64,000 bases of DNA from Candidatus Saccharimonadales bacterium (GTDB lineage Bacteria; Patescibacteriota; Saccharimonadia; UBA4664; SCTI01). A program made the translations under genes and the position numbers. Below are positions 1 to 64,000 of the stretch, piece after piece. The notes beneath the pieces are model-generated. The model was not told the origin of the DNA. It saw only the letters and a program-made list of their open reading frames with translations, and made no database searches. How positions within the stretch are numbered: position 1 is the first letter of the stretch; the number at the start of each line of letters is the position of its first letter. The stretch is taken from positions 15,668-79,667 of the forward strand of contig DATIII010000004.1 of assembly GCA_035479795.1 (NCBI GenBank). Direction: 5' to 3'.

Positions 1-2
1 CT

Positions 3-189
3 TCCGCTGTAGTGATTAGCGACCGCGAAACCGGCCGTTCTAAAGGTTTCGGATTCGTTGAGTATGAAAACGATGAAGAGGCCAAGGCAGCTATTGCTGC
101 TCTGGACGGCAGTGAAATGGACGGACGTAAAATCACCGTTAATGAAGCTCGGCCCATGGCCGAACGGCCTCCGCGCCGCGACTTCTAAA
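3..189 (+). CDS. RRM-domain RNA-binding protein, C-terminal fragment (5' end outside window)
   Basis: Open frame from window edge to TAA at 187-189. Translation ...RSKGFGFVEYENDEEAKAAIAALDGSEMDGRKITVNEARP contains the RNP-1 octamer KGFGFVEY. Confidence 0.7.
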
Positions 190-190
190 T

Positions 191-218
191 AAAAAAGCGC
201 CCTTTTAGGGCCTTTTTT
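191..218. terminator. Hairpin plus T/A runs between convergent genes (bidirectional intrinsic terminator)
   Basis: aaaaaaGCGCCCttttaGGGCCttttttatttg; short GC stem followed by a T-run on + and an A-run on -. Confidence 0.45.
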
Positions 219-771
219 ATTTGAGTCCTAATTTCGATAATACGGCCAGGTAGCCACCGGTAATGGCACCGAGCAGACTGGTTATTAGATCGGTCATGGT
301 ATCGGTGTTGCCGTGCTGCAGCGGAATGTGAAATTCTCGTTCCACCGTAAACTCCACAATTTCCCAGAGTACAGCGGCCGTTATCGCGGTAAAGGCGGTT
401 ACATAAAAAATCTGCCAACCCCATTTGGGCTGAGACGCATTTGGCTCAAAGATGCGATTTTTAACCAGTAGCAAGTACATCAGTGGCCCCGAAAACACGG
501 GGAGGGTAAAGTGCACCAGCTTGTCGTAATAGGTGTAATGCTGGAAGAGTTCCAAATTGTTGCCGAGGACCTGGAAGATTCCGGCAATCATAAAGCCCAG
601 CTCCAGCCAAACTGGCACTTGCAGCCAGCGAACCACCATTATCAGTATCCAAGCGAGAAAAAACTTCCAGGTGAAGGCAAGGTTGCCAGCAAAGAAGTAA
701 AAGGCTGCAGCTACAAAGAAGCCAGTTCGCAGGTAGTCCATGGGTTTGATGTCGCCCCAATATCTCTTCAT
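217..771 (-). CDS. Integral membrane protein of unknown function
   Basis: 184-aa ORF with several hydrophobic helices (FFVAAAFYFFAGNLAF..., WILIMVVRWLQVPVWLELGFMIAGIF...). Confidence 0.55.
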   Translation of the reverse strand: MKRYWGDIKPMDYLRTGFFVAAAFYFFAGNLAFTWKFFLAWILIMVVRWLQVPVWLELGFMIAGIFQVLGNNLELFQHYTYYDKLVHFTLPVFSGPLMYLLLVKNRIFEPNASQPKWGWQIFYVTAFTAITAAVLWEIVEFTVEREFHIPLQHGNTDTMTDLITSLLGAITGGYLAVLSKLGLK

Positions 772-924
772 CTCTTAAGATCTCCGTAATATACAAATAA
801 TACAGGTGACTAATTAAGATAAGCAATCTGGGAGATAGCTGCCGCGGTTGCGGAAGATCTCTACGAGATAACGAAACACCCCGCCGACACGGCGACGAAG
901 TGTTTCAGTCGCTAGTCAGCGGGG

Positions 925-1694
925 TTAGTTGGGCCGGAACCGGTGGTACCAGCGCTTGGGAACGGAGGTCTGCACTGCTTCGTATAAGTCTTTGATCTGG
1001 TCAAAGACTTGGTCGGATACATTTTGCCAGTCGTAGCGCATTGATAGGCGTTCCTCAAAGGTCATTGGCTTGCCGAAGCTGACGATCACCTTGGGGAATA
1101 GCCAGAGCCGGCGCCAGTGCCGCAGGTACTGGCGCCGTAAACGGCCACCGGGATTACCGGAGCGCCTGTCATCCGGGCGAGTTTGCCGACGCCGGGTTTG
1201 GCCGGCTCCAGAATCTCGTGACTGCGGTCGCGGCCACCCTGAGCGTACATGACCACTGGTTGAGACTTGCTTTCCAGGATTATCCGGGCGGTTGAGAAGG
1301 CGTGGTCGTCGCGCACTCCCCGGGCGACGGGGAAGACCCCGCCGTGCTGGAAAATCCAGCGGCCAGGCTGCTTGTCGAAGAGCTGGGATTTGGCCATGAA
1401 CCGCACTTTGCGCGGTACGAACATGCCCACCACGAAGTGGTCGAAGAACGAGAAATGGTTAGGGACCAAGATGACCATGCCTTCAGCGGGGATGTTCTCG
1501 GTTCCCCTGGCCTCGGCCCGATAGAGCAGCCGCATCAGCGGCACCAAGATGAATTTGATCACGCGATAGACCGGGTACTTGGCGTCTGGGTCGTTTTCCC
1601 GCGCCCACACCTGGTATGGCAGGTAATACTCGGGTGGGTGCTGGCTCTTGTACTTCTGCGGCTTCATGCCGCCGCTGGCTCGCTCGTCGGTCAT
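925..1694 (-). pseudogene. plsC: 1-acyl-sn-glycerol-3-phosphate acyltransferase (PlsC family), split by a frameshift
   Basis: ORF 1086..1694 carries the acyltransferase motif VPNHFSFFDH and ...KLARMTGAPVIPVAVYG, then runs into a stop. The expected C-terminus (RQYLRHWRRLWLFPKVIVSFGKPMTFEERLSMRYDWQNVSDQVFDQIKDLYEAVQTSVPKRWYHRFRPN*) continues in the -1 frame down to TAA at 925-927. Confidence 0.6.
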
Positions 1695-1846
1695 TTGCGG
1701 CCCCAGTTGTCGGAGTCCTTGGCGATGGCGATCGTCACTACGAGGAAAGCCACGAATAGAGCTATGAGCAAGGCAGCCCCGATCCAGAATCCGGCATTCG
1801 ATTCATGAGCCGGGGGGAGCTGATGGACGACAATCGTGCCAGTCAT
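1691..1846 (-). CDS. Small single-TM protein (51 aa), third gene of a GC-rich mini-operon
   Basis: MTGTIVVHQLPPAHESNAGFWIGAALLIALFVAFLVVTIAIAKDSDNWGRK. Its ATG overlaps the stop of the upstream gene (ATGA). Confidence 0.4.
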   Translation of the reverse strand: MTGTIVVHQLPPAHESNAGFWIGAALLIALFVAFLVVTIAIAKDSDNWGRK

Positions 1847-2040
1847 CGCCTGGCCTCCAGCAAGCCGCACTCTTCGAGTAGCGCCCTGCCTCTGGCTCGC
1901 CAGATGTCGTACACCGGGCTTTGGAACCCGGGCTCCCACAACCTGGGGATACTCATGGCAACTGGAGACCATCTGACATGGTTGTTGTAGAGCCATCCGG
2001 AGACGCTCTCCACGAGCTCGTCTTCTTCTTCGGTAGTCAT
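1843..2040 (-). CDS. Small soluble protein (65 aa), hypothetical
   Basis: MTTEEEDELVESVSGWLYNNHVRW...; overlaps both neighbours by ATGA. Confidence 0.4.
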   Translation of the reverse strand: MTTEEEDELVESVSGWLYNNHVRWSPVAMSIPRLWEPGFQSPVYDIWRARGRALLEECGLLEARR

Positions 2041-2315
2041 CGCCGGCCTCGGTTCTTCTCCTGCTTGCGCTCATCGAGGATCGGCTGGACCTGCAGCCAG
2101 CGGACCCAGACGATGGGCGCGGAGATGATCAGCCCGACGGCAACCAGTGCAAAGCCCTCAGCGATGTGCCCTGATGCAACAATCATTCCGCAAGGGAAGA
2201 TGATGCCCAGAGGCATGATCAGCGCCCAAAGCTTGAGACGCCAGCTCGCGAGAAGACGCAATCCATTCGGCGATCGGAACTGAGATCGGCCCAGTTCTTG
2301 TAGGAACTTCCTCAC
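2037..2315 (-). CDS. Small two-TM membrane protein (92 aa), hypothetical
   Basis: Hydrophobic segments LWALIMPLGIIFPCGMIVASG and FALVAVGLIISAPIVWV; first gene of the three-gene overlapping set. Confidence 0.45.
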   Translation of the reverse strand: MRKFLQELGRSQFRSPNGLRLLASWRLKLWALIMPLGIIFPCGMIVASGHIAEGFALVAVGLIISAPIVWVRWLQVQPILDERKQEKNRGRR

Positions 2316-2383
2316 TTTGCTACCTCCAGATTGGGTAGGGTGTGGTCGGCCTAATTTATAACTGTATAAGCGAATAATTGCAA

Positions 2384-2460
2384 TGGCGGGCCCGACCGGA
2401 TTCGAACCGGCGATCTCCTCCGTGACAGGGAGGCATGTTAGGCCTCTACACCACGGGCCC
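2384..2460 (-). tRNA. tRNA-Asp (anticodon GTC)
   Basis: Reverse complement folds as GGGCCCG/CGGGCCC acceptor, anticodon arm CCTCC-CTGTCAC-GGAGG, T-loop GGTTCGAATCC, discriminator G and encoded CCA. Confidence 0.9.
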
Positions 2461-2571
2461 GCGTCAAAAGAACTGACTCATACTAGCAGATTCCATCTGT
2501 TGACGCAATCAAGGGGAAGTCGTTTTGCGCAGGTTGAATACCGCTAATGGTTAGCCTATAATGGCCTACAT

Positions 2572-2943
2572 ATGGATCCGATCCGGAAGCGTGGAAATAC
2601 TCTAGATCTCAGCCAGGCCAAGCCTAAGGCACCGGCTGGTCCGGCCATGCCTAAACGCCCTTATACTCCTGAGGTAAAGGCTCAAGCTCCACGGGTGGCA
2701 CCAGTCCCAACTCATTCACTCGAGGTGGCAGAAGCCATTGATGCGGCTCGAGCCGAAAAGGCCCAAGCCCAAGCCCAAGCCCCAGCCCCAGCCCCAACCG
2801 CACCGGCACCTGCGCCAGCCGCCTCGCCCAACCGCAGCCGTTTTTGGCCGGCCTTCATGAAGTTTTTGGGCCTGCTAATTATTTTTGGGCTGATTGTCGC
2901 CGGCGGCCTCTACATCTACATCCATTTTTACACTCAGCAGTAA
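2572..2943 (+). CDS. Pro/Ala-rich low-complexity protein with C-terminal membrane anchor
   Basis: 123 aa; AQAQAQAPAPAPTAPAPAPAASP repeat region and C-terminal TM FLGLLIIFGLIVAGGLYIYIHF. Confidence 0.5.
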   Translation: MDPIRKRGNTLDLSQAKPKAPAGPAMPKRPYTPEVKAQAPRVAPVPTHSLEVAEAIDAARAEKAQAQAQAPAPAPTAPAPAPAASPNRSRFWPAFMKFLGLLIIFGLIVAGGLYIYIHFYTQQ

Positions 2944-2944
2944 T

Positions 2945-3349
2945 ATGCAGATTCAAACCTCCAAGCAATCCGTCCTCGACATCTTTGTCCTGGTGCTGTT
3001 TATTTGTCTCCTTGCCGGAGGAGTTACTTATCTGGAGGTAGTCAGGCCCAGTATCAAAGACCTCGATGGCCTCATGAACCGCTTGACCGCCATGCAAACC
3101 CCGGCTCCGGCAGCCCCACCCGTGCAGACCAAACCAAAGGCCGCGCCAGCGTCCGCATCAGTAATTAAAACTGCCAGTACAAATCAAACTGTTCATTTTC
3201 GGACGGCAAAAGACACCAGTAGCCAGATTATTCAAGACTTGGCACCGGGTACAACCGTGCAGCTACGCGATGATAGCGACGCCAAATGGCAGGGGGTAAG
3301 CTACCAGGGCAAGCAAGGCTACATCTTTAAAGAATATCTTTCATATTAG
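2945..3349 (+). CDS. Membrane-anchored protein with C-terminal bacterial SH3-like domain
   Basis: Starts 2 nt after the upstream stop. N-terminal TM VLDIFVLVLFICLLAGGV. C-terminus TVHFRTAKDTSSQIIQDLAPGTTVQLRDDSDAKWQGVSYQGKQGYIFKEYL resembles SH3b domains. Confidence 0.55.
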   Translation: MQIQTSKQSVLDIFVLVLFICLLAGGVTYLEVVRPSIKDLDGLMNRLTAMQTPAPAAPPVQTKPKAAPASASVIKTASTNQTVHFRTAKDTSSQIIQDLAPGTTVQLRDDSDAKWQGVSYQGKQGYIFKEYLSY

Positions 3350-3479
3350 CTTTGGTCAGCACAAGCGCTATATTCCAAAATTAACATTACTAACATAGCT
3401 GCCTTTGGTATTTACACTAATGCCGCCTAGGGGGTTTAAAGCGATACTTAGGGCACATAAAAACTAAGGGGTGCAGCCA

Positions 3480-3653
3480 ATGAGCAATTCACGCGGCAGA
3501 AAATTTAAGGCTCTAGGACAGGATCGGTACGATGCTGATGTGTTCTACATGAGTTTGGAGGAAGCCAAAAACTTCATAGCCGACAAATACGAATTTCTCG
3601 CCGAGCGCATAGAGCGCCAAAAACCAAAACAGATCAAGCCCAACCGAGGGTAA
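3480..3653 (+). CDS. Small hypothetical protein (57 aa)
   Basis: AAGGGG Shine-Dalgarno 9 nt upstream of ATG 3480; followed by a strong terminator. Confidence 0.4.
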   Translation: MSNSRGRKFKALGQDRYDADVFYMSLEEAKNFIADKYEFLAERIERQKPKQIKPNRG

Positions 3654-3659
3654 ACCAAG

Positions 3660-3688
3660 AAGACCGGATGCGAGACCGGTCTTTTTTA
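3660..3688 (+). terminator. Rho-independent terminator
   Basis: AGACCGGatgcgaGACCGGTCTTTTTT. Confidence 0.6.
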
Positions 3689-3719
3689 ATTGCCACATTT
3701 TTGCTTGAATAGATGGAGC

Positions 3720-3796
3720 GCCGAAGTAGCTCAGCTGGCCAGAGCAATGCTTTCGTAAAGCAGAGGTCGCGGGTTCAAATCCCGCCTTCGGCTCCA
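3720..3796 (+). tRNA. tRNA-Thr (anticodon CGT)
   Basis: Acceptor GCCGAAG/CTTCGGC, D-arm GCTCAGCTGGCCAGAGC, anticodon loop TTCGTAA, T-loop GGTTCAAATCC, encoded CCA. Confidence 0.9.
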
Positions 3797-3798
3797 TT

Positions 3799-3872
3799 GC
3801 GGGTATAGTTCATCGGTAGAACGCGACCTTCCCAAGGTTGAGAGAGGGGTTCGATTCCCCTTACCCGCTCCA
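3799..3872 (+). tRNA. tRNA-Gly (anticodon CCC)
   Basis: Acceptor GCGGGTA/TACCCGC, anticodon loop TTCCCAA, T-loop GGTTCGATTCC, CCA encoded; only 2 nt after tRNA-Thr. Confidence 0.9.
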
Positions 3873-3906
3873 GCAATTATTAAACAGCTAGTGCTATAAT
3901 TACTCC

Positions 3907-4308
3907 ATGGCTGTATCTGATACCGCAAAGGGGATGGGGCGGTGGAGTATAAATACTAAGGCAATTCGCCAGCATCCGATGATGAGCGATCGGATTTCGG
4001 TGCCCGTTCTCGGCGCGGCCGTAGTTTTGAATATTTGTAATCTTTTAGTTCTAATCTTTCGGGTACATCGAGCAACCTATCCGGTGCCGGTGCACTACTC
4101 CAGTCTAGTTGGCTTCGATCAGGTAGGGAGTTGGCTGGCTATCTGGCGAATTGGTCTATTTGCGCTGGCCGTCACTCTCATCAATGGTGTATTGGCGGCC
4201 AAGGCCTTCCAGCGTAATCGGCTGGCCAGCTTCTTTCTGCTGCTCGGCAGTGTTGTCGTCGGCTTGCTTTGCCTTATTATCACCTCAGCCTTTGCGGTTA
4301 TTGTCTAA
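3907..4308 (+). CDS. Integral membrane protein, hypothetical
   Basis: 133 aa, multiple TM helices; stop overlaps the start of the downstream GT2 gene (TAATG). Confidence 0.55.
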   Translation: MAVSDTAKGMGRWSINTKAIRQHPMMSDRISVPVLGAAVVLNICNLLVLIFRVHRATYPVPVHYSSLVGFDQVGSWLAIWRIGLFALAVTLINGVLAAKAFQRNRLASFFLLLGSVVVGLLCLIITSAFAVIV

Positions 4309-5996
4309 TGGCAACCAGCGCCTACCAATACATCACTGATCGTCGTTGGTTTGAACGTTTTCTAGAAATTCTGCCGGGGGCCCTGACTTGGCTGTTTTTA
4401 ATCGCGCCGATTGGCCTGAGCTTTATTAAGCCTCTCTGGGTGGCTTATTTTATCATTGCATTTGACCTTTATTGGCTTCTCAAAGCCTTTCGTCTGAGTA
4501 TTTTTCTTGTTCGCGGTTATTCGCAACTGCATCGTACCCAAAGGATTAATTGGGCTCATCGGCTGGATTGGCTTGAGGATCCCAAGCCGCATTTGGCCAA
4601 GGTCGAGCGACGGATGCGCGACCTAGTTAGCGCCTATCCCAGCGTCAAGCGGCGGCTGCAGTTTAGTGCCAGCGGCCTAAAAGCGCATCAAAAGTACCTG
4701 GGCATTGCGAACGAAATTGATACGCTGCGCGACATTGAGCAGCACGAAGCAGCCATTATCAAACCGAGCGAGTTATATCATTTGGTAATTATTGCCACCT
4801 ACAATGAGTCCTACGAAATCCTGCGTTCATCAATAGAGGCTCTGCTGCATTCTGAATATCGTCGTGACAGGCTGATGGTAGTGATTGCCTATGAAGAGAG
4901 GGGAGGCCAGGCAACTAAAGAGACAGCCGAGTCGCTGGTAGCCGAATTCGGCCCAAAGTTCCGTCATGCTCAGGCTATTATGCATCCCGATGGGATCGTC
5001 GGTGAACTGCAAGGAAAGGGTGCTAACCTAACCTTTGCGGGACGCCAGATGGCCAAGATTATCGGTGGAGATGGGATGAACCCCGAAAACATTATCGTCA
5101 CCACTCTTGATAGCGATCACCGCGTGGACAAGCAATACTTCTCGCGGCTGAGCTATGTTTATGCCACCAATCCGAATCGCTTACATAAAAGCTATCAGCC
5201 GGTGCCGATGTTCTATAACAACATTTGGGACGCGCCGGCTCCCATGCGCGTGATTGCTACCAACAACTCGTTTTGGGTATTAATCGAAGCCATGCGTCCG
5301 CACCGACTGCGTAACTTTGCGGCTCATGCCCAGAGTTTTAAGGCGCTTCTGGATACTGATTTCTGGAGCGTGACTAGTCCGGTGGAAGATGGCCATCAGT
5401 ACTGGCGCAGCTGGTTTGCATTTGATGGCGACCACGAGGTTTTGCCGCTTTATATTCCGGTTTACCAGGACGCCGTGCTGGATAAGACCTATCTAAAAAC
5501 CTTTGTAGCCCAGTACAAGCAGATGCGGCGTTGGGCGTTTGGCGTTTCCGATTTTCCCTACGTGGTGCGACATGCTATTCGTAATAAACACATTCCATTT
5601 CTAGAGAAGGTAATTCAGATCTTTAGGTTGTTTGAAGGCCATTTTTCCTGGGCGACGGCCGCTTTGGTGGTCAGTTTTGTGGCCTGGCTGCCATTATTTT
5701 TAAACCCGCACTTTGCCCGCCAGGAGCTAGCCCACCAGCTACCCATCATTGCCAGCCGGCTCATGAATGTGGCCACAATTGGGTTGGTTATCACGGTGGC
5801 CGTTAGTATGATTTCGCTGCCGCCGCGGCCCCCACACCATGGCCGGACTCGCAGCCTGGGCATGCTCATTCAATGGGCTTTGCTGCCGGTGGTGGCCATA
5901 TTGTTTGGGTCGTTTGCGGCCATTGATTCGCAAACCCGATTAATGTTAGGTAAACATCTCGGCTTCTATGTCACCCCAAAGGCCCGACGCGAATGA
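4308..5996 (+). CDS. Processive family-2 glycosyltransferase (cellulose/chitin-synthase-like), membrane-integrated
   Basis: D,D motif TLDSDH and Q-x-x-RW motif QYKQMRRWAFG, plus N- and C-terminal TM helices. Start assigned to ATG 4308 (MATSAYQY...) overlapping the upstream stop. Confidence 0.7.
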   Translation: MATSAYQYITDRRWFERFLEILPGALTWLFLIAPIGLSFIKPLWVAYFIIAFDLYWLLKAFRLSIFLVRGYSQLHRTQRINWAHRLDWLEDPKPHLAKVERRMRDLVSAYPSVKRRLQFSASGLKAHQKYLGIANEIDTLRDIEQHEAAIIKPSELYHLVIIATYNESYEILRSSIEALLHSEYRRDRLMVVIAYEERGGQATKETAESLVAEFGPKFRHAQAIMHPDGIVGELQGKGANLTFAGRQMAKIIGGDGMNPENIIVTTLDSDHRVDKQYFSRLSYVYATNPNRLHKSYQPVPMFYNNIWDAPAPMRVIATNNSFWVLIEAMRPHRLRNFAAHAQSFKALLDTDFWSVTSPVEDGHQYWRSWFAFDGDHEVLPLYIPVYQDAVLDKTYLKTFVAQYKQMRRWAFGVSDFPYVVRHAIRNKHIPFLEKVIQIFRLFEGHFSWATAALVVSFVAWLPLFLNPHFARQELAHQLPIIASRLMNVATIGLVITVAVSMISLPPRPPHHGRTRSLGMLIQWALLPVVAILFGSFAAIDSQTRLMLGKHLGFYVTPKARRE

Positions 5997-6018
5997 TTTC
6001 TTATAAGGGCCCAGAGAG

Positions 6019-7056
6019 ATGAGTTATCTGGTTGCTTTTGCCATAGCCTTTGCATTGTCGCTGGCAATCACGCCGCTGGTTCGGCGGTTTGCGATTGCCA
6101 GAGGTATTCTAGATCTGCCGGCGGAACGTAAGGTTCATGTCGAGCCAGTTGCCCGCATGGGTGGTCTGGCCATTGTGGCTAGCTTTATGGCGGTCACTCT
6201 CGCAGTAGTGCCAGCAACCCGCCAGCTTAGTGCGCTGCTGGGTGGAGTTGTCATCTTGGCCGTGGTTGGAATAATCGATGACGTGCGAGGACTGGCCCCA
6301 GGTGTCAAATTTGCCTGGCAGATTGTGGCAGCCATGGTCGCCCTGGCCGGCGGGATCGGCATTACGGCCATTACCAATCCGCTAGGCGGTTCTATTGATC
6401 TGCAATGGGGGAGATTCCCCGTGGATGTTTGGGGTTGGCATTTTCATATTGCCCCAATTGCTAACTTAATCAGTATTCTATGGATGGTTGGTATGGTTAA
6501 CGTCATTAATTTTCTCGATGGTCTCGACGGTTTGGCCTGTGGGGTTTCAACCATCACCGCCCTGGTAATGTTTGTGTTGGCCCTAAATGTCGACCAGCCA
6601 ATTGTGGCGCTGCTGGCCATTATTACCGCTGGCTCGGCGCTGGGCTTTCTACCATATAACTTCTTTCCGGCTCGGATATTCATGGGCGATACCGGAGCTT
6701 ACTTCCTGGGGTTGATCATTGCTATGCTGGCCATTTACTCTGGAGGCAAGCTGGCTACGGCTCTGTTGGTGGTCGGTTTTACTATCATCGATTCGCTTTG
6801 GGCCGTGATTCGCCGGCTGCGGCGCGGCAGCCATCCCTTTAAGGCTGATCGCGAGCATCTGCATCATTTGCTACTCGAAGCCGGTTTGAGCCAGCGGGTA
6901 GCAGTACTATTGCTGTATCTGCTGGCTGTTATATTTGGGTTAATCGCCTTGGCTTCAGGTAGTTTTTCCAAGCTAGTGGCCCTAATTGTCTTGATAGTGG
7001 TAACCGTAACTTTAATAGCTACTTTGCTCCGTTTAGCGGGTCGTCGACGGGTTTAA
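6019..7056 (+). CDS. Polyprenyl-phosphate N-acetylhexosamine-1-phosphate transferase (MraY/WecA family)
   Basis: Multi-TM protein with GIIDDVRGL and NVINFLDGLDGLACG motifs typical of the MraY/WecA/TagO family. Confidence 0.8.
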   Translation: MSYLVAFAIAFALSLAITPLVRRFAIARGILDLPAERKVHVEPVARMGGLAIVASFMAVTLAVVPATRQLSALLGGVVILAVVGIIDDVRGLAPGVKFAWQIVAAMVALAGGIGITAITNPLGGSIDLQWGRFPVDVWGWHFHIAPIANLISILWMVGMVNVINFLDGLDGLACGVSTITALVMFVLALNVDQPIVALLAIITAGSALGFLPYNFFPARIFMGDTGAYFLGLIIAMLAIYSGGKLATALLVVGFTIIDSLWAVIRRLRRGSHPFKADREHLHHLLLEAGLSQRVAVLLLYLLAVIFGLIALASGSFSKLVALIVLIVVTVTLIATLLRLAGRRRV

Positions 7057-7107
7057 ATCACTCGGCCGCTGCGCTATAATTAAACCTGTAAGGAAGGGAT
7101 ACGCCAT

Positions 7108-7437
7108 ATGAGTCGGATGAATTTGCAGGAGCTGATTAAGAACCTCCAGCAGTTTTATAAGTGCCCCTCCTGCGATGCCAGTTACTATCTGGATGATATC
7201 AACTTTCTAGGCGAGCTAAATCACTTCTATTTTGTGCAGATGAATTGTCACGAATGCTCATTGCCGATGCTGGCCACCGTTTCAACCAGCGGCAAGACGA
7301 TTAATCGTAGCAAGACGGACCTAAAGCAAGCCGAGGAAGCTAAGTTTGCTGCCATGGGCGCTATCTCGGCCAGCGAGATAGCCGACTTCCACCGCTTTCT
7401 GAGTCGTAAAAAAGGCGGCTTCACCAAGAAAAAGTAA
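7108..7437 (+). CDS. Small zinc-ribbon-like protein (two CxxC pairs), hypothetical
   Basis: CPSC...CHEC spacing; lysine-rich tail. Confidence 0.45.
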   Translation: MSRMNLQELIKNLQQFYKCPSCDASYYLDDINFLGELNHFYFVQMNCHECSLPMLATVSTSGKTINRSKTDLKQAEEAKFAAMGAISASEIADFHRFLSRKKGGFTKKK

Positions 7438-7447
7438 CCTGCCTGAG

Positions 7448-7475
7448 TTGCAATATCGAACAAAAAAAGTATACT
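7448..7475 (+). promoter_or_regulatory. Candidate sigma70 promoter for rplY
   Basis: TTGCAA, 16-nt spacer, TATACT; followed by hairpin GATGGGTC...GACCCATC at 7489-7515. Confidence 0.4.
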
Positions 7476-7530
7476 GTTAGGCATAGATGGGTCGTTTGTG
7501 TTTGGACCCATCTTTTAAATGGCAATTTTT

Positions 7531-8241
7531 ATGGATAAAATAATTCTTAATCTGGAAAATCGTGCCGAAAAGGGCAAGCAAAACCGTCGCCTGCGCGCCA
7601 GCGGCAAGGTGCCGGCAGTTGTGTACGGCCATGGTTCTGACCCTCAGGCTGTGGCGGCTGATGCCAAAATGATTGAAAAGGTGTATAGCCAGGCCGGTGG
7701 CAACAAGATTGTTGGTATCAAGATAGGCGACGACAAGCAGAAGAATGCCTTATTCCAAGATATTCAGATCGATAGTCGCACCGGCCATCTAACTCATGCC
7801 GATTTATATCTAGTCCGGATGGATGAAAAGATTAAGACCGAAGTGCCAGTACATATGGTGGGTGAGTCGACGGCTGTCTACCAGCAAGAAGGCACATTGA
7901 TTCGGCCCATCGAAACCGTGGAGGTGGAGGCACTACCAGCTGATTTGCCAGAAAACTTTGAAATTGATATCTCAGTTATCGATGACTTTGATAAAACTAT
8001 TACAGTCGGTGATTTAAAGGTCCCGCAAGGCGTCGAAATTTTGACTGCCCCGGAGGAAGTTTTAGCAAAAGTTGAGCCGCCACGTAGTGATGCCGAGCTG
8101 GAAGAGCTCGATAGTGAGGTCACCGAAGAGCTGCCCGAGGGTGTTGCGGAAGATGATGAGGCCGCCCGTGAAGATGGTCCCCAGACCGACAAAGAACCTC
8201 AGAATAAAGACGCCGGCGCCAACCCTGAAGGCGCTAAATAA
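7531..8241 (+). CDS. rplY: 50S ribosomal protein L25 / general stress protein Ctc
   Basis: KGKQNRRLRASGKVPAVVYGHG N-terminal signature of bL25, with acidic C-terminal extension. The ORF also opens at 7519; the later ATG fits family N-termini better. Confidence 0.85.
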   Translation: MDKIILNLENRAEKGKQNRRLRASGKVPAVVYGHGSDPQAVAADAKMIEKVYSQAGGNKIVGIKIGDDKQKNALFQDIQIDSRTGHLTHADLYLVRMDEKIKTEVPVHMVGESTAVYQQEGTLIRPIETVEVEALPADLPENFEIDISVIDDFDKTITVGDLKVPQGVEILTAPEEVLAKVEPPRSDAELEELDSEVTEELPEGVAEDDEAAREDGPQTDKEPQNKDAGANPEGAK

Positions 8242-8259
8242 TTCATTTCTAATCTGTAA

Positions 8260-8284
8260 AACGGCCCCAAGCGGGCCGTTTTTT
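8260..8284. terminator. Bidirectional intrinsic terminator
   Basis: CGGCCCcaagcGGGCCGTTTTTT between convergent rplY and nrdR. Confidence 0.55.
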
Positions 8285-8726
8285 AGTATTTCTTAAGTTC
8301 TTTTTTAAGGGCGGCTTCGTTGGCTGGACTTGCCTGAAATGCCAGGAAGCGCATGAAGGCTGGGGTGTTGAAGTGCTTCAAAGTAGTCAGCACAATCTCG
8401 GCGATTTTGGCCGAACTAATTTCTTGTGCCTTAGTGTCTAAAATTTTAGCTTCGATGGTATCGGTCACGGCATCGACCGTAGTTTCTTTGGCCGGGATGG
8501 AGAGGAAGGCGCCATGGATGCCGCTGTAGAGCTTGGCGCGGCTGTAGCGCTGCTTACGTCCAGATTTTTTAAGTACCTTCACAAAGGCGAGGTCGGGGGC
8601 TTCGTAGGTTGTGAAGCTTTCTTTGCACGATAGGCAGCGCCGCCGCCGCCAGATCTGGGTACCAAACTTGGTTGGGCGAGTATTAAACACGTCCGTAGTA
8701 TCTTCGCGACAAAAAGGACATTTCAT
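8283..8726 (-). CDS. nrdR: Transcriptional repressor NrdR
   Basis: MKCPFCREDTTDVFNTRP...IWRRRRCLSCKESFTTYE zinc ribbon followed by an ATP-cone region. Confidence 0.85.
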   Translation of the reverse strand: MKCPFCREDTTDVFNTRPTKFGTQIWRRRRCLSCKESFTTYEAPDLAFVKVLKKSGRKQRYSRAKLYSGIHGAFLSIPAKETTVDAVTDTIEAKILDTKAQEISSAKIAEIVLTTLKHFNTPAFMRFLAFQASPANEAALKKELKKY

Positions 8727-9054
8727 GAGTAATTACCAGGTTTTACAGGTGTAAGGGCTAAAAATAAAAGGACTTCCGGCGCCCTCACGTCCTGGAGGGG
8801 TAACCGGAAGTATTCCTTACCACAAAAAGAATTGTAAGAAACTCCGCCTTGGCTGTAAACCCTTTTTTTGAATTCCATGACTACATATTGTCATGTGACT
8901 ATAAAAATCTCTAGTGGAAAAGTTAGGCCAAATGGGGAGAAAGGGTCGGCTAATCTGTTGGCCGGATTTAGAGATGACAATATATGCGGCTATGATTTGT
9001 CTGCAGCTCGGTATACTATGCCTTCACCTGAGGAAATCTACCAAGGGAGCACCT

Positions 9055-9846
9055 ATGAGCACCTATGTCGCACAACCATACGTGGGCATTACCGGTATCT
9101 CGACTCCCTGGGAGATCGAGGCCATTACTAGCAAATGGTTTGAGGTCTTTGATTGGACGGAGACTGATCGCCGGTTTATGAATGGCATCTTGGTGTCCTC
9201 CAAGTCGCTAAGAGGGGAAGCGCCTAGTGATCCGCAGCAGTATCCCGACCTCGGGAGAGCTCGCCACCTGATGGTTGATGACCCGCGAGTCATGAACACG
9301 GTTCATTTCAACATCAGCGGGCTGACTGAGCGCCCCTCGCGGGTCCTAAAGCTGGGGAGTTACCTCAGCCGGGTGGTCGAGCGGCTGCCGGCAACCGAAG
9401 CCATCCAAATCAACCTGGCGTGGCCCAGTGTGGATCTATTGAAAGGCTTCAGGGAGGATCATTCACAGCTGATAATCCTCCAAATCGGAGCAGCGGCTTA
9501 CGAGGCGCTGGGGCACGACCCAGGGCGACTGGTGGCGGTTCTGGAGCACTACTGCGGAGTGGCTGACTACGTCTTGATTGACCCCAGCGGAGGCACGGGC
9601 CAGCCGTTTAACCTCAGCTTGGCGCTGCGGACCCTCGATGCACTGGCGGGTTCAGATCTGCCGATGTTGTGGGGGATCGCCGGCGGCCTGGGGCCAAACA
9701 GCCTGGGCCGGCTTAAGAAGCTGGTCGAGCTGTATCCCAATCTGAGCTGGGACGCCCAGGGCCGATTGCGCGACGGCGAGGGTCACCTGGGCTGGGCGGA
9801 GACCTTTGCCTACCTGAAGGGGAGCTTGGCCTTGGCTCGGCGCTAG
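9055..9846 (+). CDS. Phosphoribosylanthranilate isomerase-like (TrpF/PRAI family) TIM-barrel protein
   Basis: AAGGGAG Shine-Dalgarno 7 nt upstream of ATG 9055. YVGITGIST N-terminus and YVLIDPSGGTGQPFNLSL...LWGIAGGLGPNSL resemble the TrpF termini. No other trp genes seen. Confidence 0.45.
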   Translation: MSTYVAQPYVGITGISTPWEIEAITSKWFEVFDWTETDRRFMNGILVSSKSLRGEAPSDPQQYPDLGRARHLMVDDPRVMNTVHFNISGLTERPSRVLKLGSYLSRVVERLPATEAIQINLAWPSVDLLKGFREDHSQLIILQIGAAAYEALGHDPGRLVAVLEHYCGVADYVLIDPSGGTGQPFNLSLALRTLDALAGSDLPMLWGIAGGLGPNSLGRLKKLVELYPNLSWDAQGRLRDGEGHLGWAETFAYLKGSLALARR

Positions 9847-9884
9847 AGGTGGAGACAGGGGCTGGATCGCAAGATCCGGCCCCT

Positions 9885-11204
9885 TTAGGCACCGCCCACA
9901 ATATCGAAGTACTTGGTGGAGTAGAAGGGTACTTTATCCTTCATGGGGTTCTTCGACATGGCAACATCGGCTGAGGCCACGATCAGTTCGCCATAACGGT
10001 CGTAGAGCTGGTCGATGGCGTCCTGAACCTGGGATTTCTTGGTGTATTCATCTACGAATAGGGCTGGCTGCTCCTGGCGAATCGGCGCTAGACCGTAGGC
10101 AGTCAGGTCGAAGGCTGTGACAACTTCGCCCGAAGGACTGTGTTCGAACAGCCATTTAGCACGATTATAAAGCTCGTCGGGTCGGTGAGCCGGAGCCGGC
10201 CACTTATGGCGGTCGCGCCAGCGCTGTGAGTAGAAGCTCTCGTCTGGAGACGCGGCCCTGTAACGCAGCCCCAGGGCCAGGCCGCGGGCCTCAAGACCGG
10301 CCATCCTCAGCTTACGGCTGACTTTAAATGAAGCCTTGTGCAGCAGGGCTAGAATTTGCTCAGGATCAGCTGTGCGGTGCTCTAATACATACTGCCGGCC
10401 AGCTGTCCTGGTGGCGTCCTGCCAGGTCTCGGTTTCGTAGCCACGTAGTTTGAAGTACCAGTGGTGACCAAGCACACTGCCAAATACCTGGCGGAATAGC
10501 ACCCAGTAGGGAGCCCTAAGGAAGTCCACCGGGGTGCGGATGCCAGCCATATTCAATCGCACTTGGTTGCGCCGCTTAATGTAGGGCAGATCAGTCAGCC
10601 GCAGGCTGCCGTAGACCTCCCGGAGATTGTCGGCCGAGATCACATCCAGACCGTTTGGCTTATTCAGGCCCGCGGCGACCTTGGCCAGCCAGAGGTTTTG
10701 GCCAATGCCGACATTGACCGTCATATAATCGCCAACTTCCTCGCGCACTCGTTGCTTGATTTCGCGGCCGATGTCTTCGAGAGGTCGACCTTTTAGCAGC
10801 TGGCGCATACCTCGAAAATCAATCACGCCTTCATCGATCGACTTCATAAAGGCAGTGGGCGAGTAATCCTGGAAAATGCCTTTAAGCTTGCGGTGGACGT
10901 GAATGTATTTAGCTGGGTCGCTTTCCACCATCACAAAGCTGGGGTCGATCAGCCGAGCGTCACGCTGGCGGGTGCCAATCACAATGCCTTGGCGCTTGGC
11001 CTCGTAGGAACTGGTGATGCAGATTGAATAGTCGGCCAGGCGCTCGGTGCCAGCCACCTTCACTCGGTTACTAACGCCCACGGGCCGGCCACGTAAGTGC
11101 GGTCGCCACTGCTGCTCGGTCATGGCAAAGGCACCATTGAGGTCGATGTGCATGACCTCCGGCGGCTCGGGGCTGATAGGCACATCGATGCCGTTAAGAG
11201 CCAT
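9885..11204 (-). CDS. Y-family DNA polymerase (DinB/UmuC-like)
   Basis: VMHIDLNGAFAMTE...RPVGVS N-terminal motif and palm/fingers-like region IDEGVIDFRG. Confidence 0.7.
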   Translation of the reverse strand: MALNGIDVPISPEPPEVMHIDLNGAFAMTEQQWRPHLRGRPVGVSNRVKVAGTERLADYSICITSSYEAKRQGIVIGTRQRDARLIDPSFVMVESDPAKYIHVHRKLKGIFQDYSPTAFMKSIDEGVIDFRGMRQLLKGRPLEDIGREIKQRVREEVGDYMTVNVGIGQNLWLAKVAAGLNKPNGLDVISADNLREVYGSLRLTDLPYIKRRNQVRLNMAGIRTPVDFLRAPYWVLFRQVFGSVLGHHWYFKLRGYETETWQDATRTAGRQYVLEHRTADPEQILALLHKASFKVSRKLRMAGLEARGLALGLRYRAASPDESFYSQRWRDRHKWPAPAHRPDELYNRAKWLFEHSPSGEVVTAFDLTAYGLAPIRQEQPALFVDEYTKKSQVQDAIDQLYDRYGELIVASADVAMSKNPMKDKVPFYSTKYFDIVGGA

Positions 11205-11457
11205 AGAACACCTCCACTAAAGTCCATTCAAATGTTTCTGGGTCGAACTCTAGGGTGAAGTCGTTCGAGCCCGATGAAAAGCCACAGACCAGTACGCGTT
11301 TTTGACCGCGTTTGGCGAAGTGGTGCCCACCCATGACATCTATTTTGTAGCGTCTACCTTTCCATTGCATCAGGTAAGGGCGGACATAGACGGACTGCTT
11401 TGACTGTGGGCTAAAGGTGGCCAGCACGCCGACTTTATCGTGTAAGTTTTCGAACAC
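11194..11457 (-). CDS. Small protein overlapping the Y-family polymerase start by 11 nt (possible accessory subunit)
   Basis: 87-aa ORF translationally coupled to the polymerase; no confident family assignment. Confidence 0.4.
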   Translation of the reverse strand: MFENLHDKVGVLATFSPQSKQSVYVRPYLMQWKGRRYKIDVMGGHHFAKRGQKRVLVCGFSSGSNDFTLEFDPETFEWTLVEVFYGS

Positions 11458-11475
11458 GCTGGCCCCCAGAGCTAT

Positions 11476-11916
11476 TTAGACGCGGGCGGCGACTAGTTCG
11501 TCGCTGGCGTTGATTTGGGCTTCTTGCCGTCGCTCGTCTAAGCGTTGTTTGAAGTATTTAATCAAGCCCCAGGATTGCTTGATTACGGCCAGGGCTTCTT
11601 CCTGCAGCTCCCGTGTATCGCCTAGGCCGGCTTCGGTGTAGGCAGCCAACTGCTTTTGGAGGCTTTCGGCGCTGGTGCGAGCTAGGTGTAATGATCCCAG
11701 CTTGCGGCTGTAGCTTAGTGCCTTATGAGACTCGGAAATAAAGTGGGCAATGGCCGCGGATTCGCGGCGTAGATCATTACCTAATGGATATTGTTGCTCT
11801 TCGGGTAGGCTAGATACTAGCCCGTGGACGGCATCTTCCAGCTTTCGGGCAGTTTGGTAAATGCGTAACCCCTCAATGCTCTTCTTTACGTTTTGCTGTG
11901 TTGGTTCGTGTGACAT
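11476..11916 (-). CDS. Four-helix-bundle protein (23S rRNA intervening-sequence protein family)
   Basis: LRIYQTARKLEDAVHGLVSSLPEEQQYPLGNDLRRESAAIAHFISES matches the four-helix-bundle family signature. Confidence 0.55.
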   Translation of the reverse strand: MSHEPTQQNVKKSIEGLRIYQTARKLEDAVHGLVSSLPEEQQYPLGNDLRRESAAIAHFISESHKALSYSRKLGSLHLARTSAESLQKQLAAYTEAGLGDTRELQEEALAVIKQSWGLIKYFKQRLDERRQEAQINASDELVAARV

Positions 11917-12020
11917 GACTCCTCCTGTGCACTTAGAAAATATCCCCTCTAACAGATAAGATACCGAACAAAAACCGAACTGTCAAGTCAAAAAGTAAGA
12001 CCCCGATGGAGCCTTATTCT

Positions 12021-12221
12021 TTAGCGCATAGGGTTAGTGGTTTGCGCTGGTGTTTTGATCGGCGACTGCAAGTCTTGGCTAAGAGCCGAAATTTGATCCT
12101 CGCTTAAGGCCGTGGCCGCTTCGTAACGGTCTTGGTCTGAATCGGAGGATGGATTTTTGCTGTCGGGGCCAATCTCCTCGAAAAAAAGCGGGTAATCTTC
12201 GAGCCTATCAGACTTTCTCAT
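12021..12221 (-). CDS. Small hypothetical protein
   Basis: 66-aa ORF, acidic/Ser-rich; weak evidence. Confidence 0.25.
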   Translation of the reverse strand: MRKSDRLEDYPLFFEEIGPDSKNPSSDSDQDRYEAATALSEDQISALSQDLQSPIKTPAQTTNPMR

Positions 12222-12476
12222 GGGCCTCCCCTGTTACGACATTTTCCGCCACAGTTGTGGCATACGAAGACCAAGATACCGGGGGAGTGGGGGTGTGTCA
12301 AACGGCCAAACCGCCAAAGAATTCGCTTTTAAAACAGTTACGATTTGTAAAATTGCTACTCATTAAATAATGGTCTTGCCGAGCTGTGGAAATGTAGGGT
12401 AAACTTTGGCAACGAATCGGCGTTAAGCCGTTTTTGTACCAGTGGCTTACTAAGAGCCGCATAACAAACAAACGAG

Positions 12477-13208
12477 GTGGTTATGGACTTGGTCCGGATG
12501 AAGTTTGGTGAGCCTGACCACGTCGGGCGGAAGCATCAGTTCTACAAGGTGCCGGGACGGCCAGAGATGGTCGTTCAGCGCCAGTCGGATCTGCCGGATT
12601 CGGCCGAATGGTTCGAAGTGGCCTGCTCCATCTATGAGCTGTGGCAGCAGACGGGTGCGCCTGTTCGGTTCATGCATCGCTATCAGGGCGACGATCTGGA
12701 CTTGGCCTTCGTGGGTCGCGAGATCGAGCGCGTCCGGCCCAAGATTGCCGTGAGCCACAGGCAGGTTCGCACCGAGCGTCGCACCGAGGCAGTGTTGCTC
12801 GACGAGACAGGGGAACTCATGCTCGTTCCGGACATCATCAATGGCCGGGTTGTACAGCTCGACCGGACTCATCGCGCGGAGGTGGGCTGGATGGAGTGGG
12901 TTGATTTCAAGCTCACCGATAGGCCGATCGAACCCGCGGACGACGTTAGGTCTCAGTTGGCGGAGATGGGGCAAATCGCCCATGAAGCCTTCGACGCGCT
13001 CGCTGGTCAGCTCGAGAAGTCCGGCATACAGCTGGGCCGAATGGTGCTGGAGTTTGGGCTGGACGTCGAAACCGGTGACTTGCTGATCGCCACCTCAATG
13101 GACATCGATTCGTTCGTCGGCTACAGCCACGACGGCGAGCTTCACTTGAGGTCACCAGAGTGGCCAAATGCCTTGGTGGCGGCAACAGCGGCGGTTCAAG
13201 CCGCGTAA
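12477..13208 (+). CDS. SAICAR-synthetase-like (PurC family) protein, divergent
   Basis: GIQLGRMVLEFGLDVETGDLLIATSMDIDSFV resembles the PurC L-x-D-x-K-x-EFG...DEISPD region. GC-rich; no other pur genes in the window. Confidence 0.4.
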   Translation: MVMDLVRMKFGEPDHVGRKHQFYKVPGRPEMVVQRQSDLPDSAEWFEVACSIYELWQQTGAPVRFMHRYQGDDLDLAFVGREIERVRPKIAVSHRQVRTERRTEAVLLDETGELMLVPDIINGRVVQLDRTHRAEVGWMEWVDFKLTDRPIEPADDVRSQLAEMGQIAHEAFDALAGQLEKSGIQLGRMVLEFGLDVETGDLLIATSMDIDSFVGYSHDGELHLRSPEWPNALVAATAAVQAA

Positions 13209-13311
13209 CGTCGCAGAGGGTGGTGGTCTGGAGTAATCCGGGCCACCATGAAGCAATTATTAATATGAAGAACCCCGGCAAAGAGGTCCTTCGTCGGGGT
13301 TGTTGGCTGAT

Positions 13312-13896
13312 CTAGGTGGTGCTATCACGGCGTTTGGGGAAGGCTGTGACGACTGGCGGGCCAGGTGGCATCCGCAGCCTGGGATGGAACCTCAGGGTTT
13401 CCAAAACACCGAACTCCAGGGCCATCCGGGGTGTGACTCGTCCTCGGGGAAAGTAGATGGTGTCGTCGGCCTTCAGGTCCGCGCGCACCAGGGCCGGCTT
13501 CCAGCGGCCGGACTCGCGATCCTTGGCCTGGAAAACGCCGTCCTTGATCCGGGCAGCGAGTGCCCAGCGTGGGTTGACCTTGCTGGAATTGGCCTGGCAT
13601 GCCTTACAGGCGGGGAAGACATTGCTGGGCTTGGGGACGGTTTTGGCCGGGTAGTTGTATATGTTCCGCGGCTCATAGAAAAGCTTGAGATCGCCGATCG
13701 GTCGGTAGTTACCACAGGTGTAGCAGCGGCCCTGGCCGAGCACGCGGAGCACCTCATGGACCTCTTCCAGTCTGCGACGGTTTTCATCCCGGATCTCTTC
13801 CTCGAGATCGGCATATGCCACGGCTGCCAATTCATACGCGTTGGTGGCTTCCTTCAGCAGCAGCTCGATCTCTCGTGGGATTTGCAGATCGGTCAT
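13312..13896 (-). CDS. Hypothetical protein with CxxC...CxxC zinc-binding pair
   Basis: CYTCGN and CKAC pairs. Chosen over the antisense ORF 13300..13935, which has Gly/Ala/Leu-rich composition typical of a GC-rich wrong frame. Start could be 13941. Confidence 0.4.
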   Translation of the reverse strand: MTDLQIPREIELLLKEATNAYELAAVAYADLEEEIRDENRRRLEEVHEVLRVLGQGRCYTCGNYRPIGDLKLFYEPRNIYNYPAKTVPKPSNVFPACKACQANSSKVNPRWALAARIKDGVFQAKDRESGRWKPALVRADLKADDTIYFPRGRVTPRMALEFGVLETLRFHPRLRMPPGPPVVTAFPKRRDSTT

Positions 13897-13947
13897 GATC
13901 ACCTCAGTGGAGCTTTCATCAGAACACGGCCATGATACCATTAGCTC

Positions 13948-14109
13948 ATGAATAAGTCAGCCATCTGGGTTGGAGCTGGAGTTGGTGGAGTGGTCGGTGG
14001 CTATATCCCTAGCTTGTGGCATGCTGATTTTCTTTCGCCCGCCAGTATTCTGGGAAGCACTGTGGGTGGCTTGGCTGGAATATGGGTGATTTACAAGCTC
14101 TACAAATAA
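13948..14109 (+). CDS. Small glycine-zipper membrane protein (GlsB/YeaQ/YmgE-like)
   Basis: MNKSAIWVGAGVGGVVGGYIPSLWHADFLSPASILGSTVGGLAGIWVIYKLYK, 53 aa; not in the ORF track because it is under 60 aa. Confidence 0.4.
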   Translation: MNKSAIWVGAGVGGVVGGYIPSLWHADFLSPASILGSTVGGLAGIWVIYKLYK

Positions 14110-14179
14110 GCGCTTATGCTTGCAGTAATCATTTAGAAACTCAATAATCCTCCCATCGTCTACCAAGAAGGACGTTGAA

Positions 14180-14455
14180 ATGGAAATTCCAACTAGCGGC
14201 TGGCCAAAGAAGGCCTACGACGCCATGTTGGCCAAAGACAAGGATGAGTTCGACTATGCCATGACTCGTTACTGCATTTACCGTGGTGAGGCAGAGGCGA
14301 ACCAACTGGTATTCGATCTTTACGATCTGATGCCGGACGACATCAAGCTCTGGTGGCTCGAGGAAGACGCGTCCCTGCCGCCGGTGGAGGAGACGGGCGA
14401 GCGTAACTTCCAGCGCGCGATCATCGAAATGAACGCCGAGAGGAGGCGTAACTGA
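14180..14455 (+). CDS. Hypothetical protein (91 aa), first of three overlapping genes
   Basis: Stop overlaps the next start (TGATG). Confidence 0.45.
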   Translation: MEIPTSGWPKKAYDAMLAKDKDEFDYAMTRYCIYRGEAEANQLVFDLYDLMPDDIKLWWLEEDASLPPVEETGERNFQRAIIEMNAERRRN

Positions 14456-14916
14456 TGGGAAATCTGGGGCAGTTTCCGCAGCTTCAAGATCAAGCGCGGG
14501 CAGAGCAGCCCAATCGGGACCTGGTGAAGGCGCGGCGGGCGTTGTTCGACCGTTTCGACCAGTTCAACCACCGCAGCCCAGTACTGGCCGTAGAGCATCT
14601 AACTGAAGTGGCCGTGGCGCTGGAGGCCACCTTGGAGCTGCTGCCGCATCACCCGGGATTTGCCAGGTACGTCGCGGAGGCCGATCTATATCGGGGCTTC
14701 GATATGCCGCGCGGCTGGGTCAGCGACGACTTGCACTTCTTGGCCATCGTCGAAGCCGGCCATTACCTGTGGTGTATGCACGAAAGTCGGCTTCGTGAGT
14801 TCTTCTTGCACGAGCTGCGTGAGTTGGTGACGATGCCCCAGACCTTCGATGGGGACTTCAAGGACATCGCCGGGGCCATCATGGCCTGGACGGCCGACCC
14901 CGACGAAGACAAATGA
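14455..14916 (+). CDS. Hypothetical protein (153 aa)
   Basis: ATGA overlap with the downstream gene; no recognisable motif. Confidence 0.45.
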   Translation: MGNLGQFPQLQDQARAEQPNRDLVKARRALFDRFDQFNHRSPVLAVEHLTEVAVALEATLELLPHHPGFARYVAEADLYRGFDMPRGWVSDDLHFLAIVEAGHYLWCMHESRLREFFLHELRELVTMPQTFDGDFKDIAGAIMAWTADPDEDK

Positions 14917-15350
14917 CCGACCGATGGGTGGCATATTCGGCCGGTCAGGTGGTGACCTTGATGGTCGAAGTGCCGCTAGAGCAGCCTCGCCGCCAATTGT
15001 GGGAGGTGTTGAGCAGTATCGACCTTTCGGCCATAACGATGGCCATGAGAATCACTGGCGGGGAGTACGAGCAAACTGTGGCTTACTGGATGCTCATCTG
15101 TATCGTCGAGCCCCGGACCAGGCACGGCACCTTTTACGGCCTTCTAATGGACGAAATCGACCACTTGGAAAGTGACCTGCGCCAGGCTGGCCTGGTAATC
15201 CGTCGTTACTCGAAGTTCGGCAACGAGCTGCTCGACGCTGAAGGTCTGGCCGATTACGCTCGGCGCATAGTCTGCTCCGGCGAGCCGGCTGAAAACCAAG
15301 GACAGCAAGAGCTGGAAGAGCGCGCCGACGATGGCGGCCGCGGGGACTAA
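14913..15350 (+). CDS. Hypothetical protein (145 aa)
   Basis: Third gene of the overlapping set; acidic C-terminus. Confidence 0.45.
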   Translation: MTDRWVAYSAGQVVTLMVEVPLEQPRRQLWEVLSSIDLSAITMAMRITGGEYEQTVAYWMLICIVEPRTRHGTFYGLLMDEIDHLESDLRQAGLVIRRYSKFGNELLDAEGLADYARRIVCSGEPAENQGQQELEERADDGGRGD

Positions 15351-15372
15351 CCCTGCGGCCGCCGTTTTGCTT

Positions 15373-16548
15373 TTAAGCCGGCTGGTAGAACATTAGCCCG
15401 AGCTTGATTTGCAGGGCGTCGTCAAACACTCGTGGGTCAAGCCCAATGACTTTCTTGGTCTTATCTAATCTGTAAATTAAGGTGTTGCGGTGGACATGGA
15501 GTTTCTCAGCGGCTTCCGTTAGATTTAGCCCAGCCTGCAGGAATGTCTGAACGGTCTTATATAACTGCTCATCTTTTAACAAAGGATAGAGAATCTGGTG
15601 GGCCAGCTCGGCTTTGCGCTCCTGGGCCACATTGGCCAGGGTCACAAACATGCCGACTTGCTTGATGTGATAAACCCGGCCGGTGCCCCACACCTTGGTG
15701 CCGACCGTCAGGCTGAGCTTGGCTTCCTGAAAGCTCTTGCGCAGGCCACCGAGCTCGGGATAATACTGGCCGACACCGACAGAAACCTTTTTATTTGGGA
15801 ACCGCTTGGCTAGTAAATCGTGCTCATAATGACCCTTTTCAATCATGAAACGCATGGTGTTGCGTAGGGTTAGACCCTCGCCGCCGATGCCTTTGGAGAG
15901 CACGAAGATGTTGTTGCCGATGTAGCAGGCCAGATTGCCAGTGTGATTGTTAAAGCTGGCCTGAATCGCGTTGGTAATCTCGCTGGCGGCTCGAGCTACT
16001 TCCTGCTCCTGTTCGTCCGGTGTGAGCGGGGCGTGTTCGAGCCGAATGTCTTGTTCGAAGCGCTCGATTTCAATCAAGATAATGGCTTGCGGCTGGCGCA
16101 GGTTGATCTGCAGGATGTCGGCCTGACGGTAAGCCTCGGCCGCTTCAATTTTGGTGGAGGTCAGTACTTGTTTGATAAAGTTGGCCCGGATTTTTTCTGA
16201 TGGCTGGACGTGCTCGAGTAGGAAATGTTGGTGGGTAATAACCTCGGCTAGGCCTTGGAGCAGGCTGATGGCTTCGGGGGTGGTATGGGCACCTTCTTCC
16301 ACCACACCAAAGGCACCAACGGTTTGGTTTTCATACACAAACGGGCACCAGGCCACTGAAGCGTCACCCAAGCCAGTGCGAACCACCCGTCCCTCCTGGC
16401 AGGCCCTAAGGGCATCAACCAGGATCTGCCCATTATAGTTGCCTTGGGAAAGCACCAAGCCCTTGGCGTCGGCCACTAGCACACTGCGCTTCAATACGGT
16501 TTTGGCGCGCTCGGTGATTTGACCGGCGACGGCAGGATTTAATCGCAT
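15373..16548 (-). CDS. CdaR/PucR-family transcriptional regulator
   Basis: C-terminal HTH LHVHRNTLIYRLDKTKKVIGLDPRVFDDALQIKLGLMF typical of PucR/CdaR C-terminal domains. Confidence 0.75.
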   Translation of the reverse strand: MRLNPAVAGQITERAKTVLKRSVLVADAKGLVLSQGNYNGQILVDALRACQEGRVVRTGLGDASVAWCPFVYENQTVGAFGVVEEGAHTTPEAISLLQGLAEVITHQHFLLEHVQPSEKIRANFIKQVLTSTKIEAAEAYRQADILQINLRQPQAIILIEIERFEQDIRLEHAPLTPDEQEQEVARAASEITNAIQASFNNHTGNLACYIGNNIFVLSKGIGGEGLTLRNTMRFMIEKGHYEHDLLAKRFPNKKVSVGVGQYYPELGGLRKSFQEAKLSLTVGTKVWGTGRVYHIKQVGMFVTLANVAQERKAELAHQILYPLLKDEQLYKTVQTFLQAGLNLTEAAEKLHVHRNTLIYRLDKTKKVIGLDPRVFDDALQIKLGLMFYQPA

Positions 16549-16552
16549 AGCG

Positions 16553-16637
16553 GCTCCGGGATGCGGGATACGGGATGCAGAATACAGAAATAACTATGAG
16601 CTTCTCCGAATCCTGAATCCTGAATCCTGAATCCTGT
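16553..16637. repeat. Inverted arrays of tandem heptamers (CGGGATR x3-4 ... GAATCCT x4) immediately upstream of the regulator start
   Basis: ccgggatgcgggatacgggatgcagaatacag ... ccgaatcctgaatcctgaatcctgaatcctg. Confidence 0.8.
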
Positions 16638-16639
16638 TC

Positions 16640-17758
16640 TCACGATTGTTCCACAAACTTAGTAAATAGAATGGCTAGTTTTATCTGCACCGCATCATCA
16701 AAGCTACGCGGGTCCAGATTAAGTGTTTCGGCTATGCGGTCCAGTCGATATACCAGGGTGTTGCGGTGAATCCCCAGTTCGTCGGCCGTCTGCGTCAGAC
16801 CCATGTTGTTTTTAAAGAAGCTCTCAAGCGTTTGAATCACGCCGTCGTTTTCGCCCAGCTTCTCGAGCAGCTCGCGGGAAAAGTAGATGTTGCTTTCATC
16901 AATACCAGATAGCAAGGGAGCCACCACACCAAAGTCGTCGATGTGATACACCCGGTCTTTATCCCAGTTTTGCGCGCCCAGCTCGATGGCCGAAATAGCC
17001 TCGGAGTAGCTAGTGCGCAGGCCGTCCACCCCGGGGTGGTAGTTGCCAATACCGACAGTGGTGGGGCTTTTGAGCTCACCTCGGAAGATTTGGTAGATGG
17101 TGTGGATTGATTTTTTGAACCGGTCCAGTGATTCTTCCAGCGAAGTTTCGCCGCCATTTAGGTCCTTTAAAATGCAGAAGGCATTATTGCCAAGGTAGGC
17201 GATAATGTTTGATTTACTCGAGGTGTAATAAGAGTTCAAGCCGCGGCTAATGCCGAATTTGTAGCGCGTGATGCGCATTTCGCGGTCGCCTTCGTCGCGG
17301 GTCTCGCCGGTTAATACCGGATCGTCGACGGTTACTACAATGGCAATGCGCGGCACGCTCAGGTCGATGTCGAACAGCCGAGCCTCGGCGGTGATCAGTC
17401 GATCGTCGGTGGAGTGCCCGGCCAATAGGTCGTATACAAATTTATCCAGCCGTTCTTCCTGGTGGGGGAGCTGCTCAATCAGGATGGTTTGGTGCAGCAG
17501 TAGCTCGGCTATTGATCGAATCAGCGGGGCGATTTCTTCATGATTCGGCATCTGCCGGCTGAGTAAGACATAGCCCGTGGGCTTGGCGCTGTGCTGGACC
17601 ACGATGGCCCATGGATAATTGCTAATATCCAGGCTCTCCTGGACGTTGGGATCGTTTGTGGATAAAACAGTCCCCTCGGTGTCTACCACCGAAAGTGGCT
17701 GATTAACCAGGGCGCCGACCTTATCTTGGATGCGCTCCGCGATATGCTGGTTTAGCAC
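16640..17758 (-). CDS. CdaR/PucR-family transcriptional regulator (paralog)
   Basis: C-terminal HTH LGIHRNTLVYRLDRIAETLNLDPRSFDDAVQIKLAILF. Confidence 0.75.
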   Translation of the reverse strand: MLNQHIAERIQDKVGALVNQPLSVVDTEGTVLSTNDPNVQESLDISNYPWAIVVQHSAKPTGYVLLSRQMPNHEEIAPLIRSIAELLLHQTILIEQLPHQEERLDKFVYDLLAGHSTDDRLITAEARLFDIDLSVPRIAIVVTVDDPVLTGETRDEGDREMRITRYKFGISRGLNSYYTSSKSNIIAYLGNNAFCILKDLNGGETSLEESLDRFKKSIHTIYQIFRGELKSPTTVGIGNYHPGVDGLRTSYSEAISAIELGAQNWDKDRVYHIDDFGVVAPLLSGIDESNIYFSRELLEKLGENDGVIQTLESFFKNNMGLTQTADELGIHRNTLVYRLDRIAETLNLDPRSFDDAVQIKLAILFTKFVEQS

Positions 17759-17941
17759 CGATCCTACCTCCTCACGTAAATCACTTTTGTGATCTTGCCT
17801 AACAAGATTACCTTGCGAACCTTAAGCGTAGCAAGCACAAGCAGGATGCGTTTTTGGATAATTGCAGCATAAGCGCTAAAGGTAATAATGGCCGGGTACG
17901 ATCTCTCGCACCCGGCCATTCACGCCGGCCTGTCACGGCTG

Positions 17942-18529
17942 TCAGCTGTCGATGCCGTCCGTCTCCGGTGGCTCCGTCTTGAGCTTGGTGTCGGACTTGA
18001 GCTTGATGGCAGCCGGCTTGATCTGGAACTGCTCCTCCGGATCGTTGACGGTGATGCCCTTGATCTTGCGGGCGTCGCGCAGAGCATCATCATCGTCTTT
18101 GAGTCTGTCCTTGACGATGATCCGCTTGGGTTCGGTGAACCGTTCGCTCCAGCCCCTCCGAGCAATGTCAGCTAGAGCCTTGTCTTCGTCATCGATACTG
18201 ACGGAGAGGGTGGTGGGCTTGAAGACCAGTTCGCCGTTAGGCAGTCGGATCGTCTTGGTCTCGCCGCGACCCTTCGCCAGCTCATCGCGGTAGTCATCGG
18301 CGAAGAGCTCCAGATCGGCTTCAAGTGCCGGAATGGCTTCGATGTCAGCCTGGATGTCAGCCTGGGCAGCCGCTACCAGGGTTGCCACTGTGGCATCGAG
18401 CTCGGCTTGCCGTCTGGCCACAGCGGCGTAAATACGCCGCAGCTCGCCGAGGTTGTTGTTGGCTTGGGTGATCTCCCCTGGAGGCACATTTGGATGTGCC
18501 GGGAGAGCGGGTGCTGCGTTAGCTCCCAT
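17942..18529 (-). CDS. Phage Mu Gam-like protein (host-nuclease inhibitor family)
   Basis: N-terminal coiled coil, then KTIRLPNGELVFKPTTLSVSIDDEDKALADIARRGWSERFTEPKRIIVKDRL...GITVNDPEEQFQIKP, matching the Gam-like family. GC-rich islet. Confidence 0.55.
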   Translation of the reverse strand: MGANAAPALPAHPNVPPGEITQANNNLGELRRIYAAVARRQAELDATVATLVAAAQADIQADIEAIPALEADLELFADDYRDELAKGRGETKTIRLPNGELVFKPTTLSVSIDDEDKALADIARRGWSERFTEPKRIIVKDRLKDDDDALRDARKIKGITVNDPEEQFQIKPAAIKLKSDTKLKTEPPETDGIDS

Positions 18530-18602
18530 GGTGCTCCAGTCTCTCGAATTTGGACTAGACTAGTTTGCCAGATTAGGTTCAGATTGGCAAGCATAAGAGG
18601 CA

Positions 18603-18631
18603 GCATTACGCATTGAAAATAGCAGGGATAT
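18603..18631 (+). promoter_or_regulatory. Candidate sigma70 promoter for the tRNA-Val pair
   Basis: TTGAAA, 17 nt, TATATT; about 25 nt upstream of the tRNA. Confidence 0.45.
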
Positions 18632-18655
18632 AAGCTATATTCTTATCTGTTGCGC

Positions 18656-18732
18656 GGATCCTTAGCTCAGTTGGCTAGAGCACTTCATTGACGTTGAAGG
18701 GGTCAGAGGTTCGAGTCCTCTAGGATCCACCA
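18656..18732 (+). tRNA. tRNA-Val (anticodon GAC)
   Basis: GGATCCT/AGGATCC acceptor, anticodon loop TTGACGT, T-loop GGTTCGAGTCC, CCA encoded. Confidence 0.9.
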
Positions 18733-18845
18733 TTTTAAAAAGACGAATTTTAGAACCAAGCGAAGCTGTTCGGAAATTCGACAGGAACAGCGATGTGGAA
18801 GCTGAAGCAATGAGATTGCGTAAGCTGGAAGTGCCGCTGTGACGA

Positions 18846-18922
18846 GGATCTGTAGCTCAGTTGGTTAGAGCGCTTGATTCACATTCAAGAGGTCACAGGT
18901 TCGAGTCCTGTCAGATCCACCA
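18846..18922 (+). tRNA. tRNA-Val (anticodon CAC)
   Basis: GGATCTG/CAGATCC acceptor, anticodon loop TTCACAT, CCA encoded. Confidence 0.9.
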
Positions 18923-18923
18923 T

Positions 18924-18950
18924 TTCACCCGCTAGGGTGATTTTTTGTCA
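18924..18950 (+). terminator. Intrinsic terminator after the tRNA-Val pair
   Basis: TCACCCgctaGGGTGATTTTTTG. Confidence 0.6.
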
Positions 18951-19089
18951 CAGGACGTGGCGGTCATCTGGCGGATGATGTGCTTGCCGCGTCGATTGAC
19001 TGGGAGGTGCCAGAATGGGCCAAGGGCTGGCTGGCCTGAACGGTGTCGGGCCCGGAGATAAATCTGAGCCGGACACTCGACCTTTAATC

Positions 19090-19288
19090 CGGATTTGGTT
19101 ATTATGTATAGGTTGAGAGTTCAATAGAGCCCAAGCGAGAGTACCGCCTCGCCAGCTCCGTTACCGGTGACGTCACATCGGCCAAGAGTGCCTCGGCAAT
19201 GTCCGGGGAAGTTTGGTGGAACCGCTCGCTGTATAGTGAGTCCGAACGCGCAAGTATTTGCGTGTTTTTTGTTTTTTAAGCGAGGTAT
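19090..19288 (+). promoter_or_regulatory. T-box riboswitch leader (Thr specifier) controlling thrS
   Basis: T-box sequence AAGTTTGGTGGAACCGCTCG (UGGA complementary to the ACCA end of tRNA-Thr, whose discriminator is U). Stem-I-like AGAGA elements and an ACC codon in the GTTACCGGTGA loop. Terminator AACGCGCAAgtatTTGCGTGTTTTTTGTTTTTT ends 15 nt before the thrS start. Confidence 0.55.
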
Positions 19289-19291
19289 CAG

Positions 19292-21136
19292 ATGGCTGAA
19301 GTCAAAAAAACCAAAGAAAATGATTTGCATGCCATGCGGCATTCCATGTCTCATATACTGGCCACGGCTATGCAGTCATTATATAAGGGCGTTAAGTTTG
19401 GTGTGGGTCCGGTCATCGAAAACGGTTTTTATTATGATTTCGACCTCGGCGAGACAACTCTAAGTCCGGAGGACCTACCCAAGGTTGAGGCTGAGATGCG
19501 GGAGGTGATTAAGGCGGACTATCCGTTTGAGAGCCGCGAACATAGTCTGGAAGAAGCGATTGGTTACTTCGAAAAGCATGAGCAGCCGTATAAAGTTGAG
19601 CTTGTTCGCGACATCAAAAAGCATGGTACGACTGTAATGAGTGAGATTGAAGGTGGAGTGGCAGCAGGTGGTGATGTAGATAAAATCACAACAGTAACCT
19701 TCTACAAAATTGGTCCGTTCATTGATCTTTGCCGTGGCGGCCATCTGAAAAGCACCGGTGGGGCGGGTGCATTTAAGCTCACAAAAGTCTCGAGTGCGTA
19801 TTGGCGGGGTGATGAGAAAAACCCCCAGCTTCAGCGCATTTATGGAGTGGCCTTTGCCACCGAAGCCGAATTGAACAAATATTTGGAGCAAGTTGAAGAA
19901 GCCGAGAAGCGCGACCATCGTAAGCTAGGTTCGCAGTTGGATATCTTTGTTCAAAGTGAGATCGTCGGTGCTGGCTTGCCGCTCTTTACTCCAAATGGTA
20001 CCGCGATGATTAATGCCATGATGAACCTGGTGCGCGACATCAATACACCTGATGGATATGAGGAAGTCCGGACCGGCCACGTGACTCGAACTGAGCTCTA
20101 CAAGATATCTGGTCACCTCGATAAATTTGGCGACGACCTGTTTGTGGTGGAGGCCGGCGAAGACAAGCTTGCCATGAAGCCAATGAACTGCCCGCATCAT
20201 ACTCAGCTGTATGACCGAGAAATGCGCAGCTACCGCGACCTGCCGATCAAGTATGCCGAGTTTTCGACTCTGCATCGTAATGAGGTCAAGGGTGCGCTGG
20301 GGGGTCTGACCCGAGTACGGGCTCTAACCCAAGATGATGCCCACGCCTTCGTGCGGCCGGATCAGGTGGAGGGCGAGATTGAGATGGTGGTAAAACAGGT
20401 TGATCGACTTCTCAGCACGTATCATCTGGACTACCATGTGCGCCTAAGTTTGCGCGACCCGAAGGATATGAAGGCCTATCTCGGTGACGCCAAGGTGTGG
20501 GATAAGGCCGAAGCCATGCTCCGCGACCTGGCGGGTAAGTTCAAGATGAAGTTCGTGGAGGCGCAAGGCGAAGCGGCCTTCTACGGTCCAAAAATGGACT
20601 TCATGGCCGTCGATGCCATCGGCCGCGAGTGGCAGGTTTCGACTATCCAGCTGGATTTCCAGCAGCCGGAACGGTTTGATCTTAGCTTTGTGGATGAGAA
20701 GGGCGTTAAGCAAAGGCCGGTGATGATCCACCGCGCCTTGAATGGCACCTTTGAACGCATGCTGGGCATTTTGATCGAGCATTACGCCGGTAATTTCCCG
20801 GTTTGGCTCGCACCAGAGCAGGTGCGGCTGGCCACGGTCAATGATTCCAAGGAAATTACCGATAAAGCCTATGAAATGCGAGATGCGTTGAAGATTGCGG
20901 GCCTGCGCACGGAGCTGGATGTGTCCAGCGAATCAGTGGGCAAGAAGATCCGCGCCGCCAGTCTGGCCAAGGTGCCGTATACGATCGTGGTGGGCGAGCG
21001 CGAGGCGGCCGGCGAGCCGGTGTCTGTTCGATTACGCGCCGATATGGGTGAGAAGGATGTGAAAGTGAAGTTTGATAAATTCATCGAAACCGTAAAGCAG
21101 GAGGTCGCCGACCGTGTCGGCCAAAGCTCACTCTGA
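19292..21136 (+). CDS. thrS: Threonyl-tRNA synthetase
   Basis: 614 aa; class II aaRS core with C-terminal anticodon-binding domain; GAGG Shine-Dalgarno. Confidence 0.9.
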   Translation: MAEVKKTKENDLHAMRHSMSHILATAMQSLYKGVKFGVGPVIENGFYYDFDLGETTLSPEDLPKVEAEMREVIKADYPFESREHSLEEAIGYFEKHEQPYKVELVRDIKKHGTTVMSEIEGGVAAGGDVDKITTVTFYKIGPFIDLCRGGHLKSTGGAGAFKLTKVSSAYWRGDEKNPQLQRIYGVAFATEAELNKYLEQVEEAEKRDHRKLGSQLDIFVQSEIVGAGLPLFTPNGTAMINAMMNLVRDINTPDGYEEVRTGHVTRTELYKISGHLDKFGDDLFVVEAGEDKLAMKPMNCPHHTQLYDREMRSYRDLPIKYAEFSTLHRNEVKGALGGLTRVRALTQDDAHAFVRPDQVEGEIEMVVKQVDRLLSTYHLDYHVRLSLRDPKDMKAYLGDAKVWDKAEAMLRDLAGKFKMKFVEAQGEAAFYGPKMDFMAVDAIGREWQVSTIQLDFQQPERFDLSFVDEKGVKQRPVMIHRALNGTFERMLGILIEHYAGNFPVWLAPEQVRLATVNDSKEITDKAYEMRDALKIAGLRTELDVSSESVGKKIRAASLAKVPYTIVVGEREAAGEPVSVRLRADMGEKDVKVKFDKFIETVKQEVADRVGQSSL

Positions 21137-21947
21137 ATCGGCCCTGCTGACGAGCCTGGTTGACCAATACCAGCTTGAGGTTGATGGCGTTAAGTTCTGG
21201 ACGCCGTATTTCATCAATTCTCAAACCAGCGATACAGTCAAAAGGCCAAATATGCCGGCGCCCTATCTAGGGAAGGGCACTCCCGAGCAAATTAAATTTG
21301 CACTGGCTGAAGCGCTCAAAAATGAGAACGCCCACTTTAGCACAGGCGAAGAGTACAGGACCTTTATGCACGATCAATTGATTGGCGTGGAGTGCTCGGG
21401 ATTTGCTTACTATGTTTATGACGAGCTTCTCAAAGCCACTCGAGGTACTGAGTTGGCCAATCATCTTTTTTGGAGTCGCGAGGAGCTACTTGATGCCTTC
21501 GACAAAGGAATTCCTTGGCACAGGCCGGAGCTGGCTCGTTCAACGGTAGAGGCGTATCCGAATGTCATCTCGTTGGCAGACGTCTGCAAAGACTGGGGAT
21601 GGAAAGAACCGCGGCGAATGGTAAGGGGTGATCGTTATTGGCAGCCAGCCGGAGTTATTGATCTGTATGGCTTTAGTGACTTGCGTTCGGGAGATATGAT
21701 CACCATGAGGGAGAAGGGCAGTGAGATAGGACATTTGGTGATAGTGGTTGAAATCAATGGTGCGCGAATTACTTACGCCCATTCAAGTCGGATTAAGAGC
21801 ACCGATAACGGTGGAGTCCACTACGGCTCATTTGAAGTTACAGTTCCAGAAAGCTCCGTCGAGAAGCAAAAGTGGGAGGAGACTGAATTTCTGAAGACGC
21901 ATTATCGCTATCGTCTACAGCGCCTCAAAGTGCTAGGCGCCCGGTGA
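21114..21947 (+). CDS. Hypothetical protein with NlpC/P60-like (papain-fold) Cys/His motifs
   Basis: GVECSGFAYYVYDEL resembles the NlpC/P60 DCSGFV catalytic Cys context and IGHLVIVVE the His. No signal peptide. Overlaps the thrS end by 23 nt. Confidence 0.4.
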   Translation: MSAKAHSESALLTSLVDQYQLEVDGVKFWTPYFINSQTSDTVKRPNMPAPYLGKGTPEQIKFALAEALKNENAHFSTGEEYRTFMHDQLIGVECSGFAYYVYDELLKATRGTELANHLFWSREELLDAFDKGIPWHRPELARSTVEAYPNVISLADVCKDWGWKEPRRMVRGDRYWQPAGVIDLYGFSDLRSGDMITMREKGSEIGHLVIVVEINGARITYAHSSRIKSTDNGGVHYGSFEVTVPESSVEKQKWEETEFLKTHYRYRLQRLKVLGAR

Positions 21948-22267
21948 CACAGCGACAGGTTAATCAGTTTAGTCAGGATGTTTACGACATCGTTGCCCAG
22001 ATTCCCAAAGGTCGGGTGATGACATATGGGCAGATTGCTGCTCTGTGTGGCAGTCCACGGTCGGCACGGATTGTTGGGCAGGTGGCACACTGGGGGCCGC
22101 TGGAGCTGCCATGGCAACGGGTGGTTAATAAGAGTGGCGGCTTAGCAGGCGGGTATACCACAGGTGGCCGCGAAGCCCACAAACGTGACTTGGAGGCCGA
22201 TGGAGTTGTGGTGAATGATTATCGGGTGGATGTCGATCGTTTGATCTGGTGGCCGACCGATGTCTAA
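21944..22267 (+). CDS. MGMT-family DNA-binding domain protein (alkyltransferase-like)
   Basis: IPKGRVMTYGQIAALCGSPRSARIVGQV matches the methylated-DNA-protein-cysteine methyltransferase C-terminal domain. Confidence 0.65.
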   Translation: MTQRQVNQFSQDVYDIVAQIPKGRVMTYGQIAALCGSPRSARIVGQVAHWGPLELPWQRVVNKSGGLAGGYTTGGREAHKRDLEADGVVVNDYRVDVDRLIWWPTDV

Positions 22268-23120
22268 GCCCATAATCGCTATTGTCGGACCGACGGCCAG
22301 TGGCAAAACGGCTCTGGGGATTGAGATCGCCAAGCGCCATAGCGGCGAAATAATCTGTGCCGACAGCCGCACGGTCTATAAGGGAATGGATATCGGAACG
22401 GCTAAGCCGACGGCCGAGGAGCGGGCTGAGGTGCCTCATCATTTGCTGGATGTGGTGACGCCCGATCAGGTTTTTACGGCGTCCGAGTTTCAGAACCTTG
22501 CACGTGATGCCATCTCCGATATTGAGAGTCGAGGTAAGCTGGCGATCATAGTCGGTGGGACTGGTCTGTACGTTGATGCGGTGTTGTATGATTACAACTT
22601 TCCGCCGGAAAACCAAAAACTGCGGGCCGAAGTGAAGGCTTTATCTAAGACTGAGCTTCAGGAAAGGGCGCGAGAACTGGAGATAGAGCTCAACGGCAGT
22701 GATTTTAATAACCCGCTACGGCTGGCGCGAGCCATCGAGACAGTCGGCCAGCCGAAGGGCAAGTCAGCACTGAGACCCCAGGCCTTAGTAATTGGCTTGG
22801 ACATCAATCGGCCAGAGCTTGAGAAACGAATTCGGGCACGTATCACCCAAATGTTGAAGGCGGGTTTTATGGCTGAGGTTAACGAGCTGCTTGCGAAATA
22901 CGGATCCGATGCCCCAGGGTTAAACGGTATTGGCTATCGGGCATTTGCTAAGGAGCAGGCTACTAAAGATGCGGTTGAGGAATTTGTGCGCGGCGATTTG
23001 AACTTGGCCAAGAGGCAAATGACTTGGTTTAAGCGTAATGGCGACATTCATTGGGTGGAGTCTCCGGCCGAAGGGCTCAAGCTAGCAGAGGAGTTTTTGT
23101 CATCGCGAGGAATAGCATGA
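22260..23120 (+). CDS. miaA: tRNA dimethylallyltransferase
   Basis: IIAIVGPTASGKTALGIEIAK P-loop and DSRTVYKGMDIGTAKP motif. Confidence 0.85.
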   Translation: MSKPIIAIVGPTASGKTALGIEIAKRHSGEIICADSRTVYKGMDIGTAKPTAEERAEVPHHLLDVVTPDQVFTASEFQNLARDAISDIESRGKLAIIVGGTGLYVDAVLYDYNFPPENQKLRAEVKALSKTELQERARELEIELNGSDFNNPLRLARAIETVGQPKGKSALRPQALVIGLDINRPELEKRIRARITQMLKAGFMAEVNELLAKYGSDAPGLNGIGYRAFAKEQATKDAVEEFVRGDLNLAKRQMTWFKRNGDIHWVESPAEGLKLAEEFLSSRGIA

Positions 23121-23187
23121 CGCGGCGATCTCAAATGCTGGATTGCCGCACTCGCTCTAGGGTGACGGATGAGGGTATAATTTTCAT

Positions 23188-24543
23188 ATGCCCATAAGCT
23201 TTACCATTTTTGTGGCCAAAACCTTATCCGTACTTAGTCGCGGCCTGGGGAGGGGGAGCGGGTCGGCCTTGCCCGGACTGATCGCTGAACGGCTCGACCC
23301 CGGGATCGGCCGCAAGCTGGCTCGGCGTCTGCCGCATGGCAGTATTATTGTCACAGGCACCAACGGCAAGACCACCACTTCAAGATTACTAGCTGGAATT
23401 ATGACCGACAGCGGCGACAGGCTAGTTACTAATCGGGCAGGTTCGAACTTAAGCCGGGGAGTGGTCTCGGCCTTAATTGATCATGCCGGTCTAAGTGGCA
23501 GATTTAAAGAAACTGCTGGGCTGTTTGAGGTTGATGAGGCAGCTATGCCGGCTGTGGCTAGGATGTTGCAGCCCCGTGCCATTATTGTCCTGAATCTGTT
23601 TCGTGACCAGTTGGATCGCTACGGTGAGCTAGATACCACGGCGAACCTGGTAGGTCAGGGCATTGAGGCCACCAAGGCCGAAGTCTATCTGAATGCCGAC
23701 GATCCGCTGGTGGCCACCTTGGCTAAATACGCGGCCGGCAGGGTTAAGTTTTTTGGGATCGATAAGGTTCCGATTAAAAAGCTTGAACATGACCATAGTG
23801 CCGACTCGGCACATTGCCCCGTTGATGGCCGAGCTCTTAAGTTTAGCCAGAACTTCTTTGGTCACATTGGCCACTACAAGTGTCCCAACGGAGATTTTGC
23901 CAGGCCTCGCCCAGATGTATCGGCTAATCATTTAAAGCTTGGTGATTCGACAACGTTTCGGCTAGAAAATGGTGAATCCGAAGCTATCAAATTGAATTTG
24001 CCAGGCATTTACAACGTTTACAATGCATTAGCGGCCGGGGCGCTGGCCGTTGACCATTTAGGACTCGAGCCAGCCTCGGTGGCGCGGTCAATTGAGAACG
24101 TTAAAGCCGCCTTTGGGAGGGTCGAGCAACTGGAGTGGATGGGCAAAAAGCTCAATCTGCTGCTGGTTAAAAATCCGACCGGCTTTAATCAGGTAATTCA
24201 AACCTTTATGTTGAAGAAAAAACAACAAAAAGTTCTATTTATTATCAATGATAACTTTGCAGACGGTCGTGATGTCTCCTGGCTGTGGGATGTGGCCTTT
24301 GAGGAGCTTGTAGGCATGAAACACCACATTACGACCTCGGGAATTCGCTCAGCCGATATGGCCTTGCGCCTCAAATACGCAGAAGTTAAGGCCGAGCTGG
24401 GTGACGTAGGGATTCGCCGAGCATTGAAACATTTTTGTGCTCAACTTGATGAAAATGAAGTTGGATTAGTTGTCCCAACCTACACTGCAATGCTGGAAAC
24501 CCGACAGATTATGGCTGGCTCAAAGCTGGAGGAACCGGTATGA
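23188..24543 (+). CDS. murT: Lipid II isoglutaminyl synthase, Mur-ligase-like subunit MurT
   Basis: VTGTNGKTTT Mur ligase P-loop; Cys-rich CPVDGRALKF...HYKCPNG insert; MurT-like C-terminal domain. Confidence 0.75.
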   Translation: MPISFTIFVAKTLSVLSRGLGRGSGSALPGLIAERLDPGIGRKLARRLPHGSIIVTGTNGKTTTSRLLAGIMTDSGDRLVTNRAGSNLSRGVVSALIDHAGLSGRFKETAGLFEVDEAAMPAVARMLQPRAIIVLNLFRDQLDRYGELDTTANLVGQGIEATKAEVYLNADDPLVATLAKYAAGRVKFFGIDKVPIKKLEHDHSADSAHCPVDGRALKFSQNFFGHIGHYKCPNGDFARPRPDVSANHLKLGDSTTFRLENGESEAIKLNLPGIYNVYNALAAGALAVDHLGLEPASVARSIENVKAAFGRVEQLEWMGKKLNLLLVKNPTGFNQVIQTFMLKKKQQKVLFIINDNFADGRDVSWLWDVAFEELVGMKHHITTSGIRSADMALRLKYAEVKAELGDVGIRRALKHFCAQLDENEVGLVVPTYTAMLETRQIMAGSKLEEPV

Positions 24544-25262
24544 GTCAGCAATCGATTACTATCCTGCATCTCTACCCTCGTGAACTAAATATTTACGGTG
24601 ATAGGGGTAATATCCAGACACTGGTGCGCCGGCTGGAGTGGCGAGGTATCAGCGCCAAGGTAGTTGAGTTAGGTATCGGCGACGAATTTGATATGGAGAA
24701 GGCTGATATTATCTTTGGCGGCGGCGGCCAGGACCGTGGTCAGATTGCCGTGGGCCATGACTTGCAGCGACATAAGCGGGCACTTACCAAGGCCGCCGAA
24801 GCCTTGGTGCCGATGCTGACCATTTGTGGCACCTATCAGCTGTTTGGCCGCGGCTTCACCACTCTAGATGGCGACACCATCCCGGGGATTGGCATCTTCA
24901 AGGCTCATACCACGGGATCCCGGCTGCGCATGATTGGGAATGCCATTGTCGAAACTGAGTTTGGACGCTTGGTTGGCTTCGAAAACCACAGTGGCCGAAC
25001 TCATTTAGAGTCAGGGCAGGAAGCCCTAGGAAGACTTAAGCAGGGTTATGGTAATGACGGCCGCAGCGGCAAAGAAGGGGCTCGGGCCCACAATGTCTTT
25101 GGCACCTATTTGCATGGGCCGATCCTGCCCAAGAATCCAGCACTGGCTGATGAACTAATCCTAGCCGCCATGCGAAACAAATACGGCGTGACCGAGCTGT
25201 CTCCTGTGGAAGACAGCCTGGAGTTATTGGCAGCTAAGTCCGCGGCTAAAAGACCACAATAG
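24540..25262 (+). CDS. gatD: Lipid II isoglutaminyl synthase, glutaminase subunit GatD (class-I glutamine amidotransferase-like)
   Basis: ATGA overlap with murT; TICGTYQLFG catalytic Cys context and HG..L GATase-like region. Confidence 0.7.
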   Translation: MSQQSITILHLYPRELNIYGDRGNIQTLVRRLEWRGISAKVVELGIGDEFDMEKADIIFGGGGQDRGQIAVGHDLQRHKRALTKAAEALVPMLTICGTYQLFGRGFTTLDGDTIPGIGIFKAHTTGSRLRMIGNAIVETEFGRLVGFENHSGRTHLESGQEALGRLKQGYGNDGRSGKEGARAHNVFGTYLHGPILPKNPALADELILAAMRNKYGVTELSPVEDSLELLAAKSAAKRPQ

Positions 25263-25310
25263 TCTGACCCACTGGCAACAAGTCACCATAAGCGGTAAGA
25301 TTAGGCCAAG

Positions 25311-26681
25311 ATGAAGGATGAGGTCCCAGTGGAGCCTGCCCCGAACCCGGTAAAGAAGATTCTCGATACCGAAGTAAATCTGCGCCCTGTCGTCGATAAG
25401 CTGGGCTTCAACCGCTTCCTGCGCATTCTCGGCCCCGGCATTATCACCGGCGCAGCCGACGACGATCCATCGGGCATCGCCACCTACTCGCAAGCCGGTG
25501 CCCAGTTTGGCTACGGTTTAGCCTGGACCATGTTATTCACCTTCCCGTTGATGACAGCCGTGCAGGAGGCTTGCGCTCGGATCGGCGCGGTAACCGGCAA
25601 AGGGCTGGCCGCCGTTTTACGTGATAATTACAGCCGCAAAGTGCTTTACCCGGTCGTCGCTCTTGTCGTGGCTGCCAACACCTTTAATATAGGCTCCGAT
25701 ATTGGAGCTTTAGGTGCCGGAGTGCAATTATTCGCCCCCCAGATTCCTTTTGCCGTCATTGCCATTGCCTTTACCGTTTTAATGATTGGCCTGGAGGTAA
25801 TGCTTTCCTATAAAACCTATACCAAGCTACTAAAATGGTTGGCGCTGGCCCTGCTTTCATACACCGTTACAGCTTTAATTGTGAACCTGCCATGGGGGAC
25901 GGTGGTGCGCGCAACCTTCGTGCCGCACATCCAGCTGAATGCCGACTATCTGTTTATCATCGTTGGGGTTCTCGGCACCACTATTTCACCTTATTTATTT
26001 TTCTGGGAAACCTCGGCAGTGGTAGAGGAGGAGATTTCTGAACACCGCCTCGCCCAGAAGGGCGGCATTCCACGTTTGTCGCGACGGTTTTTAAAAAATA
26101 TGCGCCTGGATAATGCCATTGGTATGGCCTTCTCCAATATCACGGCTTGGTTTATCATCCTCACCGCCGCCGCCGTATTGAACTCTCACGGCATCACCCA
26201 AATCAACAGCGCGGCTGATGCGGCCAAGGCGCTGGAGCCATTAGTTCAAGGCTTCCCTAATGCCGGTTTGGTTGCCAAGGTCATCTTTGCCATTGGCATG
26301 ATTGGTGTTGGCCTACTTTCGGTGCCAGTTTTGGCCGGTTCATCATCTTACGCGCTGAGTGAAGTTTTTGGTTGGCGGGAGGGTTTGTACCGCAAGGCGT
26401 CAAAGGCCCGAGGTTTCTACGCTGTGATTGCCATTGGCACCCTGCTTGGCTTGTTTATGAACTTCGTTGGCTTTGACCCAATAAAGGCACTGGTGTTAAC
26501 TGCTGTTTTTAATGGTATTGCGGCCGTGCCGCTCATATTTCTAATTCTGAAAGTTGGCGGTAATCGCGAGATCATGGGGGACTACCGCCACGGTGGTGTT
26601 TCTCGAGCCTTATTATGGATAACTTTTCTTGTCATGGGCGCCGCCGCTCTAGCCTTATTTGCTTCATTTATACACTTTTAA
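25311..26681 (+). CDS. mntH: NRAMP-family divalent metal transporter
   Basis: LGPGIITGAADDDPSGIATYSQAGAQFGY signature and about 11 TM helices. Confidence 0.8.
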   Translation: MKDEVPVEPAPNPVKKILDTEVNLRPVVDKLGFNRFLRILGPGIITGAADDDPSGIATYSQAGAQFGYGLAWTMLFTFPLMTAVQEACARIGAVTGKGLAAVLRDNYSRKVLYPVVALVVAANTFNIGSDIGALGAGVQLFAPQIPFAVIAIAFTVLMIGLEVMLSYKTYTKLLKWLALALLSYTVTALIVNLPWGTVVRATFVPHIQLNADYLFIIVGVLGTTISPYLFFWETSAVVEEEISEHRLAQKGGIPRLSRRFLKNMRLDNAIGMAFSNITAWFIILTAAAVLNSHGITQINSAADAAKALEPLVQGFPNAGLVAKVIFAIGMIGVGLLSVPVLAGSSSYALSEVFGWREGLYRKASKARGFYAVIAIGTLLGLFMNFVGFDPIKALVLTAVFNGIAAVPLIFLILKVGGNREIMGDYRHGGVSRALLWITFLVMGAAALALFASFIHF

Positions 26682-26777
26682 AGCCGAATAAACAGCTGAA
26701 CACAAAAGTTAGTGGCACATCGCTCCAGCTTTGCTATAATGCTGTACAGATATAATCACAGTAGTGAGGCATGAAGA

Positions 26778-27446
26778 GTGTTCGAAAGCTTGTTCGGGTC
26801 AAAGACCCGAGTAAAATTACTAAGTCTGTTTTTAAATAATCCCAATCGCCAGTACTATGTGCGGGAAATCACCCGCATTATTGATGAGCAGATTAATTCG
26901 GTTCGCCGTGAGCTATCCAATCTTCTGGCCATCGGTATTATTAGCTCCGATTCCAACAATAACCGGCTTTATTACGAGGTTAACCAGGACTATCAGTTCT
27001 ACGCACCGTTGCGATCGATCTTCACCAATATCGCGGCCGAAGAGCCGCAGCTTCAGGAGACCCGTGAAGAAGATATGGTGGCCAAAAAGCTCCGCACCAC
27101 GGGTAAGATTGAGCTAGCCTTTTTAACTGGCTCCTTCACCCGCGACCCACTGGCCGAAACTGATCTTTTCATCATGGGTGATGTAAATCGTTCCAAGGTG
27201 GCCAAGACAGTGAGCGAGATCGAAGGCGATATGAATCGTGGAATTAACTACACAATCATGACGCCGGAAGATTTTGCTTACCGGCAGCGGATGAATGACC
27301 GTTTCCTCATGGGTGTGCTCGATGCCAAGCGGGTGCCGTTGATTGACGAGTCGGCCAAGCGCGTCAAGAAGGCACCGGCTAAGCTGGTGGATGACATTCC
27401 TGAGGTATCGGTGCCGGTAGAAGTAGAAATCAAGGCGGAGGGTTAG
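26778..27446 (+). CDS. Winged-helix-like putative regulator with C-terminal domain of unknown function
   Basis: N-terminal wHTH-like region KLLSLFLNNPNRQYYVREITRII...; moderate support only. Confidence 0.4.
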   Translation: MFESLFGSKTRVKLLSLFLNNPNRQYYVREITRIIDEQINSVRRELSNLLAIGIISSDSNNNRLYYEVNQDYQFYAPLRSIFTNIAAEEPQLQETREEDMVAKKLRTTGKIELAFLTGSFTRDPLAETDLFIMGDVNRSKVAKTVSEIEGDMNRGINYTIMTPEDFAYRQRMNDRFLMGVLDAKRVPLIDESAKRVKKAPAKLVDDIPEVSVPVEVEIKAEG

Positions 27447-27448
27447 AG

Positions 27449-28057
27449 ATGGAAGTAACATATTTAGGCATGAACTGTGTCCGGCTGACCGGCAGGGATA
27501 TTGCAGCTTTATGCGACCCGGCCGAGGGGATTAAGCAGGGAGCCGAGGCTACGCTTCTTAGCCAAGAAGATATTAAAGTTCCTGAAAAAGCAGGGATGGT
27601 GATTGACGGTCCGGGCGAATATGAGATTAAAGGTGCCATGATTACCGGGGTACCAGCCCGGCTACATGTCGATGAAGAGGGGGATCGGGGGACGATTTAT
27701 TCCGTCATGATCGATGGTATTAATGTGGCTTATCTTGGTAACATAGCTCCCGAATTATCAAACAATCAGATTGAGGCCTTGGGCCAGGTTGATGTCTTAA
27801 TTATTCCAGTCGGCGGCCATGGTCTGACATTAGACAGTGTTTCGGCGTCTAAAATTATTAGTCAGCTTGAACCTAAGTACGTGGTGCCGACGCATTATGA
27901 TGATGGCAAAACCAAATACGCCGCACCACAGGACAAGCTCGAGGTTTTCCTAAAAGAAATAGGCTCCAATCCTGAGCCCATGGCTAAGTTGAAGGTTTCT
28001 AGCCGCGATATGCCGCTGGAGACTACCATTGCGGTGCTGCAGCGAGCCGGAGCTTAG
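27449..28057 (+). CDS. MBL-fold metallo-hydrolase
   Basis: Metallo-beta-lactamase-like His/Asp pattern (VLIIPVGGHG, PTHYDDG). Confidence 0.6.
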   Translation: MEVTYLGMNCVRLTGRDIAALCDPAEGIKQGAEATLLSQEDIKVPEKAGMVIDGPGEYEIKGAMITGVPARLHVDEEGDRGTIYSVMIDGINVAYLGNIAPELSNNQIEALGQVDVLIIPVGGHGLTLDSVSASKIISQLEPKYVVPTHYDDGKTKYAAPQDKLEVFLKEIGSNPEPMAKLKVSSRDMPLETTIAVLQRAGA

Positions 28058-28065
28058 CCTAAGCC

Positions 28066-28491
28066 ATGGCTTTTAGCGATAAAGCCGCAAAGTTTTTGGC
28101 TCAAGTTAAGATGGGCGTGATCTCAAGTATTGGCCCGGATGGCGCGCCGCAGTCGGCGTATGTCGGAGTCACAACGTTGTTTGAAACGGGCGAGCTAATG
28201 GTCGGGACCTCGGTTAAAACCCGAAAGTATGCCAACCTCAAGGCTAACCCTAAGTCCAGCATTACGATGTGGGAGGGCGCCACGACAATTCAGACCGAGG
28301 GCGCCGTTGAAATTATAGAGCGCGGCGATTCGCGCTTTGCCGATTACGAGGGCCGAATCCTAAAGGTTGACCCTAGTAAGCAGCGGTTTGTCGGAGATTC
28401 CGATCAAATCTGGATGGTATTTAAGCCCACCTGGATCCGCTACACCGATATAGCTGCAAAGCCATGGGTGATCGAGGAAAATAAGTACTAA
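28066..28491 (+). CDS. Pyridoxamine 5'-phosphate oxidase-like FMN-binding split-barrel protein
   Basis: 141 aa; PNPOx/general-stress-protein-26-like pattern. Confidence 0.55.
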   Translation: MAFSDKAAKFLAQVKMGVISSIGPDGAPQSAYVGVTTLFETGELMVGTSVKTRKYANLKANPKSSITMWEGATTIQTEGAVEIIERGDSRFADYEGRILKVDPSKQRFVGDSDQIWMVFKPTWIRYTDIAAKPWVIEENKY

Positions 28492-28520
28492 AAAACCGCC
28501 TGTTGGGCGGTTTTTGATTT
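28492..28520. terminator. Bidirectional intrinsic terminator
   Basis: AAAAAACCGCCtgttgGGCGGTTTTTGATTT between convergent genes. Confidence 0.55.
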
Positions 28521-28785
28521 AAGCGCCGGCCGGAGCCTTTTCGGCCGTTTGCTTTTCGGCCTTCTTTGTTTCTTGGGCCTCAAGTTTCGCCGCTTCCTCG
28601 CGCTTGTACTTGGCCAGGGTGCGCATGCACTGGGTGCAGAGCTTGGCGCGGACTTTGGAGCCGTCGATATCTAGGCGGGTACGCTGAAGATTCGGCTTCC
28701 ACACTTTGTTCGTCTTCTTTTGAGAGAAGGGAACATTGTGGCCGAATTGCTTTCCTTTGCCGCAAATTTCGCAGGCGTACGACAC
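28519..28785 (-). CDS. rpmB: 50S ribosomal protein L28 (zinc-ribbon form)
   Basis: MSYACEICGKGKQFGHNVPFSQKKTNKVWKPNLQ...CTQCMR matches bL28 with CxxC...CxxC. Confidence 0.7.
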   Translation of the reverse strand: MSYACEICGKGKQFGHNVPFSQKKTNKVWKPNLQRTRLDIDGSKVRAKLCTQCMRTLAKYKREEAAKLEAQETKKAEKQTAEKAPAGA

Positions 28786-28851
28786 TTATCGACTCCTTAA
28801 TAACCAAGGTAATATACCTGAAAACGCTCGGATCGTCAACAGATAGAGCGG

Positions 28852-29490
28852 GTGGTACAATTGCTAGCAATGGATTTGGTTTACATCATATTTGCCCTGG
28901 TAATGGCGCTTACCCTGCACGAATTTGCCCATGCCTGGATGAGCGACTACCTGGGCGACCGCACAGCTCGCTCACATGGTCGCCTAAGTATAAACCCACT
29001 AGTGCATATTGACCCGATTATGACGGTGCTGCTGCCTATCGCTCTGATTGTGGCGCACTCGCCGGTCCTGTTTGGCGCAGCCCGCCCAGTCCCGTTTAAC
29101 CCTTGGGCCGTGCGCTATGGCCGGTGGGGAGCTGCCTTGGTGGCGGCTGCTGGGCCGTTAATGAACCTACTTTTGGCCTGCTTCTTCGCTTTGTGGCTAC
29201 AGCTTTTCCCCGTTGGCGCTTTAGCTCAACTATTTATCGCCATCATTGCCGTCAATGTCGGCTTCATGGTCTTTAACCTGATGCCGATTCCGCCTCTGGA
29301 TGGGTCTCGTGTGGTTTATGCGGCCATCCCCCAGATTCGGGGCCTGTTCGACGCCATAGAGCAGAACGGACTGATTTTAATATTCGTGTTGTTAATCTTT
29401 GCAGGCCCGCTGCTGACAGGCATAATCGGCCCGATCGTCGCTGCAATTTTGTCTCTGCTAATCCCGGGCCTGACTGGTTTATCGACCTAG
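28852..29490 (+). CDS. Site-2 protease family (M50) membrane zinc metalloprotease
   Basis: HEFAHA HExxH motif within a TM helix and FNLMPIPPLDG second motif. Confidence 0.75.
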   Translation: MVQLLAMDLVYIIFALVMALTLHEFAHAWMSDYLGDRTARSHGRLSINPLVHIDPIMTVLLPIALIVAHSPVLFGAARPVPFNPWAVRYGRWGAALVAAAGPLMNLLLACFFALWLQLFPVGALAQLFIAIIAVNVGFMVFNLMPIPPLDGSRVVYAAIPQIRGLFDAIEQNGLILIFVLLIFAGPLLTGIIGPIVAAILSLLIPGLTGLST

Positions 29491-29493
29491 GCC

Positions 29494-29523
29494 TGGATCC
29501 CGAATACTCAATCCTGTATCCTG
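29494..29523. repeat. Short AATCC/ATCCT heptamer-like array
   Basis: GGATCCCGAATACTCAATCCTGTATCCTG. Confidence 0.5.
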
Positions 29524-29821
29524 TAACTAGCTCTGCATGTTGTGGTAGTCCGGTATATTTTTTTCTGTATGACTTTTTACCTCGGGAGCTCGAGATTGTC
29601 CTTGGCCTTGGCCAAGGAACTGAGAGCACCCACCTAGCTTAGGACGGGAAGAAGTTGTCCGGATACCCAACAGCGGAGATTTTTTTGTTAAAGCCTCAAT
29701 CTCGGCTCATTTCAGCGTTAACCTTGCGTCTTCGTCCTCACCGTACTAATGTGTACGTCTCGGTTGAAGTACTCGGTTTGCCTTGAAATGCGCTCGAGCT
29801 AGAGGCTTTAATGTAAAAGAA

Positions 29822-29898
29822 CGGGGTGTGGCGCAGTTGGCTAGCGCGTACGGCTGGGGGCCGTGAGGTCGCAGGTTCAAGTCCTGTCACCCCGACCA
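29822..29898 (+). tRNA. tRNA-Pro (anticodon GGG)
   Basis: CGGGGTG/CACCCCG acceptor, anticodon loop CTGGGGG, T-loop GGTTCAAGTCC, discriminator A, CCA. Confidence 0.9.
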
Positions 29899-30023
29899 GG
29901 TATTATTACAACTGACTTGAACCTGGCATTGTCGAGCGAAGCCCTGACAAAGAGGGTCATTTGAGTAGGCGCGCGCAGAAGCTACCTCCTAGTTTCGAGC
30001 ACGGCGACGAAATTGGCCTGCCA

Positions 30024-30058
30024 AAGTCCTGTCACCCCGACCAAGAATTATTACCAAT
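30024..30058 (+). repeat. Direct repeat of the tRNA-Pro(GGG) 3' end (att-like scar)
   Basis: AAGTCCTGTCACCCCGACCA is identical to 29879-29898. The next ~13 nt are also similar (GGTATTATTACAA vs AGAATTATTACCA). Abuts the stop of the dcd-like gene. Confidence 0.7.
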
Positions 30059-30581
30059 CTCCGGACTGAAAGTTTTTGTGCGAAAGCGATGCCATTGGGC
30101 CGCGGGCGTTCTGGTATTTTCCGGTATACAACTGAGGCTGGCCGATCGGTACCCAGAAGGTCATCTGCCCAATCGACATCCCCGGATAAATCTTAACCGG
30201 CTGGACTGCATGCATCTGGAGTGTCCATTGCCCAAAGGCGCCTTGATCAATTAAATCAGCTGTAATATTGATGAATAAACCGAGCCGGCCGATAGAGGAG
30301 CGGCCTTTCATGATTGGCACGTAGTTATTGCTGCCAATACGCTCCTCTATATGCCCGAGGTAGAGTCGGTTCGGCTCTAAGACCATGCCCTCCGGAGATA
30401 TTTTGATAGTCCGGGTTGCATTTGAGCGCTTAGCGTCCAGAACCGCTGGCTCGTACACCTTGATGGTTTGACCGATATGAAAGTTGTATGAGTTTGGGTT
30501 AATGTGCCGTGGGTCAAAGGGGGAAATTTGAATCCTTCCCGATTTAACCTCACTGGCTATTTCGGGCCCGGTTAGTATCAC
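30051..30581 (-). CDS. dCTP deaminase/dUTPase-superfamily protein, paralog 2 (catalytic Glu replaced by Gln)
   Basis: GRSSIGRLGL and ADLIDQGAFGQWTLQMHAV. Aligns to Dcd, but the position of the deamination Glu (E138 in E. coli Dcd) is Q. Confidence 0.65.
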   Translation of the reverse strand: MILTGPEIASEVKSGRIQISPFDPRHINPNSYNFHIGQTIKVYEPAVLDAKRSNATRTIKISPEGMVLEPNRLYLGHIEERIGSNNYVPIMKGRSSIGRLGLFINITADLIDQGAFGQWTLQMHAVQPVKIYPGMSIGQMTFWVPIGQPQLYTGKYQNARGPMASLSHKNFQSGDW

Positions 30582-31093
30582 AGCTCGAATCTTATCCGAC
30601 TAGGCTCGGCAGATGTATCACGGGCGTATTTACCTTGGTAGCTCGACCCGTGGCCCTGGACCTTCCAGAAAGTAATCTGGCCAATCTGCATACCCGCATA
30701 AATTCTCAGGGGTTGGACCACTTTTAGCTCGAGAGTCCAGTGATGGTTGGCGCCCATGTGGCCTAGATCGGCCGTGATCTGCAGCCATAATCCCAGCCGA
30801 CCCATTGTTGACCGGCCAATCAAGCTTGTAACGAAGTGGAGGCTGCCGATTCGCTCAAGCGTATGAGCTAAGTAGATTCGCCCGGGCTTTAGTACAAAGC
30901 CGTGTTGTGAAATTGTATGCCGGCTCGTCTTAAAAGGCTGCTTAGGGTCGATCAGCCCAGGTCCGAATTCAATAATTTCATTTCCTAATCGGTAGTTGTA
31001 GCTATTTGGGTTAATTTGGTCTGAGCTAAACGGCTCGATCCATATATTCCCACGGCGACGTTGCTGAATAATTTCAGGTCCGGATAGAATCAT
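30578..31093 (-). CDS. dcd: dCTP deaminase (Dcd family), paralog 1
   Basis: GRSTMGRLGL and ...WTLELKVVQP retain the catalytic Glu, but the I-D-x-G motif reads GHMG. ATGA overlap with paralog 2. Confidence 0.65.
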   Translation of the reverse strand: MILSGPEIIQQRRRGNIWIEPFSSDQINPNSYNYRLGNEIIEFGPGLIDPKQPFKTSRHTISQHGFVLKPGRIYLAHTLERIGSLHFVTSLIGRSTMGRLGLWLQITADLGHMGANHHWTLELKVVQPLRIYAGMQIGQITFWKVQGHGSSYQGKYARDTSAEPSRIRFEL

Positions 31094-31592
31094 GGCTTAG
31101 CTCGGCTTTAATCGCGGCAACTAATTGCTCCAGCTCGTCCCAGTTTTGGCCGCGGTAGGTCGCTATTCTGCTAGAGCTCGGCAGTTTGGCGATAAACTCA
31201 TCAAAGTAGCCAATCATTTTTTCTAACTGCGCTACATTCACAACCTGATGTACGCCGGGTCGATCGTGAAGTCTACTTTTTGCCAGTTCCAAGTTGGGTG
31301 CGGCGTAGATGATGATCATTTGTTCACAAATAATTGAATTAAGAATGGTCTGCTGGAGTGGGGTAAAGGGCTGAGTCCGGCCAAATATCTGGCTATATAC
31401 TACTTCGCTGATATGACCCCTCTCAATAACGGTCTGGCTGCATTGGGCGTACTCGCTAAGATACCGGTCGAACTGATCACCGCCTCGATGACCCAGCGCC
31501 TTGTGGTCCCAACCGAGGCGATTTTTAAGCTCTTTGGCAAGCGTTGACTTGCCGCCACCGTCAATACCCTCGATGAGAATATTCTTTATCAT
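31074..31592 (-). CDS. Deoxynucleoside/nucleoside-monophosphate kinase-like P-loop protein
   Basis: ILIEGIDGGGKSTLAKEL Walker A of the dNK/dTMP-kinase type; ERGHISEVVYSQIF resembles the dNK ERS motif. Overlaps dcd paralog 1 by 20 nt. Confidence 0.6.
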   Translation of the reverse strand: MIKNILIEGIDGGGKSTLAKELKNRLGWDHKALGHRGGDQFDRYLSEYAQCSQTVIERGHISEVVYSQIFGRTQPFTPLQQTILNSIICEQMIIIYAAPNLELAKSRLHDRPGVHQVVNVAQLEKMIGYFDEFIAKLPSSSRIATYRGQNWDELEQLVAAIKAELSHDSIRT

Positions 31593-31692
31593 CTTTCCCT
31601 TGAATGATGATAGTTCTTAAGCATAGTCATAACTAGTCGAAACAGTTTGACTCAAATGCTAATTGCAGTATCTTAGAAGTCTAGGAGTTTTT

Positions 31693-32355
31693 ATGCATCG
31701 TTTGCAGCAACACATTCTGCAGAGGCTGATTCTTAACCCCGAGCAGCGTTATGCCGACCTCAAGCCGGTGGAAGTGGAGGGGAATCTCTTCATGTACCAT
31801 CTGCGCTGTTTGATGAAGGATGGCTATGTTGAGAAGCGGGCGAATGGCCGTTACAGCTTAAGTGCCGCTGGTAAGCTCTATGTCGACCGTCTTAGTCTTA
31901 AATCTCTGACTCCCCGCATTCAGCCGCGGATTGTGACATTAATGGCGGTGGAGCAGGGCGGCAAGTGGTTGGTTTATCTGCGTAAACGCCAGCCACTCAT
32001 CAATCTAATCGGCTTTCCCTATGGCAAGATCCATTTAGGAGAGAGCATTAAGGCCGCGGCTGAGCGCGAGCTTAAAGAAAAGACCGGGTTAATCGCTGAC
32101 CTCACTCACGTTGGTGATGGATATGCTACAACATCCGAGGCCGGTGAGCCGGTTAGCCAAATAATGTTTCATATGTTTTATGGTAAGGATCCAAAGGGCG
32201 AGATTCTGGAGCACTCAGACATCGGCGAGCCCATGTGGGTCGATGAGTTGGCTATTGGTGGGCAGGGCTTTATGCCCAATGTCGCCGACCTACTGGCCTT
32301 GGTAAAAAATCGATCAGCCGAACGCTTCTTCGCGCAACTCGAACATCGAATTTAG
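31693..32355 (+). CDS. Winged-helix plus NUDIX hydrolase domain protein
   Basis: AGGAG Shine-Dalgarno 6 nt upstream. Nudix box GKIHLGESIKAAAERELKEKTGL. Divergent from the kinase-dcd operon. Confidence 0.65.
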   Translation: MHRLQQHILQRLILNPEQRYADLKPVEVEGNLFMYHLRCLMKDGYVEKRANGRYSLSAAGKLYVDRLSLKSLTPRIQPRIVTLMAVEQGGKWLVYLRKRQPLINLIGFPYGKIHLGESIKAAAERELKEKTGLIADLTHVGDGYATTSEAGEPVSQIMFHMFYGKDPKGEILEHSDIGEPMWVDELAIGGQGFMPNVADLLALVKNRSAERFFAQLEHRI

Positions 32356-32414
32356 ATAACGCGCCGCTAACAAGAAGTAGCTTTCCGGTCTCAACTAGCC
32401 TATAATCCATCCTT

Positions 32415-32846
32415 ATGACTTTAATTAATGCCGTCTCTCCTCAGAAAGAATTGGTGATTCACACGGACGGTGGATCGCGCGGAAACCCCGGGCATTCGGC
32501 CATCGGCGTGGTTATTACAACGCCTGAGGGTGAACATCTCGAATCCTTTGGCAATTACATTGGCATTACCACTAACAACCAGGCTGAGTATGCGGCGGTA
32601 GTGGCGGCTCTTAAGTCGGCTGAAAAATATGACCCCCAAAAGATCGATTTCTATCTCGATAGCGAACTAGTCGTCAAACAACTTAAAGGCGAATATCGAG
32701 TTAAGAATGCGGAACTGGCTTCAATATTTACGGATATTCAGAAGCGTACTGAGAATCTCGAAGTTAGCTTTCAGCACGTATTGCGCGAGCATAATCAGCT
32801 GGCCGATATAGAGGTCAATAAAGCCCTGGACGAAGAGCTGGCTTAA
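32415..32846 (+). CDS. rnhA: Ribonuclease HI
   Basis: IHTDGGSRGNPGHSAIGVV, TNNQAEYAAVVAAL and REHNQLAD motifs. Confidence 0.8.
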   Translation: MTLINAVSPQKELVIHTDGGSRGNPGHSAIGVVITTPEGEHLESFGNYIGITTNNQAEYAAVVAALKSAEKYDPQKIDFYLDSELVVKQLKGEYRVKNAELASIFTDIQKRTENLEVSFQHVLREHNQLADIEVNKALDEELA

Positions 32847-33008
32847 TTTAGGCGCATATTTCGGCGTCTAAAGTGCGTTTTTATCATCACCGTACGCTTT
32901 GTACGCTTCTTCGAAAAACTTGCTTATCCTAGAAATCTGCTGCCCAAATTAACCCAGTACATCTGTTAAACCCTTGAAAAAGTGGCAATTTTCAGGTATA
33001 TTTACCGG

Positions 33009-33384
33009 GCTAAGGCTGCTGGATGGCTGCTCGCCAGAGGCGAGAGGAAAGTCCGGACAGCACAGAGTAAGGACGGTTGCTAACGGCAACCGGGACCAGG
33101 GAATGTGTTTCTCTCGAGAAAACATAGGCCCAAAGCCTAGGGAAAGTGCCACAGAAACGATACCGCTCACCATTTTGTGAGTAAGGGTGAAACGAGCAGG
33201 GTAAGAGCCTGCAGCCCCTCCGGGTGACCGGCGGGGGAGGTAAACCCCGTCTGCTGCAAGGCTGCTGGCAATCAGAGAGTACTCGCTCCTGCCAGCGTTC
33301 GCGCCGCACGACCCCGACGGTGACGTCGGGGCTAGATAGATGGCCATCCAATCCGCCAGCTGGCGGAGGGACAGAATCCGGCTT
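33009..33384 (+). ncRNA. rnpB: RNase P RNA (bacterial type A)
   Basis: P1 helix GCTAAGGCTGC (33009-19) pairs with GCAGCCTTAGC (33370-80). Conserved GAGGAAAGTCCGG, ACAGAAACGATACCGC and GGGTGAAACGAGCAGGGTAAGAGC blocks. Overlapping track ORFs are spurious. Confidence 0.85.
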
Positions 33385-33477
33385 ATAGGCAGCCTTAGCT
33401 TAGAATAATTATCCTTCCCGAGGGGAGGGTTTTTATTTTTCAACCTGATAAAATAGTTATGTAAAAAGTGTGAGTTT

Positions 33478-34932
33478 TTGAGAAAAAGAAGCGAGTTAAT
33501 ATTTAGCCTACTGCAGCTGCCAATTGATTTCGTGGCAATTTTGACAGCCTTTGTGGCGGCCTACGCCCTGCGCGTGAAGATTGATGCCCGTCCGGTAGCT
33601 CATCCGCTGGGCTTTATGTTCTTTTTGAAGATTTTCCTGCTGATCATCCCGGTTTGGGTCATACTTTTCGCCCTGAGCGGATTGTACAACCTTTCGAGTC
33701 TACGGGGTCGGCTTAAGGAAATTAGTCGAGTATTTGTGGCCGTTTCGGCCGGAGTCATGTTTATGATTGTGGTCGATTTTCTTTCCAAAGATCCGTTATT
33801 CCCTTCAAAGTCGGTACCGATTTACGCCTATGGCTTGAGCTTAATAACCGTAATCGCGGCGAGAGAGATTATGAGGGCTGTGCAACGCAGCTTGTTTCGT
33901 AAGGGCATTGGGGTTTATCAGGCGGTTTTGATTGGCAGCGGGCCCATTGCTCAGAAGATCGCCGAATCACTCAAATCGGCTAGACACTCGGGCTATAAGA
34001 TCATCGGGGTTATCGATAGTGCCAGGGGGGCTCAGAAGCGAATGACGCCTTTGCGAGTCGATAGTAATTTTCAAAACCTGCTTAACCGACTCAAAAACAA
34101 ACAGATTGATGAGTTTATTCAAGCCGACTCATCGCTAGAGCCCGATGAGGTTTATGAAGTGGTGGAGTATGCCGCCAACCATCATCTTACCTACCGATTT
34201 GTGCCTAATCAGCTTGGTATTTTCGCCACACATTCCGAGGTGGGTACGATGGCGGGTATGCCCATGATCGGCATAAAGCCAACTCCGCTAGACGGATGGG
34301 GGAGGATTGTGAAACGACTGTTCGATATGACAGCTTCACTTTTAGGCTTGCTGGTTCTGTCACCATTTTTCTTGGTCATTGCCGTTATTATTCGAGTTAC
34401 CGATCCCGGGCCAGTGTTATTCAAGCATCGTCGATTGAGTCGAGTGGGCAAGGAGATTTATGTGTATAAGTTTCGCACGATGAAGGTCAGGTTCTCGAAA
34501 GGCGAGTTTGCCGGCAAATCGGATATTCAAGTTTTTCAGATACTGGGTCGTGACAACTTGGTAGAGGAGTTTAAGCGCGACCAAAAGGTACGGCGTGATC
34601 CAAGAGTCAGTAAAATAGGGGACCTTCTCCGCCGCTCGAGCTTGGATGAGCTACCGCAGCTTTGGAATATTTTCAAAGGTGATATTAGCCTGGTGGGGCC
34701 GCGACCGGTCGTCCAGGCAGAGCTGGAAAAATACGGCAGTGGGCGATCGACACTGCTATCCTTAAAGCCCGGCCTAACTGGTTTGTGGCAGGTTTCCGGT
34801 CGCAACGACGTGAGTTATGAGGAAAGGGTCAAGCTAGACCTGTTCTATATTGAAAATTGGAGTCTGTGGCTGGATATTCGGATTATCCTGCGTACACTCT
34901 TGATTCTGGTGACGCGCCGAGGAGCTTACTAG
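33478..34932 (+). CDS. Polyprenyl-phosphate sugar phosphotransferase (WbaP/CpsE family)
   Basis: N-terminal TM helices and C-terminal bacterial sugar-transferase domain with DELPQLWNIFKGDISLVGPRP. Confidence 0.8.
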   Translation: MRKRSELIFSLLQLPIDFVAILTAFVAAYALRVKIDARPVAHPLGFMFFLKIFLLIIPVWVILFALSGLYNLSSLRGRLKEISRVFVAVSAGVMFMIVVDFLSKDPLFPSKSVPIYAYGLSLITVIAAREIMRAVQRSLFRKGIGVYQAVLIGSGPIAQKIAESLKSARHSGYKIIGVIDSARGAQKRMTPLRVDSNFQNLLNRLKNKQIDEFIQADSSLEPDEVYEVVEYAANHHLTYRFVPNQLGIFATHSEVGTMAGMPMIGIKPTPLDGWGRIVKRLFDMTASLLGLLVLSPFFLVIAVIIRVTDPGPVLFKHRRLSRVGKEIYVYKFRTMKVRFSKGEFAGKSDIQVFQILGRDNLVEEFKRDQKVRRDPRVSKIGDLLRRSSLDELPQLWNIFKGDISLVGPRPVVQAELEKYGSGRSTLLSLKPGLTGLWQVSGRNDVSYEERVKLDLFYIENWSLWLDIRIILRTLLILVTRRGAY

Positions 34933-35017
34933 TGCCAGGATTCAGGATTCAGGATTCAGGGTTCAGGATTTTCAAGCTTCTCCTAAATTCTAAACTCCAC
35001 ACTCTAAACCCTGGCAC
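34924..35017. repeat. Inverted heptamer arrays (CAGGATT x5 ... degenerate TAAAYTC) upstream of the GT4 gene
   Basis: GTGCCAGGATTCAGGATTCAGGATTCAGGGTTCAGGATTTTC ... CTCCTAAATTCTAAACTCCACACTCTAAACCCTGGCAC, with flanking 8-bp inverted ends GTGCCAGG/CCTGGCAC. Confidence 0.75.
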
Positions 35018-35023
35018 TACCCT

Positions 35024-36130
35024 ATGAAGGTGGCGATTGTTCATGACTGGTTGGTCAGCCCGGGAGGCGCCGAGCAAGTGGTTCTTGAGTTGCACAAGCT
35101 ATGGCCGAAAGCTCCGATCTATACAGCAGCTTATGAGCCGTCAAAATTTCCGGAATTTAAAGATGCCGATGTGCGCCCAACCTGGCTAAACAAAATCGGT
35201 TTGGCAAAGCGAAAACATCAGCTCTTTTCGATTCCGCGAGCCTGGGCCTTTAAGGGTCTAGATTTATCGGAATATGATGTAGTTATTTCATCATCCAGCG
35301 CTGAGTCTAAATATGTTAAGACCGGTCCAAATACTCTACATATCTGTTACTGTCATACACCAATTCGGTATTATTGGAGCGATTTTGACTGGTATCGCCA
35401 GCATCCACCATTTGGAAAGCTCAATTGGTTAGCATCACTTATCCTGCCGTTTATCATCGGACCTTTAAGGCGAATGGATTACAAAGCCGCTCAAAAGATC
35501 GATTTGTATGTCGCCAACTCCGAAAATGTTCGCAAGCGTATTAAGAAATACTACAATCGCGATGCCGTGGTCATATATCCCCCGGTAGCCACGGGTAAGT
35601 TTAAGGTGAAGCGAGAGCCACAGGACTTTTATTTGATTGTGGGTCGGCAGGTCGCCTACAAACGGCTGGACTTAGCCGTGGATGCTTTTAATGATCTTGA
35701 ACTGCCGCTCAAAGTGGCTGGGGCGGGGGAGGAGATTGGCAGGCAGAGGTCTCGGTCAAAATCGAATATTGAGTATCTGGGGCGGGTCAACGACGAAGAA
35801 TTAGCTGTTTTGTACGCTCAGGCCAAGGCCTTTATATTCCCACCTGAAGAAGACTTTGGAATTGTGCCCGTCGAGGCCCAGTCGGCCGGCTGCCCGGTGG
35901 TGGCCTATGGCAAAGGCGGGGCGCTGGAGACGGTAGTGGACGGCGAAACTGGCGTGTTCTTTACCAAGCAAACGCCCGAAGCGTTGGCTGATGCGGTTAA
36001 GCTGGCCGCTAAAACCAAGTTTGATGAAGCCAAAATCCGCCATCATGCAAAGCAGTTCGATGCAGCCGTTTTTGCTCGAAAGATTAGCCATTTGGTAGAC
36101 AGTGAATGGCAAAAATTTTCAAAAAAATAG
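35024..36130 (+). CDS. Family-4 (GT-B) glycosyltransferase
   Basis: E-x7-E motif EDFGIVPVEAQSAGCPVVA. Confidence 0.75.
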   Translation: MKVAIVHDWLVSPGGAEQVVLELHKLWPKAPIYTAAYEPSKFPEFKDADVRPTWLNKIGLAKRKHQLFSIPRAWAFKGLDLSEYDVVISSSSAESKYVKTGPNTLHICYCHTPIRYYWSDFDWYRQHPPFGKLNWLASLILPFIIGPLRRMDYKAAQKIDLYVANSENVRKRIKKYYNRDAVVIYPPVATGKFKVKREPQDFYLIVGRQVAYKRLDLAVDAFNDLELPLKVAGAGEEIGRQRSRSKSNIEYLGRVNDEELAVLYAQAKAFIFPPEEDFGIVPVEAQSAGCPVVAYGKGGALETVVDGETGVFFTKQTPEALADAVKLAAKTKFDEAKIRHHAKQFDAAVFARKISHLVDSEWQKFSKK

Positions 36131-36199
36131 AATAAATACAGATCGGTTACAATAAAAAATCTACTTTTTAGTGGTTTTTTAATTCAAGAAATATGCTGC

Positions 36200-36550
36200 T
36201 TACTTAGCGGTTTTGACTTGGTCGACGATGGCCTTGAAGGCGGCTGGTTCATTGACTGCCAGCTCGGCAAGCACTTTGCGGTCGACTTCAATGCCGGCCT
36301 TCTTCATTCCGCCCATGAATTTGGAGTAGCTTATGCCCTCAGCGACGACTGCCGCGTTGATGCGGGTGATCCAGAGCGAACGGAAGTCTCGCTTTTTGTT
36401 GCGCCGGTCGCGATAAGCATAGGACAGAGCTTTAAGGATGGCCTGCTTGGCCATGCGAACGCTGGCCCGGCGCATATGGCTCATACCTTTGGTTTGTTGG
36501 CGGATTTTCTTATGTCGCTTATGGGTGGTTACACCACGCTTAACACGCAT
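36200..36550 (-). CDS. rplT: 50S ribosomal protein L20
   Basis: [22 protein letters not shown]... classic bL20. Confidence 0.9.
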
Positions 36551-36750
36551 TACTTATAAGTCCCTAGCATCTTACGTACGTTCGCTGCATCTCCAGATGA
36601 AACCTCAAATTCCTGCACATAGGTGCGTTTGGTCTTGGTTTGCTTATGGCCGAGCAGGTGAGAACGATACGCCTTGCGGCGCAACATCTTTCCGCCAGCG
36701 CTTAGCTTGATGCGCTTGGCCATTCCTTTATGAGTTTTCATCTTAGGCAT
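36550..36750 (-). CDS. rpmI: 50S ribosomal protein L35
   Basis: [21 protein letters not shown]... Confidence 0.85.
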
Positions 36751-37294
36751 TGGATTCTCTAACTTCTTCCTTCGCTTCTTCTACTTCGGCGGTCCGCTTG
36801 GACTCCTTGCTCTGGGCGACAACCAAGCTCATTTCTCGTCCGGAAAGCTGAGCAGCTTGCTCGATATGGGCCATTGGTCCGATATTTTCGACAAACTTAT
36901 GTAAAACTCCCTGGCCCAAATCGGGGTGGGTAATCTCACGTCCACGAAATCGCAGACTGACCTTTACCTTGGCTCCGTCTTCTAAAAATTCACGGGCCTT
37001 GCGGGCTTTCACATCGATATCGTGTTGCCCAATTTTAAGGCCCAGGCGGATTTGCTTAATCTCTTGGTTGCGCTGATTTTTACGGTTCTTCTGAAGCTGC
37101 TTGGTCTGCTCGTAGCGATACTTGCCCCAATCGAGAATTTTAACCACCGGCGGAGTAGCGTTTGGCGCTATTTCCACTAGATCGGATCCCGCGGCGTTAG
37201 CCCGCTCGAGAGCCTCGGCAATCGGCACAATCCCAGCTTGGCTACCATCAAAATCCACTAGGCGCACCTGAGGTGCAGTGATTTCTTGGTTCAA
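36743..37294 (-). CDS. infC: Translation initiation factor IF-3
   Basis: INAPQVRLVD-like N-terminus and the conserved infC-rpmI-rplT order. Confidence 0.85.
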   Translation of the reverse strand: MNQEITAPQVRLVDFDGSQAGIVPIAEALERANAAGSDLVEIAPNATPPVVKILDWGKYRYEQTKQLQKNRKNQRNQEIKQIRLGLKIGQHDIDVKARKAREFLEDGAKVKVSLRFRGREITHPDLGQGVLHKFVENIGPMAHIEQAAQLSGREMSLVVAQSKESKRTAEVEEAKEEVRESNA

Positions 37295-37356
37295 ACGGGG
37301 TTGCCCGGCTATTGCTGTACTCCTTAAAGCTTCGAAGAGAGTGTATCAGATGGGGC

Positions 37357-37390
37357 CAATCTGGTCAATAAGTCGGGATTCAGTATTTAG
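37357..37390. repeat. Single-copy palindromic GGATTC...GAATCC motif upstream of infC
   Basis: GGGATTCAGTATTTAGAATCCAGAATGCAGG. Confidence 0.45.
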
Positions 37391-37411
37391 AATCCAGAAT
37401 GCAGGAGAAAA

Positions 37412-38269
37412 CTAAAAATTGGATTGCTTTTCGGTGATGAATCGCACCCGGCGATCGGTTAACCGGATGGCAATCGGGGTACGGCCGGAGACTTTGCCAT
37501 CAATCATCATGCCGGTCTGGGGGTCGGTCTCAATTACAACTCGATCTGCCTTAAAACGAGTGGTACCTTCTTCCAGCTGGTTCTTCTTGAGCATGCCCCA
37601 GAGGTAGGTGGTTAGCTGTTTACGTCCCGGTTTTTCAAAGATGGTGACCACTAACTTGTTTTCAGCCAGCGGATTATCAAATTTTTGGTTGGAAACAGTC
37701 AGGCTAAATAGGGGGCTTTCTAGCTCGTAGCGGCCGTCGACCTTGATATGACACTTCAATGGCGCATATTCTCGGGCCTGGCCAAATGCGCTCACAAATT
37801 GGCCAACTCTGGCCTTCACTGTGCTGTCGGGTGCGGTCTCCATCTGTTTATCGATATCAGTTTCAAAGCCGAGTGTAAGGGTGGAGAGAAAGACTTTCTG
37901 GCCGGCAGCAATCAATCCGTAGCTGGCTAGTCGCCGAGCTGCTAGGACCTCACAAGCTTGCTGCCAGCTATTGATCCCCATGTGGTGGGCTAGCAGATTT
38001 GAAGTACCAATCGGTATGATACCAACGGCTACATTTTCTTTAGTAATACCATTTATAGCTTCGTTAACCGTACCGTCACCACCGACAACCACGATTGTGT
38101 TGTAGCCCTTCTCGATGGCAGCTTTGGTCATCTTGGTGGCATCACCCAGCCCTGTAGTCTTAGCAAATTCGCCATCAATGCCGAGTTCACGCAGCCGCTC
38201 ACGGAGTTTTTCCTGGAGCCGGTTGATGGCTCCCTTGCCAGCGGCAGGGTTTATTACGTAGTAATACAA
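37412..38269 (-). CDS. Diacylglycerol-kinase-catalytic-domain lipid kinase (YegS/BmrU-like)
   Basis: TIVVVGGDGTVNEAING motif. Confidence 0.75.
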   Translation of the reverse strand: MYYYVINPAAGKGAINRLQEKLRERLRELGIDGEFAKTTGLGDATKMTKAAIEKGYNTIVVVGGDGTVNEAINGITKENVAVGIIPIGTSNLLAHHMGINSWQQACEVLAARRLASYGLIAAGQKVFLSTLTLGFETDIDKQMETAPDSTVKARVGQFVSAFGQAREYAPLKCHIKVDGRYELESPLFSLTVSNQKFDNPLAENKLVVTIFEKPGRKQLTTYLWGMLKKNQLEEGTTRFKADRVVIETDPQTGMMIDGKVSGRTPIAIRLTDRRVRFITEKQSNF

Positions 38270-38270
38270 G

Positions 38271-38660
38271 TCAACCCTCGACTTCGGTGCGGGCTTGGAC
38301 TTCGGTGGCCTCCGCGGCCTTCATCCGATTAGCCCCAATAAACACTGCGCCCAGTGAAATTTCCAGCGTCCCGGTGCTAATATCGCCATTAACCTGGGCG
38401 GTTTCCAATAGAGAAGTGTTGTCGGTTGCCTTGATGTTGCCTTCGAGTCGGCCGGTAACTGAAACATTCGTTCCAGTTACGTCGCCAGAAATGCGAGCAT
38501 TCATTCCAATAGTTACATTGCCCCCGCTCTTAATGTTTCCTACCAGCTGCCCATCGATGGCAATATCGCCGTCGCTGGCTACATTTCCTTTCAGTCGAAC
38601 ACTCGATCCAATAACCGTGTCCGCCGTGGCTACTCCTAATAAATCTTGCTTGCGGGCCAT
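38271..38660 (-). CDS. Bactofilin
   Basis: Repetitive beta-helical GNV/GDI pattern (IGSSVRLKGNVASDGDIAIDGQLVGNIKSGGNVTIG...). Confidence 0.75.
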   Translation of the reverse strand: MARKQDLLGVATADTVIGSSVRLKGNVASDGDIAIDGQLVGNIKSGGNVTIGMNARISGDVTGTNVSVTGRLEGNIKATDNTSLLETAQVNGDISTGTLEISLGAVFIGANRMKAAEATEVQARTEVEG

Positions 38661-38662
38661 AA

Positions 38663-39133
38663 TTACTCCTTGTTTATGCCTCTGGCTACTGCACCAGGAA
38701 CGCGTTTAGATGCCTGAGCCAGGGCCTGCTTCTCCTCGGTGGAAAGCGGATACTTACTTTTACCATAATCAATCGGCTTAACGTAGACCCGAGTGCCTTC
38801 GCGGCCATGGATGCTGGTTAAAACGTACCCAGAGTTGTGGGCATCAAGAGCCGCTAGCACGAAACTTTGATCACCGCCGGTATCCCCAAATGGGTTGAAA
38901 CGGACGATTGAAAACTTCTGCGAGGCCAAGCTCCCAGTATTGGCGAGATGTCTATAGGCATCATCCAGTCTAACTAGGTGGTGATCGACTGATTCAACCT
39001 TTTTAATATGACTGGCTAGCACCGATTCGAGAGAAGCTCCTTCAGTACTGGTCAAAGCAGCAGTAAAGCGTCGTCGAAGCCAAAGTACTTGGCCAAGACA
39101 GGCGAGGGCCACGACCAAACTAATGGACGCCAT
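38663..39133 (-). CDS. Membrane-anchored DUF4446-like protein
   Basis: FNPFGDTGGDQSFVLAALDAHNSGYVLTSIHGREGTRVYVK. The ORF opens at 39241, but a later start (MASISLV..., 39133) avoids a 5'-5' overlap with the neighbour. Confidence 0.5.
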   Translation of the reverse strand: MASISLVVALACLGQVLWLRRRFTAALTSTEGASLESVLASHIKKVESVDHHLVRLDDAYRHLANTGSLASQKFSIVRFNPFGDTGGDQSFVLAALDAHNSGYVLTSIHGREGTRVYVKPIDYGKSKYPLSTEEKQALAQASKRVPGAVARGINKE

Positions 39134-39227
39134 AATGATGGGTATGTTCAAACAGCACCTTCTATTAGCTTTATTTAGTATACTGACGGCCCCCGAAGGC
39201 ATCAACTTGTTCGTGACGTAGTATAAT

Positions 39228-39524
39228 TTGGTTATGGCCAAGCGGAAAAAAACTAAAAAGAAGGTGACTCACAAGAACCGACCAGTTAGCCAGAGTAATA
39301 CTGCTAGCTCCAAGGCTTTTAGCGATGTGGTAACTAATCCTGAGCCAGAAGTTGAGGTAAAAAAACCGATAACTGTGGCTAATTCGACAACAAACTATGT
39401 CATAAGTGACGTTGTAAGAATTGGGGCACTAGTAGTCTTCTTTGTCGTCCTCCAGCTTGGGCTATGGTTAGCATTTAATCATTCTGATCTGGGAAAGTCA
39501 GTTTACGGACTAATTAAAATCTAG
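39228..39524 (+). CDS. Small lysine-rich protein with C-terminal TM helix, hypothetical
   Basis: MVMAKRKKTKKKVTHK... ...IGALVVFFVVLQLGLWLAF. Confidence 0.4.
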   Translation: MVMAKRKKTKKKVTHKNRPVSQSNTASSKAFSDVVTNPEPEVEVKKPITVANSTTNYVISDVVRIGALVVFFVVLQLGLWLAFNHSDLGKSVYGLIKI

Positions 39525-39527
39525 TTT

Positions 39528-40991
39528 TTATAGTTTTGGGCGGTACTGTAGGGCTTCGGCGATGTGATTCGGGACGATGGAGGGAGCTTTATCAAGAGCC
39601 GCGATTGTGCGCGCAATCTTTAATACTTTGACATGGGCGCGGGTTGAAAGTTGCAGCCGCCGAACAGCTTCTTTAAGTAGGGAATTGGCTTCTTCTTGGA
39701 CGGAGGCTTCGGGGTTTTGGAACAAGTATTCTTGGGCAATAGCCACCCGCTTGGCGACCCTTACTGTCGGTTCGGCTGGATCGCCGTCGAGTAGCTCGGG
39801 TGCAATTCGACTGACATTGACTCGCATATCAATGCGATCGAGGAGCGGGCCGGATACTCTCTGTCCATATCGGACGATTTGAGCTTGAGTGCAGGTACAG
39901 TCACGAGCGATATCGCCGGCAAAACCACAGGGGCAAGGGTTTTGGGTGGCGATCATCATGAACTTAGCCGGGTAGGTGACGGCTCCTGCGGCGCGAGCGA
40001 TGCTGACTTCGCCGTCTTCGAGCGGCTGACGCAGTGAATCGAGCACATGGCGCGGAAACTCAGGCAGCTCGTCGAGAAACAGGACACCATTGTGACTCAG
40101 GCTGACTTCGCCTGGTCGGGGATGACGGCCACCTCCGATTAAGGCGATACTCGAAGCGGTGTGATGCGGGCTGCGGAATGGTCGATGCCATATCGGTTGG
40201 GTGGTTAGTCCAGCTAGGCTGTGGAGCTGTGTAATTTCAAAAACTTGGTCTAAGGTTGGGGGTGGCAGAATCCCGGCTGTAGCCTTGGCCAGCATCGTTT
40301 TGCCGACTCCGGGCGGACCAGACAGCAAAATGTTGTGCCCGCCAGCCGCTGCAATCTCTAGGGCTCGCTTTGCCTCGGGCTGTCCAGCGATGGCGGCGAA
40401 ATCGGGGTAATTTGGTGGCGTTTCAGGCGCCTCAATTCGCCCACAGTACGGACTAATCGGTTCCTCTCCCGCTAGATGGCGATAAACCTGGCGTAGATTC
40501 TTAGCCGGCAAAATCGTCACCCCGTCCGCAATGGCGGCCTCAGGGGCATTTTCTTCTGGTAGAAAGATTTGCTTCAAGCCGTGCGATTTAGCCAGCTGAG
40601 TAAAAGTTAAAGTGCCACGGACTGGCCTCAGGCTGCCGTCCAGCGCTAGCTCGCCGACAAATAGGCTAGCAGTGACAACTTTAACCTGCTCGGTGGCGGC
40701 TAGGATGGCGACAGCAATGCTTAAATCGTAAGCCGTGCCGTCCTTTGGGAGGTCGGCCGGGGCTAAGTTTAAGGTGACTTTCTTGGGCGGCATGACTAGG
40801 CCGCTATTCTTCAGGGCACTACGTACGCGATCACGAGCCTCCTTGACAGCTTCATCGCCTAGGCCGACTACCACGAAGGAAGGGAGGCCATTGGAGATAT
40901 CGCATTCGACATTTATGAGGCGGCCATGAATACCCACGGCGGCAGGTGCATCAACTTTTGCCAACATATCTGTAATTATTCCTTTCTGCAC
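39528..40991 (-). CDS. YifB/ComM-family Mg-chelatase-like AAA+ ATPase
   Basis: Lon-like N-terminal domain, Walker A LLSGPPGVGKTMLA, C-terminal Mg-chelatase subunit ChlI-like region. Confidence 0.8.
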   Translation of the reverse strand: MQKGIITDMLAKVDAPAAVGIHGRLINVECDISNGLPSFVVVGLGDEAVKEARDRVRSALKNSGLVMPPKKVTLNLAPADLPKDGTAYDLSIAVAILAATEQVKVVTASLFVGELALDGSLRPVRGTLTFTQLAKSHGLKQIFLPEENAPEAAIADGVTILPAKNLRQVYRHLAGEEPISPYCGRIEAPETPPNYPDFAAIAGQPEAKRALEIAAAGGHNILLSGPPGVGKTMLAKATAGILPPPTLDQVFEITQLHSLAGLTTQPIWHRPFRSPHHTASSIALIGGGRHPRPGEVSLSHNGVLFLDELPEFPRHVLDSLRQPLEDGEVSIARAAGAVTYPAKFMMIATQNPCPCGFAGDIARDCTCTQAQIVRYGQRVSGPLLDRIDMRVNVSRIAPELLDGDPAEPTVRVAKRVAIAQEYLFQNPEASVQEEANSLLKEAVRRLQLSTRAHVKVLKIARTIAALDKAPSIVPNHIAEALQYRPKL

Positions 40992-41038
40992 CCACTAAAA
41001 ATTAGTTTAGCGAACAAAAACCGAACAGTCAAGCATTA

Positions 41039-41878
41039 TTGTTGTCAATGGTTATTTACAAAAATGCGAAGATTTGCTACCCTGGTTTGGTGAACGAGCA
41101 ATTAATAGCCCAAGTTGAAGAGCTAGGCCTGAGTAATAAAGAGGCTCGGGTATATGTTGCCAACCTGATGATTGGCCCGTCTGGTGTGCAGCAGATTGCC
41201 GATGCCAGCGGCATTAAGCGCGTTACCACCTATGTCATTTTGGAATCATTAGTCAGTCTCGGCCTGGTCAGCCAGACCAATCAGGGCAAGAAGACCTTAT
41301 TTAACGCTGAATCACCGGAAAACCTCCGACGCCTTCTTGAGAAGAAGGAGGAGTCGCTGAAGGAACAGAAGTCCCAGTTGGATGAGCTGTTGCCAGAGCT
41401 AAAGAATCTGAGATCTCTACCAAAGGAGGCCCCGACTGTGAAGTTTTACGATGGAGCCGATGCCATCATGAGCATATATCAAGAGCTTCCGGCAATTATC
41501 AAAAAGTACAACGTGAGAGAAAGTATGGGAATAAGTAATCTGGAAAAACTTTATAAATTCTTCCCAGAGATTGACTATGCGAAAGCAAACCCTAGACGAG
41601 TTGAAGCTAAGGTTCATAGTCGATTCATATACACTACACAGGAAGGGCCCGTCTTAAAGGACTCGGATAAAGAGAAGTTACGGGAGTCTAGATTTATTCC
41701 CTCTGCCAAGTTTCCATTTAGCAGCGACATCGGTGTTATTGGCAATTTCATTACCATTCTTTCGCTGGAGGGGGCTAGGCCGACAGGCGTAACTATTGAA
41801 AGTGAATCTATCGCCAAAGATTTTGGAGTTATTTTCGATCTGGCTTGGGAAGCTTCAAAAAAGTATAATCGTAATTAG
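41039..41878 (+). CDS. TrmB-family transcriptional regulator
   Basis: N-terminal HTH LGLSNKEARVYVANLMIGPSGVQQIADASGIKRVTTYVILESLVSLGLV. Confidence 0.6.
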   Translation: MLSMVIYKNAKICYPGLVNEQLIAQVEELGLSNKEARVYVANLMIGPSGVQQIADASGIKRVTTYVILESLVSLGLVSQTNQGKKTLFNAESPENLRRLLEKKEESLKEQKSQLDELLPELKNLRSLPKEAPTVKFYDGADAIMSIYQELPAIIKKYNVRESMGISNLEKLYKFFPEIDYAKANPRRVEAKVHSRFIYTTQEGPVLKDSDKEKLRESRFIPSAKFPFSSDIGVIGNFITILSLEGARPTGVTIESESIAKDFGVIFDLAWEASKKYNRN

Positions 41879-41890
41879 TAATTTTCTCGA

Positions 41891-41919
41891 TTGACTTACG
41901 CATTTATGTAGGGTAATAT
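41891..41919 (+). promoter_or_regulatory. Near-consensus sigma70 promoter
   Basis: TTGACT (41891-96), 17-nt spacer, TAATAT (41914-19). Confidence 0.55.
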
Positions 41920-41925
41920 TGTCCT

Positions 41926-42413
41926 GTTCTTCGGCGCCCGCAGGGACGTGCCGAGGACTGTACCGACAGCAACCAAGGAGAGTCATGTCATGGTCACGCA
42001 CTAGCGTGAAGACCCATGACGCTCCGTCGGAGCCGGCCTCGGGTTAGAGTCCGCTTCGGCGGGCGTCAAAAACTTCTTTCCGGCGGGCAACTTGACGCCC
42101 GCCCGTCCGGATCGAAGACAAGTACCAGGTCTGGCAGTCGACAGCCATTGACCTGAAAACATGGGATAGAGCCGAGGGCGTTGATCCGTCCAGCGGGGAT
42201 CGTCCTCGGCCTACTCCTGACAGACTTCAGTCCCAGCCGTTAAAACTTCGGACCATGGATGGTCCGCTCGTGGTGATCCGCCATCCCTGGATCACACGCA
42301 TGGCGCCGGGCCCGGGCACACAACTCAACCGCTTTCATCGGGCGGTGCGAGGTGCTCGGGCCGCGGCCCAACCCCAGTTTTCGAATCCCGAAAGCTGGGG
42401 ATTCTTTTTTTTA
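41926..42413 (+). ncRNA. Candidate structured noncoding RNA of unknown class (about 490 nt, GC-rich)
   Basis: Bounded by the promoter above and a 12-bp-stem terminator (CCCCAGTTTTCG-aatcc-CGAAAGCTGGGG + T9 at 42372-42413). No M-started ORF of 60 aa or more in any frame. Contains an AAGGAG-led 20-codon ORF and strong alternative hairpins. Confidence 0.4.
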
Positions 42414-42466
42414 GGCTTTCGAATTAAGAATTAGGCTTTCAGCTTTAAGCTTTGGGCTTTCGTCCT
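42405..42466. repeat. GGCTTTC heptamer repeat cluster
   Basis: AGGCTTTCgaattaagaattAGGCTTTCAGCTTTAAGCTTTGGGCTTTCG. Confidence 0.6.
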
Positions 42467-43719
42467 GCCGCGGCGTAGCCTTTTAGAACATTCTCATATA
42501 AATGCTCGAGCTCGTGGGCTTGGTGATCTACCGAGTATTTTGCCGCCAGCTTGATACTGGCCTTGCCCATGGCTTTACGCTTGTCATTATCTTCTAAAAT
42601 CAGGCCAATCTTTTTAGCGAAGTCGCGAGCCGAATTACGAGCAATGTAGCCATTAACTCCATTCTTCACTATTTCGGTAATTTCTTTATCAATCATCACA
42701 ATCGGCAGGCCAGCCGAAGCCGCCTCGTGGATCACCAGACCCTGAGTATCAGTGCGAGAAGGGAAGGCAAATACGTCGGCGCTGGCGTAGGCGGCACCTA
42801 GGCGTTCATGGCTGACATAGCCGGTAAATATAACTCGGTCAGCAATGCCGAGCTCATGTGCCATGGCAGCTAGCTTGCCTTGATGCTCGTGTCGGCCGAC
42901 TAGCAGTACAACCAAATCGGAGTTGGTATGAGCTAGAATGGCGGCTGCCGACAAAAGTAGTTCAATATTCTTTTCACTGCCCAGGCGGCCTGCAAACATT
43001 ACTACTTGATGATGAGGTTTAATGCCAAAACGCTTCTTAAAACTGATGACTCCCTGGTGGGATGTTGTGATTTCATCTACACCAGTCGGCAAAATTCGGA
43101 TTGGTGCCTTAGTGCCCCAGGATTTGAGTTGGCGTTCAATTTTGCGCGATGGGGCAATGATGCGATCACATTGGTTGTGCAGCATAGTGACGCCGCGGAC
43201 GACCATTTTCTTATTCCATTTATCAATATTGCGCTCGGGTTTAATACTGGATATGGCCGATCGTAGGTCGCCAATGCCGCCGCGCGTAATAAAGGGTGCG
43301 AGGATGGATAGGGCAATGGTGCCCGGCAGTACCTGTGGGTAGTGTGAAACATATTCATAAAGATCGGTATGGTAGGTGGCCATGAGCGGTACATTGTTGC
43401 GCAGGGCAAAGTAGGCACCGAGCAGCCCGATCTGGCTCGGTGTATGGAAGTGAATTACATCCAGCTTCTTATTTTTAATCATCTGCAGGGCCTGAGGGGG
43501 GAAGAAGATACTGGTCAGATAGTCGTCGTAGAACAGTCCCTTGACGGCCGGGAAACGGATAATGTTTTTGGTGCGCTCCTTGTAACGGATGCTGGGAGCT
43601 GGTGCGAAGACAAACACCTCGTGTCCCATAGACTCTAGCGCCACTCGGAAAGATTCTATGGAATAGGAAATTCCGTCGAGAGACGGAAGGTAGGAATCGC
43701 TAAACAAGCCGATACGCAT
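42445..43719 (-). CDS. Family-4 (GT-B) glycosyltransferase, possibly glycolipid synthase
   Basis: E-x7-E motif FPSRTDTQGLVIHEAASAGLPIV. Confidence 0.7.
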   Translation of the reverse strand: MRIGLFSDSYLPSLDGISYSIESFRVALESMGHEVFVFAPAPSIRYKERTKNIIRFPAVKGLFYDDYLTSIFFPPQALQMIKNKKLDVIHFHTPSQIGLLGAYFALRNNVPLMATYHTDLYEYVSHYPQVLPGTIALSILAPFITRGGIGDLRSAISSIKPERNIDKWNKKMVVRGVTMLHNQCDRIIAPSRKIERQLKSWGTKAPIRILPTGVDEITTSHQGVISFKKRFGIKPHHQVVMFAGRLGSEKNIELLLSAAAILAHTNSDLVVLLVGRHEHQGKLAAMAHELGIADRVIFTGYVSHERLGAAYASADVFAFPSRTDTQGLVIHEAASAGLPIVMIDKEITEIVKNGVNGYIARNSARDFAKKIGLILEDNDKRKAMGKASIKLAAKYSVDHQAHELEHLYENVLKGYAAAGRKPKA

Positions 43720-43722
43720 ACT

Positions 43723-43832
43723 CGAAGGATACAGGATTGAGGATACAGGATCCAGAATATGGAGATCGATAAGTCCTTAGCGAAGCCTAAAACGTGTGCT
43801 GTATCCCGAATCCCGAATCCTGTATTCTGTTG
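43723..43832. repeat. Inverted heptamer arrays (GGATWCA x4 ... TGWATCC x4) in a divergent promoter region
   Basis: AAGGATACAGGATTGAGGATACAGGATCCAGAATATGG ... GCTGTATCCCGAATCCCGAATCCTGTATTCTG. Confidence 0.8.
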
Positions 43833-43834
43833 GT

Positions 43835-44848
43835 ATGCATAAGCGTTTGCGGGTGAATGTGGTTTCCGAATCGGCCTTTACGGTGCAAGGCCACGGCGTG
43901 CATACGGCTTTTGAAGAGACGGTGCGGATGCTGCAGTGGGCAAAGAATATGACTGTGGCCTCTAATTCCAACCTGCCAGCCGATATCGTGCACATCCATA
44001 CGGTTGGCGTCTACTCATTATGGAAGTTACTTTTCAGCCGAGGTCGCAAAGTTATATCGGCGCATGTTACGCCGGATTCGTTTGTGGGCAGCCTGGTGGG
44101 TGCTCGCACTTGGTACCCATTGGCTCGTTGGTACCTACGGTGGTTCTATAATCGGGCCGACGGAGTTTTGGCTGTCAGCCACGAAGTTCAAGATGAGCTG
44201 AAGGAGTTAGGCATTACCAAGCCGGTTTATCTAATGCCCAACACCATTGATGTTAGGCCATATAAATCGACTCCGGCTATCAAAAAGGCGGCGCGTAAGC
44301 ATTTGGGCATTGGCGAATCCGAGTTTGTAGTAATCTGTTGTGGCCAAGTCCAGCCCCGCAAGCGGGTTGATACATTTATTCAATGCGCTCGCGATCTGCC
44401 TGATGTTAAGTTCGTTTGGGTTGGCGGAGTGCCCTTTAAGCGAGTAGCTGCCGATTACGGCCATATGAAGCATCTAATGGCCGATCATCCGGTAAATGTT
44501 ACCTTCACCGGAGTGATTAGCCATGCCGACGTGGTGGCCTATTATCAGGCGGCTGATCTCTTCTTTTTACCGTCTGTCCAGGAAACCTTCGGTATCGTCG
44601 TTATCGAAGCAGTGGCGGCGGGGTTGCCGGTACTCTTGCGTGACATCGACCAGTACGAGAAGACCTTCAAGGGCTGGTATTTGAAGGGCGATGAACGTAG
44701 CTTCACCGGGATCATTCATCATTTACAGCATGATAAGAAAGCCTATGCCACGGCCGTGAAGCAGTCGGCACCCATAGCCGAAGAGTACAGCAGTGAACGT
44801 GGGCGCCAGCTGTTGCTTGATATCTACACCCAAGTTTTGCAGCGCTAA
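43835..44848 (+). CDS. Family-4 (GT-B) glycosyltransferase
   Basis: E-x7-E motif FFLPSVQETFGIVVIEAVAAGLPVLL. ORF opens at 43796 inside the repeat array; ATG 43835 preferred. Confidence 0.7.
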   Translation: MHKRLRVNVVSESAFTVQGHGVHTAFEETVRMLQWAKNMTVASNSNLPADIVHIHTVGVYSLWKLLFSRGRKVISAHVTPDSFVGSLVGARTWYPLARWYLRWFYNRADGVLAVSHEVQDELKELGITKPVYLMPNTIDVRPYKSTPAIKKAARKHLGIGESEFVVICCGQVQPRKRVDTFIQCARDLPDVKFVWVGGVPFKRVAADYGHMKHLMADHPVNVTFTGVISHADVVAYYQAADLFFLPSVQETFGIVVIEAVAAGLPVLLRDIDQYEKTFKGWYLKGDERSFTGIIHHLQHDKKAYATAVKQSAPIAEEYSSERGRQLLLDIYTQVLQR

Positions 44849-44863
44849 GCTATAATTAAGCTC

Positions 44864-46132
44864 GTGGAATACCTACGCGCTATTCGCCAGACCGACTTCG
44901 CCAAACTGTGGGTGGCGCAGATTGCCTCACAGGTAGCTGCCAACCTGCTGAATTTCGCCCTTATTATTGTCGTCTATGATCTGACCCAGCAGACTCGATT
45001 TGCCAGCTTTGCGGTGAGTTTACTGGTTCTGTCCTTCGCCATACCCTCGATCTTTGCGGCACCCTTGGCTGGCCAATATGTGGACTATTGGGATCGTAAA
45101 AAGATAATGGTGGCGGCCAATGCGTTGCGAGCGGTGCTAACGATCCTGTACTTGTTTGCCGCCCATAGCTTCTGGTTGATCCTGCTCCTGACCTTTGTCT
45201 CCGCCACCGTAACGCAATTCTTCCTGCCGGCCGAAGCCGCTACAATCCCGAAAGTTGTATCTCCACACAACCTGCTGGCAGCTAACTCGATGTTTGTGTT
45301 TAGTATGTACGCTGCCTTCATGGTGGGGTACTCGGCATCAGGTCCGGTGATTAGTTGGTTTGGGGAGAATGGACCCTTCTACACGGTGATTTTTCTCTAC
45401 GTAATTGCGACCATGCTGGTAACGCTAATTCCGAAGCAGAAGGTAGGGAATGAAGCCGCGGAACGCCCCAAGCTGCATTTGGTGCGACAGTTGAGACACA
45501 ATTGGCAGGTTATCTCAGAGCATCCTGATCGTTATTTTGCCCTAATGCAACTGGCGACCATTCAGGGGGTGGTATTTGTGCTTATAACGCTAGCTCCGGC
45601 GCTCAGCCAGTCGCTCTTGCATGTACCACTGCAGCAGGCCAGCCATGTTTTAATCATCCCCGTGGGCATAGGCATGGTTCTCGGTGTGCTGCTAGTCCAT
45701 TCGGTGGTACGGCAGATTAGCAAGCTGCGCGCTCTACAGGTTTCATTGGTTATATCGGCTGTGGCCTTGGTCTTTTTAGGGCTGACCGGCCAGCTCTACC
45801 GGGACTTTCATGGCAATCCGCTGGTGCCAGTTGCGCAGGTTGGCTTTATTGTGGCTAGCATTATGCTTATTCTCGGGGTGATGAATGCCATGATTAGTTC
45901 GCTGGCTCAAACTCTGCTCCAAGAAACTACTACCGATGAGAATCGTGGTAAGGTCTTTGGATCATTACAGATGATGATTAACCTGGCATCGACACTGCCA
46001 ATCATCTTCACCGGGATTCTGGCCGACCTGCTGAGCGTGACCAAAGTGATTGTCCTGATTGGCGTCCTGCTAGGCGCCTACGGCATTTATTCGATCACTC
46101 AGTATCGCAAGATCCAGCGCCGTTGGGCATAA
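44864..46132 (+). CDS. Major facilitator superfamily transporter
   Basis: 12 predicted TM helices; MFS-like loop G-x-Y-V-D-Y-W-D-R-K-K. Confidence 0.7.
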   Translation: MEYLRAIRQTDFAKLWVAQIASQVAANLLNFALIIVVYDLTQQTRFASFAVSLLVLSFAIPSIFAAPLAGQYVDYWDRKKIMVAANALRAVLTILYLFAAHSFWLILLLTFVSATVTQFFLPAEAATIPKVVSPHNLLAANSMFVFSMYAAFMVGYSASGPVISWFGENGPFYTVIFLYVIATMLVTLIPKQKVGNEAAERPKLHLVRQLRHNWQVISEHPDRYFALMQLATIQGVVFVLITLAPALSQSLLHVPLQQASHVLIIPVGIGMVLGVLLVHSVVRQISKLRALQVSLVISAVALVFLGLTGQLYRDFHGNPLVPVAQVGFIVASIMLILGVMNAMISSLAQTLLQETTTDENRGKVFGSLQMMINLASTLPIIFTGILADLLSVTKVIVLIGVLLGAYGIYSITQYRKIQRRWA

Positions 46133-46178
46133 AGTAAGGGCTTCAGTCAGGAGCCCTTACATCCGATTATTAAAGGTA

Positions 46179-46391
46179 CTAGTCTTCGTCTTGTTCAAAG
46201 CTGCCGATGTCTTCGCCAAAGCCGGCCTCGTAGCTAGTTTCCGGCTTATCACTGTCGGCAATGGCTGCACGATCGGCTTCCATCATATCCTCATTGAGCT
46301 CGACCTCACTCTGGTCCTTCTGATCCAGGGTTTCTCCAAAGCCCTTCATATCCTCTCTGGCGGCCAAATCTGACCAATCTTCCTGTGCCAT
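46179..46391 (-). CDS. Small highly acidic protein, hypothetical
   Basis: MAQEDWSDLAAREDMKGFGETLDQKDQSEVELNEDMMEADRAAIADSDKPETSYEAGFGEDIGSFEQDED. Confidence 0.4.
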   Translation of the reverse strand: MAQEDWSDLAAREDMKGFGETLDQKDQSEVELNEDMMEADRAAIADSDKPETSYEAGFGEDIGSFEQDED

Positions 46392-46879
46392 AATACCTCC
46401 AATTAATGCTTTGATTTTCACAACAAAGCCGGCAGCAACCTACCACCAAGATCGAAAAAATCTGTCATTGGCGGGCATGATTTTTTGTTAGTTCGGCGCA
46501 CCCTTATGCTTTATTTCTTATCTGTAAAATGGTATTCTTTCCAAGCTGCATCGAGTATACTTTCATGCAGTTTGGACTAGGGGCTGACAAGCTTCGACGA
46601 TTGGACTTTTACAACTCGCGCCAGCAAGCCGCAGCCATGCGTTAATTGCACCAATCAACAAATCAGAACTTTGTTGCTCGGGTAAAGAGTCTGTTTCAGG
46701 CTCCCACGCTCGTACCTGCTTACGCTTAAGTAAGCCATCGGTACCTGACTCCAGATGGGGGTTCACCGGTGTCATTTATCTGGATGCTGCCGGCGGGACG
46801 CCAGACCCGCGGGTTTAAGACAGTTGGCTGCTCTAGTCGTTATTTTGTTTGTTTCAAGACGACTAGCTAAGCTTTAAAA

Positions 46880-46993
46880 CGAACTAAGCTTGTAGAAGGA
46901 CGAGAGGTAACCATTCGGACCGGGGTGCAATTCCCCGCAGCTCCACCAAAAGGGCGCCAGTAGCAACTGGTGCTTTTTTGTTATGATGAAGCC
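46880..46993 (+). promoter_or_regulatory. Structured 5' leader with terminator-like hairpin directly upstream of the hydrolase gene (candidate riboswitch or attenuator)
   Basis: CGGGGtgcaattCCCCG hairpin, then GCGCCAGTagcaaACTGGTGCTTTTTT ending 25 nt before ATG 46994. Confidence 0.3.
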
Positions 46994-48013
46994 ATGAAAC
47001 GACAAGCGCTCGTCTGGGCCATGTTGATAGTCACGACGATTGCTGCCATGGGTGTATTTATGGAGGTACACGCTCCAAAGTCGAGCCAAAAAGCAGCTGT
47101 CGAGAAAGCTGAGCCAAAGGAGTTGGATCGGTTAACCATTGAGTCTATTCGAAATCGGACTTATACGCCTAGTTCTCTCGATGTCGAGCAGAATTTGGGT
47201 AACCAAGGAGGCTATAGCAATCAAATAGTTTCTTATACCTCCGATGGCCTGAAGATCTATGCATTGAAAAGCACGCCGGCCGGAACCGCTCCGGCAGGTG
47301 GCTGGCCGGTGATAATCTTTGACCATGGCTACATTTATCCGCCGGATTACCGCACTAATGACGGCTCGTACCAACAGTTCATCGCCGCCTTTGCGTGCGC
47401 CGGCTATATAGTTATAAAGCCAGATTACCGCGGGCATGGTCAGAGCCAAGGAGTGCCGGAAGGTGGCCATTTTTCGCCGGTCTATGCCTACGATAACCTG
47501 AATTTAATTGCCAGTCTCAAGCAGCAGCCCGATGTTAATGCGGCGCGGATTGGCCAGTTCGGCCACAGCCTGGGCGGGCATGTAGCCCTGCGCACGATCG
47601 TGGCGTCTAAAGATGTAAAGGCGACAGTATTGGCGGCCGGAGTGGTCGGCTCGTTCAATGATTTCTTCTATAACTGGCCGCACAGCCCCATGCCTTATGA
47701 TCGGCCGCAGATTGTCCAAAGTCTCAAGGCTCAGTATGTTGCGAAGTACGGCGAGCCCAAGGCTAATCCAAATTTCTGGAACAGCGTCACCTCGCTGAAC
47801 TACGTCAATTACATTAGCGGTGCAGTGCAGGTGGATCACGACGCCGGTGATTCAACAGTCCCAGCCTTGTTCTCGCAGCATTTAGTGTCGGCGTTGCAGA
47901 AGGCTGGCAAGACAGTGGAATACAATGAGTATCCCGGTGACGATCATCAGTTTAGCGCTAACCGCCAGCGCATTCTGGCCGATGCCCTGACTTTTTATCG
48001 CAAGTATCTTTAG
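46994..48013 (+). CDS. Secreted or membrane-anchored alpha/beta hydrolase (S9/dienelactone-hydrolase-like)
   Basis: N-terminal hydrophobic anchor; GHSLGG nucleophile elbow; C-terminal D...H. Confidence 0.65.
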   Translation: MKRQALVWAMLIVTTIAAMGVFMEVHAPKSSQKAAVEKAEPKELDRLTIESIRNRTYTPSSLDVEQNLGNQGGYSNQIVSYTSDGLKIYALKSTPAGTAPAGGWPVIIFDHGYIYPPDYRTNDGSYQQFIAAFACAGYIVIKPDYRGHGQSQGVPEGGHFSPVYAYDNLNLIASLKQQPDVNAARIGQFGHSLGGHVALRTIVASKDVKATVLAAGVVGSFNDFFYNWPHSPMPYDRPQIVQSLKAQYVAKYGEPKANPNFWNSVTSLNYVNYISGAVQVDHDAGDSTVPALFSQHLVSALQKAGKTVEYNEYPGDDHQFSANRQRILADALTFYRKYL

Positions 48014-48092
48014 AACGGGCAAGGCCCGGCTTATGCCAGGCCTCTAACAATCCCTGCCCTTCCTGCCGGCCTACTTGCCGGCGTCTCCGTTG

Positions 48093-48725
48093 CTAGCTGG
48101 CCGAGATGCCGCCGCGCAGCAGGATGTCCTGCATGGGCGTGGTGACCGGCGTTCCCATGGACGCAAAGCCGTAGGTCCGGAACAGCCGGATGGCCTTGCG
48201 GCTGTGGCGCTCGGCGCTCTCGAAGTCGTGCTCCAGCGCGTCGGCGGCCGTCAGCAGGGCGTAGACCGGAGCCAGGTCCTGCTGCCGACGGTTCTTGATG
48301 AAGATCTCCTTGGCCCGCTCGAGGCGCTCGAGGATCTTGTCCGTCTGGATGCCCTTCTTCGTAATGGCCATCTTGGCCCAGGTGATGACGGCGTCGGCCC
48401 AGGCCACGATCTGCTCGGGGTCCCTCTCGAGCGTGGTCAGGTCCTTCTCCAGCAGCGAGGCCGTCTGCTCGTACGAGACGGGCAGCTGGCTGCGCAGCAG
48501 GGTGGCCTGGTAGGTGGCGGTGCCGCGATCGATCTCGCCGAAGTCTGAGAACTGGCTCAGCCCCTCGAAGATCGCCAGCGCCACCTCCGGCTGGGCGATG
48601 TCCGGCTGAACGAACTGGACCGCTCGGTCCATGACGGTCAGCAGCTGGTCGCTCTGTACCTGCGTGGAGGGCATGTGTCTCCTTTGGTGTGGTGTGCGGG
48701 ATTGCACGGTTTCGTATGTTAGCAA
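48093..48725 (-). CDS. Hypothetical protein in GC-rich islet
   Basis: 210-aa ORF with balanced composition. The overlapping ORF 48031..48732 in another frame is Arg/Pro/Gly-rich and judged spurious. Confidence 0.45.
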   Translation of the reverse strand: MLTYETVQSRTPHQRRHMPSTQVQSDQLLTVMDRAVQFVQPDIAQPEVALAIFEGLSQFSDFGEIDRGTATYQATLLRSQLPVSYEQTASLLEKDLTTLERDPEQIVAWADAVITWAKMAITKKGIQTDKILERLERAKEIFIKNRRQQDLAPVYALLTAADALEHDFESAERHSRKAIRLFRTYGFASMGTPVTTPMQDILLRGGISAS

Positions 48726-48864
48726 AGCGCACCGGGCGCTAGCGACCGCGTCCCTGACAAATATTTACGATTATTTTCGGCTAAATTCGTGGGAATGAAA
48801 AAGCTTTCCTGTTATAAGCGAACGCCCCACCAGCCGGGCCAGCGGTTTGTTCGCTTGGTGTTGG

Positions 48865-49410
48865 TCAGTGGGGCAGTTTGGCGATGAAGCCGGGCAGCCG
48901 CTCCAGCAGTTCTTCGAGCGAAACTACTACTATGCCTGGGCTGCGTCGAACGGCGGATGCGGGCATGAGGTTGTACGGCAAACCATCTTCGCCGCAGGTT
49001 CGCAGGTCGTTGCGGTAGCCGATGACGGGGACGTTATGAGCGGCAGCCCAAACGACTTCGCAGACCGTACCGTTGTCTGGTGGTTCTCCGTCCAGGATGG
49101 CAATCAACATCTGCGCGTGGTCGCGGATGGTGTCATAGTGGTGGTCGCCCAGATCTAGCCACATCTCTGGCTGGTCGGTCTCGTCCGCCTCCTCAATACG
49201 AGAGACATCGACGCTCCATGGGTCCAGAATATGTACATGAGGCTCCAGGGCGGGGAGTAGTACATGGTCGTACCAGTACTTGGTCCCCTCAGCGAATCCG
49301 TTGGGATTGGCAATGTAGCAAGCCGGCTTATCAAGTTCCATTTCTATCCTTGTATTGGGGCTACAGGAACGCCAATATAATGTCGCTTTAGCAGACCCGC
49401 AACAAGTCAA
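48865..49410 (-). CDS. Nucleoside 2-deoxyribosyltransferase-like protein
   Basis: ACYIANPNGF...PDNGTVCEVVWAAAHNVPVIGY matches the NDT family (catalytic Glu in a DxGTxxExG context). Start may be 49341 (MELDK...). Confidence 0.6.
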   Translation of the reverse strand: MTCCGSAKATLYWRSCSPNTRIEMELDKPACYIANPNGFAEGTKYWYDHVLLPALEPHVHILDPWSVDVSRIEEADETDQPEMWLDLGDHHYDTIRDHAQMLIAILDGEPPDNGTVCEVVWAAAHNVPVIGYRNDLRTCGEDGLPYNLMPASAVRRSPGIVVVSLEELLERLPGFIAKLPH

Positions 49411-49952
49411 TTCTTTTTGATCAGGGCCGAAAGTTTGGCTACAAACTGCTGCTCGCGCCAGTAGCCTGGGTAGTCAATTAAGCCTTGGTTCACCACATTG
49501 ATCTTGGCTTCTTTGAGTGTCTCGGCTGCCATTTTATATGTCGTTGATTTGATCAAAATAATCTCCGTATCAGGTTCGGCAAGCTTATTTATTTTTACAA
49601 CAAGCTCTGGCAAACCAGCCTTGATAGCGGCGTGGCGTTCGCTGGTTTTGGTGCCGTGAGGCAATGATTGCTCCAGTGATTCGATTAGGTAGAATCCGTC
49701 GGCGGCAAAGCGTTCCAGCCATTTAACTTTGTCGCGGGCCAGTACCATCTCGGTGACCTCATGGGCTTCGGGGTAGATGGCGCGCATAGTATTCCAGAAC
49801 AGCCGGTCGTTTTCGGGGCGGCCGTCTTCATAAAAGTGCCGGGTACCTTTGTCCGATCCGCCGGCAGGAGGGGGCGACTCAGTCACCAGCAGCCATTTAA
49901 TATGCTTTGGCTTATATTTGGAACGTAACTTTTCGTAAGTGGCGTCGGCCAT
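49407..49952 (-). CDS. Hypothetical protein
   Basis: ATGA overlap with the NDT-like gene; start taken at MADATYEK (49952) to avoid the DUF2061 gene. Confidence 0.4.
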   Translation of the reverse strand: MADATYEKLRSKYKPKHIKWLLVTESPPPAGGSDKGTRHFYEDGRPENDRLFWNTMRAIYPEAHEVTEMVLARDKVKWLERFAADGFYLIESLEQSLPHGTKTSERHAAIKAGLPELVVKINKLAEPDTEIILIKSTTYKMAAETLKEAKINVVNQGLIDYPGYWREQQFVAKLSALIKKN

Positions 49953-49956
49953 AGGC

Positions 49957-50184
49957 CTATTGTACTTTCTGGCGCTTGGTTTTGCCCCAGTGGATCTGGT
50001 TCCAGACTCGTTCATGAAAATAATAGAGCGCGGCGCTCGCCAGGTTGGTGAGAACGATGATCGGCAGGGCGGTTTCAAGCCTGTGGGTGAATAGGAGGAT
50101 AATCGTTAAATCGGAACAGATGACGACCATCCGGAAGCTAAGAGACTTAACCAGTGATCGACTAGCGGCCTCATGGAAGGCCAC
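49957..50184 (-). CDS. DUF2061-family small membrane protein
   Basis: YYFHERVWNQIHWG motif characteristic of DUF2061. Confidence 0.55.
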   Translation of the reverse strand: MAFHEAASRSLVKSLSFRMVVICSDLTIILLFTHRLETALPIIVLTNLASAALYYFHERVWNQIHWGKTKRQKVQ

Positions 50185-51761
50185 TAGCTGGCCTCCAGCT
50201 GAATGATTTCCTCAACCGTCGTGATGCCAGCCAAAACTTTGTTTAGGCCGTCTTCCAGCAAAGTGGCCATGCCGTTTTTAACCGCCAAGGATTCAATGTC
50301 TTGAGCCGTGGTGCGATCGGGGGCCGTCATTAGCTTCTCGATATCCGGAGTAATGGCCATCATCTCAACTATGGCAATCCGGCCTTTATAGCCTAGGCCG
50401 TGGCATTCTTTACAGCCCTCACCTTTTTTAAGCTTTACGGTCTGCGGATTTATCTTGGGCTGTCGGTCAGGGGTGATTGTGGCCAAAGCCCGTTTTAAGA
50501 AGGCCTGCTCCTCTGCGGTGGCTGGTATTTCTTTGGCACAATTATCACAGATGCGGCGAGCTAGGCGCTGGGCAATAATCATCCGAATCGCAGATGGGAA
50601 TAGGGGGTTGGAGCCAATCATGTCCAGCATGCGGCTGATGGCCGTCGAAGCATTAGTGGCGTGGAAGGTAGAGAGCAAGAGGTGGCCGGTCAGGGCGGCC
50701 TGAAGAGCGGTTTTGGCAGTGTCGACGTCGCGAATTTCGCCGATCATGATGACATTCGGGTCTTCGCGCAGGACGGCCCGTAGCTTTTCAATAAACAGCT
50801 CCTTGTCATCACTTTTAACCGGTACTTGGCTAATGCCAGCGATGTCGTATTCTACCGGATCCTCTAGAGTAATGATCTTGGTCTCGGGATTATTTAGGCG
50901 ATTGATGATGGCGTATAGGGTCGAGGTCTTGCCCGAGCCGGTTGGGCCGACGGTTAGCATCATGCCGTTAGGGTGAGCGGTAACTTCGTCAATCCGCTGG
51001 ACCTGTGGCGGTGAGAATCCCATTTCTTCCAAGTGTAAGTTGCGGGTTTCGGCGTTAAATATCCGCACGACGATTTCTTCGCCGTGGAAGGAGGGAATGG
51101 TCTCAATCCGCATGTCCACCCGGCCAATTTCGGCGTGATTGTCCATAAGATCGTAGCTGATACGGCCAGTTTGGGGTTCATCTGAACCCCACTTTATCTC
51201 CGCCCGGGTCTGAAGATCGCTCAAGAATATCTTGTAGGCATCAGTCGCTACTTCGGTAATAGGGTGGAGAACGCCATCCAGCCGGAACCTGACCCGAGCC
51301 GAGTCGGTTTGGGGTTCGATGTGGATGTCGGAGGCCCCCAGCCAAAAGGCCAGTTGGGCAATTAAGCCAAAGGCGTCTTTAGGTGCGGCAATCTTAAGTT
51401 TGTTGCCAAAGGCCTTAAAGTCGCCGTCGCGTTCTGGTTGAAACTGGCGATAGTAAATATGATTGAGAATGTAATTGAAACCGCTCCGGGATATGGTTTT
51501 AAAGGTTAGTTGGGTATGGGCCACAGCCTGCTGCAGCTGGGGTAAGCGAGTTCGATCTGTCTGAGCTGTAATCCCCAGCTCGATGGCATGGTTGCCAGAC
51601 ACCTGCAGTGGCGCCACTTGGTATTCCCGAAGCTGCGCCAGGGACAATACGCCACCGGTGTCAGCCGCCTCCACGATATCAGTGGTGTCGGCGTAGGGGA
51701 TGCCGCTTTTGGTGGCTTCCGCCTGGGTTTTTAATTCTTCAACCGCCCTCGCATCACTCAT
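50184..51761 (-). CDS. Type II secretion/type IV pilus assembly ATPase (GspE/PilB family)
   Basis: Walker A VGPTGSGKTSTLYA, Asp box, His box, CxxC...CxxC tetracysteine. Confidence 0.85.
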   Translation of the reverse strand: MSDARAVEELKTQAEATKSGIPYADTTDIVEAADTGGVLSLAQLREYQVAPLQVSGNHAIELGITAQTDRTRLPQLQQAVAHTQLTFKTISRSGFNYILNHIYYRQFQPERDGDFKAFGNKLKIAAPKDAFGLIAQLAFWLGASDIHIEPQTDSARVRFRLDGVLHPITEVATDAYKIFLSDLQTRAEIKWGSDEPQTGRISYDLMDNHAEIGRVDMRIETIPSFHGEEIVVRIFNAETRNLHLEEMGFSPPQVQRIDEVTAHPNGMMLTVGPTGSGKTSTLYAIINRLNNPETKIITLEDPVEYDIAGISQVPVKSDDKELFIEKLRAVLREDPNVIMIGEIRDVDTAKTALQAALTGHLLLSTFHATNASTAISRMLDMIGSNPLFPSAIRMIIAQRLARRICDNCAKEIPATAEEQAFLKRALATITPDRQPKINPQTVKLKKGEGCKECHGLGYKGRIAIVEMMAITPDIEKLMTAPDRTTAQDIESLAVKNGMATLLEDGLNKVLAGITTVEEIIQLEAS

Positions 51762-51769
51762 TGCTTATA

Positions 51770-51890
51770 GAATATAGGATTCAGGATTCAGGATCCAGGA
51801 AAGAAGTGGCCAATCTAAGGAGACAGGATCTCGCATTGAGGATCAAAAGAGGGAATTTAAATCCTAGATCCTAAATCCTAGATCCTGTAA
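51770..51890. repeat. Inverted heptamer arrays (GGATTCA x3 ... AATCCTAGATCCT x2) in a divergent promoter region
   Basis: GAATATAGGATTCAGGATTCAGGATCCAGG ... GACAGGATCTCGCATTGAGGATC ... TTAAATCCTAGATCCTAAATCCTAGATCCTG. Confidence 0.8.
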
Positions 51891-51900
51891 TGTTTCTAGT

Positions 51901-53214
51901 GTGAACGACGAAATTATTATTCATCAGCACGAGCTTGATAAGCAGCCAGAGGTGAAGTCTCCCAGTCCGTGGCCCTCACGATTAAAGAAAATCGGAATTG
52001 CTCTGGCGATTATTCTGCTCGCGGCAGGCATTTTTGTCGTTATTAATTTATTTAAAGTGTCGGTTAACCCCTTTGGTTTCGGTCATCTTAAGGGAGAGTC
52101 GGACGGTCGGGTTAATATCCTGATGCTGGGGGTAGGTGATCCCGGCCATGCCGGCGAGAACCTGACCGACACCAATATTATCTTGAGTGTAAATACCAGG
52201 ACTCATCAGGTAGCGACGATTGGTGTGCCTCGCGATTTACGGGTCAGATTGCACGGCGACGGTTATGCCAAGGTTAATACGGCTTATTCCAGTGGCGGGA
52301 TCGATGGGGCTAAAAAGACCTTCGAAGACTCTTTTGGTTTGCCGATCCATTACTACGTAAAGGCCAACTTCACGGGCTTAAAAGAAGTTGTCGATGCTGT
52401 TGGGGGCGTGGACATCGACAATCAGTATGCTTTGAGCGATCCTGAGTATCCTTGTGACAAGAACGAGAACCGCAGCTGTGGGTTTCGGCTAACCGCCGGC
52501 CAGCATCATTTAGATGGAGCCACGGCTCTTAAATACGTCCGCTGCCGTAAAGGTACCTGTGGCGACGACTTTGGACGGGCGGAGCGGCAGCAGCAGGTGA
52601 TGCAGTCGATTCGCGATCACGCCACTTCGGCTGGTACGCTAGCCAATCCTCTTGCGCTGGGCCGCCTGGTAGCTGCGGCTGGCAGCAATATTAAAACCGA
52701 TTTGAGCATAAACAACCTGCAGCGGTTAAATGAACTGACCAAGGGTGGCGATGTTATTCGGGTAGTATTTAATCTTCAACCTGACGGCTTTCTCACTACA
52801 TCTGGATCCAGCGATCTTGTACCGGCTGGTGGTGACTTTGATGACATTCAGGAGTTTGTCAAAAATATATTTGTGGTTGGTCCAATCTGGAGCGAGCACC
52901 CGACAGTGATGATCGAAAACGGCACCACTACACCTGGTATTGGGGCTAAATTCCAGCAGAAGTTAAAGAGTGATGGTTATGATATCTCGGTTACGGCTGT
53001 GACAAATGCTTTGACCAAGGACTTCGCGACTTCCAAGATTATCGATTACACCAATGGCGCCAAAAACCACACCAAAGGCTACCTCTTGAATTTACTAGGG
53101 CTGAAGGAAGTCAGCGCGCCGGAAAAGCCAACCAAGTATCCGCCAGCCGACTTTGTGATAATCCTCGGATCGGATTACGCCGCTAGTTCTACAAGTACTA
53201 AATCAAACCAGTAG
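51901..53214 (+). CDS. LytR-CpsA-Psr (LCP) family cell-envelope phosphotransferase
   Basis: GTG start; N-terminal TM; NILMLGVGDPGHAGENLTDTNIILSVN...IGVPRD LCP core. Confidence 0.8.
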   Translation: MNDEIIIHQHELDKQPEVKSPSPWPSRLKKIGIALAIILLAAGIFVVINLFKVSVNPFGFGHLKGESDGRVNILMLGVGDPGHAGENLTDTNIILSVNTRTHQVATIGVPRDLRVRLHGDGYAKVNTAYSSGGIDGAKKTFEDSFGLPIHYYVKANFTGLKEVVDAVGGVDIDNQYALSDPEYPCDKNENRSCGFRLTAGQHHLDGATALKYVRCRKGTCGDDFGRAERQQQVMQSIRDHATSAGTLANPLALGRLVAAAGSNIKTDLSINNLQRLNELTKGGDVIRVVFNLQPDGFLTTSGSSDLVPAGGDFDDIQEFVKNIFVVGPIWSEHPTVMIENGTTTPGIGAKFQQKLKSDGYDISVTAVTNALTKDFATSKIIDYTNGAKNHTKGYLLNLLGLKEVSAPEKPTKYPPADFVIILGSDYAASSTSTKSNQ

Positions 53215-53276
53215 GCTTGCATGGCTAGATCTGTTCGCTAGACTGGTACTACGGTCCAAGCGACGACGGGAGAATA

Positions 53277-53825
53277 ATGTCTGAGGCACGCGAGATCGAG
53301 TACCTACGCGCCAGGCTTGAGGCGGCAGAGTCAAGGAGTGACCGATACCGCGCTGAGCGTGATCGTTATCGTACGGAGAGTCTGCACGATCCATTGACCA
53401 ACCTGTGGAACCGGCGAGCGTTCAAACTGGCCGAAATAGCTGCTCTGTCTATGGGCTTCGCCGTGGTACTGCTAGACGTCGATGATTTCAAGGAGGTTAA
53501 TGATGAGCTGGGCTACGCCGTCGGTGACGAGCTGCTCGTCCAAACGGCCCACCTGATTCGCCGCGAAGCCACTCGCCTGGGTTACCCCACTAGTTGTCGG
53601 ATAGGGGGCGACGAGTTTGCCGTCTACACCTCATCTCGCGATGCCAAGAAGCTGCTGTATCGAGTAATGACTATGGCGGTACGCGTCGAAGCGAGCGGCC
53701 GCAAGTTGTCTATCTCTGGCGGCAGCGGATTGACCGTTGAGTTCGCAAATCAAGACCTACGTATCAGCAAGCAGGCGGGCGATCTGCTGGGTCAGCAGCT
53801 TCGCCGCAAGGGTCTGGAGGCATAA
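53277..53825 (+). CDS. GGDEF-domain diguanylate cyclase (stand-alone, coiled-coil N-terminus)
   Basis: DPLTNLWNRRAF, VLLDVDDFKEVND and RIGGDEFAV motifs. Confidence 0.7.
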   Translation: MSEAREIEYLRARLEAAESRSDRYRAERDRYRTESLHDPLTNLWNRRAFKLAEIAALSMGFAVVLLDVDDFKEVNDELGYAVGDELLVQTAHLIRREATRLGYPTSCRIGGDEFAVYTSSRDAKKLLYRVMTMAVRVEASGRKLSISGGSGLTVEFANQDLRISKQAGDLLGQQLRRKGLEA

Positions 53826-53863
53826 GACGCCTCCAGACCCATTAAGTTTGGTATCATATCTGT

Positions 53864-54226
53864 ATGGCAGCTTTAGCGCTATTGAGGTGGTGGTACAGTG
53901 AGGGTTTGGTCGCACTTATCAACCGGTTACGGCAATATTTAGTCGATATTGCTCAAAGTTTTTCGGTACCGATTCTGCTGGGCACCTTATTCGCACCATG
54001 GCGGCAGGTAGTCAGCTATAACCATCAATCAGCCGCCGACAGCCTCAGATCAATGTTGGATAATGCCGTTTCACGGTTTGTTGGGTTCTGGGTACGGCTG
54101 CTGACTTTGCTGGCAGCCTGCATTATATTGGTGTTCACGGCTCTAGGCGGGCTAATATTGTTGATTTCCTGGCCACTTTTACCGTTGGCGGCCGTGGCGC
54201 TTCTAGTCGCGGGTCTGCTGCCATGA
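53864..54226 (+). CDS. Small membrane protein, hypothetical
   Basis: Three hydrophobic helices; ATGA overlap with the downstream ATPase. Confidence 0.45.
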   Translation: MAALALLRWWYSEGLVALINRLRQYLVDIAQSFSVPILLGTLFAPWRQVVSYNHQSAADSLRSMLDNAVSRFVGFWVRLLTLLAACIILVFTALGGLILLISWPLLPLAAVALLVAGLLP

Positions 54227-56601
54227 GCCCAACCCTAAATTTAGCTAGCAACCGCTCTCAAAATGCTCGTTATGGAGTATGGTTTACATCTCTAAAACAG
54301 ATGTTTGTTGTAATTATTTCATCAGTCTGCGTCAGTGGTGGAATTATCTTAGAAATAGCCGGATTCAAGGTCGGTTTATCGCTGGTCGGGCTATCAATAA
54401 TTGGTCTTATGCTGTTTTTCTGGCGGCGCTGGCTACTGGAGGCTATGCCGGTATCAAGTTTAACGAAGGCGGCCACCGTCGATGCGGTGATGGAAACGAA
54501 GCTGCTGGGTCAGATCCGGTCGGCTGCCGATTCCGCCGCTATCTGGAAGGCAGCTTTAGCCACCTGGGAGGGGGTGTTTATAGCTCAAAGACTTCTATTG
54601 CCAGCTGAGGTGATTGGAAGCTTACTTACCAGGGTGGATCAAGTAACTCAAATCTGGCAGACGGCTATTGCGCTGCGCGCAGAGCGCCAGCTATCTGAGA
54701 TTGATGGCGGGGTGGTGGTGGCTGCAATTCTCCTTCAGCCTGAGATGAAGGCTTTAAAGGCTGAGATTAAGCTCAGCGATAAAGATATTAACCAGGTACT
54801 GGGGTGGCAACAGGATGCTAAGCAGGCGGTTCGCAGTTTAGAGCGCCAGCCTTATTTCGGGGGCTTGGCTCGGGATTGGGCCAGTGGCTATACGCCGACC
54901 CTGAATCGACTGGCTCACAACCTGAGTCAGTCGATCGAAGAAGGCTATTATCGGCACCTTCCACCTGTTCATGAGGCTGTAGTAGACCAAATGGTTACGC
55001 AATTGTCGGGCAATCGTCCGCGAGTGGCCCTGGTGGGGAGCGTTGGGGTTGGCAAAACTTCGTTGGCCTACGATCTAGCTGAGCGCTTACTCCGTGGAGA
55101 AGGCGGGGCACTACGGTATTACAAAGTAATAGCGCTCGATGCATCTGTACTGGTAACAGCAAAAGGCGATCTGGAAGCCTTATTGCTTCAGATGCTTCAG
55201 GAGGCAGCGGCTGCGCGGAATGTTATTTTGTTTATGGATGAGGCCCAGCTGTTTTTCACGGCCGATGCGGGGGCGGTTAATCTGAGCAATCTTCTGCTTA
55301 ACGCCTTGCAGCAGACCAACATCAAGCTGGTTTTGGCCTTTAATAACAATGCCTGGCAGAGCTTTGCGGCGGCTAACCCTAGTTTGGCGGGCTTGATGCA
55401 GAAGTTGGTGGTAACTGAGCCAACTAGAGACGGGTCGCTGCGGGTGATGCAAGATGCGGCCATTGGCATCGAGCATTCCACATCCACCATCATTACGTTG
55501 TCGGCTGTCACCGAAGCCTACAGGTTGGCCGAACGCTATCTGCCGGAAGTGGCCTTCCCCGGTAAGGCCATTACCTTGCTGGAGCAAGCAGCCCATCTGC
55601 CAGTGGCCGGCAAGCTGGTCACTGATCTTTCCGTCCAGCAGGCGGTTGAGCAGGTGACGGGTGCCAAGGTGGTGGCGGCCGGCGCACGGGAGCAGAAGCA
55701 GCTATTAGACCTAGAGTCGGCCATTCATGAGCGGATGGTGGATCAGGATCGAGCGGTAAGGGTGGTGGCTGATGCGCTTAGACGATCTCGGGCTGGAGTT
55801 AGCAGCCCAGGAAGACCAGTTGGCAGTTTTCTTTTCCTTGGACCGACCGGCGTAGGCAAGACTGAGCTGGCCAAGAGTCTGGCAGCGGTTTACTTTGGGG
55901 GCGAATCTAACCTGATACGACTTGATATGAGTGAATATCAACAAGCTGCTGATGTCGGCCGCCTGCTGGCTCCCACGCCTCCTCATAGCGTCGGCGCTAG
56001 CTTGGTGTCGGCGATTCGCCAGAGGCCATTCAGCGTCGTGCTCTTGGATGAGATTGAGAAGGCGCATCCGGATATCCTTAACCTACTCCTCCAGATTCTT
56101 GACGAGGGCAACTTAACTGATAGCGACGATCGCCAAGTCTCATTTAAGGAAGCCATTGTGATCGCCACCTCCAATGCTGGGGCCAATGAGATTGTTCAGC
56201 ACATTGAATCGGGTGATAGCCCAGCGGCCTTCGAGAAGCAGGTGGTAGATGGACTGCTCAAAGGAGGCCCATTTAGGCCGGAGCTCCTCAACCGCTTTGA
56301 TGAGATAGTTATGTTCCAGCCACTGGGCCAGAAGGAACTGCGCCAGATCGTGGACCTGATGATAGTCCAGGTTAACGCCAACCTGGAATCTCAAGGCATC
56401 TCGGTTGAGTTAGATGCTACCGCCGTGGAGTTTCTGCTGGCCCATGGTTATGATCCACGCCTAGGGGCCCGCCCGATGCGTCGCGCCATCCAGGCCGGTG
56501 TTGAAAATGTGGTGGCTAGGCGAATTCTGTCCGGTAGCGTTAGCCCCGGCACCAAGTTGGCCTTGAGCGCCGCAGACCTCCAGAACGAGCAAGCTAACTA
56601 G
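54223..56601 (+). CDS. Membrane-anchored double-AAA+ ATPase of the ClpA/ClpB family
   Basis: N-terminal TM helices (MFVVIISSVCVSGGIILEIAGF; VGLSLVGLSIIGLMLFFW). D1 GSVGVGKTS/FMDE. D2 LFLGPTGVGKTE / VVLLDEIEKAHPDILNLLLQILDEG / sensor-2 GARPMRRAIQ. Confidence 0.7.
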   Translation: MSPTLNLASNRSQNARYGVWFTSLKQMFVVIISSVCVSGGIILEIAGFKVGLSLVGLSIIGLMLFFWRRWLLEAMPVSSLTKAATVDAVMETKLLGQIRSAADSAAIWKAALATWEGVFIAQRLLLPAEVIGSLLTRVDQVTQIWQTAIALRAERQLSEIDGGVVVAAILLQPEMKALKAEIKLSDKDINQVLGWQQDAKQAVRSLERQPYFGGLARDWASGYTPTLNRLAHNLSQSIEEGYYRHLPPVHEAVVDQMVTQLSGNRPRVALVGSVGVGKTSLAYDLAERLLRGEGGALRYYKVIALDASVLVTAKGDLEALLLQMLQEAAAARNVILFMDEAQLFFTADAGAVNLSNLLLNALQQTNIKLVLAFNNNAWQSFAAANPSLAGLMQKLVVTEPTRDGSLRVMQDAAIGIEHSTSTIITLSAVTEAYRLAERYLPEVAFPGKAITLLEQAAHLPVAGKLVTDLSVQQAVEQVTGAKVVAAGAREQKQLLDLESAIHERMVDQDRAVRVVADALRRSRAGVSSPGRPVGSFLFLGPTGVGKTELAKSLAAVYFGGESNLIRLDMSEYQQAADVGRLLAPTPPHSVGASLVSAIRQRPFSVVLLDEIEKAHPDILNLLLQILDEGNLTDSDDRQVSFKEAIVIATSNAGANEIVQHIESGDSPAAFEKQVVDGLLKGGPFRPELLNRFDEIVMFQPLGQKELRQIVDLMIVQVNANLESQGISVELDATAVEFLLAHGYDPRLGARPMRRAIQAGVENVVARRILSGSVSPGTKLALSAADLQNEQAN

Positions 56602-56829
56602 CCACTTACGCCCGCATATGAACGTTTTGGATTTTAAAATCAGCCTAAATTTTCATGTCGAAAGGGCACCCAAAATGCTTTGAAATATTAGTGGCCATGG
56701 CGCTCGAATTCATACATTAAATTAGGACATTACTTGTCCGCTTTAGGCCTAATGGCTTCTCAAAATGACCGTTTATTATAAAAGCCAATACCAAGTTTCG
56801 ATTGAAAGCCAGTAAATTTACAGAATAAA

Positions 56830-56860
56830 AATAACGGCTTGGGAAAGCCGTTATTTTCTT
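56830..56860. terminator. Bidirectional intrinsic terminator
   Basis: AATAACGGCTTgggaAAGCCGTTATTTTCTT with an A-run upstream. Confidence 0.5.
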
Positions 56861-57074
56861 GTGTTTGGGTGGGTTTTTGTTTTGAGTACCTTTTTTGTTC
56901 AAGTACCTAAATACAGATTAACTTACCCCTAAAACGACTGTCAATACATTTTTTTAAAAAAAGTTTCAGGTGCACTCACTTTTTTTAAAAACTGAGTGCT
57001 TGTATTGGCGAAATATGAAAGCTAAACTGGCGCCATAACTGTGCGCCATAGGCCGCTATAACGGAGTCAAAAAA

Positions 57075-57713
57075 GTGACTATTACAAAGTACCCGCAATC
57101 GTGTCTCAAAATTGAAAAAGACGGCCGAACCTTGCTCGTCGACGTTGGCACACTAGCCACGGCCGAGTTTGGCCTAAAAGACTTTGGACATTTTGATGCC
57201 GTGCTCTTTACACACAGCCACCCCGACCACTTCGATCCAAAATTTTTGCCTCAATTAATTAAGGCTGGTGCGACTCTTTATGGTAACGGGGATGTGGCGG
57301 CCAGGGCGGACGGCTCCAAGGTGGAGCTGGTCGATGACAATGAGGAGTTAGTAGTGGCTGGTTTTAAGATTAAGGCTCATCCGATGGAGCACTGCCTAAT
57401 GACCGATGGCTCGCCAGCAGGCATCCCTAATACCGGTTATCTGCTTGACGACCATTTGCTTTTACCAGGTGACAGCACCGAGGACGTTGGCATCAAGGCC
57501 AAGGTGGTGGCCATTCCCATCTTTGGGCCAGATATCAGTCCCCATGACGCCTTTAAGCAGTCTACGGATACCGAAGCGGAGATAGTGATTCCAGTTCACT
57601 ATGATGTTGCCCAGATTAATCCAGATGTATTTAAGATCTTTGCTGGTCTCGGATCTGAGAGTCTTAAGGCGAAGATTCACACTTTAGAGAACGGCGAATC
57701 TATCCAGGTGTAA
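57075..57713 (+). CDS. MBL-fold metallo-hydrolase
   Basis: GTG start with GGAG Shine-Dalgarno; LFTHSHPDHFD motif. Confidence 0.65.
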   Translation: MTITKYPQSCLKIEKDGRTLLVDVGTLATAEFGLKDFGHFDAVLFTHSHPDHFDPKFLPQLIKAGATLYGNGDVAARADGSKVELVDDNEELVVAGFKIKAHPMEHCLMTDGSPAGIPNTGYLLDDHLLLPGDSTEDVGIKAKVVAIPIFGPDISPHDAFKQSTDTEAEIVIPVHYDVAQINPDVFKIFAGLGSESLKAKIHTLENGESIQV

Positions 57714-58152
57714 CTTCGCGGGCCGCCTCGCGCTCCTGCGTCCGCCGTTTAATGGTTTCGCGTTTGTCATAATGCTTTTTACCCCGCCCCAAGCCGATCT
57801 CCAATTTCACCAGCCCGCGCTCCTCGAGTAGGGCTAGGGGTACTATCTGTAAACCGCTTTGTTTGCGACCAATTAGTTCGCCCAGTTGTTTGCGGTGCAG
57901 TAGCAATTTACGGCTGCGTGTTGGGTCCAATCGACTCTGGTTACCTGCCGCGTTGTAGGGGGTGAAGTGAGCGTTTGTCAGCCAAGCTTCGCCTCCGGAA
58001 ATGTTTACAAAGCTGCCCTTGAGACTAACCTGCCCCAATTTAGCGCTTTTAACTTCGGCTCCGGACAACACCAACCCAGCTACCAGTTTGTCGTCAATCT
58101 GGTAGTCGAAGTTGGCGCGGCGGTTGCGGGCTAATACTTTCATACCAGGCAT
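57700..58152 (-). CDS. smpB: SsrA-binding protein SmpB
   Basis: NRRANFDYQI...GAEVKS...G.AWLTNAHFTPY...KLLLH signature. The likelier start is MKVLARN at 58143. Confidence 0.85.
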   Translation of the reverse strand: MPGMKVLARNRRANFDYQIDDKLVAGLVLSGAEVKSAKLGQVSLKGSFVNISGGEAWLTNAHFTPYNAAGNQSRLDPTRSRKLLLHRKQLGELIGRKQSGLQIVPLALLEERGLVKLEIGLGRGKKHYDKRETIKRRTQEREAAREVTPG

Positions 58153-58183
58153 TATACAAAGCCTCGGGGCTAACTGATATAAT

Positions 58184-59812
58184 GTGGTTATGATTTTGAG
58201 TCACATATCTAAATTTGTGGCCCAAACTATTGAGCGGGAGTACGGTATCACCGACGTAGAGCCGGCTATAAGCTATCCGGACCCGCGGTTTGGGGATTAT
58301 GCCACTAATGTGGCGTTTAGTCTTTCTGGACGCCTGAAAAAGCCCCCACAAGAAATTGCGGAGCACTTGGCTGGTATGATCAAGGATGAAATAATCCTAT
58401 CGGCCAAGGCTGACCGGGGATTTATTAACCTTCGGATGCAGCCTCTATTCTGGATTGAGCGCCTAACTGAGATCAATAAGTCCTTTGGCGCTACCCACCA
58501 GGGCAACGGGAAGAAGTTGCAGGTAGAGTTTATCTCGGCCAATCCTACGGGGCCGCTGACCCTAGGTAATGCCCGTGGCGGCTATGTCGGTGATGTCCTG
58601 GCCCGGGTGCTCCAGCATGCTGAATATGATGTAACCAAAGAGTACTATTTTAACGACGCTGGTACCCAGATACGAATTCTGGTTGAATCAGTCCGCGCCG
58701 CTGCTGGTTTAGTGCCGGTCGAGGAGAGTCATTACCCTGGCGCATATATTAAAGAACTGGCCGAGAAGTATCGTAGCGACCTAGATACTAAGAGCTATGA
58801 CGAACTGGCCGCCATGCTGACCGAAGATATCTTCGAGCATCAGGTGAAACCAGCCATTGATCAGATGGGTATTATTTACAACGAATGGTTCAATGAGCGC
58901 CAATTAATCACCAGTGGAGAGTTTGATGAGACGATTAAGCTGCTTCAAAGTCATAAGCTGACATACGAAAAGGACGGAGCGCTTTGGCTGGCCAGTGAAC
59001 AGCTTGGTGATGAGCGCGACCGAGTGCTGCGTAAGTCCAATGGGGATGTAACCTATCTTGGTACAGACATTGCCTACCATCACAACATCTTTATAAAACG
59101 TGACTTTGATGAGGCGATTAAGATTTGGGGCGCCGATCATGCCGGACAGGTGCCTTCACTTAATCTCACTATGGACAAGTTAACACCTGGAAAGAAGCTT
59201 AACTTCCTAATCTTGCAGTGGGTGCGCCTAATGAGGGGCGGTAAAGAGGTTAAAATGAGCAAGCGAGCCGGCACCTATGTGACAGTCAGTGATTTGCTGG
59301 CAGAGGTCGATTCGGATGTTGCCCGATTCTTTTTCCTGATGCGCTCAGCTGATAGTCATATGGATTTTGACCTCGATTTAGCCAAAGAGCGCAGTCAGAA
59401 GAACCCGCTGTATTACGTAATGTACTCCTATGCCCGGGCCCATTCGATTCTGCGACAAGCCCAGGATCGCAAACTGGCACCGGTCAGTACGGTCAGCGAG
59501 CTAACTGATCATGAACTGGCGGTGGTTCGCCAGATGGCAATGCTCCCAGAGCTAATTGCTGAGATTGTCAGCAATTACCAGGTCCATAAGTTAGCTTTCT
59601 ATGGCATTGAAACGGCTCGGGCCTTCCATGACCTCTATGAGTCCGAGCGCATTATTGACCTGGATAAGTCGGTGGCCAGCAAACGGCTCTACTTGATCCA
59701 GCAATACGTGGTGTTTATGGAGGTCTATTTCCAGCTGATGGGTATCACACCTATTAGCCGCATGGATCGTGAAGATGAGTCTCGGGGGAGCAATGGATCT
59801 AAGCGGACTTAA
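58184..59812 (+). CDS. argS: Arginyl-tRNA synthetase
   Basis: Class I signature region ANPTGPLTLGNARGGYVGD and KMSK-like MSKRAGTYVTVSDL. Confidence 0.85.
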   Translation: MVMILSHISKFVAQTIEREYGITDVEPAISYPDPRFGDYATNVAFSLSGRLKKPPQEIAEHLAGMIKDEIILSAKADRGFINLRMQPLFWIERLTEINKSFGATHQGNGKKLQVEFISANPTGPLTLGNARGGYVGDVLARVLQHAEYDVTKEYYFNDAGTQIRILVESVRAAAGLVPVEESHYPGAYIKELAEKYRSDLDTKSYDELAAMLTEDIFEHQVKPAIDQMGIIYNEWFNERQLITSGEFDETIKLLQSHKLTYEKDGALWLASEQLGDERDRVLRKSNGDVTYLGTDIAYHHNIFIKRDFDEAIKIWGADHAGQVPSLNLTMDKLTPGKKLNFLILQWVRLMRGGKEVKMSKRAGTYVTVSDLLAEVDSDVARFFFLMRSADSHMDFDLDLAKERSQKNPLYYVMYSYARAHSILRQAQDRKLAPVSTVSELTDHELAVVRQMAMLPELIAEIVSNYQVHKLAFYGIETARAFHDLYESERIIDLDKSVASKRLYLIQQYVVFMEVYFQLMGITPISRMDREDESRGSNGSKRT

Positions 59813-62645
59813 CCCAGCCCAAAAGCAGGTTGTTGAACATGGAAGCGGACCAGTCCTGGTGGTAGCCGGAGCTGGTACCGGTAAAACTCATGTTCTGACA
59901 ATGCGAGTAGCTTATCTGGCAATCGAGCGGAAAGTCCCGGTGGATCAGATTCTGGCCCTGACCTTTACCGATAAGGCGGCTCGAGAGATGGAAGAACGGG
60001 TCGATAAGCTCTTGCCCTACGGCATGTTAGAAACGCGTATAATGACCTTTCACTCCTTTGGCGAGAGAATTTTGAAGGAGTTTGGGCATGACCTTGGGCT
60101 GCCTATCAACATGAATTTGATGTCAAAAGCGCAACAAATGGTGTTTTTAAGGCAGAATCTCGATAATTTAGAACTAGATTACTATGCTCCGATAGGTGAC
60201 CCCGCCAGTTATCTAGGCAGTCTGGCTAGCTATTTCTCACGTTTGAGCGATGAGTTGGTAAGTGAGTCAAAATATGACGAATTTATCAAGAAGCTAAAGA
60301 ATCATTCTCAGGATGAGGCCGATGAGGTCGACAGCAGCCGCCATCAGGAATTGCTGCGCGCCTACCGCCATTATCGGCGACTCAAGAGCGAGGCTGGGCT
60401 GGTGGATTATGACGATCTAATCAGCTTGGTTGTTGAGCTATTTGATCAAAAACCCAATGTCTTGCGCGAAGTGCAGCAGTCGATAGAGCATATCTTGGTG
60501 GATGAATTTCAGGACACCAACCGATCGCAGAATCGATTGCTACAACAGCTGGCTGGGCCCAAGGGCAACCTGATGGTGGTAGGCGATGACGATCAAAGCA
60601 TTTATCGTTTTCGAGGCGCTGCTGTTGCTAATATTTTGGAGTTCACCGATTTCTATCAGGATGTCACAACCATCGTGCTAACCGAAAATTATCGTAGCTC
60701 ACAACAGATTCTGGACAATGCCTACCGCTTGATTCAGCACAACAATCCAGATCGCTTAGAGCCTCAGCAACAGATCAATAAGTATCTGACGGCTCGTACC
60801 AGTGGGCCCGAGCCTCAAGTTTGGGTACTGCCGACCTATAGCCTAGAAGCCGATGCTCTGGCCATCGATATTAAGCGACGGCTTGATGAAGGCCAGCCCG
60901 CTTCGAGTATTGCCGTCCTCTTACGTAAAAAAAATCAGGCCGATATACTGGCTCCGGCGCTGCGGCGTCACAATGTTGAGTACCGGTTGGCCGATCAATT
61001 GAGTTTGTTTGAGCATCCCGAAGTTGCCATCTTGCTACAGGTTTTGCAGGTGGTGGTGGATCCACTGGATTCGGGCAGTCTGTATCACGTTATGGTTAGC
61101 AATCTGTTTGGATTTGATTTGTCCTTCCTGATGGAGCAGGCTTCCTTGGCTCGGCGGCGTAACCTGACACTTGAAGCCCAACTGCGTCAATCGGAGCCAG
61201 TCGGGGAGACGGCGGATAGGCTGGATAGCTTCTTTGAACTCTTAGAAGCTTGGCGTCGGCGCTCGAGTGAATTAACGGCTGGACAACTATTGTTCGAGAT
61301 CTGTGAGCGGACCGGCTACATAAATGACTATGTGAAGCGTAGCCAATCTGATGCCGTGGCGGTTTTGGCCGTCCAGAACATTAGCCGATTGTTTGCCTCG
61401 ATTGCCGAATTTGAACGGGTGGCCACCGATAAGTCGGCCATAGGCTGGGGGGCGGTGGCCGAGAGTTTGCGAGAAGCTGGCGAGAGCCCCGAGGCGGTTG
61501 AACAAGAGGTAGCGCCAAGCGAAATTCAGCTAATGACGATTCATAAAGCTAAGGGGCTGGAGTTCGAGACAGTTTACCTGTTTGATCTAATAAAAGGGTC
61601 TTTCCCGGGGAGCAACCGGCGTGAGGCCATCAGTTTACCGTCGGAGCTAGCTGGTGAACTTGGAGTGCAGCCAGGAGAAAGACACCTGCAGGAAGAGAGG
61701 CGGTTGATGTACGTAGCCATGACCCGGGCTAAGACTAACCTGATAATGACTTATTCACCGGATCATGGGGGTAAATTAAGGCGTAAACCATCACCGTTTA
61801 TCGAAGAAGCGCTGGGCCAGCCGGCCCCTGAGCTGATTGAAGAAAATAAGGTAGCTATAATCCAGCAGGAGTTGGAGCTATTTAGACCAACAGGTAGGAA
61901 GGCATCATATAGTGCTCCTGAGCACATATTTTTAACACCCCATCAAATTGATGATTACTTGAGCTGTCCGGCCAACTTCCATTTCCGCCACATCATGAAA
62001 GTTCCTGAACCCCCGGCTCCGGCTTTGATGTACGGCACATTAATCCACGAGGCCATCAACCGTTACTTTCAGATGAGATCTAAAGGTGGTGTGAGTGAGA
62101 AAGACCTGCTGCTTCTAGTTGATAAACTGTGGGCTAGCGATGGCTTTATATCTGTTGGGCAGGAGCAGAAACGCAGGGAGCAGGCAGTTGCTACGATCAA
62201 GGCCTTTATCAAGCGCCAGGACACCCAAAAAGACTTGCCTATCTCTACTGAGCGGTCATTTGAATTCAATATCGATGATATTAATACAACAGTTAGGGGT
62301 CGTATAGATGCTATTTTCCAGGTTGGAGAGAGCATTGAGATCCGTGACTACAAAACCAGCCCCATCGATGACGTAAAGAAGGCCGATGCTAAGGCCAAGG
62401 GCAGCGTGCAGTTAGCGGTGTATGCCCTGGCCTGGCGGCAGATGACAGGAGTTGTTCCAGATCGTACCGTACTGGATTATGTGGAAACTGGCGTAGAAGG
62501 GGTTTACCAGCCGGCGGCCGGTGATCTGGAGCATACTCTTAAGCAGATCAGGCAGGTTGCTGCGGGCATTAGGTCCGGTAGCTTCCAGCCCAGCGGTAAT
62601 TGTTTCTACTGTTCGCATCCTAAGGAGGTGAAGGTTGCGGCGTGA
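59769..62645 (+). CDS. UvrD/PcrA-like superfamily-1 helicase fused to a C-terminal PD-(D/E)xK (RecB/AddA-like) nuclease domain
   Basis: Walker A AGAGTGKTHVL, motif II VDEFQDTN, VIa YVAMTRAK. C-terminal GRIDAIFQ...EIRDYKT nuclease motif plus Cys residues near the end. Confidence 0.7.
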   Translation: MKMSLGGAMDLSGLNPAQKQVVEHGSGPVLVVAGAGTGKTHVLTMRVAYLAIERKVPVDQILALTFTDKAAREMEERVDKLLPYGMLETRIMTFHSFGERILKEFGHDLGLPINMNLMSKAQQMVFLRQNLDNLELDYYAPIGDPASYLGSLASYFSRLSDELVSESKYDEFIKKLKNHSQDEADEVDSSRHQELLRAYRHYRRLKSEAGLVDYDDLISLVVELFDQKPNVLREVQQSIEHILVDEFQDTNRSQNRLLQQLAGPKGNLMVVGDDDQSIYRFRGAAVANILEFTDFYQDVTTIVLTENYRSSQQILDNAYRLIQHNNPDRLEPQQQINKYLTARTSGPEPQVWVLPTYSLEADALAIDIKRRLDEGQPASSIAVLLRKKNQADILAPALRRHNVEYRLADQLSLFEHPEVAILLQVLQVVVDPLDSGSLYHVMVSNLFGFDLSFLMEQASLARRRNLTLEAQLRQSEPVGETADRLDSFFELLEAWRRRSSELTAGQLLFEICERTGYINDYVKRSQSDAVAVLAVQNISRLFASIAEFERVATDKSAIGWGAVAESLREAGESPEAVEQEVAPSEIQLMTIHKAKGLEFETVYLFDLIKGSFPGSNRREAISLPSELAGELGVQPGERHLQEERRLMYVAMTRAKTNLIMTYSPDHGGKLRRKPSPFIEEALGQPAPELIEENKVAIIQQELELFRPTGRKASYSAPEHIFLTPHQIDDYLSCPANFHFRHIMKVPEPPAPALMYGTLIHEAINRYFQMRSKGGVSEKDLLLLVDKLWASDGFISVGQEQKRREQAVATIKAFIKRQDTQKDLPISTERSFEFNIDDINTTVRGRIDAIFQVGESIEIRDYKTSPIDDVKKADAKAKGSVQLAVYALAWRQMTGVVPDRTVLDYVETGVEGVYQPAAGDLEHTLKQIRQVAAGIRSGSFQPSGNCFYCSHPKEVKVAA

Positions 62646-63102
62646 TGAGCTTTGGCTGCAGCAACTACTCGATGATACCTGGGATAAATACTTCTCGGAT
62701 GTACCGCAAAGTAATACCGTAAAAATTGTGTTCGGTAAGCGGGCTAAACGTCAGCTGGGCTCGATTCGTCTGGATCGCCAAGAGCGCAGCGTCACCATTA
62801 TCACTATGAATGGGCTGTTTCGTGATCCGGAAATCCCGGAGTTTATAGCCTTGGCGACATTGGTTCACGAGCTGACCCACTATGCCCACGGCTTTAGCTC
62901 GCCCCTGCAGCAGAAGCACAGCCACCCTCATGCCGGAGGAGTTATCCGCGCCGAATATCGGGAGCGTGGGCTGGAGGATTTGTACTTGCAGCAACGCAAA
63001 TGGCTGAAGGAAAATTGGCCTTACATCTTAAAAAAGCACTTTCCACCTAAACTTAAAGCGGTTTCTCGCCGGAGCATTCCCAAGCCATTTTGGTTTGTGT
63101 GA
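62635..63102 (+). CDS. DUF45/YgjP-like HExxH metal-dependent hydrolase
   Basis: LATLVHELTHYAHGFSSPLQQKHSHPH with HExxH. Overlaps the helicase-nuclease gene by 11 nt. Confidence 0.55.
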   Translation: MRRDELWLQQLLDDTWDKYFSDVPQSNTVKIVFGKRAKRQLGSIRLDRQERSVTIITMNGLFRDPEIPEFIALATLVHELTHYAHGFSSPLQQKHSHPHAGGVIRAEYRERGLEDLYLQQRKWLKENWPYILKKHFPPKLKAVSRRSIPKPFWFV

Positions 63103-63144
63103 TCTGGAACTCCAATCCAAAATAGGCTAGTATCAATCTGTTGT

Positions 63145-63221
63145 CGGGGTGTGGCGCAGTTGGCTAGCGCGCAGCATTCGGGTTGCTGAGGTCGGAGGTT
63201 CAAGTCCTCTCACCCCGACCA
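63145..63221 (+). tRNA. tRNA-Pro (anticodon CGG)
   Basis: CGGGGTG/CACCCCG acceptor, anticodon loop TTCGGGT, T-loop GGTTCAAGTCC, CCA encoded. Confidence 0.9.
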
Positions 63222-63479
63222 TGGAATCATCTGAGCCCCCTTCCGAAATCGGCAGGGGGCTCATTGGTCGCTCAGTATTAGAGCAACCATGACAAGGTGT
63301 CCTGGTGACACAGCAAGGGGATGGAGGGCAGGTCTGGAGGCTTGGCCGGTGCTTCCTTTGGCGTCGGTATTGGTAGACCGACCTGATCGCCCACCCGGAC
63401 CCATGGTCCGTCCGACTCGTTGTAGCCACTAAGTGGCTTATGGCCCTCGCTTTGAGCTAGTCGGCGGAAGATGAAGTGC

Positions 63480-63740
63480 TCAGGCATTGAGATCGATCGC
63501 GGTTGAGTCTTCGGCGCCGGTGCGGTTGTCACCGCGATCGCTGCGTCGGCCAGATGACTTGGGGCGATTGCCAGACTTGCTCGTCTTGCTGGATCCGTTG
63601 TGAACTACTACGACTCGACCCCTTTCTTTCCGGACGAGCTCGACGGTGGTCATCTCGCCGCAGCCAGTGCAAGGAAAACCCTTGCGCAGGTTGCGGGCGT
63701 GCTCTCCACATTTGGTACATCCAGGGTAGGCTTTCGCCAT
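63480..63740 (-). CDS. Small zinc-ribbon protein with basic disordered tail, hypothetical (GC-rich islet)
   Basis: CTKCGEH...CTGCGE two CxxC pairs; start taken at MAKAYPG. Confidence 0.4.
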   Translation of the reverse strand: MAKAYPGCTKCGEHARNLRKGFPCTGCGEMTTVELVRKERGRVVVVHNGSSKTSKSGNRPKSSGRRSDRGDNRTGAEDSTAIDLNA

Positions 63741-63865
63741 CCGGGAACCTTTCATAGAGCGTGCAGGACGGGGAGAATTTAACATTTTACAGATGTAAAG
63801 TCAATGAACTAGGTACCAAATTAGCATGCTAGCATCGGTAGTTTGAGTTAAGGTACAATACGGCT

Positions 63866-64000
63866 ATGGAATTAGTGCTTGTGCTTGGAGTAGTGCTGCT
63901 CGTTGTCGTCGCCGGGTTTGGTGTCACGATCTATTTCTTGAATCGTCGATTGGCGGCTATGCAAGACAACACCGCTTTGGGGCTGATCAAACAGGACCTG
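63866..64000 (+). CDS. N-terminal fragment of a membrane-anchored protein (3' end outside window)
   Basis: MELVLVLGVVLLVVVAGFGVTIYFLNRRLAAMQDN...; the single N-terminal TM followed by a polar region would fit RNase Y, but that is unproven. Confidence 0.3.
   Translation, partial: MELVLVLGVVLLVVVAGFGVTIYFLNRRLAAMQDNTALGLIKQDL

Follow-up and report, generated by a model that had tools for sequence, protein, structure and literature searches.

Predicted transcription unit downstream of the TrmB-like gene

The window analysed here is a 64,000-nt stretch of a Candidatus Saccharimonadales contig, and positions are counted along its forward strand. A gene for a TrmB-like regulator ends with its stop codon at 41878, and the next gene lies convergently on the minus strand at 42445-43719. 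A sigma-70-type promoter (TTGACT-17-TAATAT, 41891..41919, + strand) begins 13 nt past the TrmB-like stop, with the -35 box TTGACT at 41891-41896, a 17-nt spacer and the -10 box TAATAT at 41914-41919. It is followed by an intrinsic terminator at 42372..42412 (+), which comprises a 12-bp stem (42372-42400) with an AAUCC loop, then AUUC and U8 at 42405-42412. A transcript of ~487 nt is predicted at 41926..42412 (+), its start placed ~7 nt past the -10 box and its end at the T-run. An earlier, sequence-only reading had reported both elements at these places, although with nine T at the terminator where eight are present. Since no other terminator was found between the TrmB-like stop and the one at 42372-42412, the latter probably also ends the TrmB-like mRNA. 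Within 2.5 kb, neither promoter-like sites (4 found vs 3.2 expected) nor terminator-like sites (2 found vs 2.7 expected) were enriched in number, and the promoter scan gave one promoter-like site on the opposite strand.

The segment is GC-rich, as had been proposed, with a GC content of 0.59-0.635 compared to 0.39-0.46 in the immediate flanks, a larger contrast than the 62% versus about 50% given before. The longest ORFs overlapping it encode 59 aa on the plus and 53 aa on the minus strand, so the absence of any ORF of at least 60 aa was confirmed. The predicted RNA folds with a minimum free energy (MFE) of -245.7 kcal/mol, compared to -187.9 +/- 6.6 in dinucleotide shuffles (z = -8.76; 0/100 shuffles as good). 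In a six-frame stop-to-stop all-against-all blastp search, no frame was conserved across the related loci described below, and matches between alignable pairs hopped between frames and strands. The fold score and the lack of a conserved frame agree with the proposed discrete, strongly structured, non-coding transcript, and no conserved unannotated protein emerged that would contradict it.

No Rfam 15 model matched 41891-42413 at the gathering score, and at E <= 10 only chance-level matches to miRNA or lncRNA models appeared in the window. At the gathering score, 18 related loci yielded only tmRNA, located elsewhere. At E <= 5, nine related loci gave scattered weak unrelated matches, none of them common between loci. 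The suggestion that the segment belongs to no known RNA family was thus upheld in the window and in 27 related loci. RNase P RNA and tmRNA were found normally elsewhere in the window with the same models.

Recurrence and secondary structure among relatives

In 33 non-redundant loci of Saccharimonadia, the same slot after the TrmB-like gene is occupied by a promoter-to-terminator segment, 275-816 nt long, that is poor in ORFs and rich in GC, and ~35 related genomes have an RNA at this genomic spot. A TTGAC-type -35 box, a 17-19-nt spacer and a TAnnnT -10 box occur at the same place in 24/30 genome or assembly loci and in 12 metagenome loci. The median fold z across the 33 loci is -6.0, with 31/33 below -3. 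The RNA is always found directly downstream of the conserved TrmB-like regulator gene and stays with it even where the downstream gene differs. The next ORF could be called in 28 related loci and is convergent in all of them except L014, and in the window the convergent gene confirms the earlier statement that no same-strand gene follows. Six TrmB loci (L017, L022, L025, L027, L028, and L032) are without the RNA. The TrmB-like neighbour itself matched known domains only by an N-terminal winged helix, and there was no evidence for it as an RNA-binding partner.

A search with nhmmer using the window RNA against 30 syntenic loci returned no matches, and homology was therefore traced via synteny and modules. 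Family-wide homology accordingly rests on synteny and shared architecture, with only a few pairs alignable by sequence. The window RNA is 72% identical to L035 over 180 nt and 93% identical to L033 over 30 nt. Compensatory pairs account for 8 of 46 predicted pairs in the alignment of the window with L035, 21/210 in L007/L010, and 11/118 in L038/L077.

The transcript is predicted to begin with the hairpin P1, GUUCUUCGGCGCCC...GGGACGUGCCGAGGAC (41926..41958, +), which is given by both the MFE fold and covariation. When the RNA is aligned with six relatives by MAFFT, 89% of the P1 cells pair, and the covariation score reaches 0.575 compared to 0.333 in shuffles (0/500 reach 0.575), with slid controls at or below 0.30. 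Covariation therefore supports the 5' hairpin. The check for covariation among relatives that had been called for came out well for P1, whereas P5 shows little covariation. A small hairpin, CUGU-ACCG-ACAG (41958..41969, +), follows P1 in the MFE prediction.

P5 is known from a motif (CCCUGCC...GGCAGGG) located where expected in 16 RNAs, and only 2 weak off-target matches occurred in 376 kb. The model R2 built from this motif has no match in the window. The MFE fold places a hairpin, CCGUCGGAGC...GCUUCGGCGG, at 42024..42062 (+), whose apical CCUCGGGUUAG is common to L038, and we infer that it is the equivalent of the relatives' P5. It includes CCGC-UUCG-GCGG at 42051-42062, a tetraloop hairpin that had been described before; it lies 3 nt, not 2 nt, past the stop codon of a 20-codon ORF.

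Helix S, the perfect 12-bp helix of the sequence-only reading, spans 42058..42103 (+) and pairs GGCGGGCGTCAA (42058-42069) with TTGACGCCCGCC (42092-42103) around a loop that begins AAAACUUC. Helix S and the UUCG hairpin have 42058-42062 in common, so the competition between them that had been proposed is real on paper; the translation-sensing switch suggested from it is conjectural. By reading, P5 or the UUCG hairpin overlaps helix S also in L033, L035, L039, and L044, and the overlap is not universal. The helix proved to be part of a recurring module. A covariance model, R1, made from a MAFFT seed of trimmed sequences, matches the window at 42058-42129 (E = 8e-6) and L033, L044, L035, L039, L007, L010, L048, and L036 at the equivalent place, and the 12-bp helix belongs to a module recurring in nine relatives. 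Each RNA matched by R1 has a perfect 9-12-bp helix with differing distal sequences. The helix S alignment of R1 pairs 56% of cells, equal to controls, and registration of the seed is poor; comparison of own with swapped helix S partners (10.6 vs 7.4 bp) was mildly supportive.

A possible pseudoknot lies at 42073..42117 (+), where CUUC...CCGG (42073-42083) could pair with CCGG...GAAG (42107-42117) 3' of helix S. This potential pairing of the loop with the 3' sequence was recognised by eye in the window and in nine relatives. An S helix beside CUU[C/G] with GAAG after it occurs in 8/33 RNAs, compared to 1.4 on average (at most 5) in 40 shuffles. A family-wide pseudoknot was not supported: two generic pseudoknot grammar searches barely exceeded shuffles (41.0 vs 35.7 and 54.3 vs 41.3), with inconsistent picks and weak discrimination. 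The helix or possible pseudoknot module characterizes the subgroup of the window.

Further downstream, the hairpin P7, GCCGAGGGCG...CGUCCUCGGC, occupies 42171..42210 (+). Its GCCGGG...CCCGGC helix could be aligned across 10 RNAs, L075, L038, and L077 among them, relative to which the window carries a G-C to A-U exchange. The 3' domain is formed by a long GC-rich hairpin, GCGCCGGGCCCGGGCAC...GUGCUCGGGCCGCGGC (42237..42371, +), which is common to L035. The 3' half is unusually variable across the 275-816 nt of the family. The shared architecture consists of a strong promoter, a 5' hairpin, a module of Shine-Dalgarno tract, AUG and mini-ORF, GC-rich helices, lineage-specific 3' hairpins, and an intrinsic terminator.

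Shine-Dalgarno tract and short ORFs

Between the 5' hairpins and the P5-like hairpin of the window RNA, a Shine-Dalgarno-like AAGGAG lies in a purine-rich tract at 41975..41980 (+), followed by AGTC and an ATG at 41985. This ATG opens a 20-codon ORF, MSWSRTSVKTHDAPSEPASG (41985..42047, +), and the TAG stop codon of this ORF (42045-42047) falls within the apical loop of the P5-like hairpin. A second AUG at 41990 opens the mini-ORF AUG GUC ACG CAC UAG (MVTH*, 41990..42004, +), which has the form typical of the RNA family. While the sites of the AAGGAG-N4-ATG arrangement and of the 20-codon ORF had been read correctly, the relatives share neither the sequence nor the length of the peptide. The conserved feature is a 3-4-codon mini-ORF, in the window that of AUG 41990, and the longer frame corresponds to a variable second ORF in the relatives.

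Across the family, a purine-rich tract stands directly 5' of an AUG in 27/33 members, and the Shine-Dalgarno-like tract lies 50-160 nt from the predicted 5' end in 27/33 RNAs. When the most purine-rich AUG was chosen by a rule blind to ORF length, it was followed by a 3-4-codon ORF in 17/27 RNAs, compared to 8.9% of other AUGs (P = 5e-12). In the window, L004, L033, and L029, the mini-ORF is borne by a second AUG 4-5 nt downstream. The first ORF is longer in about one quarter of the members (6-43 codons). An adjacent or overlapping second start, opening an ORF of 9-28 codons, was present in 12/23 (P = 3e-5); this second ORF is not conserved and ends in the next hairpin. A composite pattern of promoter and mini-ORF gave 17 on-target matches and 1 off-target match in 477 kb (both strands). 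Between diverged relatives the mini-ORF is kept as MNS*/MNA* with an AUGA overlap. The mini-ORF is under selection for length, not for sequence, and it is somewhat more probable that it is actually translated than that it is not.

Across the family, sequestration of the Shine-Dalgarno tract by a pyrimidine strand further downstream was at chance level (15.3 vs 14.2 in the null). A protein sponge had been suggested by ACUUC or CUUCACAAA linkers that recur in L007 and L010, and was rejected as ACUUC is weakly enriched family-wide (25 vs 15.2, z = 2.9). A CsrB-like array of CsrA-like GGAUG sites was likewise rejected, with only one site per RNA.

Proposed role, alternatives and known systems

The loci very probably represent a conserved structured non-coding RNA family. 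The fuller reading, in which the segment is a member of a previously undescribed structured RNA family of Saccharimonadia (Saccharibacteria/TM7) whose 5' end engages ribosomes, is one to which we give an even chance. Under this reading, ribosomes would bind at the 5' module and stop translating after 3-4 codons, too early to unwind the body of the RNA, and selection for the early stop would keep the functional fold intact. Ribosome occupancy of the 5' end may protect the RNA, similar to Shine-Dalgarno-type 5' stabilisers in Gram-positive bacteria. Ribosomes entering the second ORF would melt the P5 hairpin, which in the window would free 42053-42062 and favour the 12-bp helix S, and the RNA would in this way signal translation activity through its fold. 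The peptides produced would themselves be of no consequence.

A role as stabiliser or as translation-state gate is suggested tentatively. A trans-acting translation-state sensor, in which the partitioning of ribosomes between the two ORFs sets the fold and hence the activity or stability of an abundant RNA, is a more speculative and rather unlikely extension. Its paths would be the 3-4-codon ORF that stops before the structure and the overlapping 9-28-codon ORF that leads into hairpin P5, and its inputs could be ribosome, release-factor or peptidyl-tRNA-hydrolase activity. To our knowledge, no described RNA class combines such sensor logic with the lack of a cis-regulated gene. If true, a sensor of this kind would suit ultra-small epibiotic bacteria with few protein regulators.

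The most substantial alternative is a purely structural, untranslated RNA that would act as scaffold, decoy or ribozyme like other orphan structured RNAs, with the purine tract, AUG and stop as parts of a hairpin or protein-binding site. MFE folds of many members indeed put the AUG and stop in one hairpin, GAUGGG is an enriched word across the family (z = 4.7), and the peptides are not conserved. However, a hairpin leaves unexplained why an in-frame stop follows at 3-4 codons (63%, P = 5e-12), why a second start abuts this stop (P = 3e-5), and why the tract is without exception rich in purines, its GGAG-type cores spaced like a Shine-Dalgarno sequence; we regard this alternative as conceivable yet doubtful. 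Action in cis, either as a structured 3' UTR and terminator of the TrmB-like mRNA or by antisense read-through into the convergent glycosyltransferase gene, appears improbable. It would fit the absence of a terminator from the stretch that separates the RNA from the TrmB-like stop (41878), and the attachment of the RNA to the TrmB-like gene despite a differing downstream gene. Yet the RNA has its own near-consensus promoter in ~35 loci, a strong terminator precedes the convergent gene, a 3' UTR does not need a Shine-Dalgarno tract and mini-ORF, and there is no common antisense target because the downstream gene is not constant.

The presence of a Shine-Dalgarno tract and AUG, and of a 37-43-codon ORF in the same slot at L043, L059, and L062, could also point to the mRNA of a small peptide, either the product of the 20-aa ORF or one of the type I toxin-like or signalling kind, followed by an extended structured tail that is not translated. 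This is very improbable, as ORF lengths range from 3 to 43 codons with no sequence conserved in any frame, the 37- and 43-aa variants have no match in NCBIfam or Pfam, and more than 85% of the transcript is untranslated yet structurally constrained. The window peptide is not hydrophobic, nor is it basic, and a type I toxin-antitoxin system was rejected since neither MVTH nor the 20-codon product is hydrophobic. A very divergent housekeeping RNA (6S RNA or SRP RNA) missed by the Rfam models in this phylum would be in keeping with the frequent divergence of Candidate Phyla Radiation RNAs, and 6S RNA is commonly unannotated in these genomes. Even with permissive filters, however, no consistent Rfam match occurred in the window and nine relatives, although RNase P RNA and tmRNA were detected normally in the same window. 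The length range of 275-816 nt, ends that do not pair as in 6S RNA, the lack of an SRP helix-8 motif, and the lack of a Shine-Dalgarno tract and mini-ORF in the 6S and SRP classes speak further against this possibility, which has hardly any likelihood.

In Saccharibacteria, as in other Candidate Phyla Radiation bacteria, genomes are tiny and regulators few. Because it is conserved, strongly promoted, 0.3-0.8 kb long and at a fixed locus class-wide, the RNA may be a major housekeeping or regulatory RNA of these bacteria that has so far escaped recognition. The mini-ORF would provide a concrete case of translation serving a purpose other than protein making. The family also offers a new seed for Rfam-type annotation and covers ~500 nt per genome that are now blank or filled with spurious ORFs in gene calls. 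Breaker-lab genome-survey papers and a TM7x transcriptome preprint make no mention of structured RNAs in Saccharibacteria, and according to the TM7x preprint of 2022, validated small RNAs are lacking (10.1101/2022.03.25.485537).

Among known systems, dual-function small RNAs (Staphylococcus RNAIII/hld, E. coli SgrS/SgrT, and B. subtilis SR1/SR1P) are likewise structured promoter-to-terminator transcripts of a few hundred nt, with an embedded Shine-Dalgarno tract and short ORF as in the window RNA. Their peptides of 26-43 aa are conserved, whereas the ORF of the new family has 3-4 codons and is free in sequence, and there is no Rfam similarity. OLE, GOLLD, ROOL, and raiA also exceed 300 nt, are GC-rich compared to the genome, contain many helices and are restricted to lineages, but they are without a conserved Shine-Dalgarno tract and mini-ORF, and no model matches the new family.

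Attenuators and uORFs (trp, pheA, erm, and cat leaders; toiL-topAI) similarly place tiny ORFs beside alternative helices. The window RNA resembles them in having short ORFs with their own ribosome-binding site (AAGGAG, AUG 41985/41990) and an ORF with its end in a hairpin that overlaps another helix by its 3' arm. In contrast to attenuators, its terminator lies ~370 nt off, outside the alternative helices, runs of regulatory codons are absent, and no regulated same-strand gene lies immediately downstream. The leader-peptide element that had been offered as one explanation is thus excluded in the sense of a classical attenuator, because nothing downstream is there to regulate.

A Shine-Dalgarno-like tract in the first 50-160 nt is also found in the stable transcripts of cryIIIA STAB-SD and the ermC leader. 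In such Gram-positive 5' stabilisers it is ribosome binding that matters, not the product. STAB-SD has no start codon or ORF, and erm and cat leaders control a resistance gene that follows them, whereas the new family has no downstream regulated gene. In the bar minigene of phage lambda (AUG AUA UGA), a Shine-Dalgarno tract precedes an ORF of 2-4 codons, and it is translation and not the peptide that acts. The bar minigenes are small phage elements whose toxicity shows when peptidyl-tRNA hydrolase is in short supply, while the mini-ORF described here heads a large conserved chromosomal RNA and its codons are not fixed.

The window RNA and its locus

The gap between a gene for a TrmB-type winged-helix regulator (41039-41878, +) and a convergent gene for a family-4 glycosyltransferase (42445-43719, -) contains a predicted transcript that was shown to be conserved, structured, and non-coding, with its own promoter and terminator. 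All elements of the sequence-only reading were recovered: TTGACT (41891-41896) and TAATAT (41914-41919) are separated by a 17-nt spacer, the GC content is 0.59-0.64 within the segment vs 0.39-0.46 in its flanks, and no ORF of ≥60 aa overlaps it. AAGGAG (41975-41980) is followed by AGUC and an AUG at 41985, from which a 20-codon frame runs to a UAG at 42045-42047, while a CCGC-UUCG-GCGG hairpin (42051-42062) overlaps by its 3' arm a 12-bp helix, helix S (42058-42069 with 42092-42103). The terminator has the 12-pair stem described (42372-42400), followed by AUUC and U8 rather than the T9 counted earlier. Taken singly, promoter-like and terminator-like sites are no commoner here than in shuffled sequence. 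The fold of the RNA is exceptional, with an energy of -245.7 kcal/mol vs -187.9 ± 6.6 for shuffles (z = -8.76).

The window originates from a metagenome-assembled genome of Saccharimonadales (Saccharibacteria/TM7, Candidate Phyla Radiation). By annotation, the upstream gene has its nearest homologues in Candidatus Saccharimonadales, and the glycosyltransferase adjoining the RNA is identically encoded on contig CAZQMU010000002.1 of GCA_964594805.1; on neither public contig is a gene called in the gap. Three to four GGCTTTC repeats lie immediately 3' of the terminator (42414-42465; AGGCTTTCGAATTAAGAATTAGGCTTTCAGCTTTAAGCTTTGGGCTTTCG) and extend into the 3' end of the convergent glycosyltransferase gene. 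In the window and related loci, a ComM/YifB-type Mg-chelatase-like ATPase gene (39528-40991, -) is the divergent neighbour of the TrmB-like gene. The TrmB-like and tmRNA genes are in loose synteny (window 41039-46948; related loci L005, L009, L023, L025, and L028): the window, L005, L009, and L023 have tmRNA 2.6-4.7 kb 3' of the TrmB stop, and in L025 and L028, which are without the structured RNA, it comes after one small gene.

Distribution, coding potential, and novelty

Related loci, each encoding an orthologue of the TrmB-like protein, were drawn from one-genome-per-species contigs (30), metagenomes (37), and exact-protein look-ups (8). While nhmmer with the window RNA as query recovered no other locus, the slot directly 3' of the TrmB stop is nearly always occupied by a similar object, comprising a promoter (TTGAC-type -35, 17-19-nt spacer, TAnnnT -10), a GC-rich body without credible ORFs, and an intrinsic terminator. 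The next gene is convergent in all but one of 28 related loci with a callable next ORF. After removal of duplicates, 33 RNAs of 275-816 nt and GC 0.53-0.67 were obtained, all predicted to be strongly structured (median fold z of -6.0; below -3 in 31). The RNA was absent at six genome loci (L017, L022, L025, L027, L028, and L032). At three others the slot holds a 37-43-codon ORF with a family-type promoter, a Shine-Dalgarno tract, and a short tail (L043 ~3419-3532; L059 ~3401-3532; L062, identical in sequence to L059). These ORFs (MASTTT...AARKG, MMSTTG...AARKN), for which an NCBIfam search with the 37- and 43-aa versions gave no match, could encode a small basic protein replacing the RNA or derived from it.

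Rfam 15 (4227 models) gave no match in the segment at gathering score and noise only at E ≤ 10; 18 related loci at gathering score likewise lacked a match in the RNA, and nine at E ≤ 5 again gave noise only. Elsewhere in the window, the same models identified RNase P RNA (bacterial class A, 33011-33401, 241 bits), tmRNA (46580-46948, 92 bits), and seven tRNA genes (e.g., 3720-3869 and 18656-18919); Rfam recognition of housekeeping RNAs in this genome is normal. When all related regions were compared with one another by six-frame, stop-to-stop blastp, matches were confined to pairs already alignable as DNA, and frames and strands switched between matches, a signature of non-coding sequence. No frame is kept, which speaks against the conserved protein that the sequence-only reading had named as its refutation. 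A peptide product as the function was ruled out because the peptide sequence is not conserved, and a classical attenuator because there is no downstream gene to regulate. Chance frames of 105-142 aa occur in some GC-rich members (L008 4909-5226, L006 5006-5434, L007 4921-5328); none is conserved, and a gene caller could label them hypothetical proteins.

The genome-wide structured-RNA surveys examined make no mention of this RNA, and a 2022 transcriptome preprint states that validated small RNAs are lacking in the model Saccharibacterium TM7x (10.1101/2022.03.25.485537). The RNA was rated a new family outside Rfam, likened to orphan structured RNAs and ORF-bearing small RNAs; compared with known kinds, its mini-ORF module is an unusual and statistically solid addition.

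Shared helices and covariation

Over 180 nt, the 3' domain of the window RNA shares 72% identity with its L035 counterpart; for the helix S region, identity to L033 is 93% across 30 nt. R1, a covariance model of helix S and the AAACUUC loop after it, matched window 42058-42129 (E = 8e-6) and the equivalent position in L033, L044, L035, L039, L007, L010, L048, and L036, with no second copy across the 64-kb window; the R1-derived alignment of helix S is poorly registered, with 56% of cells paired. The 5'-end hairpin P1 is alignable with six relatives and has 89% of cells paired. Its covariation score of 0.575 was reached by none of 500 shuffles (0.333 ± 0.047), and slid controls scored ≤ 0.30. 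Helix P7 (GCCGGG...CCCGGC; window 42171-42180 with 42201-42210) was aligned in ten RNAs, including L075, L038, and L077 of the other subgroup, which is marked by hairpin P5 (CCCUGCC...GGCAGGG). The P5 model, R2, found this hairpin at the expected place in 16 RNAs, among them L035, L039, and L005 from outside the seed, with two weak off-target matches in 376 kb. P5 core pairing is 83% vs 32-56% with slid partners, and the hairpin is too invariant for covariation to be detectable. Compensatory changes affect 21 of 210 pairs in L007/L010, 11 of 118 in L038/L077, and 8 of 46 in window/L035.

In the window and nine relatives, the CUUC... loop of helix S can pair with ...GAAG 3' of the helix, with extensions that vary among loci. 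Eight of the 33 RNAs have this combination vs a shuffle mean of 1.4; broader pseudoknot grammar searches scored scarcely above shuffles and do not support a pseudoknot common to the whole family. Shine-Dalgarno sequestration is visible in several MFE folds and is no commoner than chance across the family. Variability of the 3' half points to lineage-specific elements added to a conserved 5' core. In the ~800-nt RNAs (L007 5160-5560 and the L010 equivalent), the linker RCUUCA(C)AA recurs at least 5 times between consecutive GC-rich hairpins, which points to a recurrent binding site for protein or RNA that is peculiar to that lineage; family-wide enrichment is weak.

The mini-ORF module and a possible switch

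Near the 5' end, a ribosome-binding-site-like module was shown in which ORF length is constrained and sequence is not. A rule blind to ORF length, which takes from all AUGs of the first 200 nt the one whose 16 upstream nt are richest in purines, selected a 3- or 4-codon ORF in 17 of 27 RNAs, compared with 8.9% for other AUGs of the same RNAs (binomial P = 5e-12). The peptides vary freely (MGN, MGG, MSQ, MVH, MST, MNT, MLT, and others). In the window, L004, L033, and L029, two AUGs lie 4-5 nt apart and the short ORF starts at the second, giving MVTH* in the window (AUG 41990 to UAG 42004, +). A further AUG overlaps or abuts the mini-ORF stop (AUGA, UGAUG, UAAUG) in 12 of 23 cases vs a stop-triplet background of 14.8% (P = 3e-5); L038 and L077, 67% identical, both keep the mini-ORF and the AUGA overlap. 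In eleven cases the second ORF opened in this way spans 9-28 codons, and in L008 it has 82; it is unconserved in sequence and stops inside the next hairpin. The 20-codon ORF of the sequence-only reading exists, but its sequence is not conserved, and it is the window version of this variable frame, with its UAG within the apical loop GGGUUAGAG of a P5-like hairpin.

Ribosomes may start at the mini-ORF and stop almost immediately, an early stop that would be under selection as it keeps them from unwinding the RNA body. Shine-Dalgarno-type stabilisers protect 5' ends in Gram-positive bacteria, and ribosome occupancy might shield the 5' end here in a similar way. Ribosomes entering the second ORF would melt P5; in the window, 42053-42062 would then be released and helix S promoted. 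Such a switch, a modified form of the one first proposed, is plausible for the window's subgroup.

The composite of promoter, purine-rich AUG, and 3-4-codon ORF was found at 17 family loci and once elsewhere in 477 kb on both strands. This sole off-target match (L029 ~3931-3820, minus strand) has a 4-codon ORF and is located on the strand opposite to the TrmB-like gene, upstream of it.

Follow-up and report, generated by a model that had tools for sequence, protein, structure and literature searches.

The Correia elements of Neisseria and the REP/BIME elements of enterobacteria are small multi-copy intergenic palindromes that lie next to genes. They can be a source of promoters that point outward, give rise to RNA hairpins and act as binding sites for nucleoid proteins. 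A Correia element is bounded by defined terminal repeats of 26 bp, with duplication of TA, and its interior is conserved; REP elements are marked by a conserved GTAG head and go together with a RAYT transposase. Heptads are the binding units of the plasmid-borne omega repressor of pSM19035, where one ribbon-helix-helix dimer is bound per heptad WATCACW.

Paired arrays of heptamers have been reported in Geobacter metallireducens. This genome has eight pairs of class 3 sites, each site consisting of about five tandem heptamers with the consensus MTYCTGA and the two members of a pair being on opposite strands (Aklujkar et al. 2009, PMC2700814 Additional file 9). The authors labelled them predicted global regulator binding sites and guessed at their function (IHF/HU) (PMC2700814). 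This supplementary figure of the 2009 genome paper is the sole record of this kind of element that we found, and a literature search with the literal repeat returned nothing relevant. Direct repeats of another heptamer, TAACTGA, occur in marine Beggiatoaceae, Cyanobacteria and Bacteroidetes (MacGregor 2015, PMC4679880). Seven-base units are, according to Mrazek 2007 as quoted in PMC4679880, the commonest long simple repeats in many bacteria and are born of slippage. Heptanucleotide repeats in promoters are described as drivers of phase variation, as for hmw1A of H. influenzae (PMC8262952; introduction of PMC4679880).

The window analysed here is the whole of a 64,000-nucleotide stretch of DNA from a Candidatus Saccharimonadales bacterium (contig DATIII010000004.1 of assembly GCA_035479795.1). 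Two glycosyltransferase genes diverge from a 115-bp gap in this window (43720-43834). The minus-strand gene (42445-43719, with its ATG at 43719-43717) encodes a 424-aa protein, whose homologues are labelled 1,2-diacylglycerol 3-alpha-glucosyltransferase by JGI; the closest of them are only 65-71% identical. The plus-strand gene (43835-44848) encodes a 337-aa protein and is followed by an MFS transporter gene; its start ATG at 43835 agrees with the public gene call. Both proteins contain the Pfam domains Glycos_transf_1 and Glyco_transf_4, in agreement with a preliminary description of this DNA in which the two were called divergent GT4 genes.

The entire gap is taken up by an element that we call E3. 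On direct reading of the plus strand a left array of heptads, GGATACA GGATTGA GGATACA GGATCCA (43727-43754), is followed by a non-repeated spacer of 45 nt (43755-43799) and by a right array, TGTATCC CGAATCC CGAATCC TGTATTC (43800-43827). The right array is the reverse complement of a GGATNNA-type array, and the consensus form of E3 is four GGATNNA heptamers facing four TNNATCC heptamers. The region 43700-43840 reads cat, actcgaa, left array, 45-nt spacer, right array, tgttggt and ATG. On both sides the edge of the array is 7 nt from the start codon, and the arrangement is symmetric and centred in the gap, with its midpoint at ~43777. The preliminary description had quoted the heptamers exactly and had rightly noted the symmetry about the midpoint; the core, which it gave as 38 nt, measures 45 nt.

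The two arms of E3 form an imperfect inverted repeat, with complementarity of 74% over 43 nt and 83% over 23 nt, and both strands fold with z = -3.3 relative to dinucleotide shuffles. Analysis of tandem and inverted repeats gave a periodicity of 14 nt for the left array (AGGATACAGGATTG / AGGATACAGGATCC). A search of 43650-43900 against Rfam 15 gave no match at E <= 10, and the whole window gave no match to a heptad element at gathering thresholds. A simple sigma70 scan of 43500-44050 found no promoter, and E3 has no good -35. A terminator scan of the same region found one unrelated terminator-like site, inside a GT4 gene, and none in E3.

The E3 arrays are one member of a repeat family with at least four paired copies in the window (E1 to E4). 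A search with GGATNNAGGATNNA, allowing at most one mismatch, gave 23 matches in the window compared with 3.7 expected and a maximum of 9 in 100 shuffles. The preliminary description had called the core unique, a term that holds for the core of E3 and not for its arrays.

E1 is a 91-bp element (16549-16639) that fills the whole gap between two tandem minus-strand PucR-like genes. It reads GGGATGC GGGATAC GGGATGC AGAATAC and, beyond its spacer, (GAATCCT)x4; the (GAATCCT)4.1 run is 100% perfect. The genes beside it (15373-17758) are tandem paralogous PucR-like regulator genes, with GGDEF_2 and HTH_30 domains, that are separated only by this element. E2, also of 91 bp (34933-35023), lies between tandem plus-strand Bac_transf and GT4 genes and consists of (CAGGATT)x5, a run with 92% matches, and then a decayed complementary arm. 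E4 is 139 bp long (51762-51900) and lies between divergent genes for a PilB-like ATPase and a LytR-CpsA-Psr (LCP) protein, and its arrays each end 7 nt from the start codons. Two of the four copies are therefore in tandem and two in divergent contexts. The GGAT-type arm is on the left and the ATCC-type arm on the right in all four pairs.

Partial copies are also present. A single arm of 33 bp on the plus strand (29495-29527, GGATCC CGAATAC TCAATCC TGTATCC TGTAAC) is found 3' of an M50 peptidase gene, with tRNA-Pro ~300 nt farther downstream. An intergenic hairpin of 23 bp (37376-37398, GGATTC agtattta GAATCC) has one unit per arm. A lone arm of four units on the same contig, CTGAATC CTGTATT CTAAATC CTGGATC (about 14640-14690 of L076, ~4 kb left of the window), ends 3 nt before a tRNA gene; a promoter-like TTGATC-16-TATTCT overlaps it. 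Ten kb to the left of the window, again on this contig, a degenerate pair lies between a Wzy_C gene and an integrase gene.

The units vary among copies and between arms, and include GGATTCA, GGATACA, GGATCTA/GGATTTA and GGGATGC. Tandem-repeat scans also find arms with 14-nt sub-periods. From these two observations we infer that the arms evolve by local tandem duplication. The spacers differ among the copies, and the 9-mers that they share are mostly heptad variants. One 9-mer, AGCTTCTCC, is common to E1 and E2; it was rejected as proof of recent duplication, being similar to inner units of the Geobacter and metagenome copies.

The family shares several features with the class 3 sites of G. metallireducens. 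In both cases paired arrays of ~4-5 heptamers are separated by a variable spacer, a pattern that E1 to E4 fit (E3 has 4 + 4 units and 45 nt). The minus-strand member of the Geobacter pairs is to the left of the plus-strand member in 8 of 8 cases, the same polarity as in the window, where the purine-rich GGAT/TCAG strand is the left one. The sites are multi-copy and intergenic, including a position within an operon (proB-proA), and they are lineage-specific, being absent from G. sulfurreducens. When read outward from the centre in the MTYCTGA register the window units become ATCCTGA, ATCCCGA or ATCCTGT. The right arm of E3 then reads ATCCCGA ATCCCGA ATCCTGT ATTCTGT, an incomplete match with 6 of 7 positions per unit, and E1 has perfect ATCCTGA units. 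The Geobacter units differ in being mostly ATTCTGA or CTCCTGA and not ATCC-based, they belong to a different phylum, and no link to leaderless promoters was reported for them.

The resemblance to the other systems is more limited. The TAACTGA repeats are similar in their sporadic, cross-phylum spread and in that the genes downstream mostly lack a Shine-Dalgarno sequence, but they use another heptamer, occur as 169 direct sets compared with one indirect set, and have a proposed role in translation (PMC4679880). The phase-variable heptanucleotide arrays are single, near-perfect, direct and polymorphic, whereas the arrays described here are paired, polar and imperfect.

Differences from the Correia and REP/BIME palindromes were also seen. 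Whereas Correia elements are MITEs with defined terminal repeats, the heptad family has inverted arms that consist of heptads in tandem and an interior that varies; no duplication was found, nor a transposase in the about 77 kb of this genome that was read. No flanking direct repeats that would represent target-site duplications were found at E1 to E4 or at the metagenome copies described below. The family was therefore not identified as a MITE: inverted arms are present, but a target-site duplication and a conserved interior are not. No GTAG head of the REP/BIME kind is seen in E1 to E4. The omega operators resemble the arrays in having contiguous 7-bp units, both direct and inverted, that overlap promoters, but their heptad is different and no such ribbon-helix-helix protein was identified here.

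Three long contigs from relatives (L026, L028 and L029) were compared with the window. Synteny is kept in all three, with genes for TrmB, a ComM-like protein, GT4, a divergent GT4 or GT2, and MFS. The divergent spacers in these relatives are 39, 76 and 56 bp long and contain no heptads. The Bac_transf and GT4 genes abut or overlap in the relatives; here the 91-bp E2 lies between them. A scan of about 64 kb of the relatives' DNA gave no period-7 array, compared with seven in the window. This lineage has gained the heptad arrays.

Convergent TrmB-like and GT4 genes in the same syntenic block are separated by a GC-rich non-coding stretch of 566 bp (41879-42444). At the start of this stretch is a plus-strand sigma70-like promoter, TTGACT-17 nt-TAATAT, both boxes of which are kept in the three relatives, and at its end is an intrinsic terminator (~42375-42420). 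The stem of this terminator (42375-42420) is made of the heptad motif (GAATCCC ... GGGATTC, then T8). The gaps at the same place in the relatives are 565-825 bp long. The stretch has no Rfam match and is a candidate unannotated structured RNA of ~480 nt.

These comparisons bear on the proposal, made in the preliminary description, that the arrays serve a dimeric or oligomeric regulator of the two divergent genes or form an invertible switch. The inverted arrays are indeed centred in the divergent promoter region with dyad symmetry, and a TrmB-family regulator gene lies 1.8 kb from E3. The arrangement is not specific to this gene pair, since it recurs at other loci and the relatives lack it. 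A locus-specific operator would be expected to be kept at the orthologous promoters of relatives that have the genes and the regulator; in these relatives the TrmB gene and the synteny are kept, and the arrays are absent. As the same element is found at unrelated loci, including those of unrelated organisms, and is absent from the orthologous promoters, a dedicated dimeric regulator of the two GT4 genes is unlikely. The invertible switch has no recombinase gene among the genes annotated around the element, a core of only 45 bp and arms that match at 74-83%. A single orientation is seen in three assemblies, which is weak evidence because they are clonal. Taken as one reading, an operator private to the two genes or an invertible promoter segment is scarcely credible.

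The three assemblies are the MAG GCA_964594805.1 (contig CAZQMU010000002.1) and two Logan assemblies, all of them consensus sequences and clonal. Every aligned contig of the available assemblies, which come from two sequencing runs, matches the window with 100% identity. This bears on a further possibility, that E3 is a contingency locus in which slipped-strand gain or loss of heptads alters promoter spacing and switches both surface glycosyltransferase genes on or off. The precedent of phase-variable heptanucleotide promoter repeats (PMC8262952; PMC4679880) is consistent with this idea. So too are the surface-related target genes, the differing unit numbers among orthologous phage-like copies (see below) and the perfect or near-perfect runs of E1 and E2. 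The units of E3 itself are imperfect, with 74% matches in the left array and only 2.6 perfect units in the right, which disfavours slippage. No difference is seen at E2 and E3 in the assemblies from the two runs, or at E4 in one of them, although identity between clonal assemblies is weak evidence. We regard a contingency locus as very doubtful.

The position of the arrays relative to the start codons suggests a role as promoter DNA. Leaderless genes carry, as a signature, a TANNNT motif that precedes their start codon by about 10-12 bp (PMC3160421). In E3 the terminal heptad of the right array provides a -10-like TATTCT on the plus strand (43823-43828), 6 nt before the ATG at 43835, and that of the left array provides TATCCT on the minus strand (43726-43731), 6 nt before the minus-strand ATG at 43719. 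At E4 a TATTCT on the minus strand is 7 nt before the gene start at 51761, and a TAATGT on the plus strand is 7 nt before the GTG at 51901. All four genes flanking the divergent E3 and E4 therefore have a TANNNT 6-7 nt before the start, derived from the terminal heptad. In this genome TANNNT peaks 6-9 nt before starts, with 5, 5, 3 and 3 cases at these positions compared with about 1.3 per position elsewhere. Genes beside arrays have a Shine-Dalgarno in 1/6 cases compared with 24/62, a depletion that is not significant.

The same geometry is visible away from the arrays. TATAAT or TANNNT is found 6-9 nt upstream of many genes, for example those at 3907, 23188, 32415 and 44864, and several have TATAAT at +6 or +7; the hexamer is TATAAT at 3907, 23188 and 44864. 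A Shine-Dalgarno-like motif is found in only about 40% of genes. Together these features suggest that leaderless transcription is common in this Saccharimonadales genome.

The evidence leans, by a modest degree, towards E3 being a diverged copy of a dispersed, polar, palindromic heptad element that serves as promoter DNA for two probably leaderless genes. Such an element would have the form (GGATTCA-like)n, a variable spacer and (TGAATCC-like)n. The family would colonise intergenic DNA whatever the orientation of the genes, presumably by copying or mobility, and its arms would lengthen and shorten through tandem duplication or slippage of 7- and 14-nt units. The outermost heptads (TGTATTC-T and TGTATCC-T) would give the TANNNT -10-like boxes 6 nt before each ATG, with the other heptads occupying the promoter spacer and the -35 region. 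That the family exists, that it is polar and lineage-specific, and that the terminal heptads have the -10 geometry are direct observations; the mode of spread, the leaderless transcripts and any effect of the element on expression are inferences. The missing sigma70 match and the lack of a good -35 run counter to this reading, as do the unconserved spacers and the lack of target-site duplications, which are atypical of MITEs.

Under this promoter reading the arrays would act as duplex DNA, and neither an RNA hairpin nor a cruciform nor an operator for particular genes would be at work. If the mRNAs are leaderless, the arms of E3 are not transcribed with the genes, and a 45-nt spacer between arms of 74-83% complementarity makes a poor cruciform. 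Duplex promoter DNA is therefore the most economical reading.

The element is also found in other genomes. The exact pattern (GGATTCA)2-N3-33-(TGAATCC)2 was searched in viral and metagenome contigs, in both orders of the arms. It was present in 114 metagenome contigs and 2 viral contigs. The converse polarity was found in 0 metagenome and 0 viral contigs by the same exact search. The 114 metagenome matches represent about 55 flank-distinct loci, on contigs with a GC content of 0.40-0.70; each arm in these copies holds 2-13 units, and the median length of the copies is 70 bp. One match is on a 2.6-Mb contig, where the flanking TonB-dependent receptor is closest to Bacteroidota proteins.

The distinctive feature of the family is the paired polar arrangement and not the heptamer. 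Enrichment of the heptamer alone was considered and set aside: (GGATTCA)3 is present in 21 viral contigs, compared with 14 and 11 for two shuffled heptamers. A palindrome of this polarity presents the same strand, 5'-(GGATTCA)n...(TGAATCC)n-3', from either DNA strand. The bias of 55:0 therefore points to recognition of a hairpin or strand, to oriented protein contacts or to descent by copying.

The gene context of the metagenome copies resembles ordinary intergenic DNA, with 33 copies between tandem genes (stop/start), 8 between divergent genes (start/start) and 7 between convergent genes (stop/stop). The distance from the element is 0-10 nt for stop codons and 0-20 nt for start codons. A search of ten metagenome copies against Rfam at permissive thresholds gave only sub-threshold matches to generic miRNA-hairpin models. 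One paired element, at 785-873 of contig L118, is within a match to the cobalamin riboswitch RF00174 (710-1061). This match spans 352 nt for a 189-position model, and the element looks inserted into a tolerant loop.

Conservation of the element can be followed in a phage-like family from peat and soil metagenomes, which comprises L078/L079 and ten related contigs, eight orthologous contigs being compared. The element is kept between tandem genes for proteins of 161 aa and 213 aa (for example at 8972-9046 of L078), and is followed by GGAGG and an ATG. Neither PHROGs nor Pfam assigned a function to the genes on either side of this copy. The flanking coding sequence has clearly diverged among the eight contigs with the element still in place. 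At positions not fixed by the search the arms vary at 5/28 positions, compared with about 10/19 for the spacer. One arm in contig L106 has lost a unit through an 8-nt deletion. A mismatched pair of units, GGAGYCA opposite CGAATCC, is kept in these orthologues without compensation.

The complementarity of the arms gave no clear sign that an RNA or cruciform stem is selected. Over all copies, beyond the fixed core, arm-to-arm complementarity is 12.4 of 28 compared with 11.3 for permuted arms, a small excess, and the orthologues show no compensatory changes. The pattern of variation suggests that the arms are constrained in sequence, for example by protein binding, more than would be expected of a purely selfish or structural element.

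Such a constraint would suit a reading in which a DNA-binding protein, abundant or global in its action, uses the heptads as arrayed operators; it could be a ribbon-helix-helix protein like omega or a nucleoid protein of the sort suggested for Geobacter. This protein would coat -14 to -41 of both promoters and co-regulate mostly cell-surface genes. The inverted arrays, whose 7-bp units follow one another without gaps, overlap the presumed promoters, the orthologous arms are conserved in sequence as the spacer drifts, and oriented protein-protein contacts could account for the fixed polarity. Surface-glycan genes adjoin three of the four pairs in the window (Bac_transf/GT4, GT4/GT4 and LCP/PilB; rough p about 0.03), which hints at a regulon; the fourth pair is between the PucR-like regulator genes. 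The Geobacter authors also called their like sites global-regulator sites (PMC2700814). Against this, no candidate binding protein was identified, and the variable positions of the heptad differ widely among copies. Elements elsewhere occupy intergenic positions of all kinds, some of them following stop codons and one inside a riboswitch, and their sporadic presence across phyla would need a mobile or very widespread protein. This reading is plausible, and we give it a low probability.

A role at the level of RNA has also to be weighed. Transcripts could form an imperfect hairpin of 28-43 bp that acts on mRNA stability or processing (of the RNase III type) or on translational coupling. E1 to E4 all fold well, with energies from -22 to -44 kcal/mol and z from -1.7 to -4.7. 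Most outside copies are between tandem genes, close to a stop codon on one side and a start codon on the other, and the phage-like copy is conserved in just such a position. The same RNA, 5'-(GGAUUCA)n...(UGAAUCC)n-3', would be made from either strand, so that the polarity bias can be read as an RNA property. The genes at E3 appear to be leaderless, however, so neither mRNA would hold the arms. No T-run stands 3' of any arm in E1 to E4, and the hairpins, lacking a U-tract, are not intrinsic terminators. There is no compensatory covariation, conserved mismatches are retained, the sense strand of E2 folds worse than the antisense strand, and no Rfam family is matched. A role for the RNA is improbable on this evidence.

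A broader reading concerns the family as a whole. (GGATTCA)n-spacer-(TGAATCC)n may be a functional module found across phyla, in Patescibacteria, Desulfobacterota, Bacteroidota-like organisms and phages. Its strict polarity and conserved arms would then be due to recognition by a nucleic-acid-binding factor that is itself conserved, or by an enzyme dedicated to mobilising it. This lineage would have domesticated the module into a leaderless promoter cassette that serves surface-glycan genes in both directions, and its output would be set by the number or occupancy of the heptads. We put this forward as a speculation that is, on balance, unlikely.

In comparison with the literature searched, it appears to be new that the element occurs in Patescibacteria, that it is so broadly distributed and so strictly polar, and that it apparently provides the ends of leaderless promoters. 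If the family is functional it represents a widely distributed, essentially undescribed cis-element. The absolute polarity rule, with about 55 independent loci against 0, demands a mechanism. In Saccharibacteria the element is found at genes for surface glycans, pili and the attachment of cell-wall glycopolymers, the structures that mediate epibiotic life. If the family is selfish or born of slippage, it would still aid annotators by explaining odd intergenic spacers and marking split operons, and would caution against reading each copy as a private operator.

The window also contains two RNAs outside the heptad family. RNase P RNA (class A) and tmRNA, at 33011-33401 and 46580-46948, score well and are ordinary housekeeping RNAs.

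Follow-up and report, generated by a model that had tools for sequence, protein, structure and literature searches.

The closest described parallels to the locus reported here are the heptamer arrays of Xanthomonas and Nostoc, in which units of GGGAATC and GGGGA(C/T)T respectively are repeated within intergenic regions with a preference for four units (Rehm 2015, PMC4692102). Xanthomonas genomes contain 70-75 inverted array pairs each "in convergent orientation", with the G-rich sequence on the non-coding strand immediately before ORFs and on the coding strand immediately past stop codons, and only few inverted pairs were found in Nostoc (PMC4692102). Genes of all functional classes neighbour the Xanthomonas arrays, which are under-represented between divergent ORFs; their length and sequence vary between relatives and 83% of the repeats are shared by two species (PMC4692102). 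Their function is unknown and G-quadruplex formation has been proposed (Rehm 2015, PMC4692102), with a preprint on Nostoc describing modest effects of heptamer repeats on promoter reporters. Cyanobacterial STRR heptamers (Calothrix and Nostoc) are, in the form in which they are cited in the same report, genome-specific intergenic tandem families of unknown function (PMC4692102). It is with these STRR sequences that tandem heptamers were first recognised in bacterial genomes. TAACTGA direct heptamers from Beggiatoaceae, cyanobacteria and Bacteroidetes end a few nucleotides upstream of start codons (MacGregor 2015, PMC4679880). These occupy intergenic regions lacking a canonical ribosome binding site, accompany all functional classes and are proposed to act on translation from the 5' UTR, and their sets comprise 169 direct and 1 inverted (PMC4679880). 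Heptads with a proven function in promoters include the 7-bp simple-sequence repeats (SSR) of hmw1A/hmw2A in H. influenzae and the TTTTGAT repeats of ctxAB in V. cholerae (PMC8262952, PMC12721329). In the literature on Saccharibacteria we found no report of such intergenic repeats. Further afield are REP/BIME and REPIN sequences, dispersed extragenic hairpin-forming inverted repeats that often occur as inverted doublets and affect RNA ends and DNA topology without being gene-specific. REPs are unique imperfect palindromes of 20-40 nt whose sequence is conserved, and they depend on RAYT transposases for their mobility.

Here we analysed a stretch of 64,000 nucleotides from a Saccharimonadales genome (hereafter the window) and found, between the genes for a PilB-like ATPase and an LCP protein, an element that represents a lineage-specific variant of the known, poorly understood inverted-pair class of heptamer simple-sequence repeats. 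The gap between the two genes measures 139 bp and is nearly filled by this single element (51776-51886), with the layout 5'-(AGGATNN)4, 55 nt of what look like decayed in-register units, (NNATCCT)4-3' (Table 1). A sequence-only reading of the window had placed arrays at 51770-51890, and these are real and as described save for small errors of count. GGATTCA occurs only twice (51777, 51784) and not three times before the expected GGATCCA (51791), the two central copies of AGGATC are in place at 51825 and 51839, AAATCCTAGATCCT is present in two perfect copies (51859-51886), and the GTG of LCP at 51901 lies 14 nt and not 13 nt past the array. The architecture had been called a mirror; the two arms do face each other, being inverted (reverse-complement) repeats rather than true mirror repeats in the H-DNA sense. 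They are 28-30 nt long and complementary at 80-82%. TRF detected period 7 at 51776-51800 and 51861-51886, and for the complete right arm a period of 14 with 2.1 copies at 100%. One more unit to the left, AGAATAT (51769-51775), is degenerate and better read as the -10-like box of PilB. The one AGGAG and two AGGAT motifs of the spacer keep exactly to the 7-nt register of the left arm, which makes the spacer look like the decayed inner portion of a formerly longer left array, and a direct repeat links the left arm with the spacer at a spacing of 49 = 7x7 and 70% identity. The element is identical across the MAG and two independent Logan assemblies, all from one population, and owing to this exact agreement it is not an assembly artefact. 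The GTG start of LCP aligns with the ATG start (MNEEIIIHQ/MNDEIIIH) of its relatives.

Table 1. Features of the PilB/LCP element and other members of the heptamer-array family. Positions refer to the window unless a contig is named.
Feature	Position	Strand	Composition or context
PilB/GspE-like type II/IV secretion ATPase gene	50184-51761	-	525 aa; Pfam T2SSE, E 5.5e-98
-10-like hexamer TATATT	51771-51776	-	9 nt before PilB ATG; overlaps first base of left arm
Left (5') arm	51776-51803	+	AGGATTC AGGATTC AGGATCC AGGAAAG, period 7
55-nt "spacer"	51804-51858	+	AGGAG (51818), AGGAT (51825), AGGAT (51839)
Right (3') arm	51859-51886	-	(AAATCCT AGATCCT)x2 = reverse complement of AGGATCT AGGATTT x2
-10-like hexamer TGTAAT	51886-51891	+	9 nt before LCP GTG; overlaps last base of right arm
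LCP (LytR-CpsA-Psr) gene	51901-53214	+	437 aa, GTG start; LytR_cpsA_psr + LytR_C, E 1.6e-38
Inverted pair at PilB/LCP, by array scan	51769-51886		divergent genes
Inverted pair, 5 + 4 units, 40-nt spacer	43726-43828		between two divergent GT4 glycosyltransferase genes
Inverted pair	16558-16635		CGGGATR x3 + CAGAATA, 22-nt spacer, GAATCCT x4; between tandem PucR-family regulator genes
(CAGGATT)5 (34937-34971), then degenerate right arm (CTCCTAAATTCTAAACTCC...CCCT)	34937-35012		sugar-transferase / GT4 genes, same strand
Single degenerate array	37375-37409	+	between DAGK-like gene stop and infC promoter-like site (TTGACC-17-TACACT)
Single array, ATCCT type on + strand	29495-29522	-	5 nt past stop of ORF 28852-29490
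Single ATCCT-type array GAATCCT GTATTCT AAATCCT GGATCCT	L134 14658-14761		ends exactly at first base of tRNA-Arg(CCT), 5' end
Second locus outside window: pair, degenerate right arm			then TGTTATAAT, AGGAG, ATG

The element belongs to a dispersed family. A scan for arrays of at least three units with period 7, allowing one mismatch to AGGAT, returned nine arms at six loci of the window with 4-5 units in the arms at all of them. All six loci fall inside the 12.4% of the window that is intergenic, an outcome with a probability of ~4e-6 under random placement, and AGGATYNAGGATY matches the window 10 times where 0.03 are expected, a number reached by 0 of 100 shuffles. The sequence-only reading was thus right to argue against chance, and also right that the architecture recurs at a divergent gene pair (GT4/GT4); the pair at 16558 is a further recurrence. 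Together with two loci just outside the window there are about 8 loci in ~82 kb of contig, all of them intergenic, amounting to about one copy per 10 kb of this Saccharimonadales genome. The proposal that the element is dedicated to divergent pairs is not supported, as the family is found between divergent genes, between tandem genes, after a 3' end (29495) and next to a tRNA gene, that of tRNA-Arg. An overlap with coding sequence at 43801 is only apparent: the GTG ORF concerned is over-extended, and the gene in the database starts with ATG at 43835. In the three clear pairs of the window the AGGAT arm always comes first, and their spacers of 22, 40 and 55 nt are unrelated in sequence. The longest perfect run is 2 units at the PilB/LCP element and 4 units at 16608. 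One independent Logan contig ends at 16632 (L492 position 1) within the perfect (CAGGATT)4 array at 16608-16635, a break that we attribute to dispersed repeats breaking assemblies. The two genes at this site are tandem PucR paralogues (GGDEF_2 + HTH_30; 15373-16548 and 16640-17758) separated only by the heptamer-array pair.

To place the family among related genomes we compared the available relatives, which by PilB identity are L131 (77%), L133 (70%) and L004 (68%), the protein database containing no relative closer than 77%. Local synteny is kept for ClpB, LCP, PilB, MFS and GT4. In ~64 kb of syntenic sequence from L004, L005, L131 and L133 there is no heptamer array, versus 8 loci in ~82 kb here; at the density of this genome ~6 arrays would be expected in the relatives, with a Poisson probability of ~0.002 for none. 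The orthologous LCP-PilB intergenic region measures 43 bp in L004 and 97 bp in L131 and is free of arrays in L004, L131 and L005, showing that the arrays are not conserved at orthologous promoters. The sequence-only reading had taken absence of arrays from orthologous loci in close relatives, together with unchanged expression, as what would speak against it. In the closest relatives available, the regions syntenic with the LCP-PilB and GT4-GT4 gaps were without arrays, a result that goes half of the way against its dedicated element and argues against a conserved operator for PilB and LCP. With PilB identity no higher than 77% in the nearest relative, a recent gain in this lineage is not separable from loss elsewhere. 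In L131 an unrelated 30-bp palindrome (AAAAGCGCTAAGCCC/GGGGCTACCGCTTTT) occupies the same LCP-PilB intergenic position (6113-6142). We also considered a cyanobacterial origin of the window and rejected it, as HIP1 (GCGATCGC) is not enriched (1 in the window vs 1.6 expected) and both the relatives and the protein names are those of Saccharimonadales. The window corresponds to contig CAZQMU010000002.1 of MAG GCA_964594805.1; its PilB protein carries the name Candidatus Saccharimonadales at NCBI, and its best genome matches are MAGs of Saccharimonadia.

The paired form extends well beyond this genome. A metagenome scan for AGGATNN x4 gave at least 120 contigs (L011-L130) with a GC content ranging from 0.27 to 0.72, and pairs within 150 nt in these and the window had the AGGAT arm first in 29 cases and the opposite order in 0 among the matches listed. 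In viral contigs (loci L136-L489) the AGGAT core gave 22 pairs with the G/purine arm first and 3 opposite, the latter being artefacts caused by another, direct repeat. Control searches with two cores of identical base composition gave 51 against 3 (AGTGA) and 28 against 0 (GAGTA), bringing the survey to ~130 pairs with the G/purine-rich arm first versus 6 opposite, at least 3 of these artefacts, among the matches listed. Since both controls yielded similar array numbers and the same paired polar form, the AGGAT core is not special and the paired architecture with its G/purine-rich arm first is general. A further control with TTGGTNN (loci L496 onward), meant to separate G-rich-first from purine-rich-first, produced 133 arrays and one pair only. 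Among the matches listed, 106 pairs had a median spacer of 21.5 nt and arms mostly of 4-5 units; the mode of this wider set was 4 units, in a search that required at least 4 units in one arm. Flanking genes were tandem in 31 cases, divergent in 10 and convergent in 9, roughly in proportion to their availability in the window (52, 12 and 12), and outer ends fell within 40 nt of an ORF start in 28/56 and of an ORF end in 20/56 among the matches listed. For single arrays in the metagenomes, again among the matches listed, an ORF start followed an ATCCT reading in 35 cases vs 18 and an ORF end preceded an AGGAT reading in 25 vs 11. In contig L026 (GC 0.46) two near-identical AGGATTC/AGGATTT pairs (1997-2143 and 2997-3129) flank a diadenylate-cyclase-like (cdaA-like) ORF, one lying between it and a YbbR-like ORF and the other between it and a cation-efflux-like ORF, all on the same strand and with functions read by eye from the translations. 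If these ORFs form an operon, array pairs can sit inside one.

What could such an element do between PilB and LCP? On either side it is bordered by a -10-like hexamer that faces outward and lies 9 nt from a start codon, an arrangement that would probably place it upstream of both mRNAs, and these look leaderless. The LCP hexamer aligns with TGCTACAAT, a motif conserved before LCP in three relatives, and the window and L131 share ATAAGCA-ATG before PilB. At the GT4/GT4 site the outermost units form TATCCT-N6-ATG and TATTCT-N6-ATG with the same symmetry. With transcription start sites inferred from sequence only, the element at both divergent sites would thus lie between outward-facing core promoters, outside either mRNA. 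Of 45 well-defined genes, 9 carry a strong -10 hexamer whose end lies 4-10 nt from the start codon, compared with 1.65% of random positions, which suggests that leaderless or near-leaderless transcription occurs widely in this genome. In many genes a consensus TATAAT stops 6-9 nt short of the start codon and a Shine-Dalgarno sequence is lacking, for example at 3891-3909, 23173-23190, 39219-39236, 44849-44866 and 58175-58192.

We lean, with some reserve, towards a model in which slippage in steps of 7 nt makes arrays appear and decay, the G-first pairing reflects a nucleic-acid structural constraint and the PilB/LCP copy is passive upstream DNA between leaderless promoters. Slippage during replication would both grow and erode the arrays, and the paired G-first form would arise or persist through the constraint on structure and not through a gene-specific protein. 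Both mRNAs at PilB/LCP would start ~7-9 nt downstream of the -10 boxes without a leader, leaving the element as upstream promoter DNA from about -13 to -125 for each gene and outside both transcripts. Its effect would likely be a passive one, in that it would space two promoters that once stood back to back (the distance is 43 bp in one relative) and replace their upstream/-35 regions. Members of the family that are transcribed, at tandem sites, would fold into long imperfect hairpins. The model is not without difficulties. Independent slippage alone can hardly account for eight copies that share the AGGAT core in a streamlined genome whose relatives have none, which implies a copy-and-spread mechanism or a lineage-specific factor, and the G-first polarity together with the modal 4-5 units suggests a functional constraint beyond a purely passive one. 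As two of the three clear window pairs stand at divergent promoters and have -10-like outer units, pairs at such promoters may also play an active promoter role.

A second explanation, possible in our view although rather unlikely, is that the pair functions as an RNA hairpin, either as a bidirectional terminator or insulator devoid of a U-tract or as a REP/BIME-like stabiliser of transcript ends. Either strand of the PilB/LCP intergenic region is predicted to fold as RNA into a long imperfect hairpin of 6-bp helices split by single mismatches, with energies of -42.2 and -43.6 kcal/mol that are far more stable than those of shuffles (z -3.2 and -4.7). The pair at 43720-43835 gave z about -3.3 and other pairs were similar, single arrays not. 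The near-invariant polarity of the survey fits such a hairpin, as a G/purine-first order would yield a pyrimidine-rich 3' RNA arm and a weak RNA:DNA hybrid on both strands, and many family members and metagenomic pairs begin within a few nucleotides of a stop codon. The tandem intergenic regions that contain arrays also have no canonical terminator match. At PilB/LCP and 43726, however, the flanking genes diverge, so that no transcript arrives from upstream that could be terminated, and the start sites proposed above lie outside the element. A terminator scan found no match on the PilB/LCP element, with its 55-nt loop, no T-run in the DNA (no U-tract in the RNA) and both flanking genes pointing away, although the window does have conventional terminators, GC-rich hairpins followed by T-runs, at other places; nor are pairs enriched at gene 3' ends. 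As a test for RNA-level selection, folding energies of the two strands were compared: in 30 elements with tandem context the sense strand folded better than the antisense in 22 and worse in 7, yet the Wilcoxon p value is 0.28, and when half-assigned elements are added the difference is gone (37 vs 33). Rfam 15 gave no match to 51700-51950 at E values up to 10; elsewhere the window carries a class A RNase P RNA (33011-33401, 241 bits), overlapped by a probably spurious minus-strand ORF (32949-33443), as well as a tmRNA (46580-46948, 92 bits) and smpB (57700-58152). A look-up of another ORF, 63480-63785, returned no match of any kind. The CAGGAUG-like units may also suggest a CsrB/RsmZ-like sponge for CsrA; the AGGAU/GGA motifs are predicted to be paired inside the stem, and tblastn detected no csrA in the 82 kb of this genome that were available. 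A DNA cruciform was rejected as unlikely in view of a weak fold of the DNA (-15.8 kcal/mol, z -1.7) with a loop of ~60 nt.

A bolder proposal, to which we give rather less weight, is that inverted heptamer-array pairs with an obligatory G/purine-rich 5' arm are a general functional class of bacterial and phage intergenic elements in which the unit is free and the polarity and ~4-unit length are constrained. If true, members could serve for example as bidirectional U-tract-less hairpin terminators or insulators or as promoter-upstream modules, and selection would explain the presence of about one copy per 10 kb in a streamlined genome. Where promoters diverge, as at PilB/LCP, leaderless genes would take their -10 boxes from the outermost units. 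The quadruplex explanation given for Xanthomonas would then be incidental, because AGGAT arrays incapable of forming G4 structures obey the same rules. Whichever reading is adopted, the polarity rule held for several unrelated heptamer units in our quick survey and is a concrete testable property.

That a DNA-binding protein occupies both arms as an operator and co-regulates divergent envelope genes (PilB/LCP, GT4/GT4) with the arms over the -35 regions is improbable. The arms are indeed symmetric, at about -13 to -41 of the putative promoters, several neighbours are envelope genes (a YkuD gene at L135 included), and promoter heptads bind proteins elsewhere, for example ctxAB TTTTGAT and the SARP heptamers. 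Against this, copies also separate tandem genes, follow stop codons and adjoin a tRNA gene, orthologous promoters of the relatives have no arrays, and a 7-bp period would put successive sites on different faces of the helix. The occurrence of the same architecture with unrelated heptamers in very different taxa argues against a specific protein. Since the family occupies all intergenic contexts, is absent at orthologous loci, has variable spacers and follows a generic architecture, the evidence goes against a dedicated co-regulator of PilB and LCP, as it does against a device reserved for divergent pairs. For genome annotation this means that such arrays should not be taken as gene-specific operators, and also that they break short-read assemblies.

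We regard as still less probable a MITE- or REPIN-like miniature mobile element with heptamer arrays as terminal inverted repeats and its transposase encoded elsewhere. In favour are dispersed intergenic copies, confined to this lineage and with inverted repeats at their ends, and the break of an independent assembly inside one array. Their interiors however are not conserved, inspection of the three pairs by eye showed no target-site duplications or flanking direct repeats, copies are unlike in arm length and unit variants, and the Pfam-annotated stretches, covering most of the ~82 kb of contig, contain no transposase or RAYT-type family. A MITE was rejected on the first two of these grounds, and a REP/REPIN palindrome with conserved spacer because the arms are tandem 7-mers and the spacers of 22, 40 and 55 nt are unrelated.

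There is little to recommend a contingency locus, in which slippage in unit number would tune surface genes by analogy with the hmw1A/hmw2A promoters of Haemophilus influenzae. Tandem 7-nt units do adjoin promoters of surface-related genes (pilus ATPase, LCP, glycosyltransferases), but the units are imperfect, and with a longest perfect run of 2 units at PilB/LCP (4 at 16608) a long perfect phase-variable promoter SSR tract was rejected. Rehm et al. likewise rejected the contingency-locus idea for Xanthomonas (PMC4692102). Furthermore, the arrays here lie upstream of the -10 and not between -35 and -10, many neighbours have housekeeping functions (infC, tRNA), and three assemblies are identical; in the comparison of unit number, every other assembly carrying the flanking proteins was 100% identical, which, with all of them from one population, is uninformative about polymorphism. 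To a G-quadruplex-forming repeat as proposed for Xanthomonas and Nostoc we attach next to no credence: architecture and polarity match the published G4 repeats and a few GGGAT units exist (16558; 43808), but no window array has four G3 tracts on either strand, most units offer GG only, two-tetrad quadruplexes are weak, and the explanation itself is weakened by G4-incapable arrays sharing the Xanthomonas rules (paired, G-rich first, ~4 units, tight to gene ends). A hexamer repeat GCCCAA x5.7 (2761-2794, 96% matches) within ORF 2572-2943 provides, on the minus strand, the window's only G3x4 cluster besides one at about 29100.

How does the family compare with the described systems? Like the repeats of hmw1A/hmw2A and ctxAB it consists of tandem 7-bp units adjoining promoters of surface or virulence genes. 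Those repeats form single, direct arrays of perfect units, are confined to one or two loci and have either documented variation in unit number or defined proteins that bind them, whereas the family here is imperfect, paired and dispersed and shows no variation among the available assemblies. With REP/BIME and REPIN it shares dispersed, extragenic, hairpin-forming inverted repeats; it differs in its tandem 7-mer arms and spacers that are not conserved, and in having no RAYT in the Pfam-annotated parts of ~82 kb. TAACTGA repeats are likewise heptamer arrays near gene starts but have a different unit and are almost all direct. STRR sequences too are tandem intergenic heptamers, with different units and mostly described as single arrays. 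The arrays of Rehm 2015 come nearest. In both cases 7-nt units are arranged head-to-tail in intergenic regions, pairs are convergent with the G-rich arm 5' and the mode is ~4 units, the G-rich sequence falls on the non-coding strand before ORFs and on the coding strand after stops, and the neighbours are mixed. A GGGATTC unit at 43808 is even one base from the Xanthomonas GGGAATC. Unlike the G4 class, units here are mostly AGGATYN with GG only and no G3x4. Three of the 8 loci are between divergent features, a context under-represented in Xanthomonas, and compared with the 83% of repeats shared there none is shared here with the nearest available relatives, which are more distant. Finally, the host is a reduced genome of the candidate phyla radiation (CPR), unlike Xanthomonas, and the class is now seen in a setting where spare intergenic DNA is scarce.
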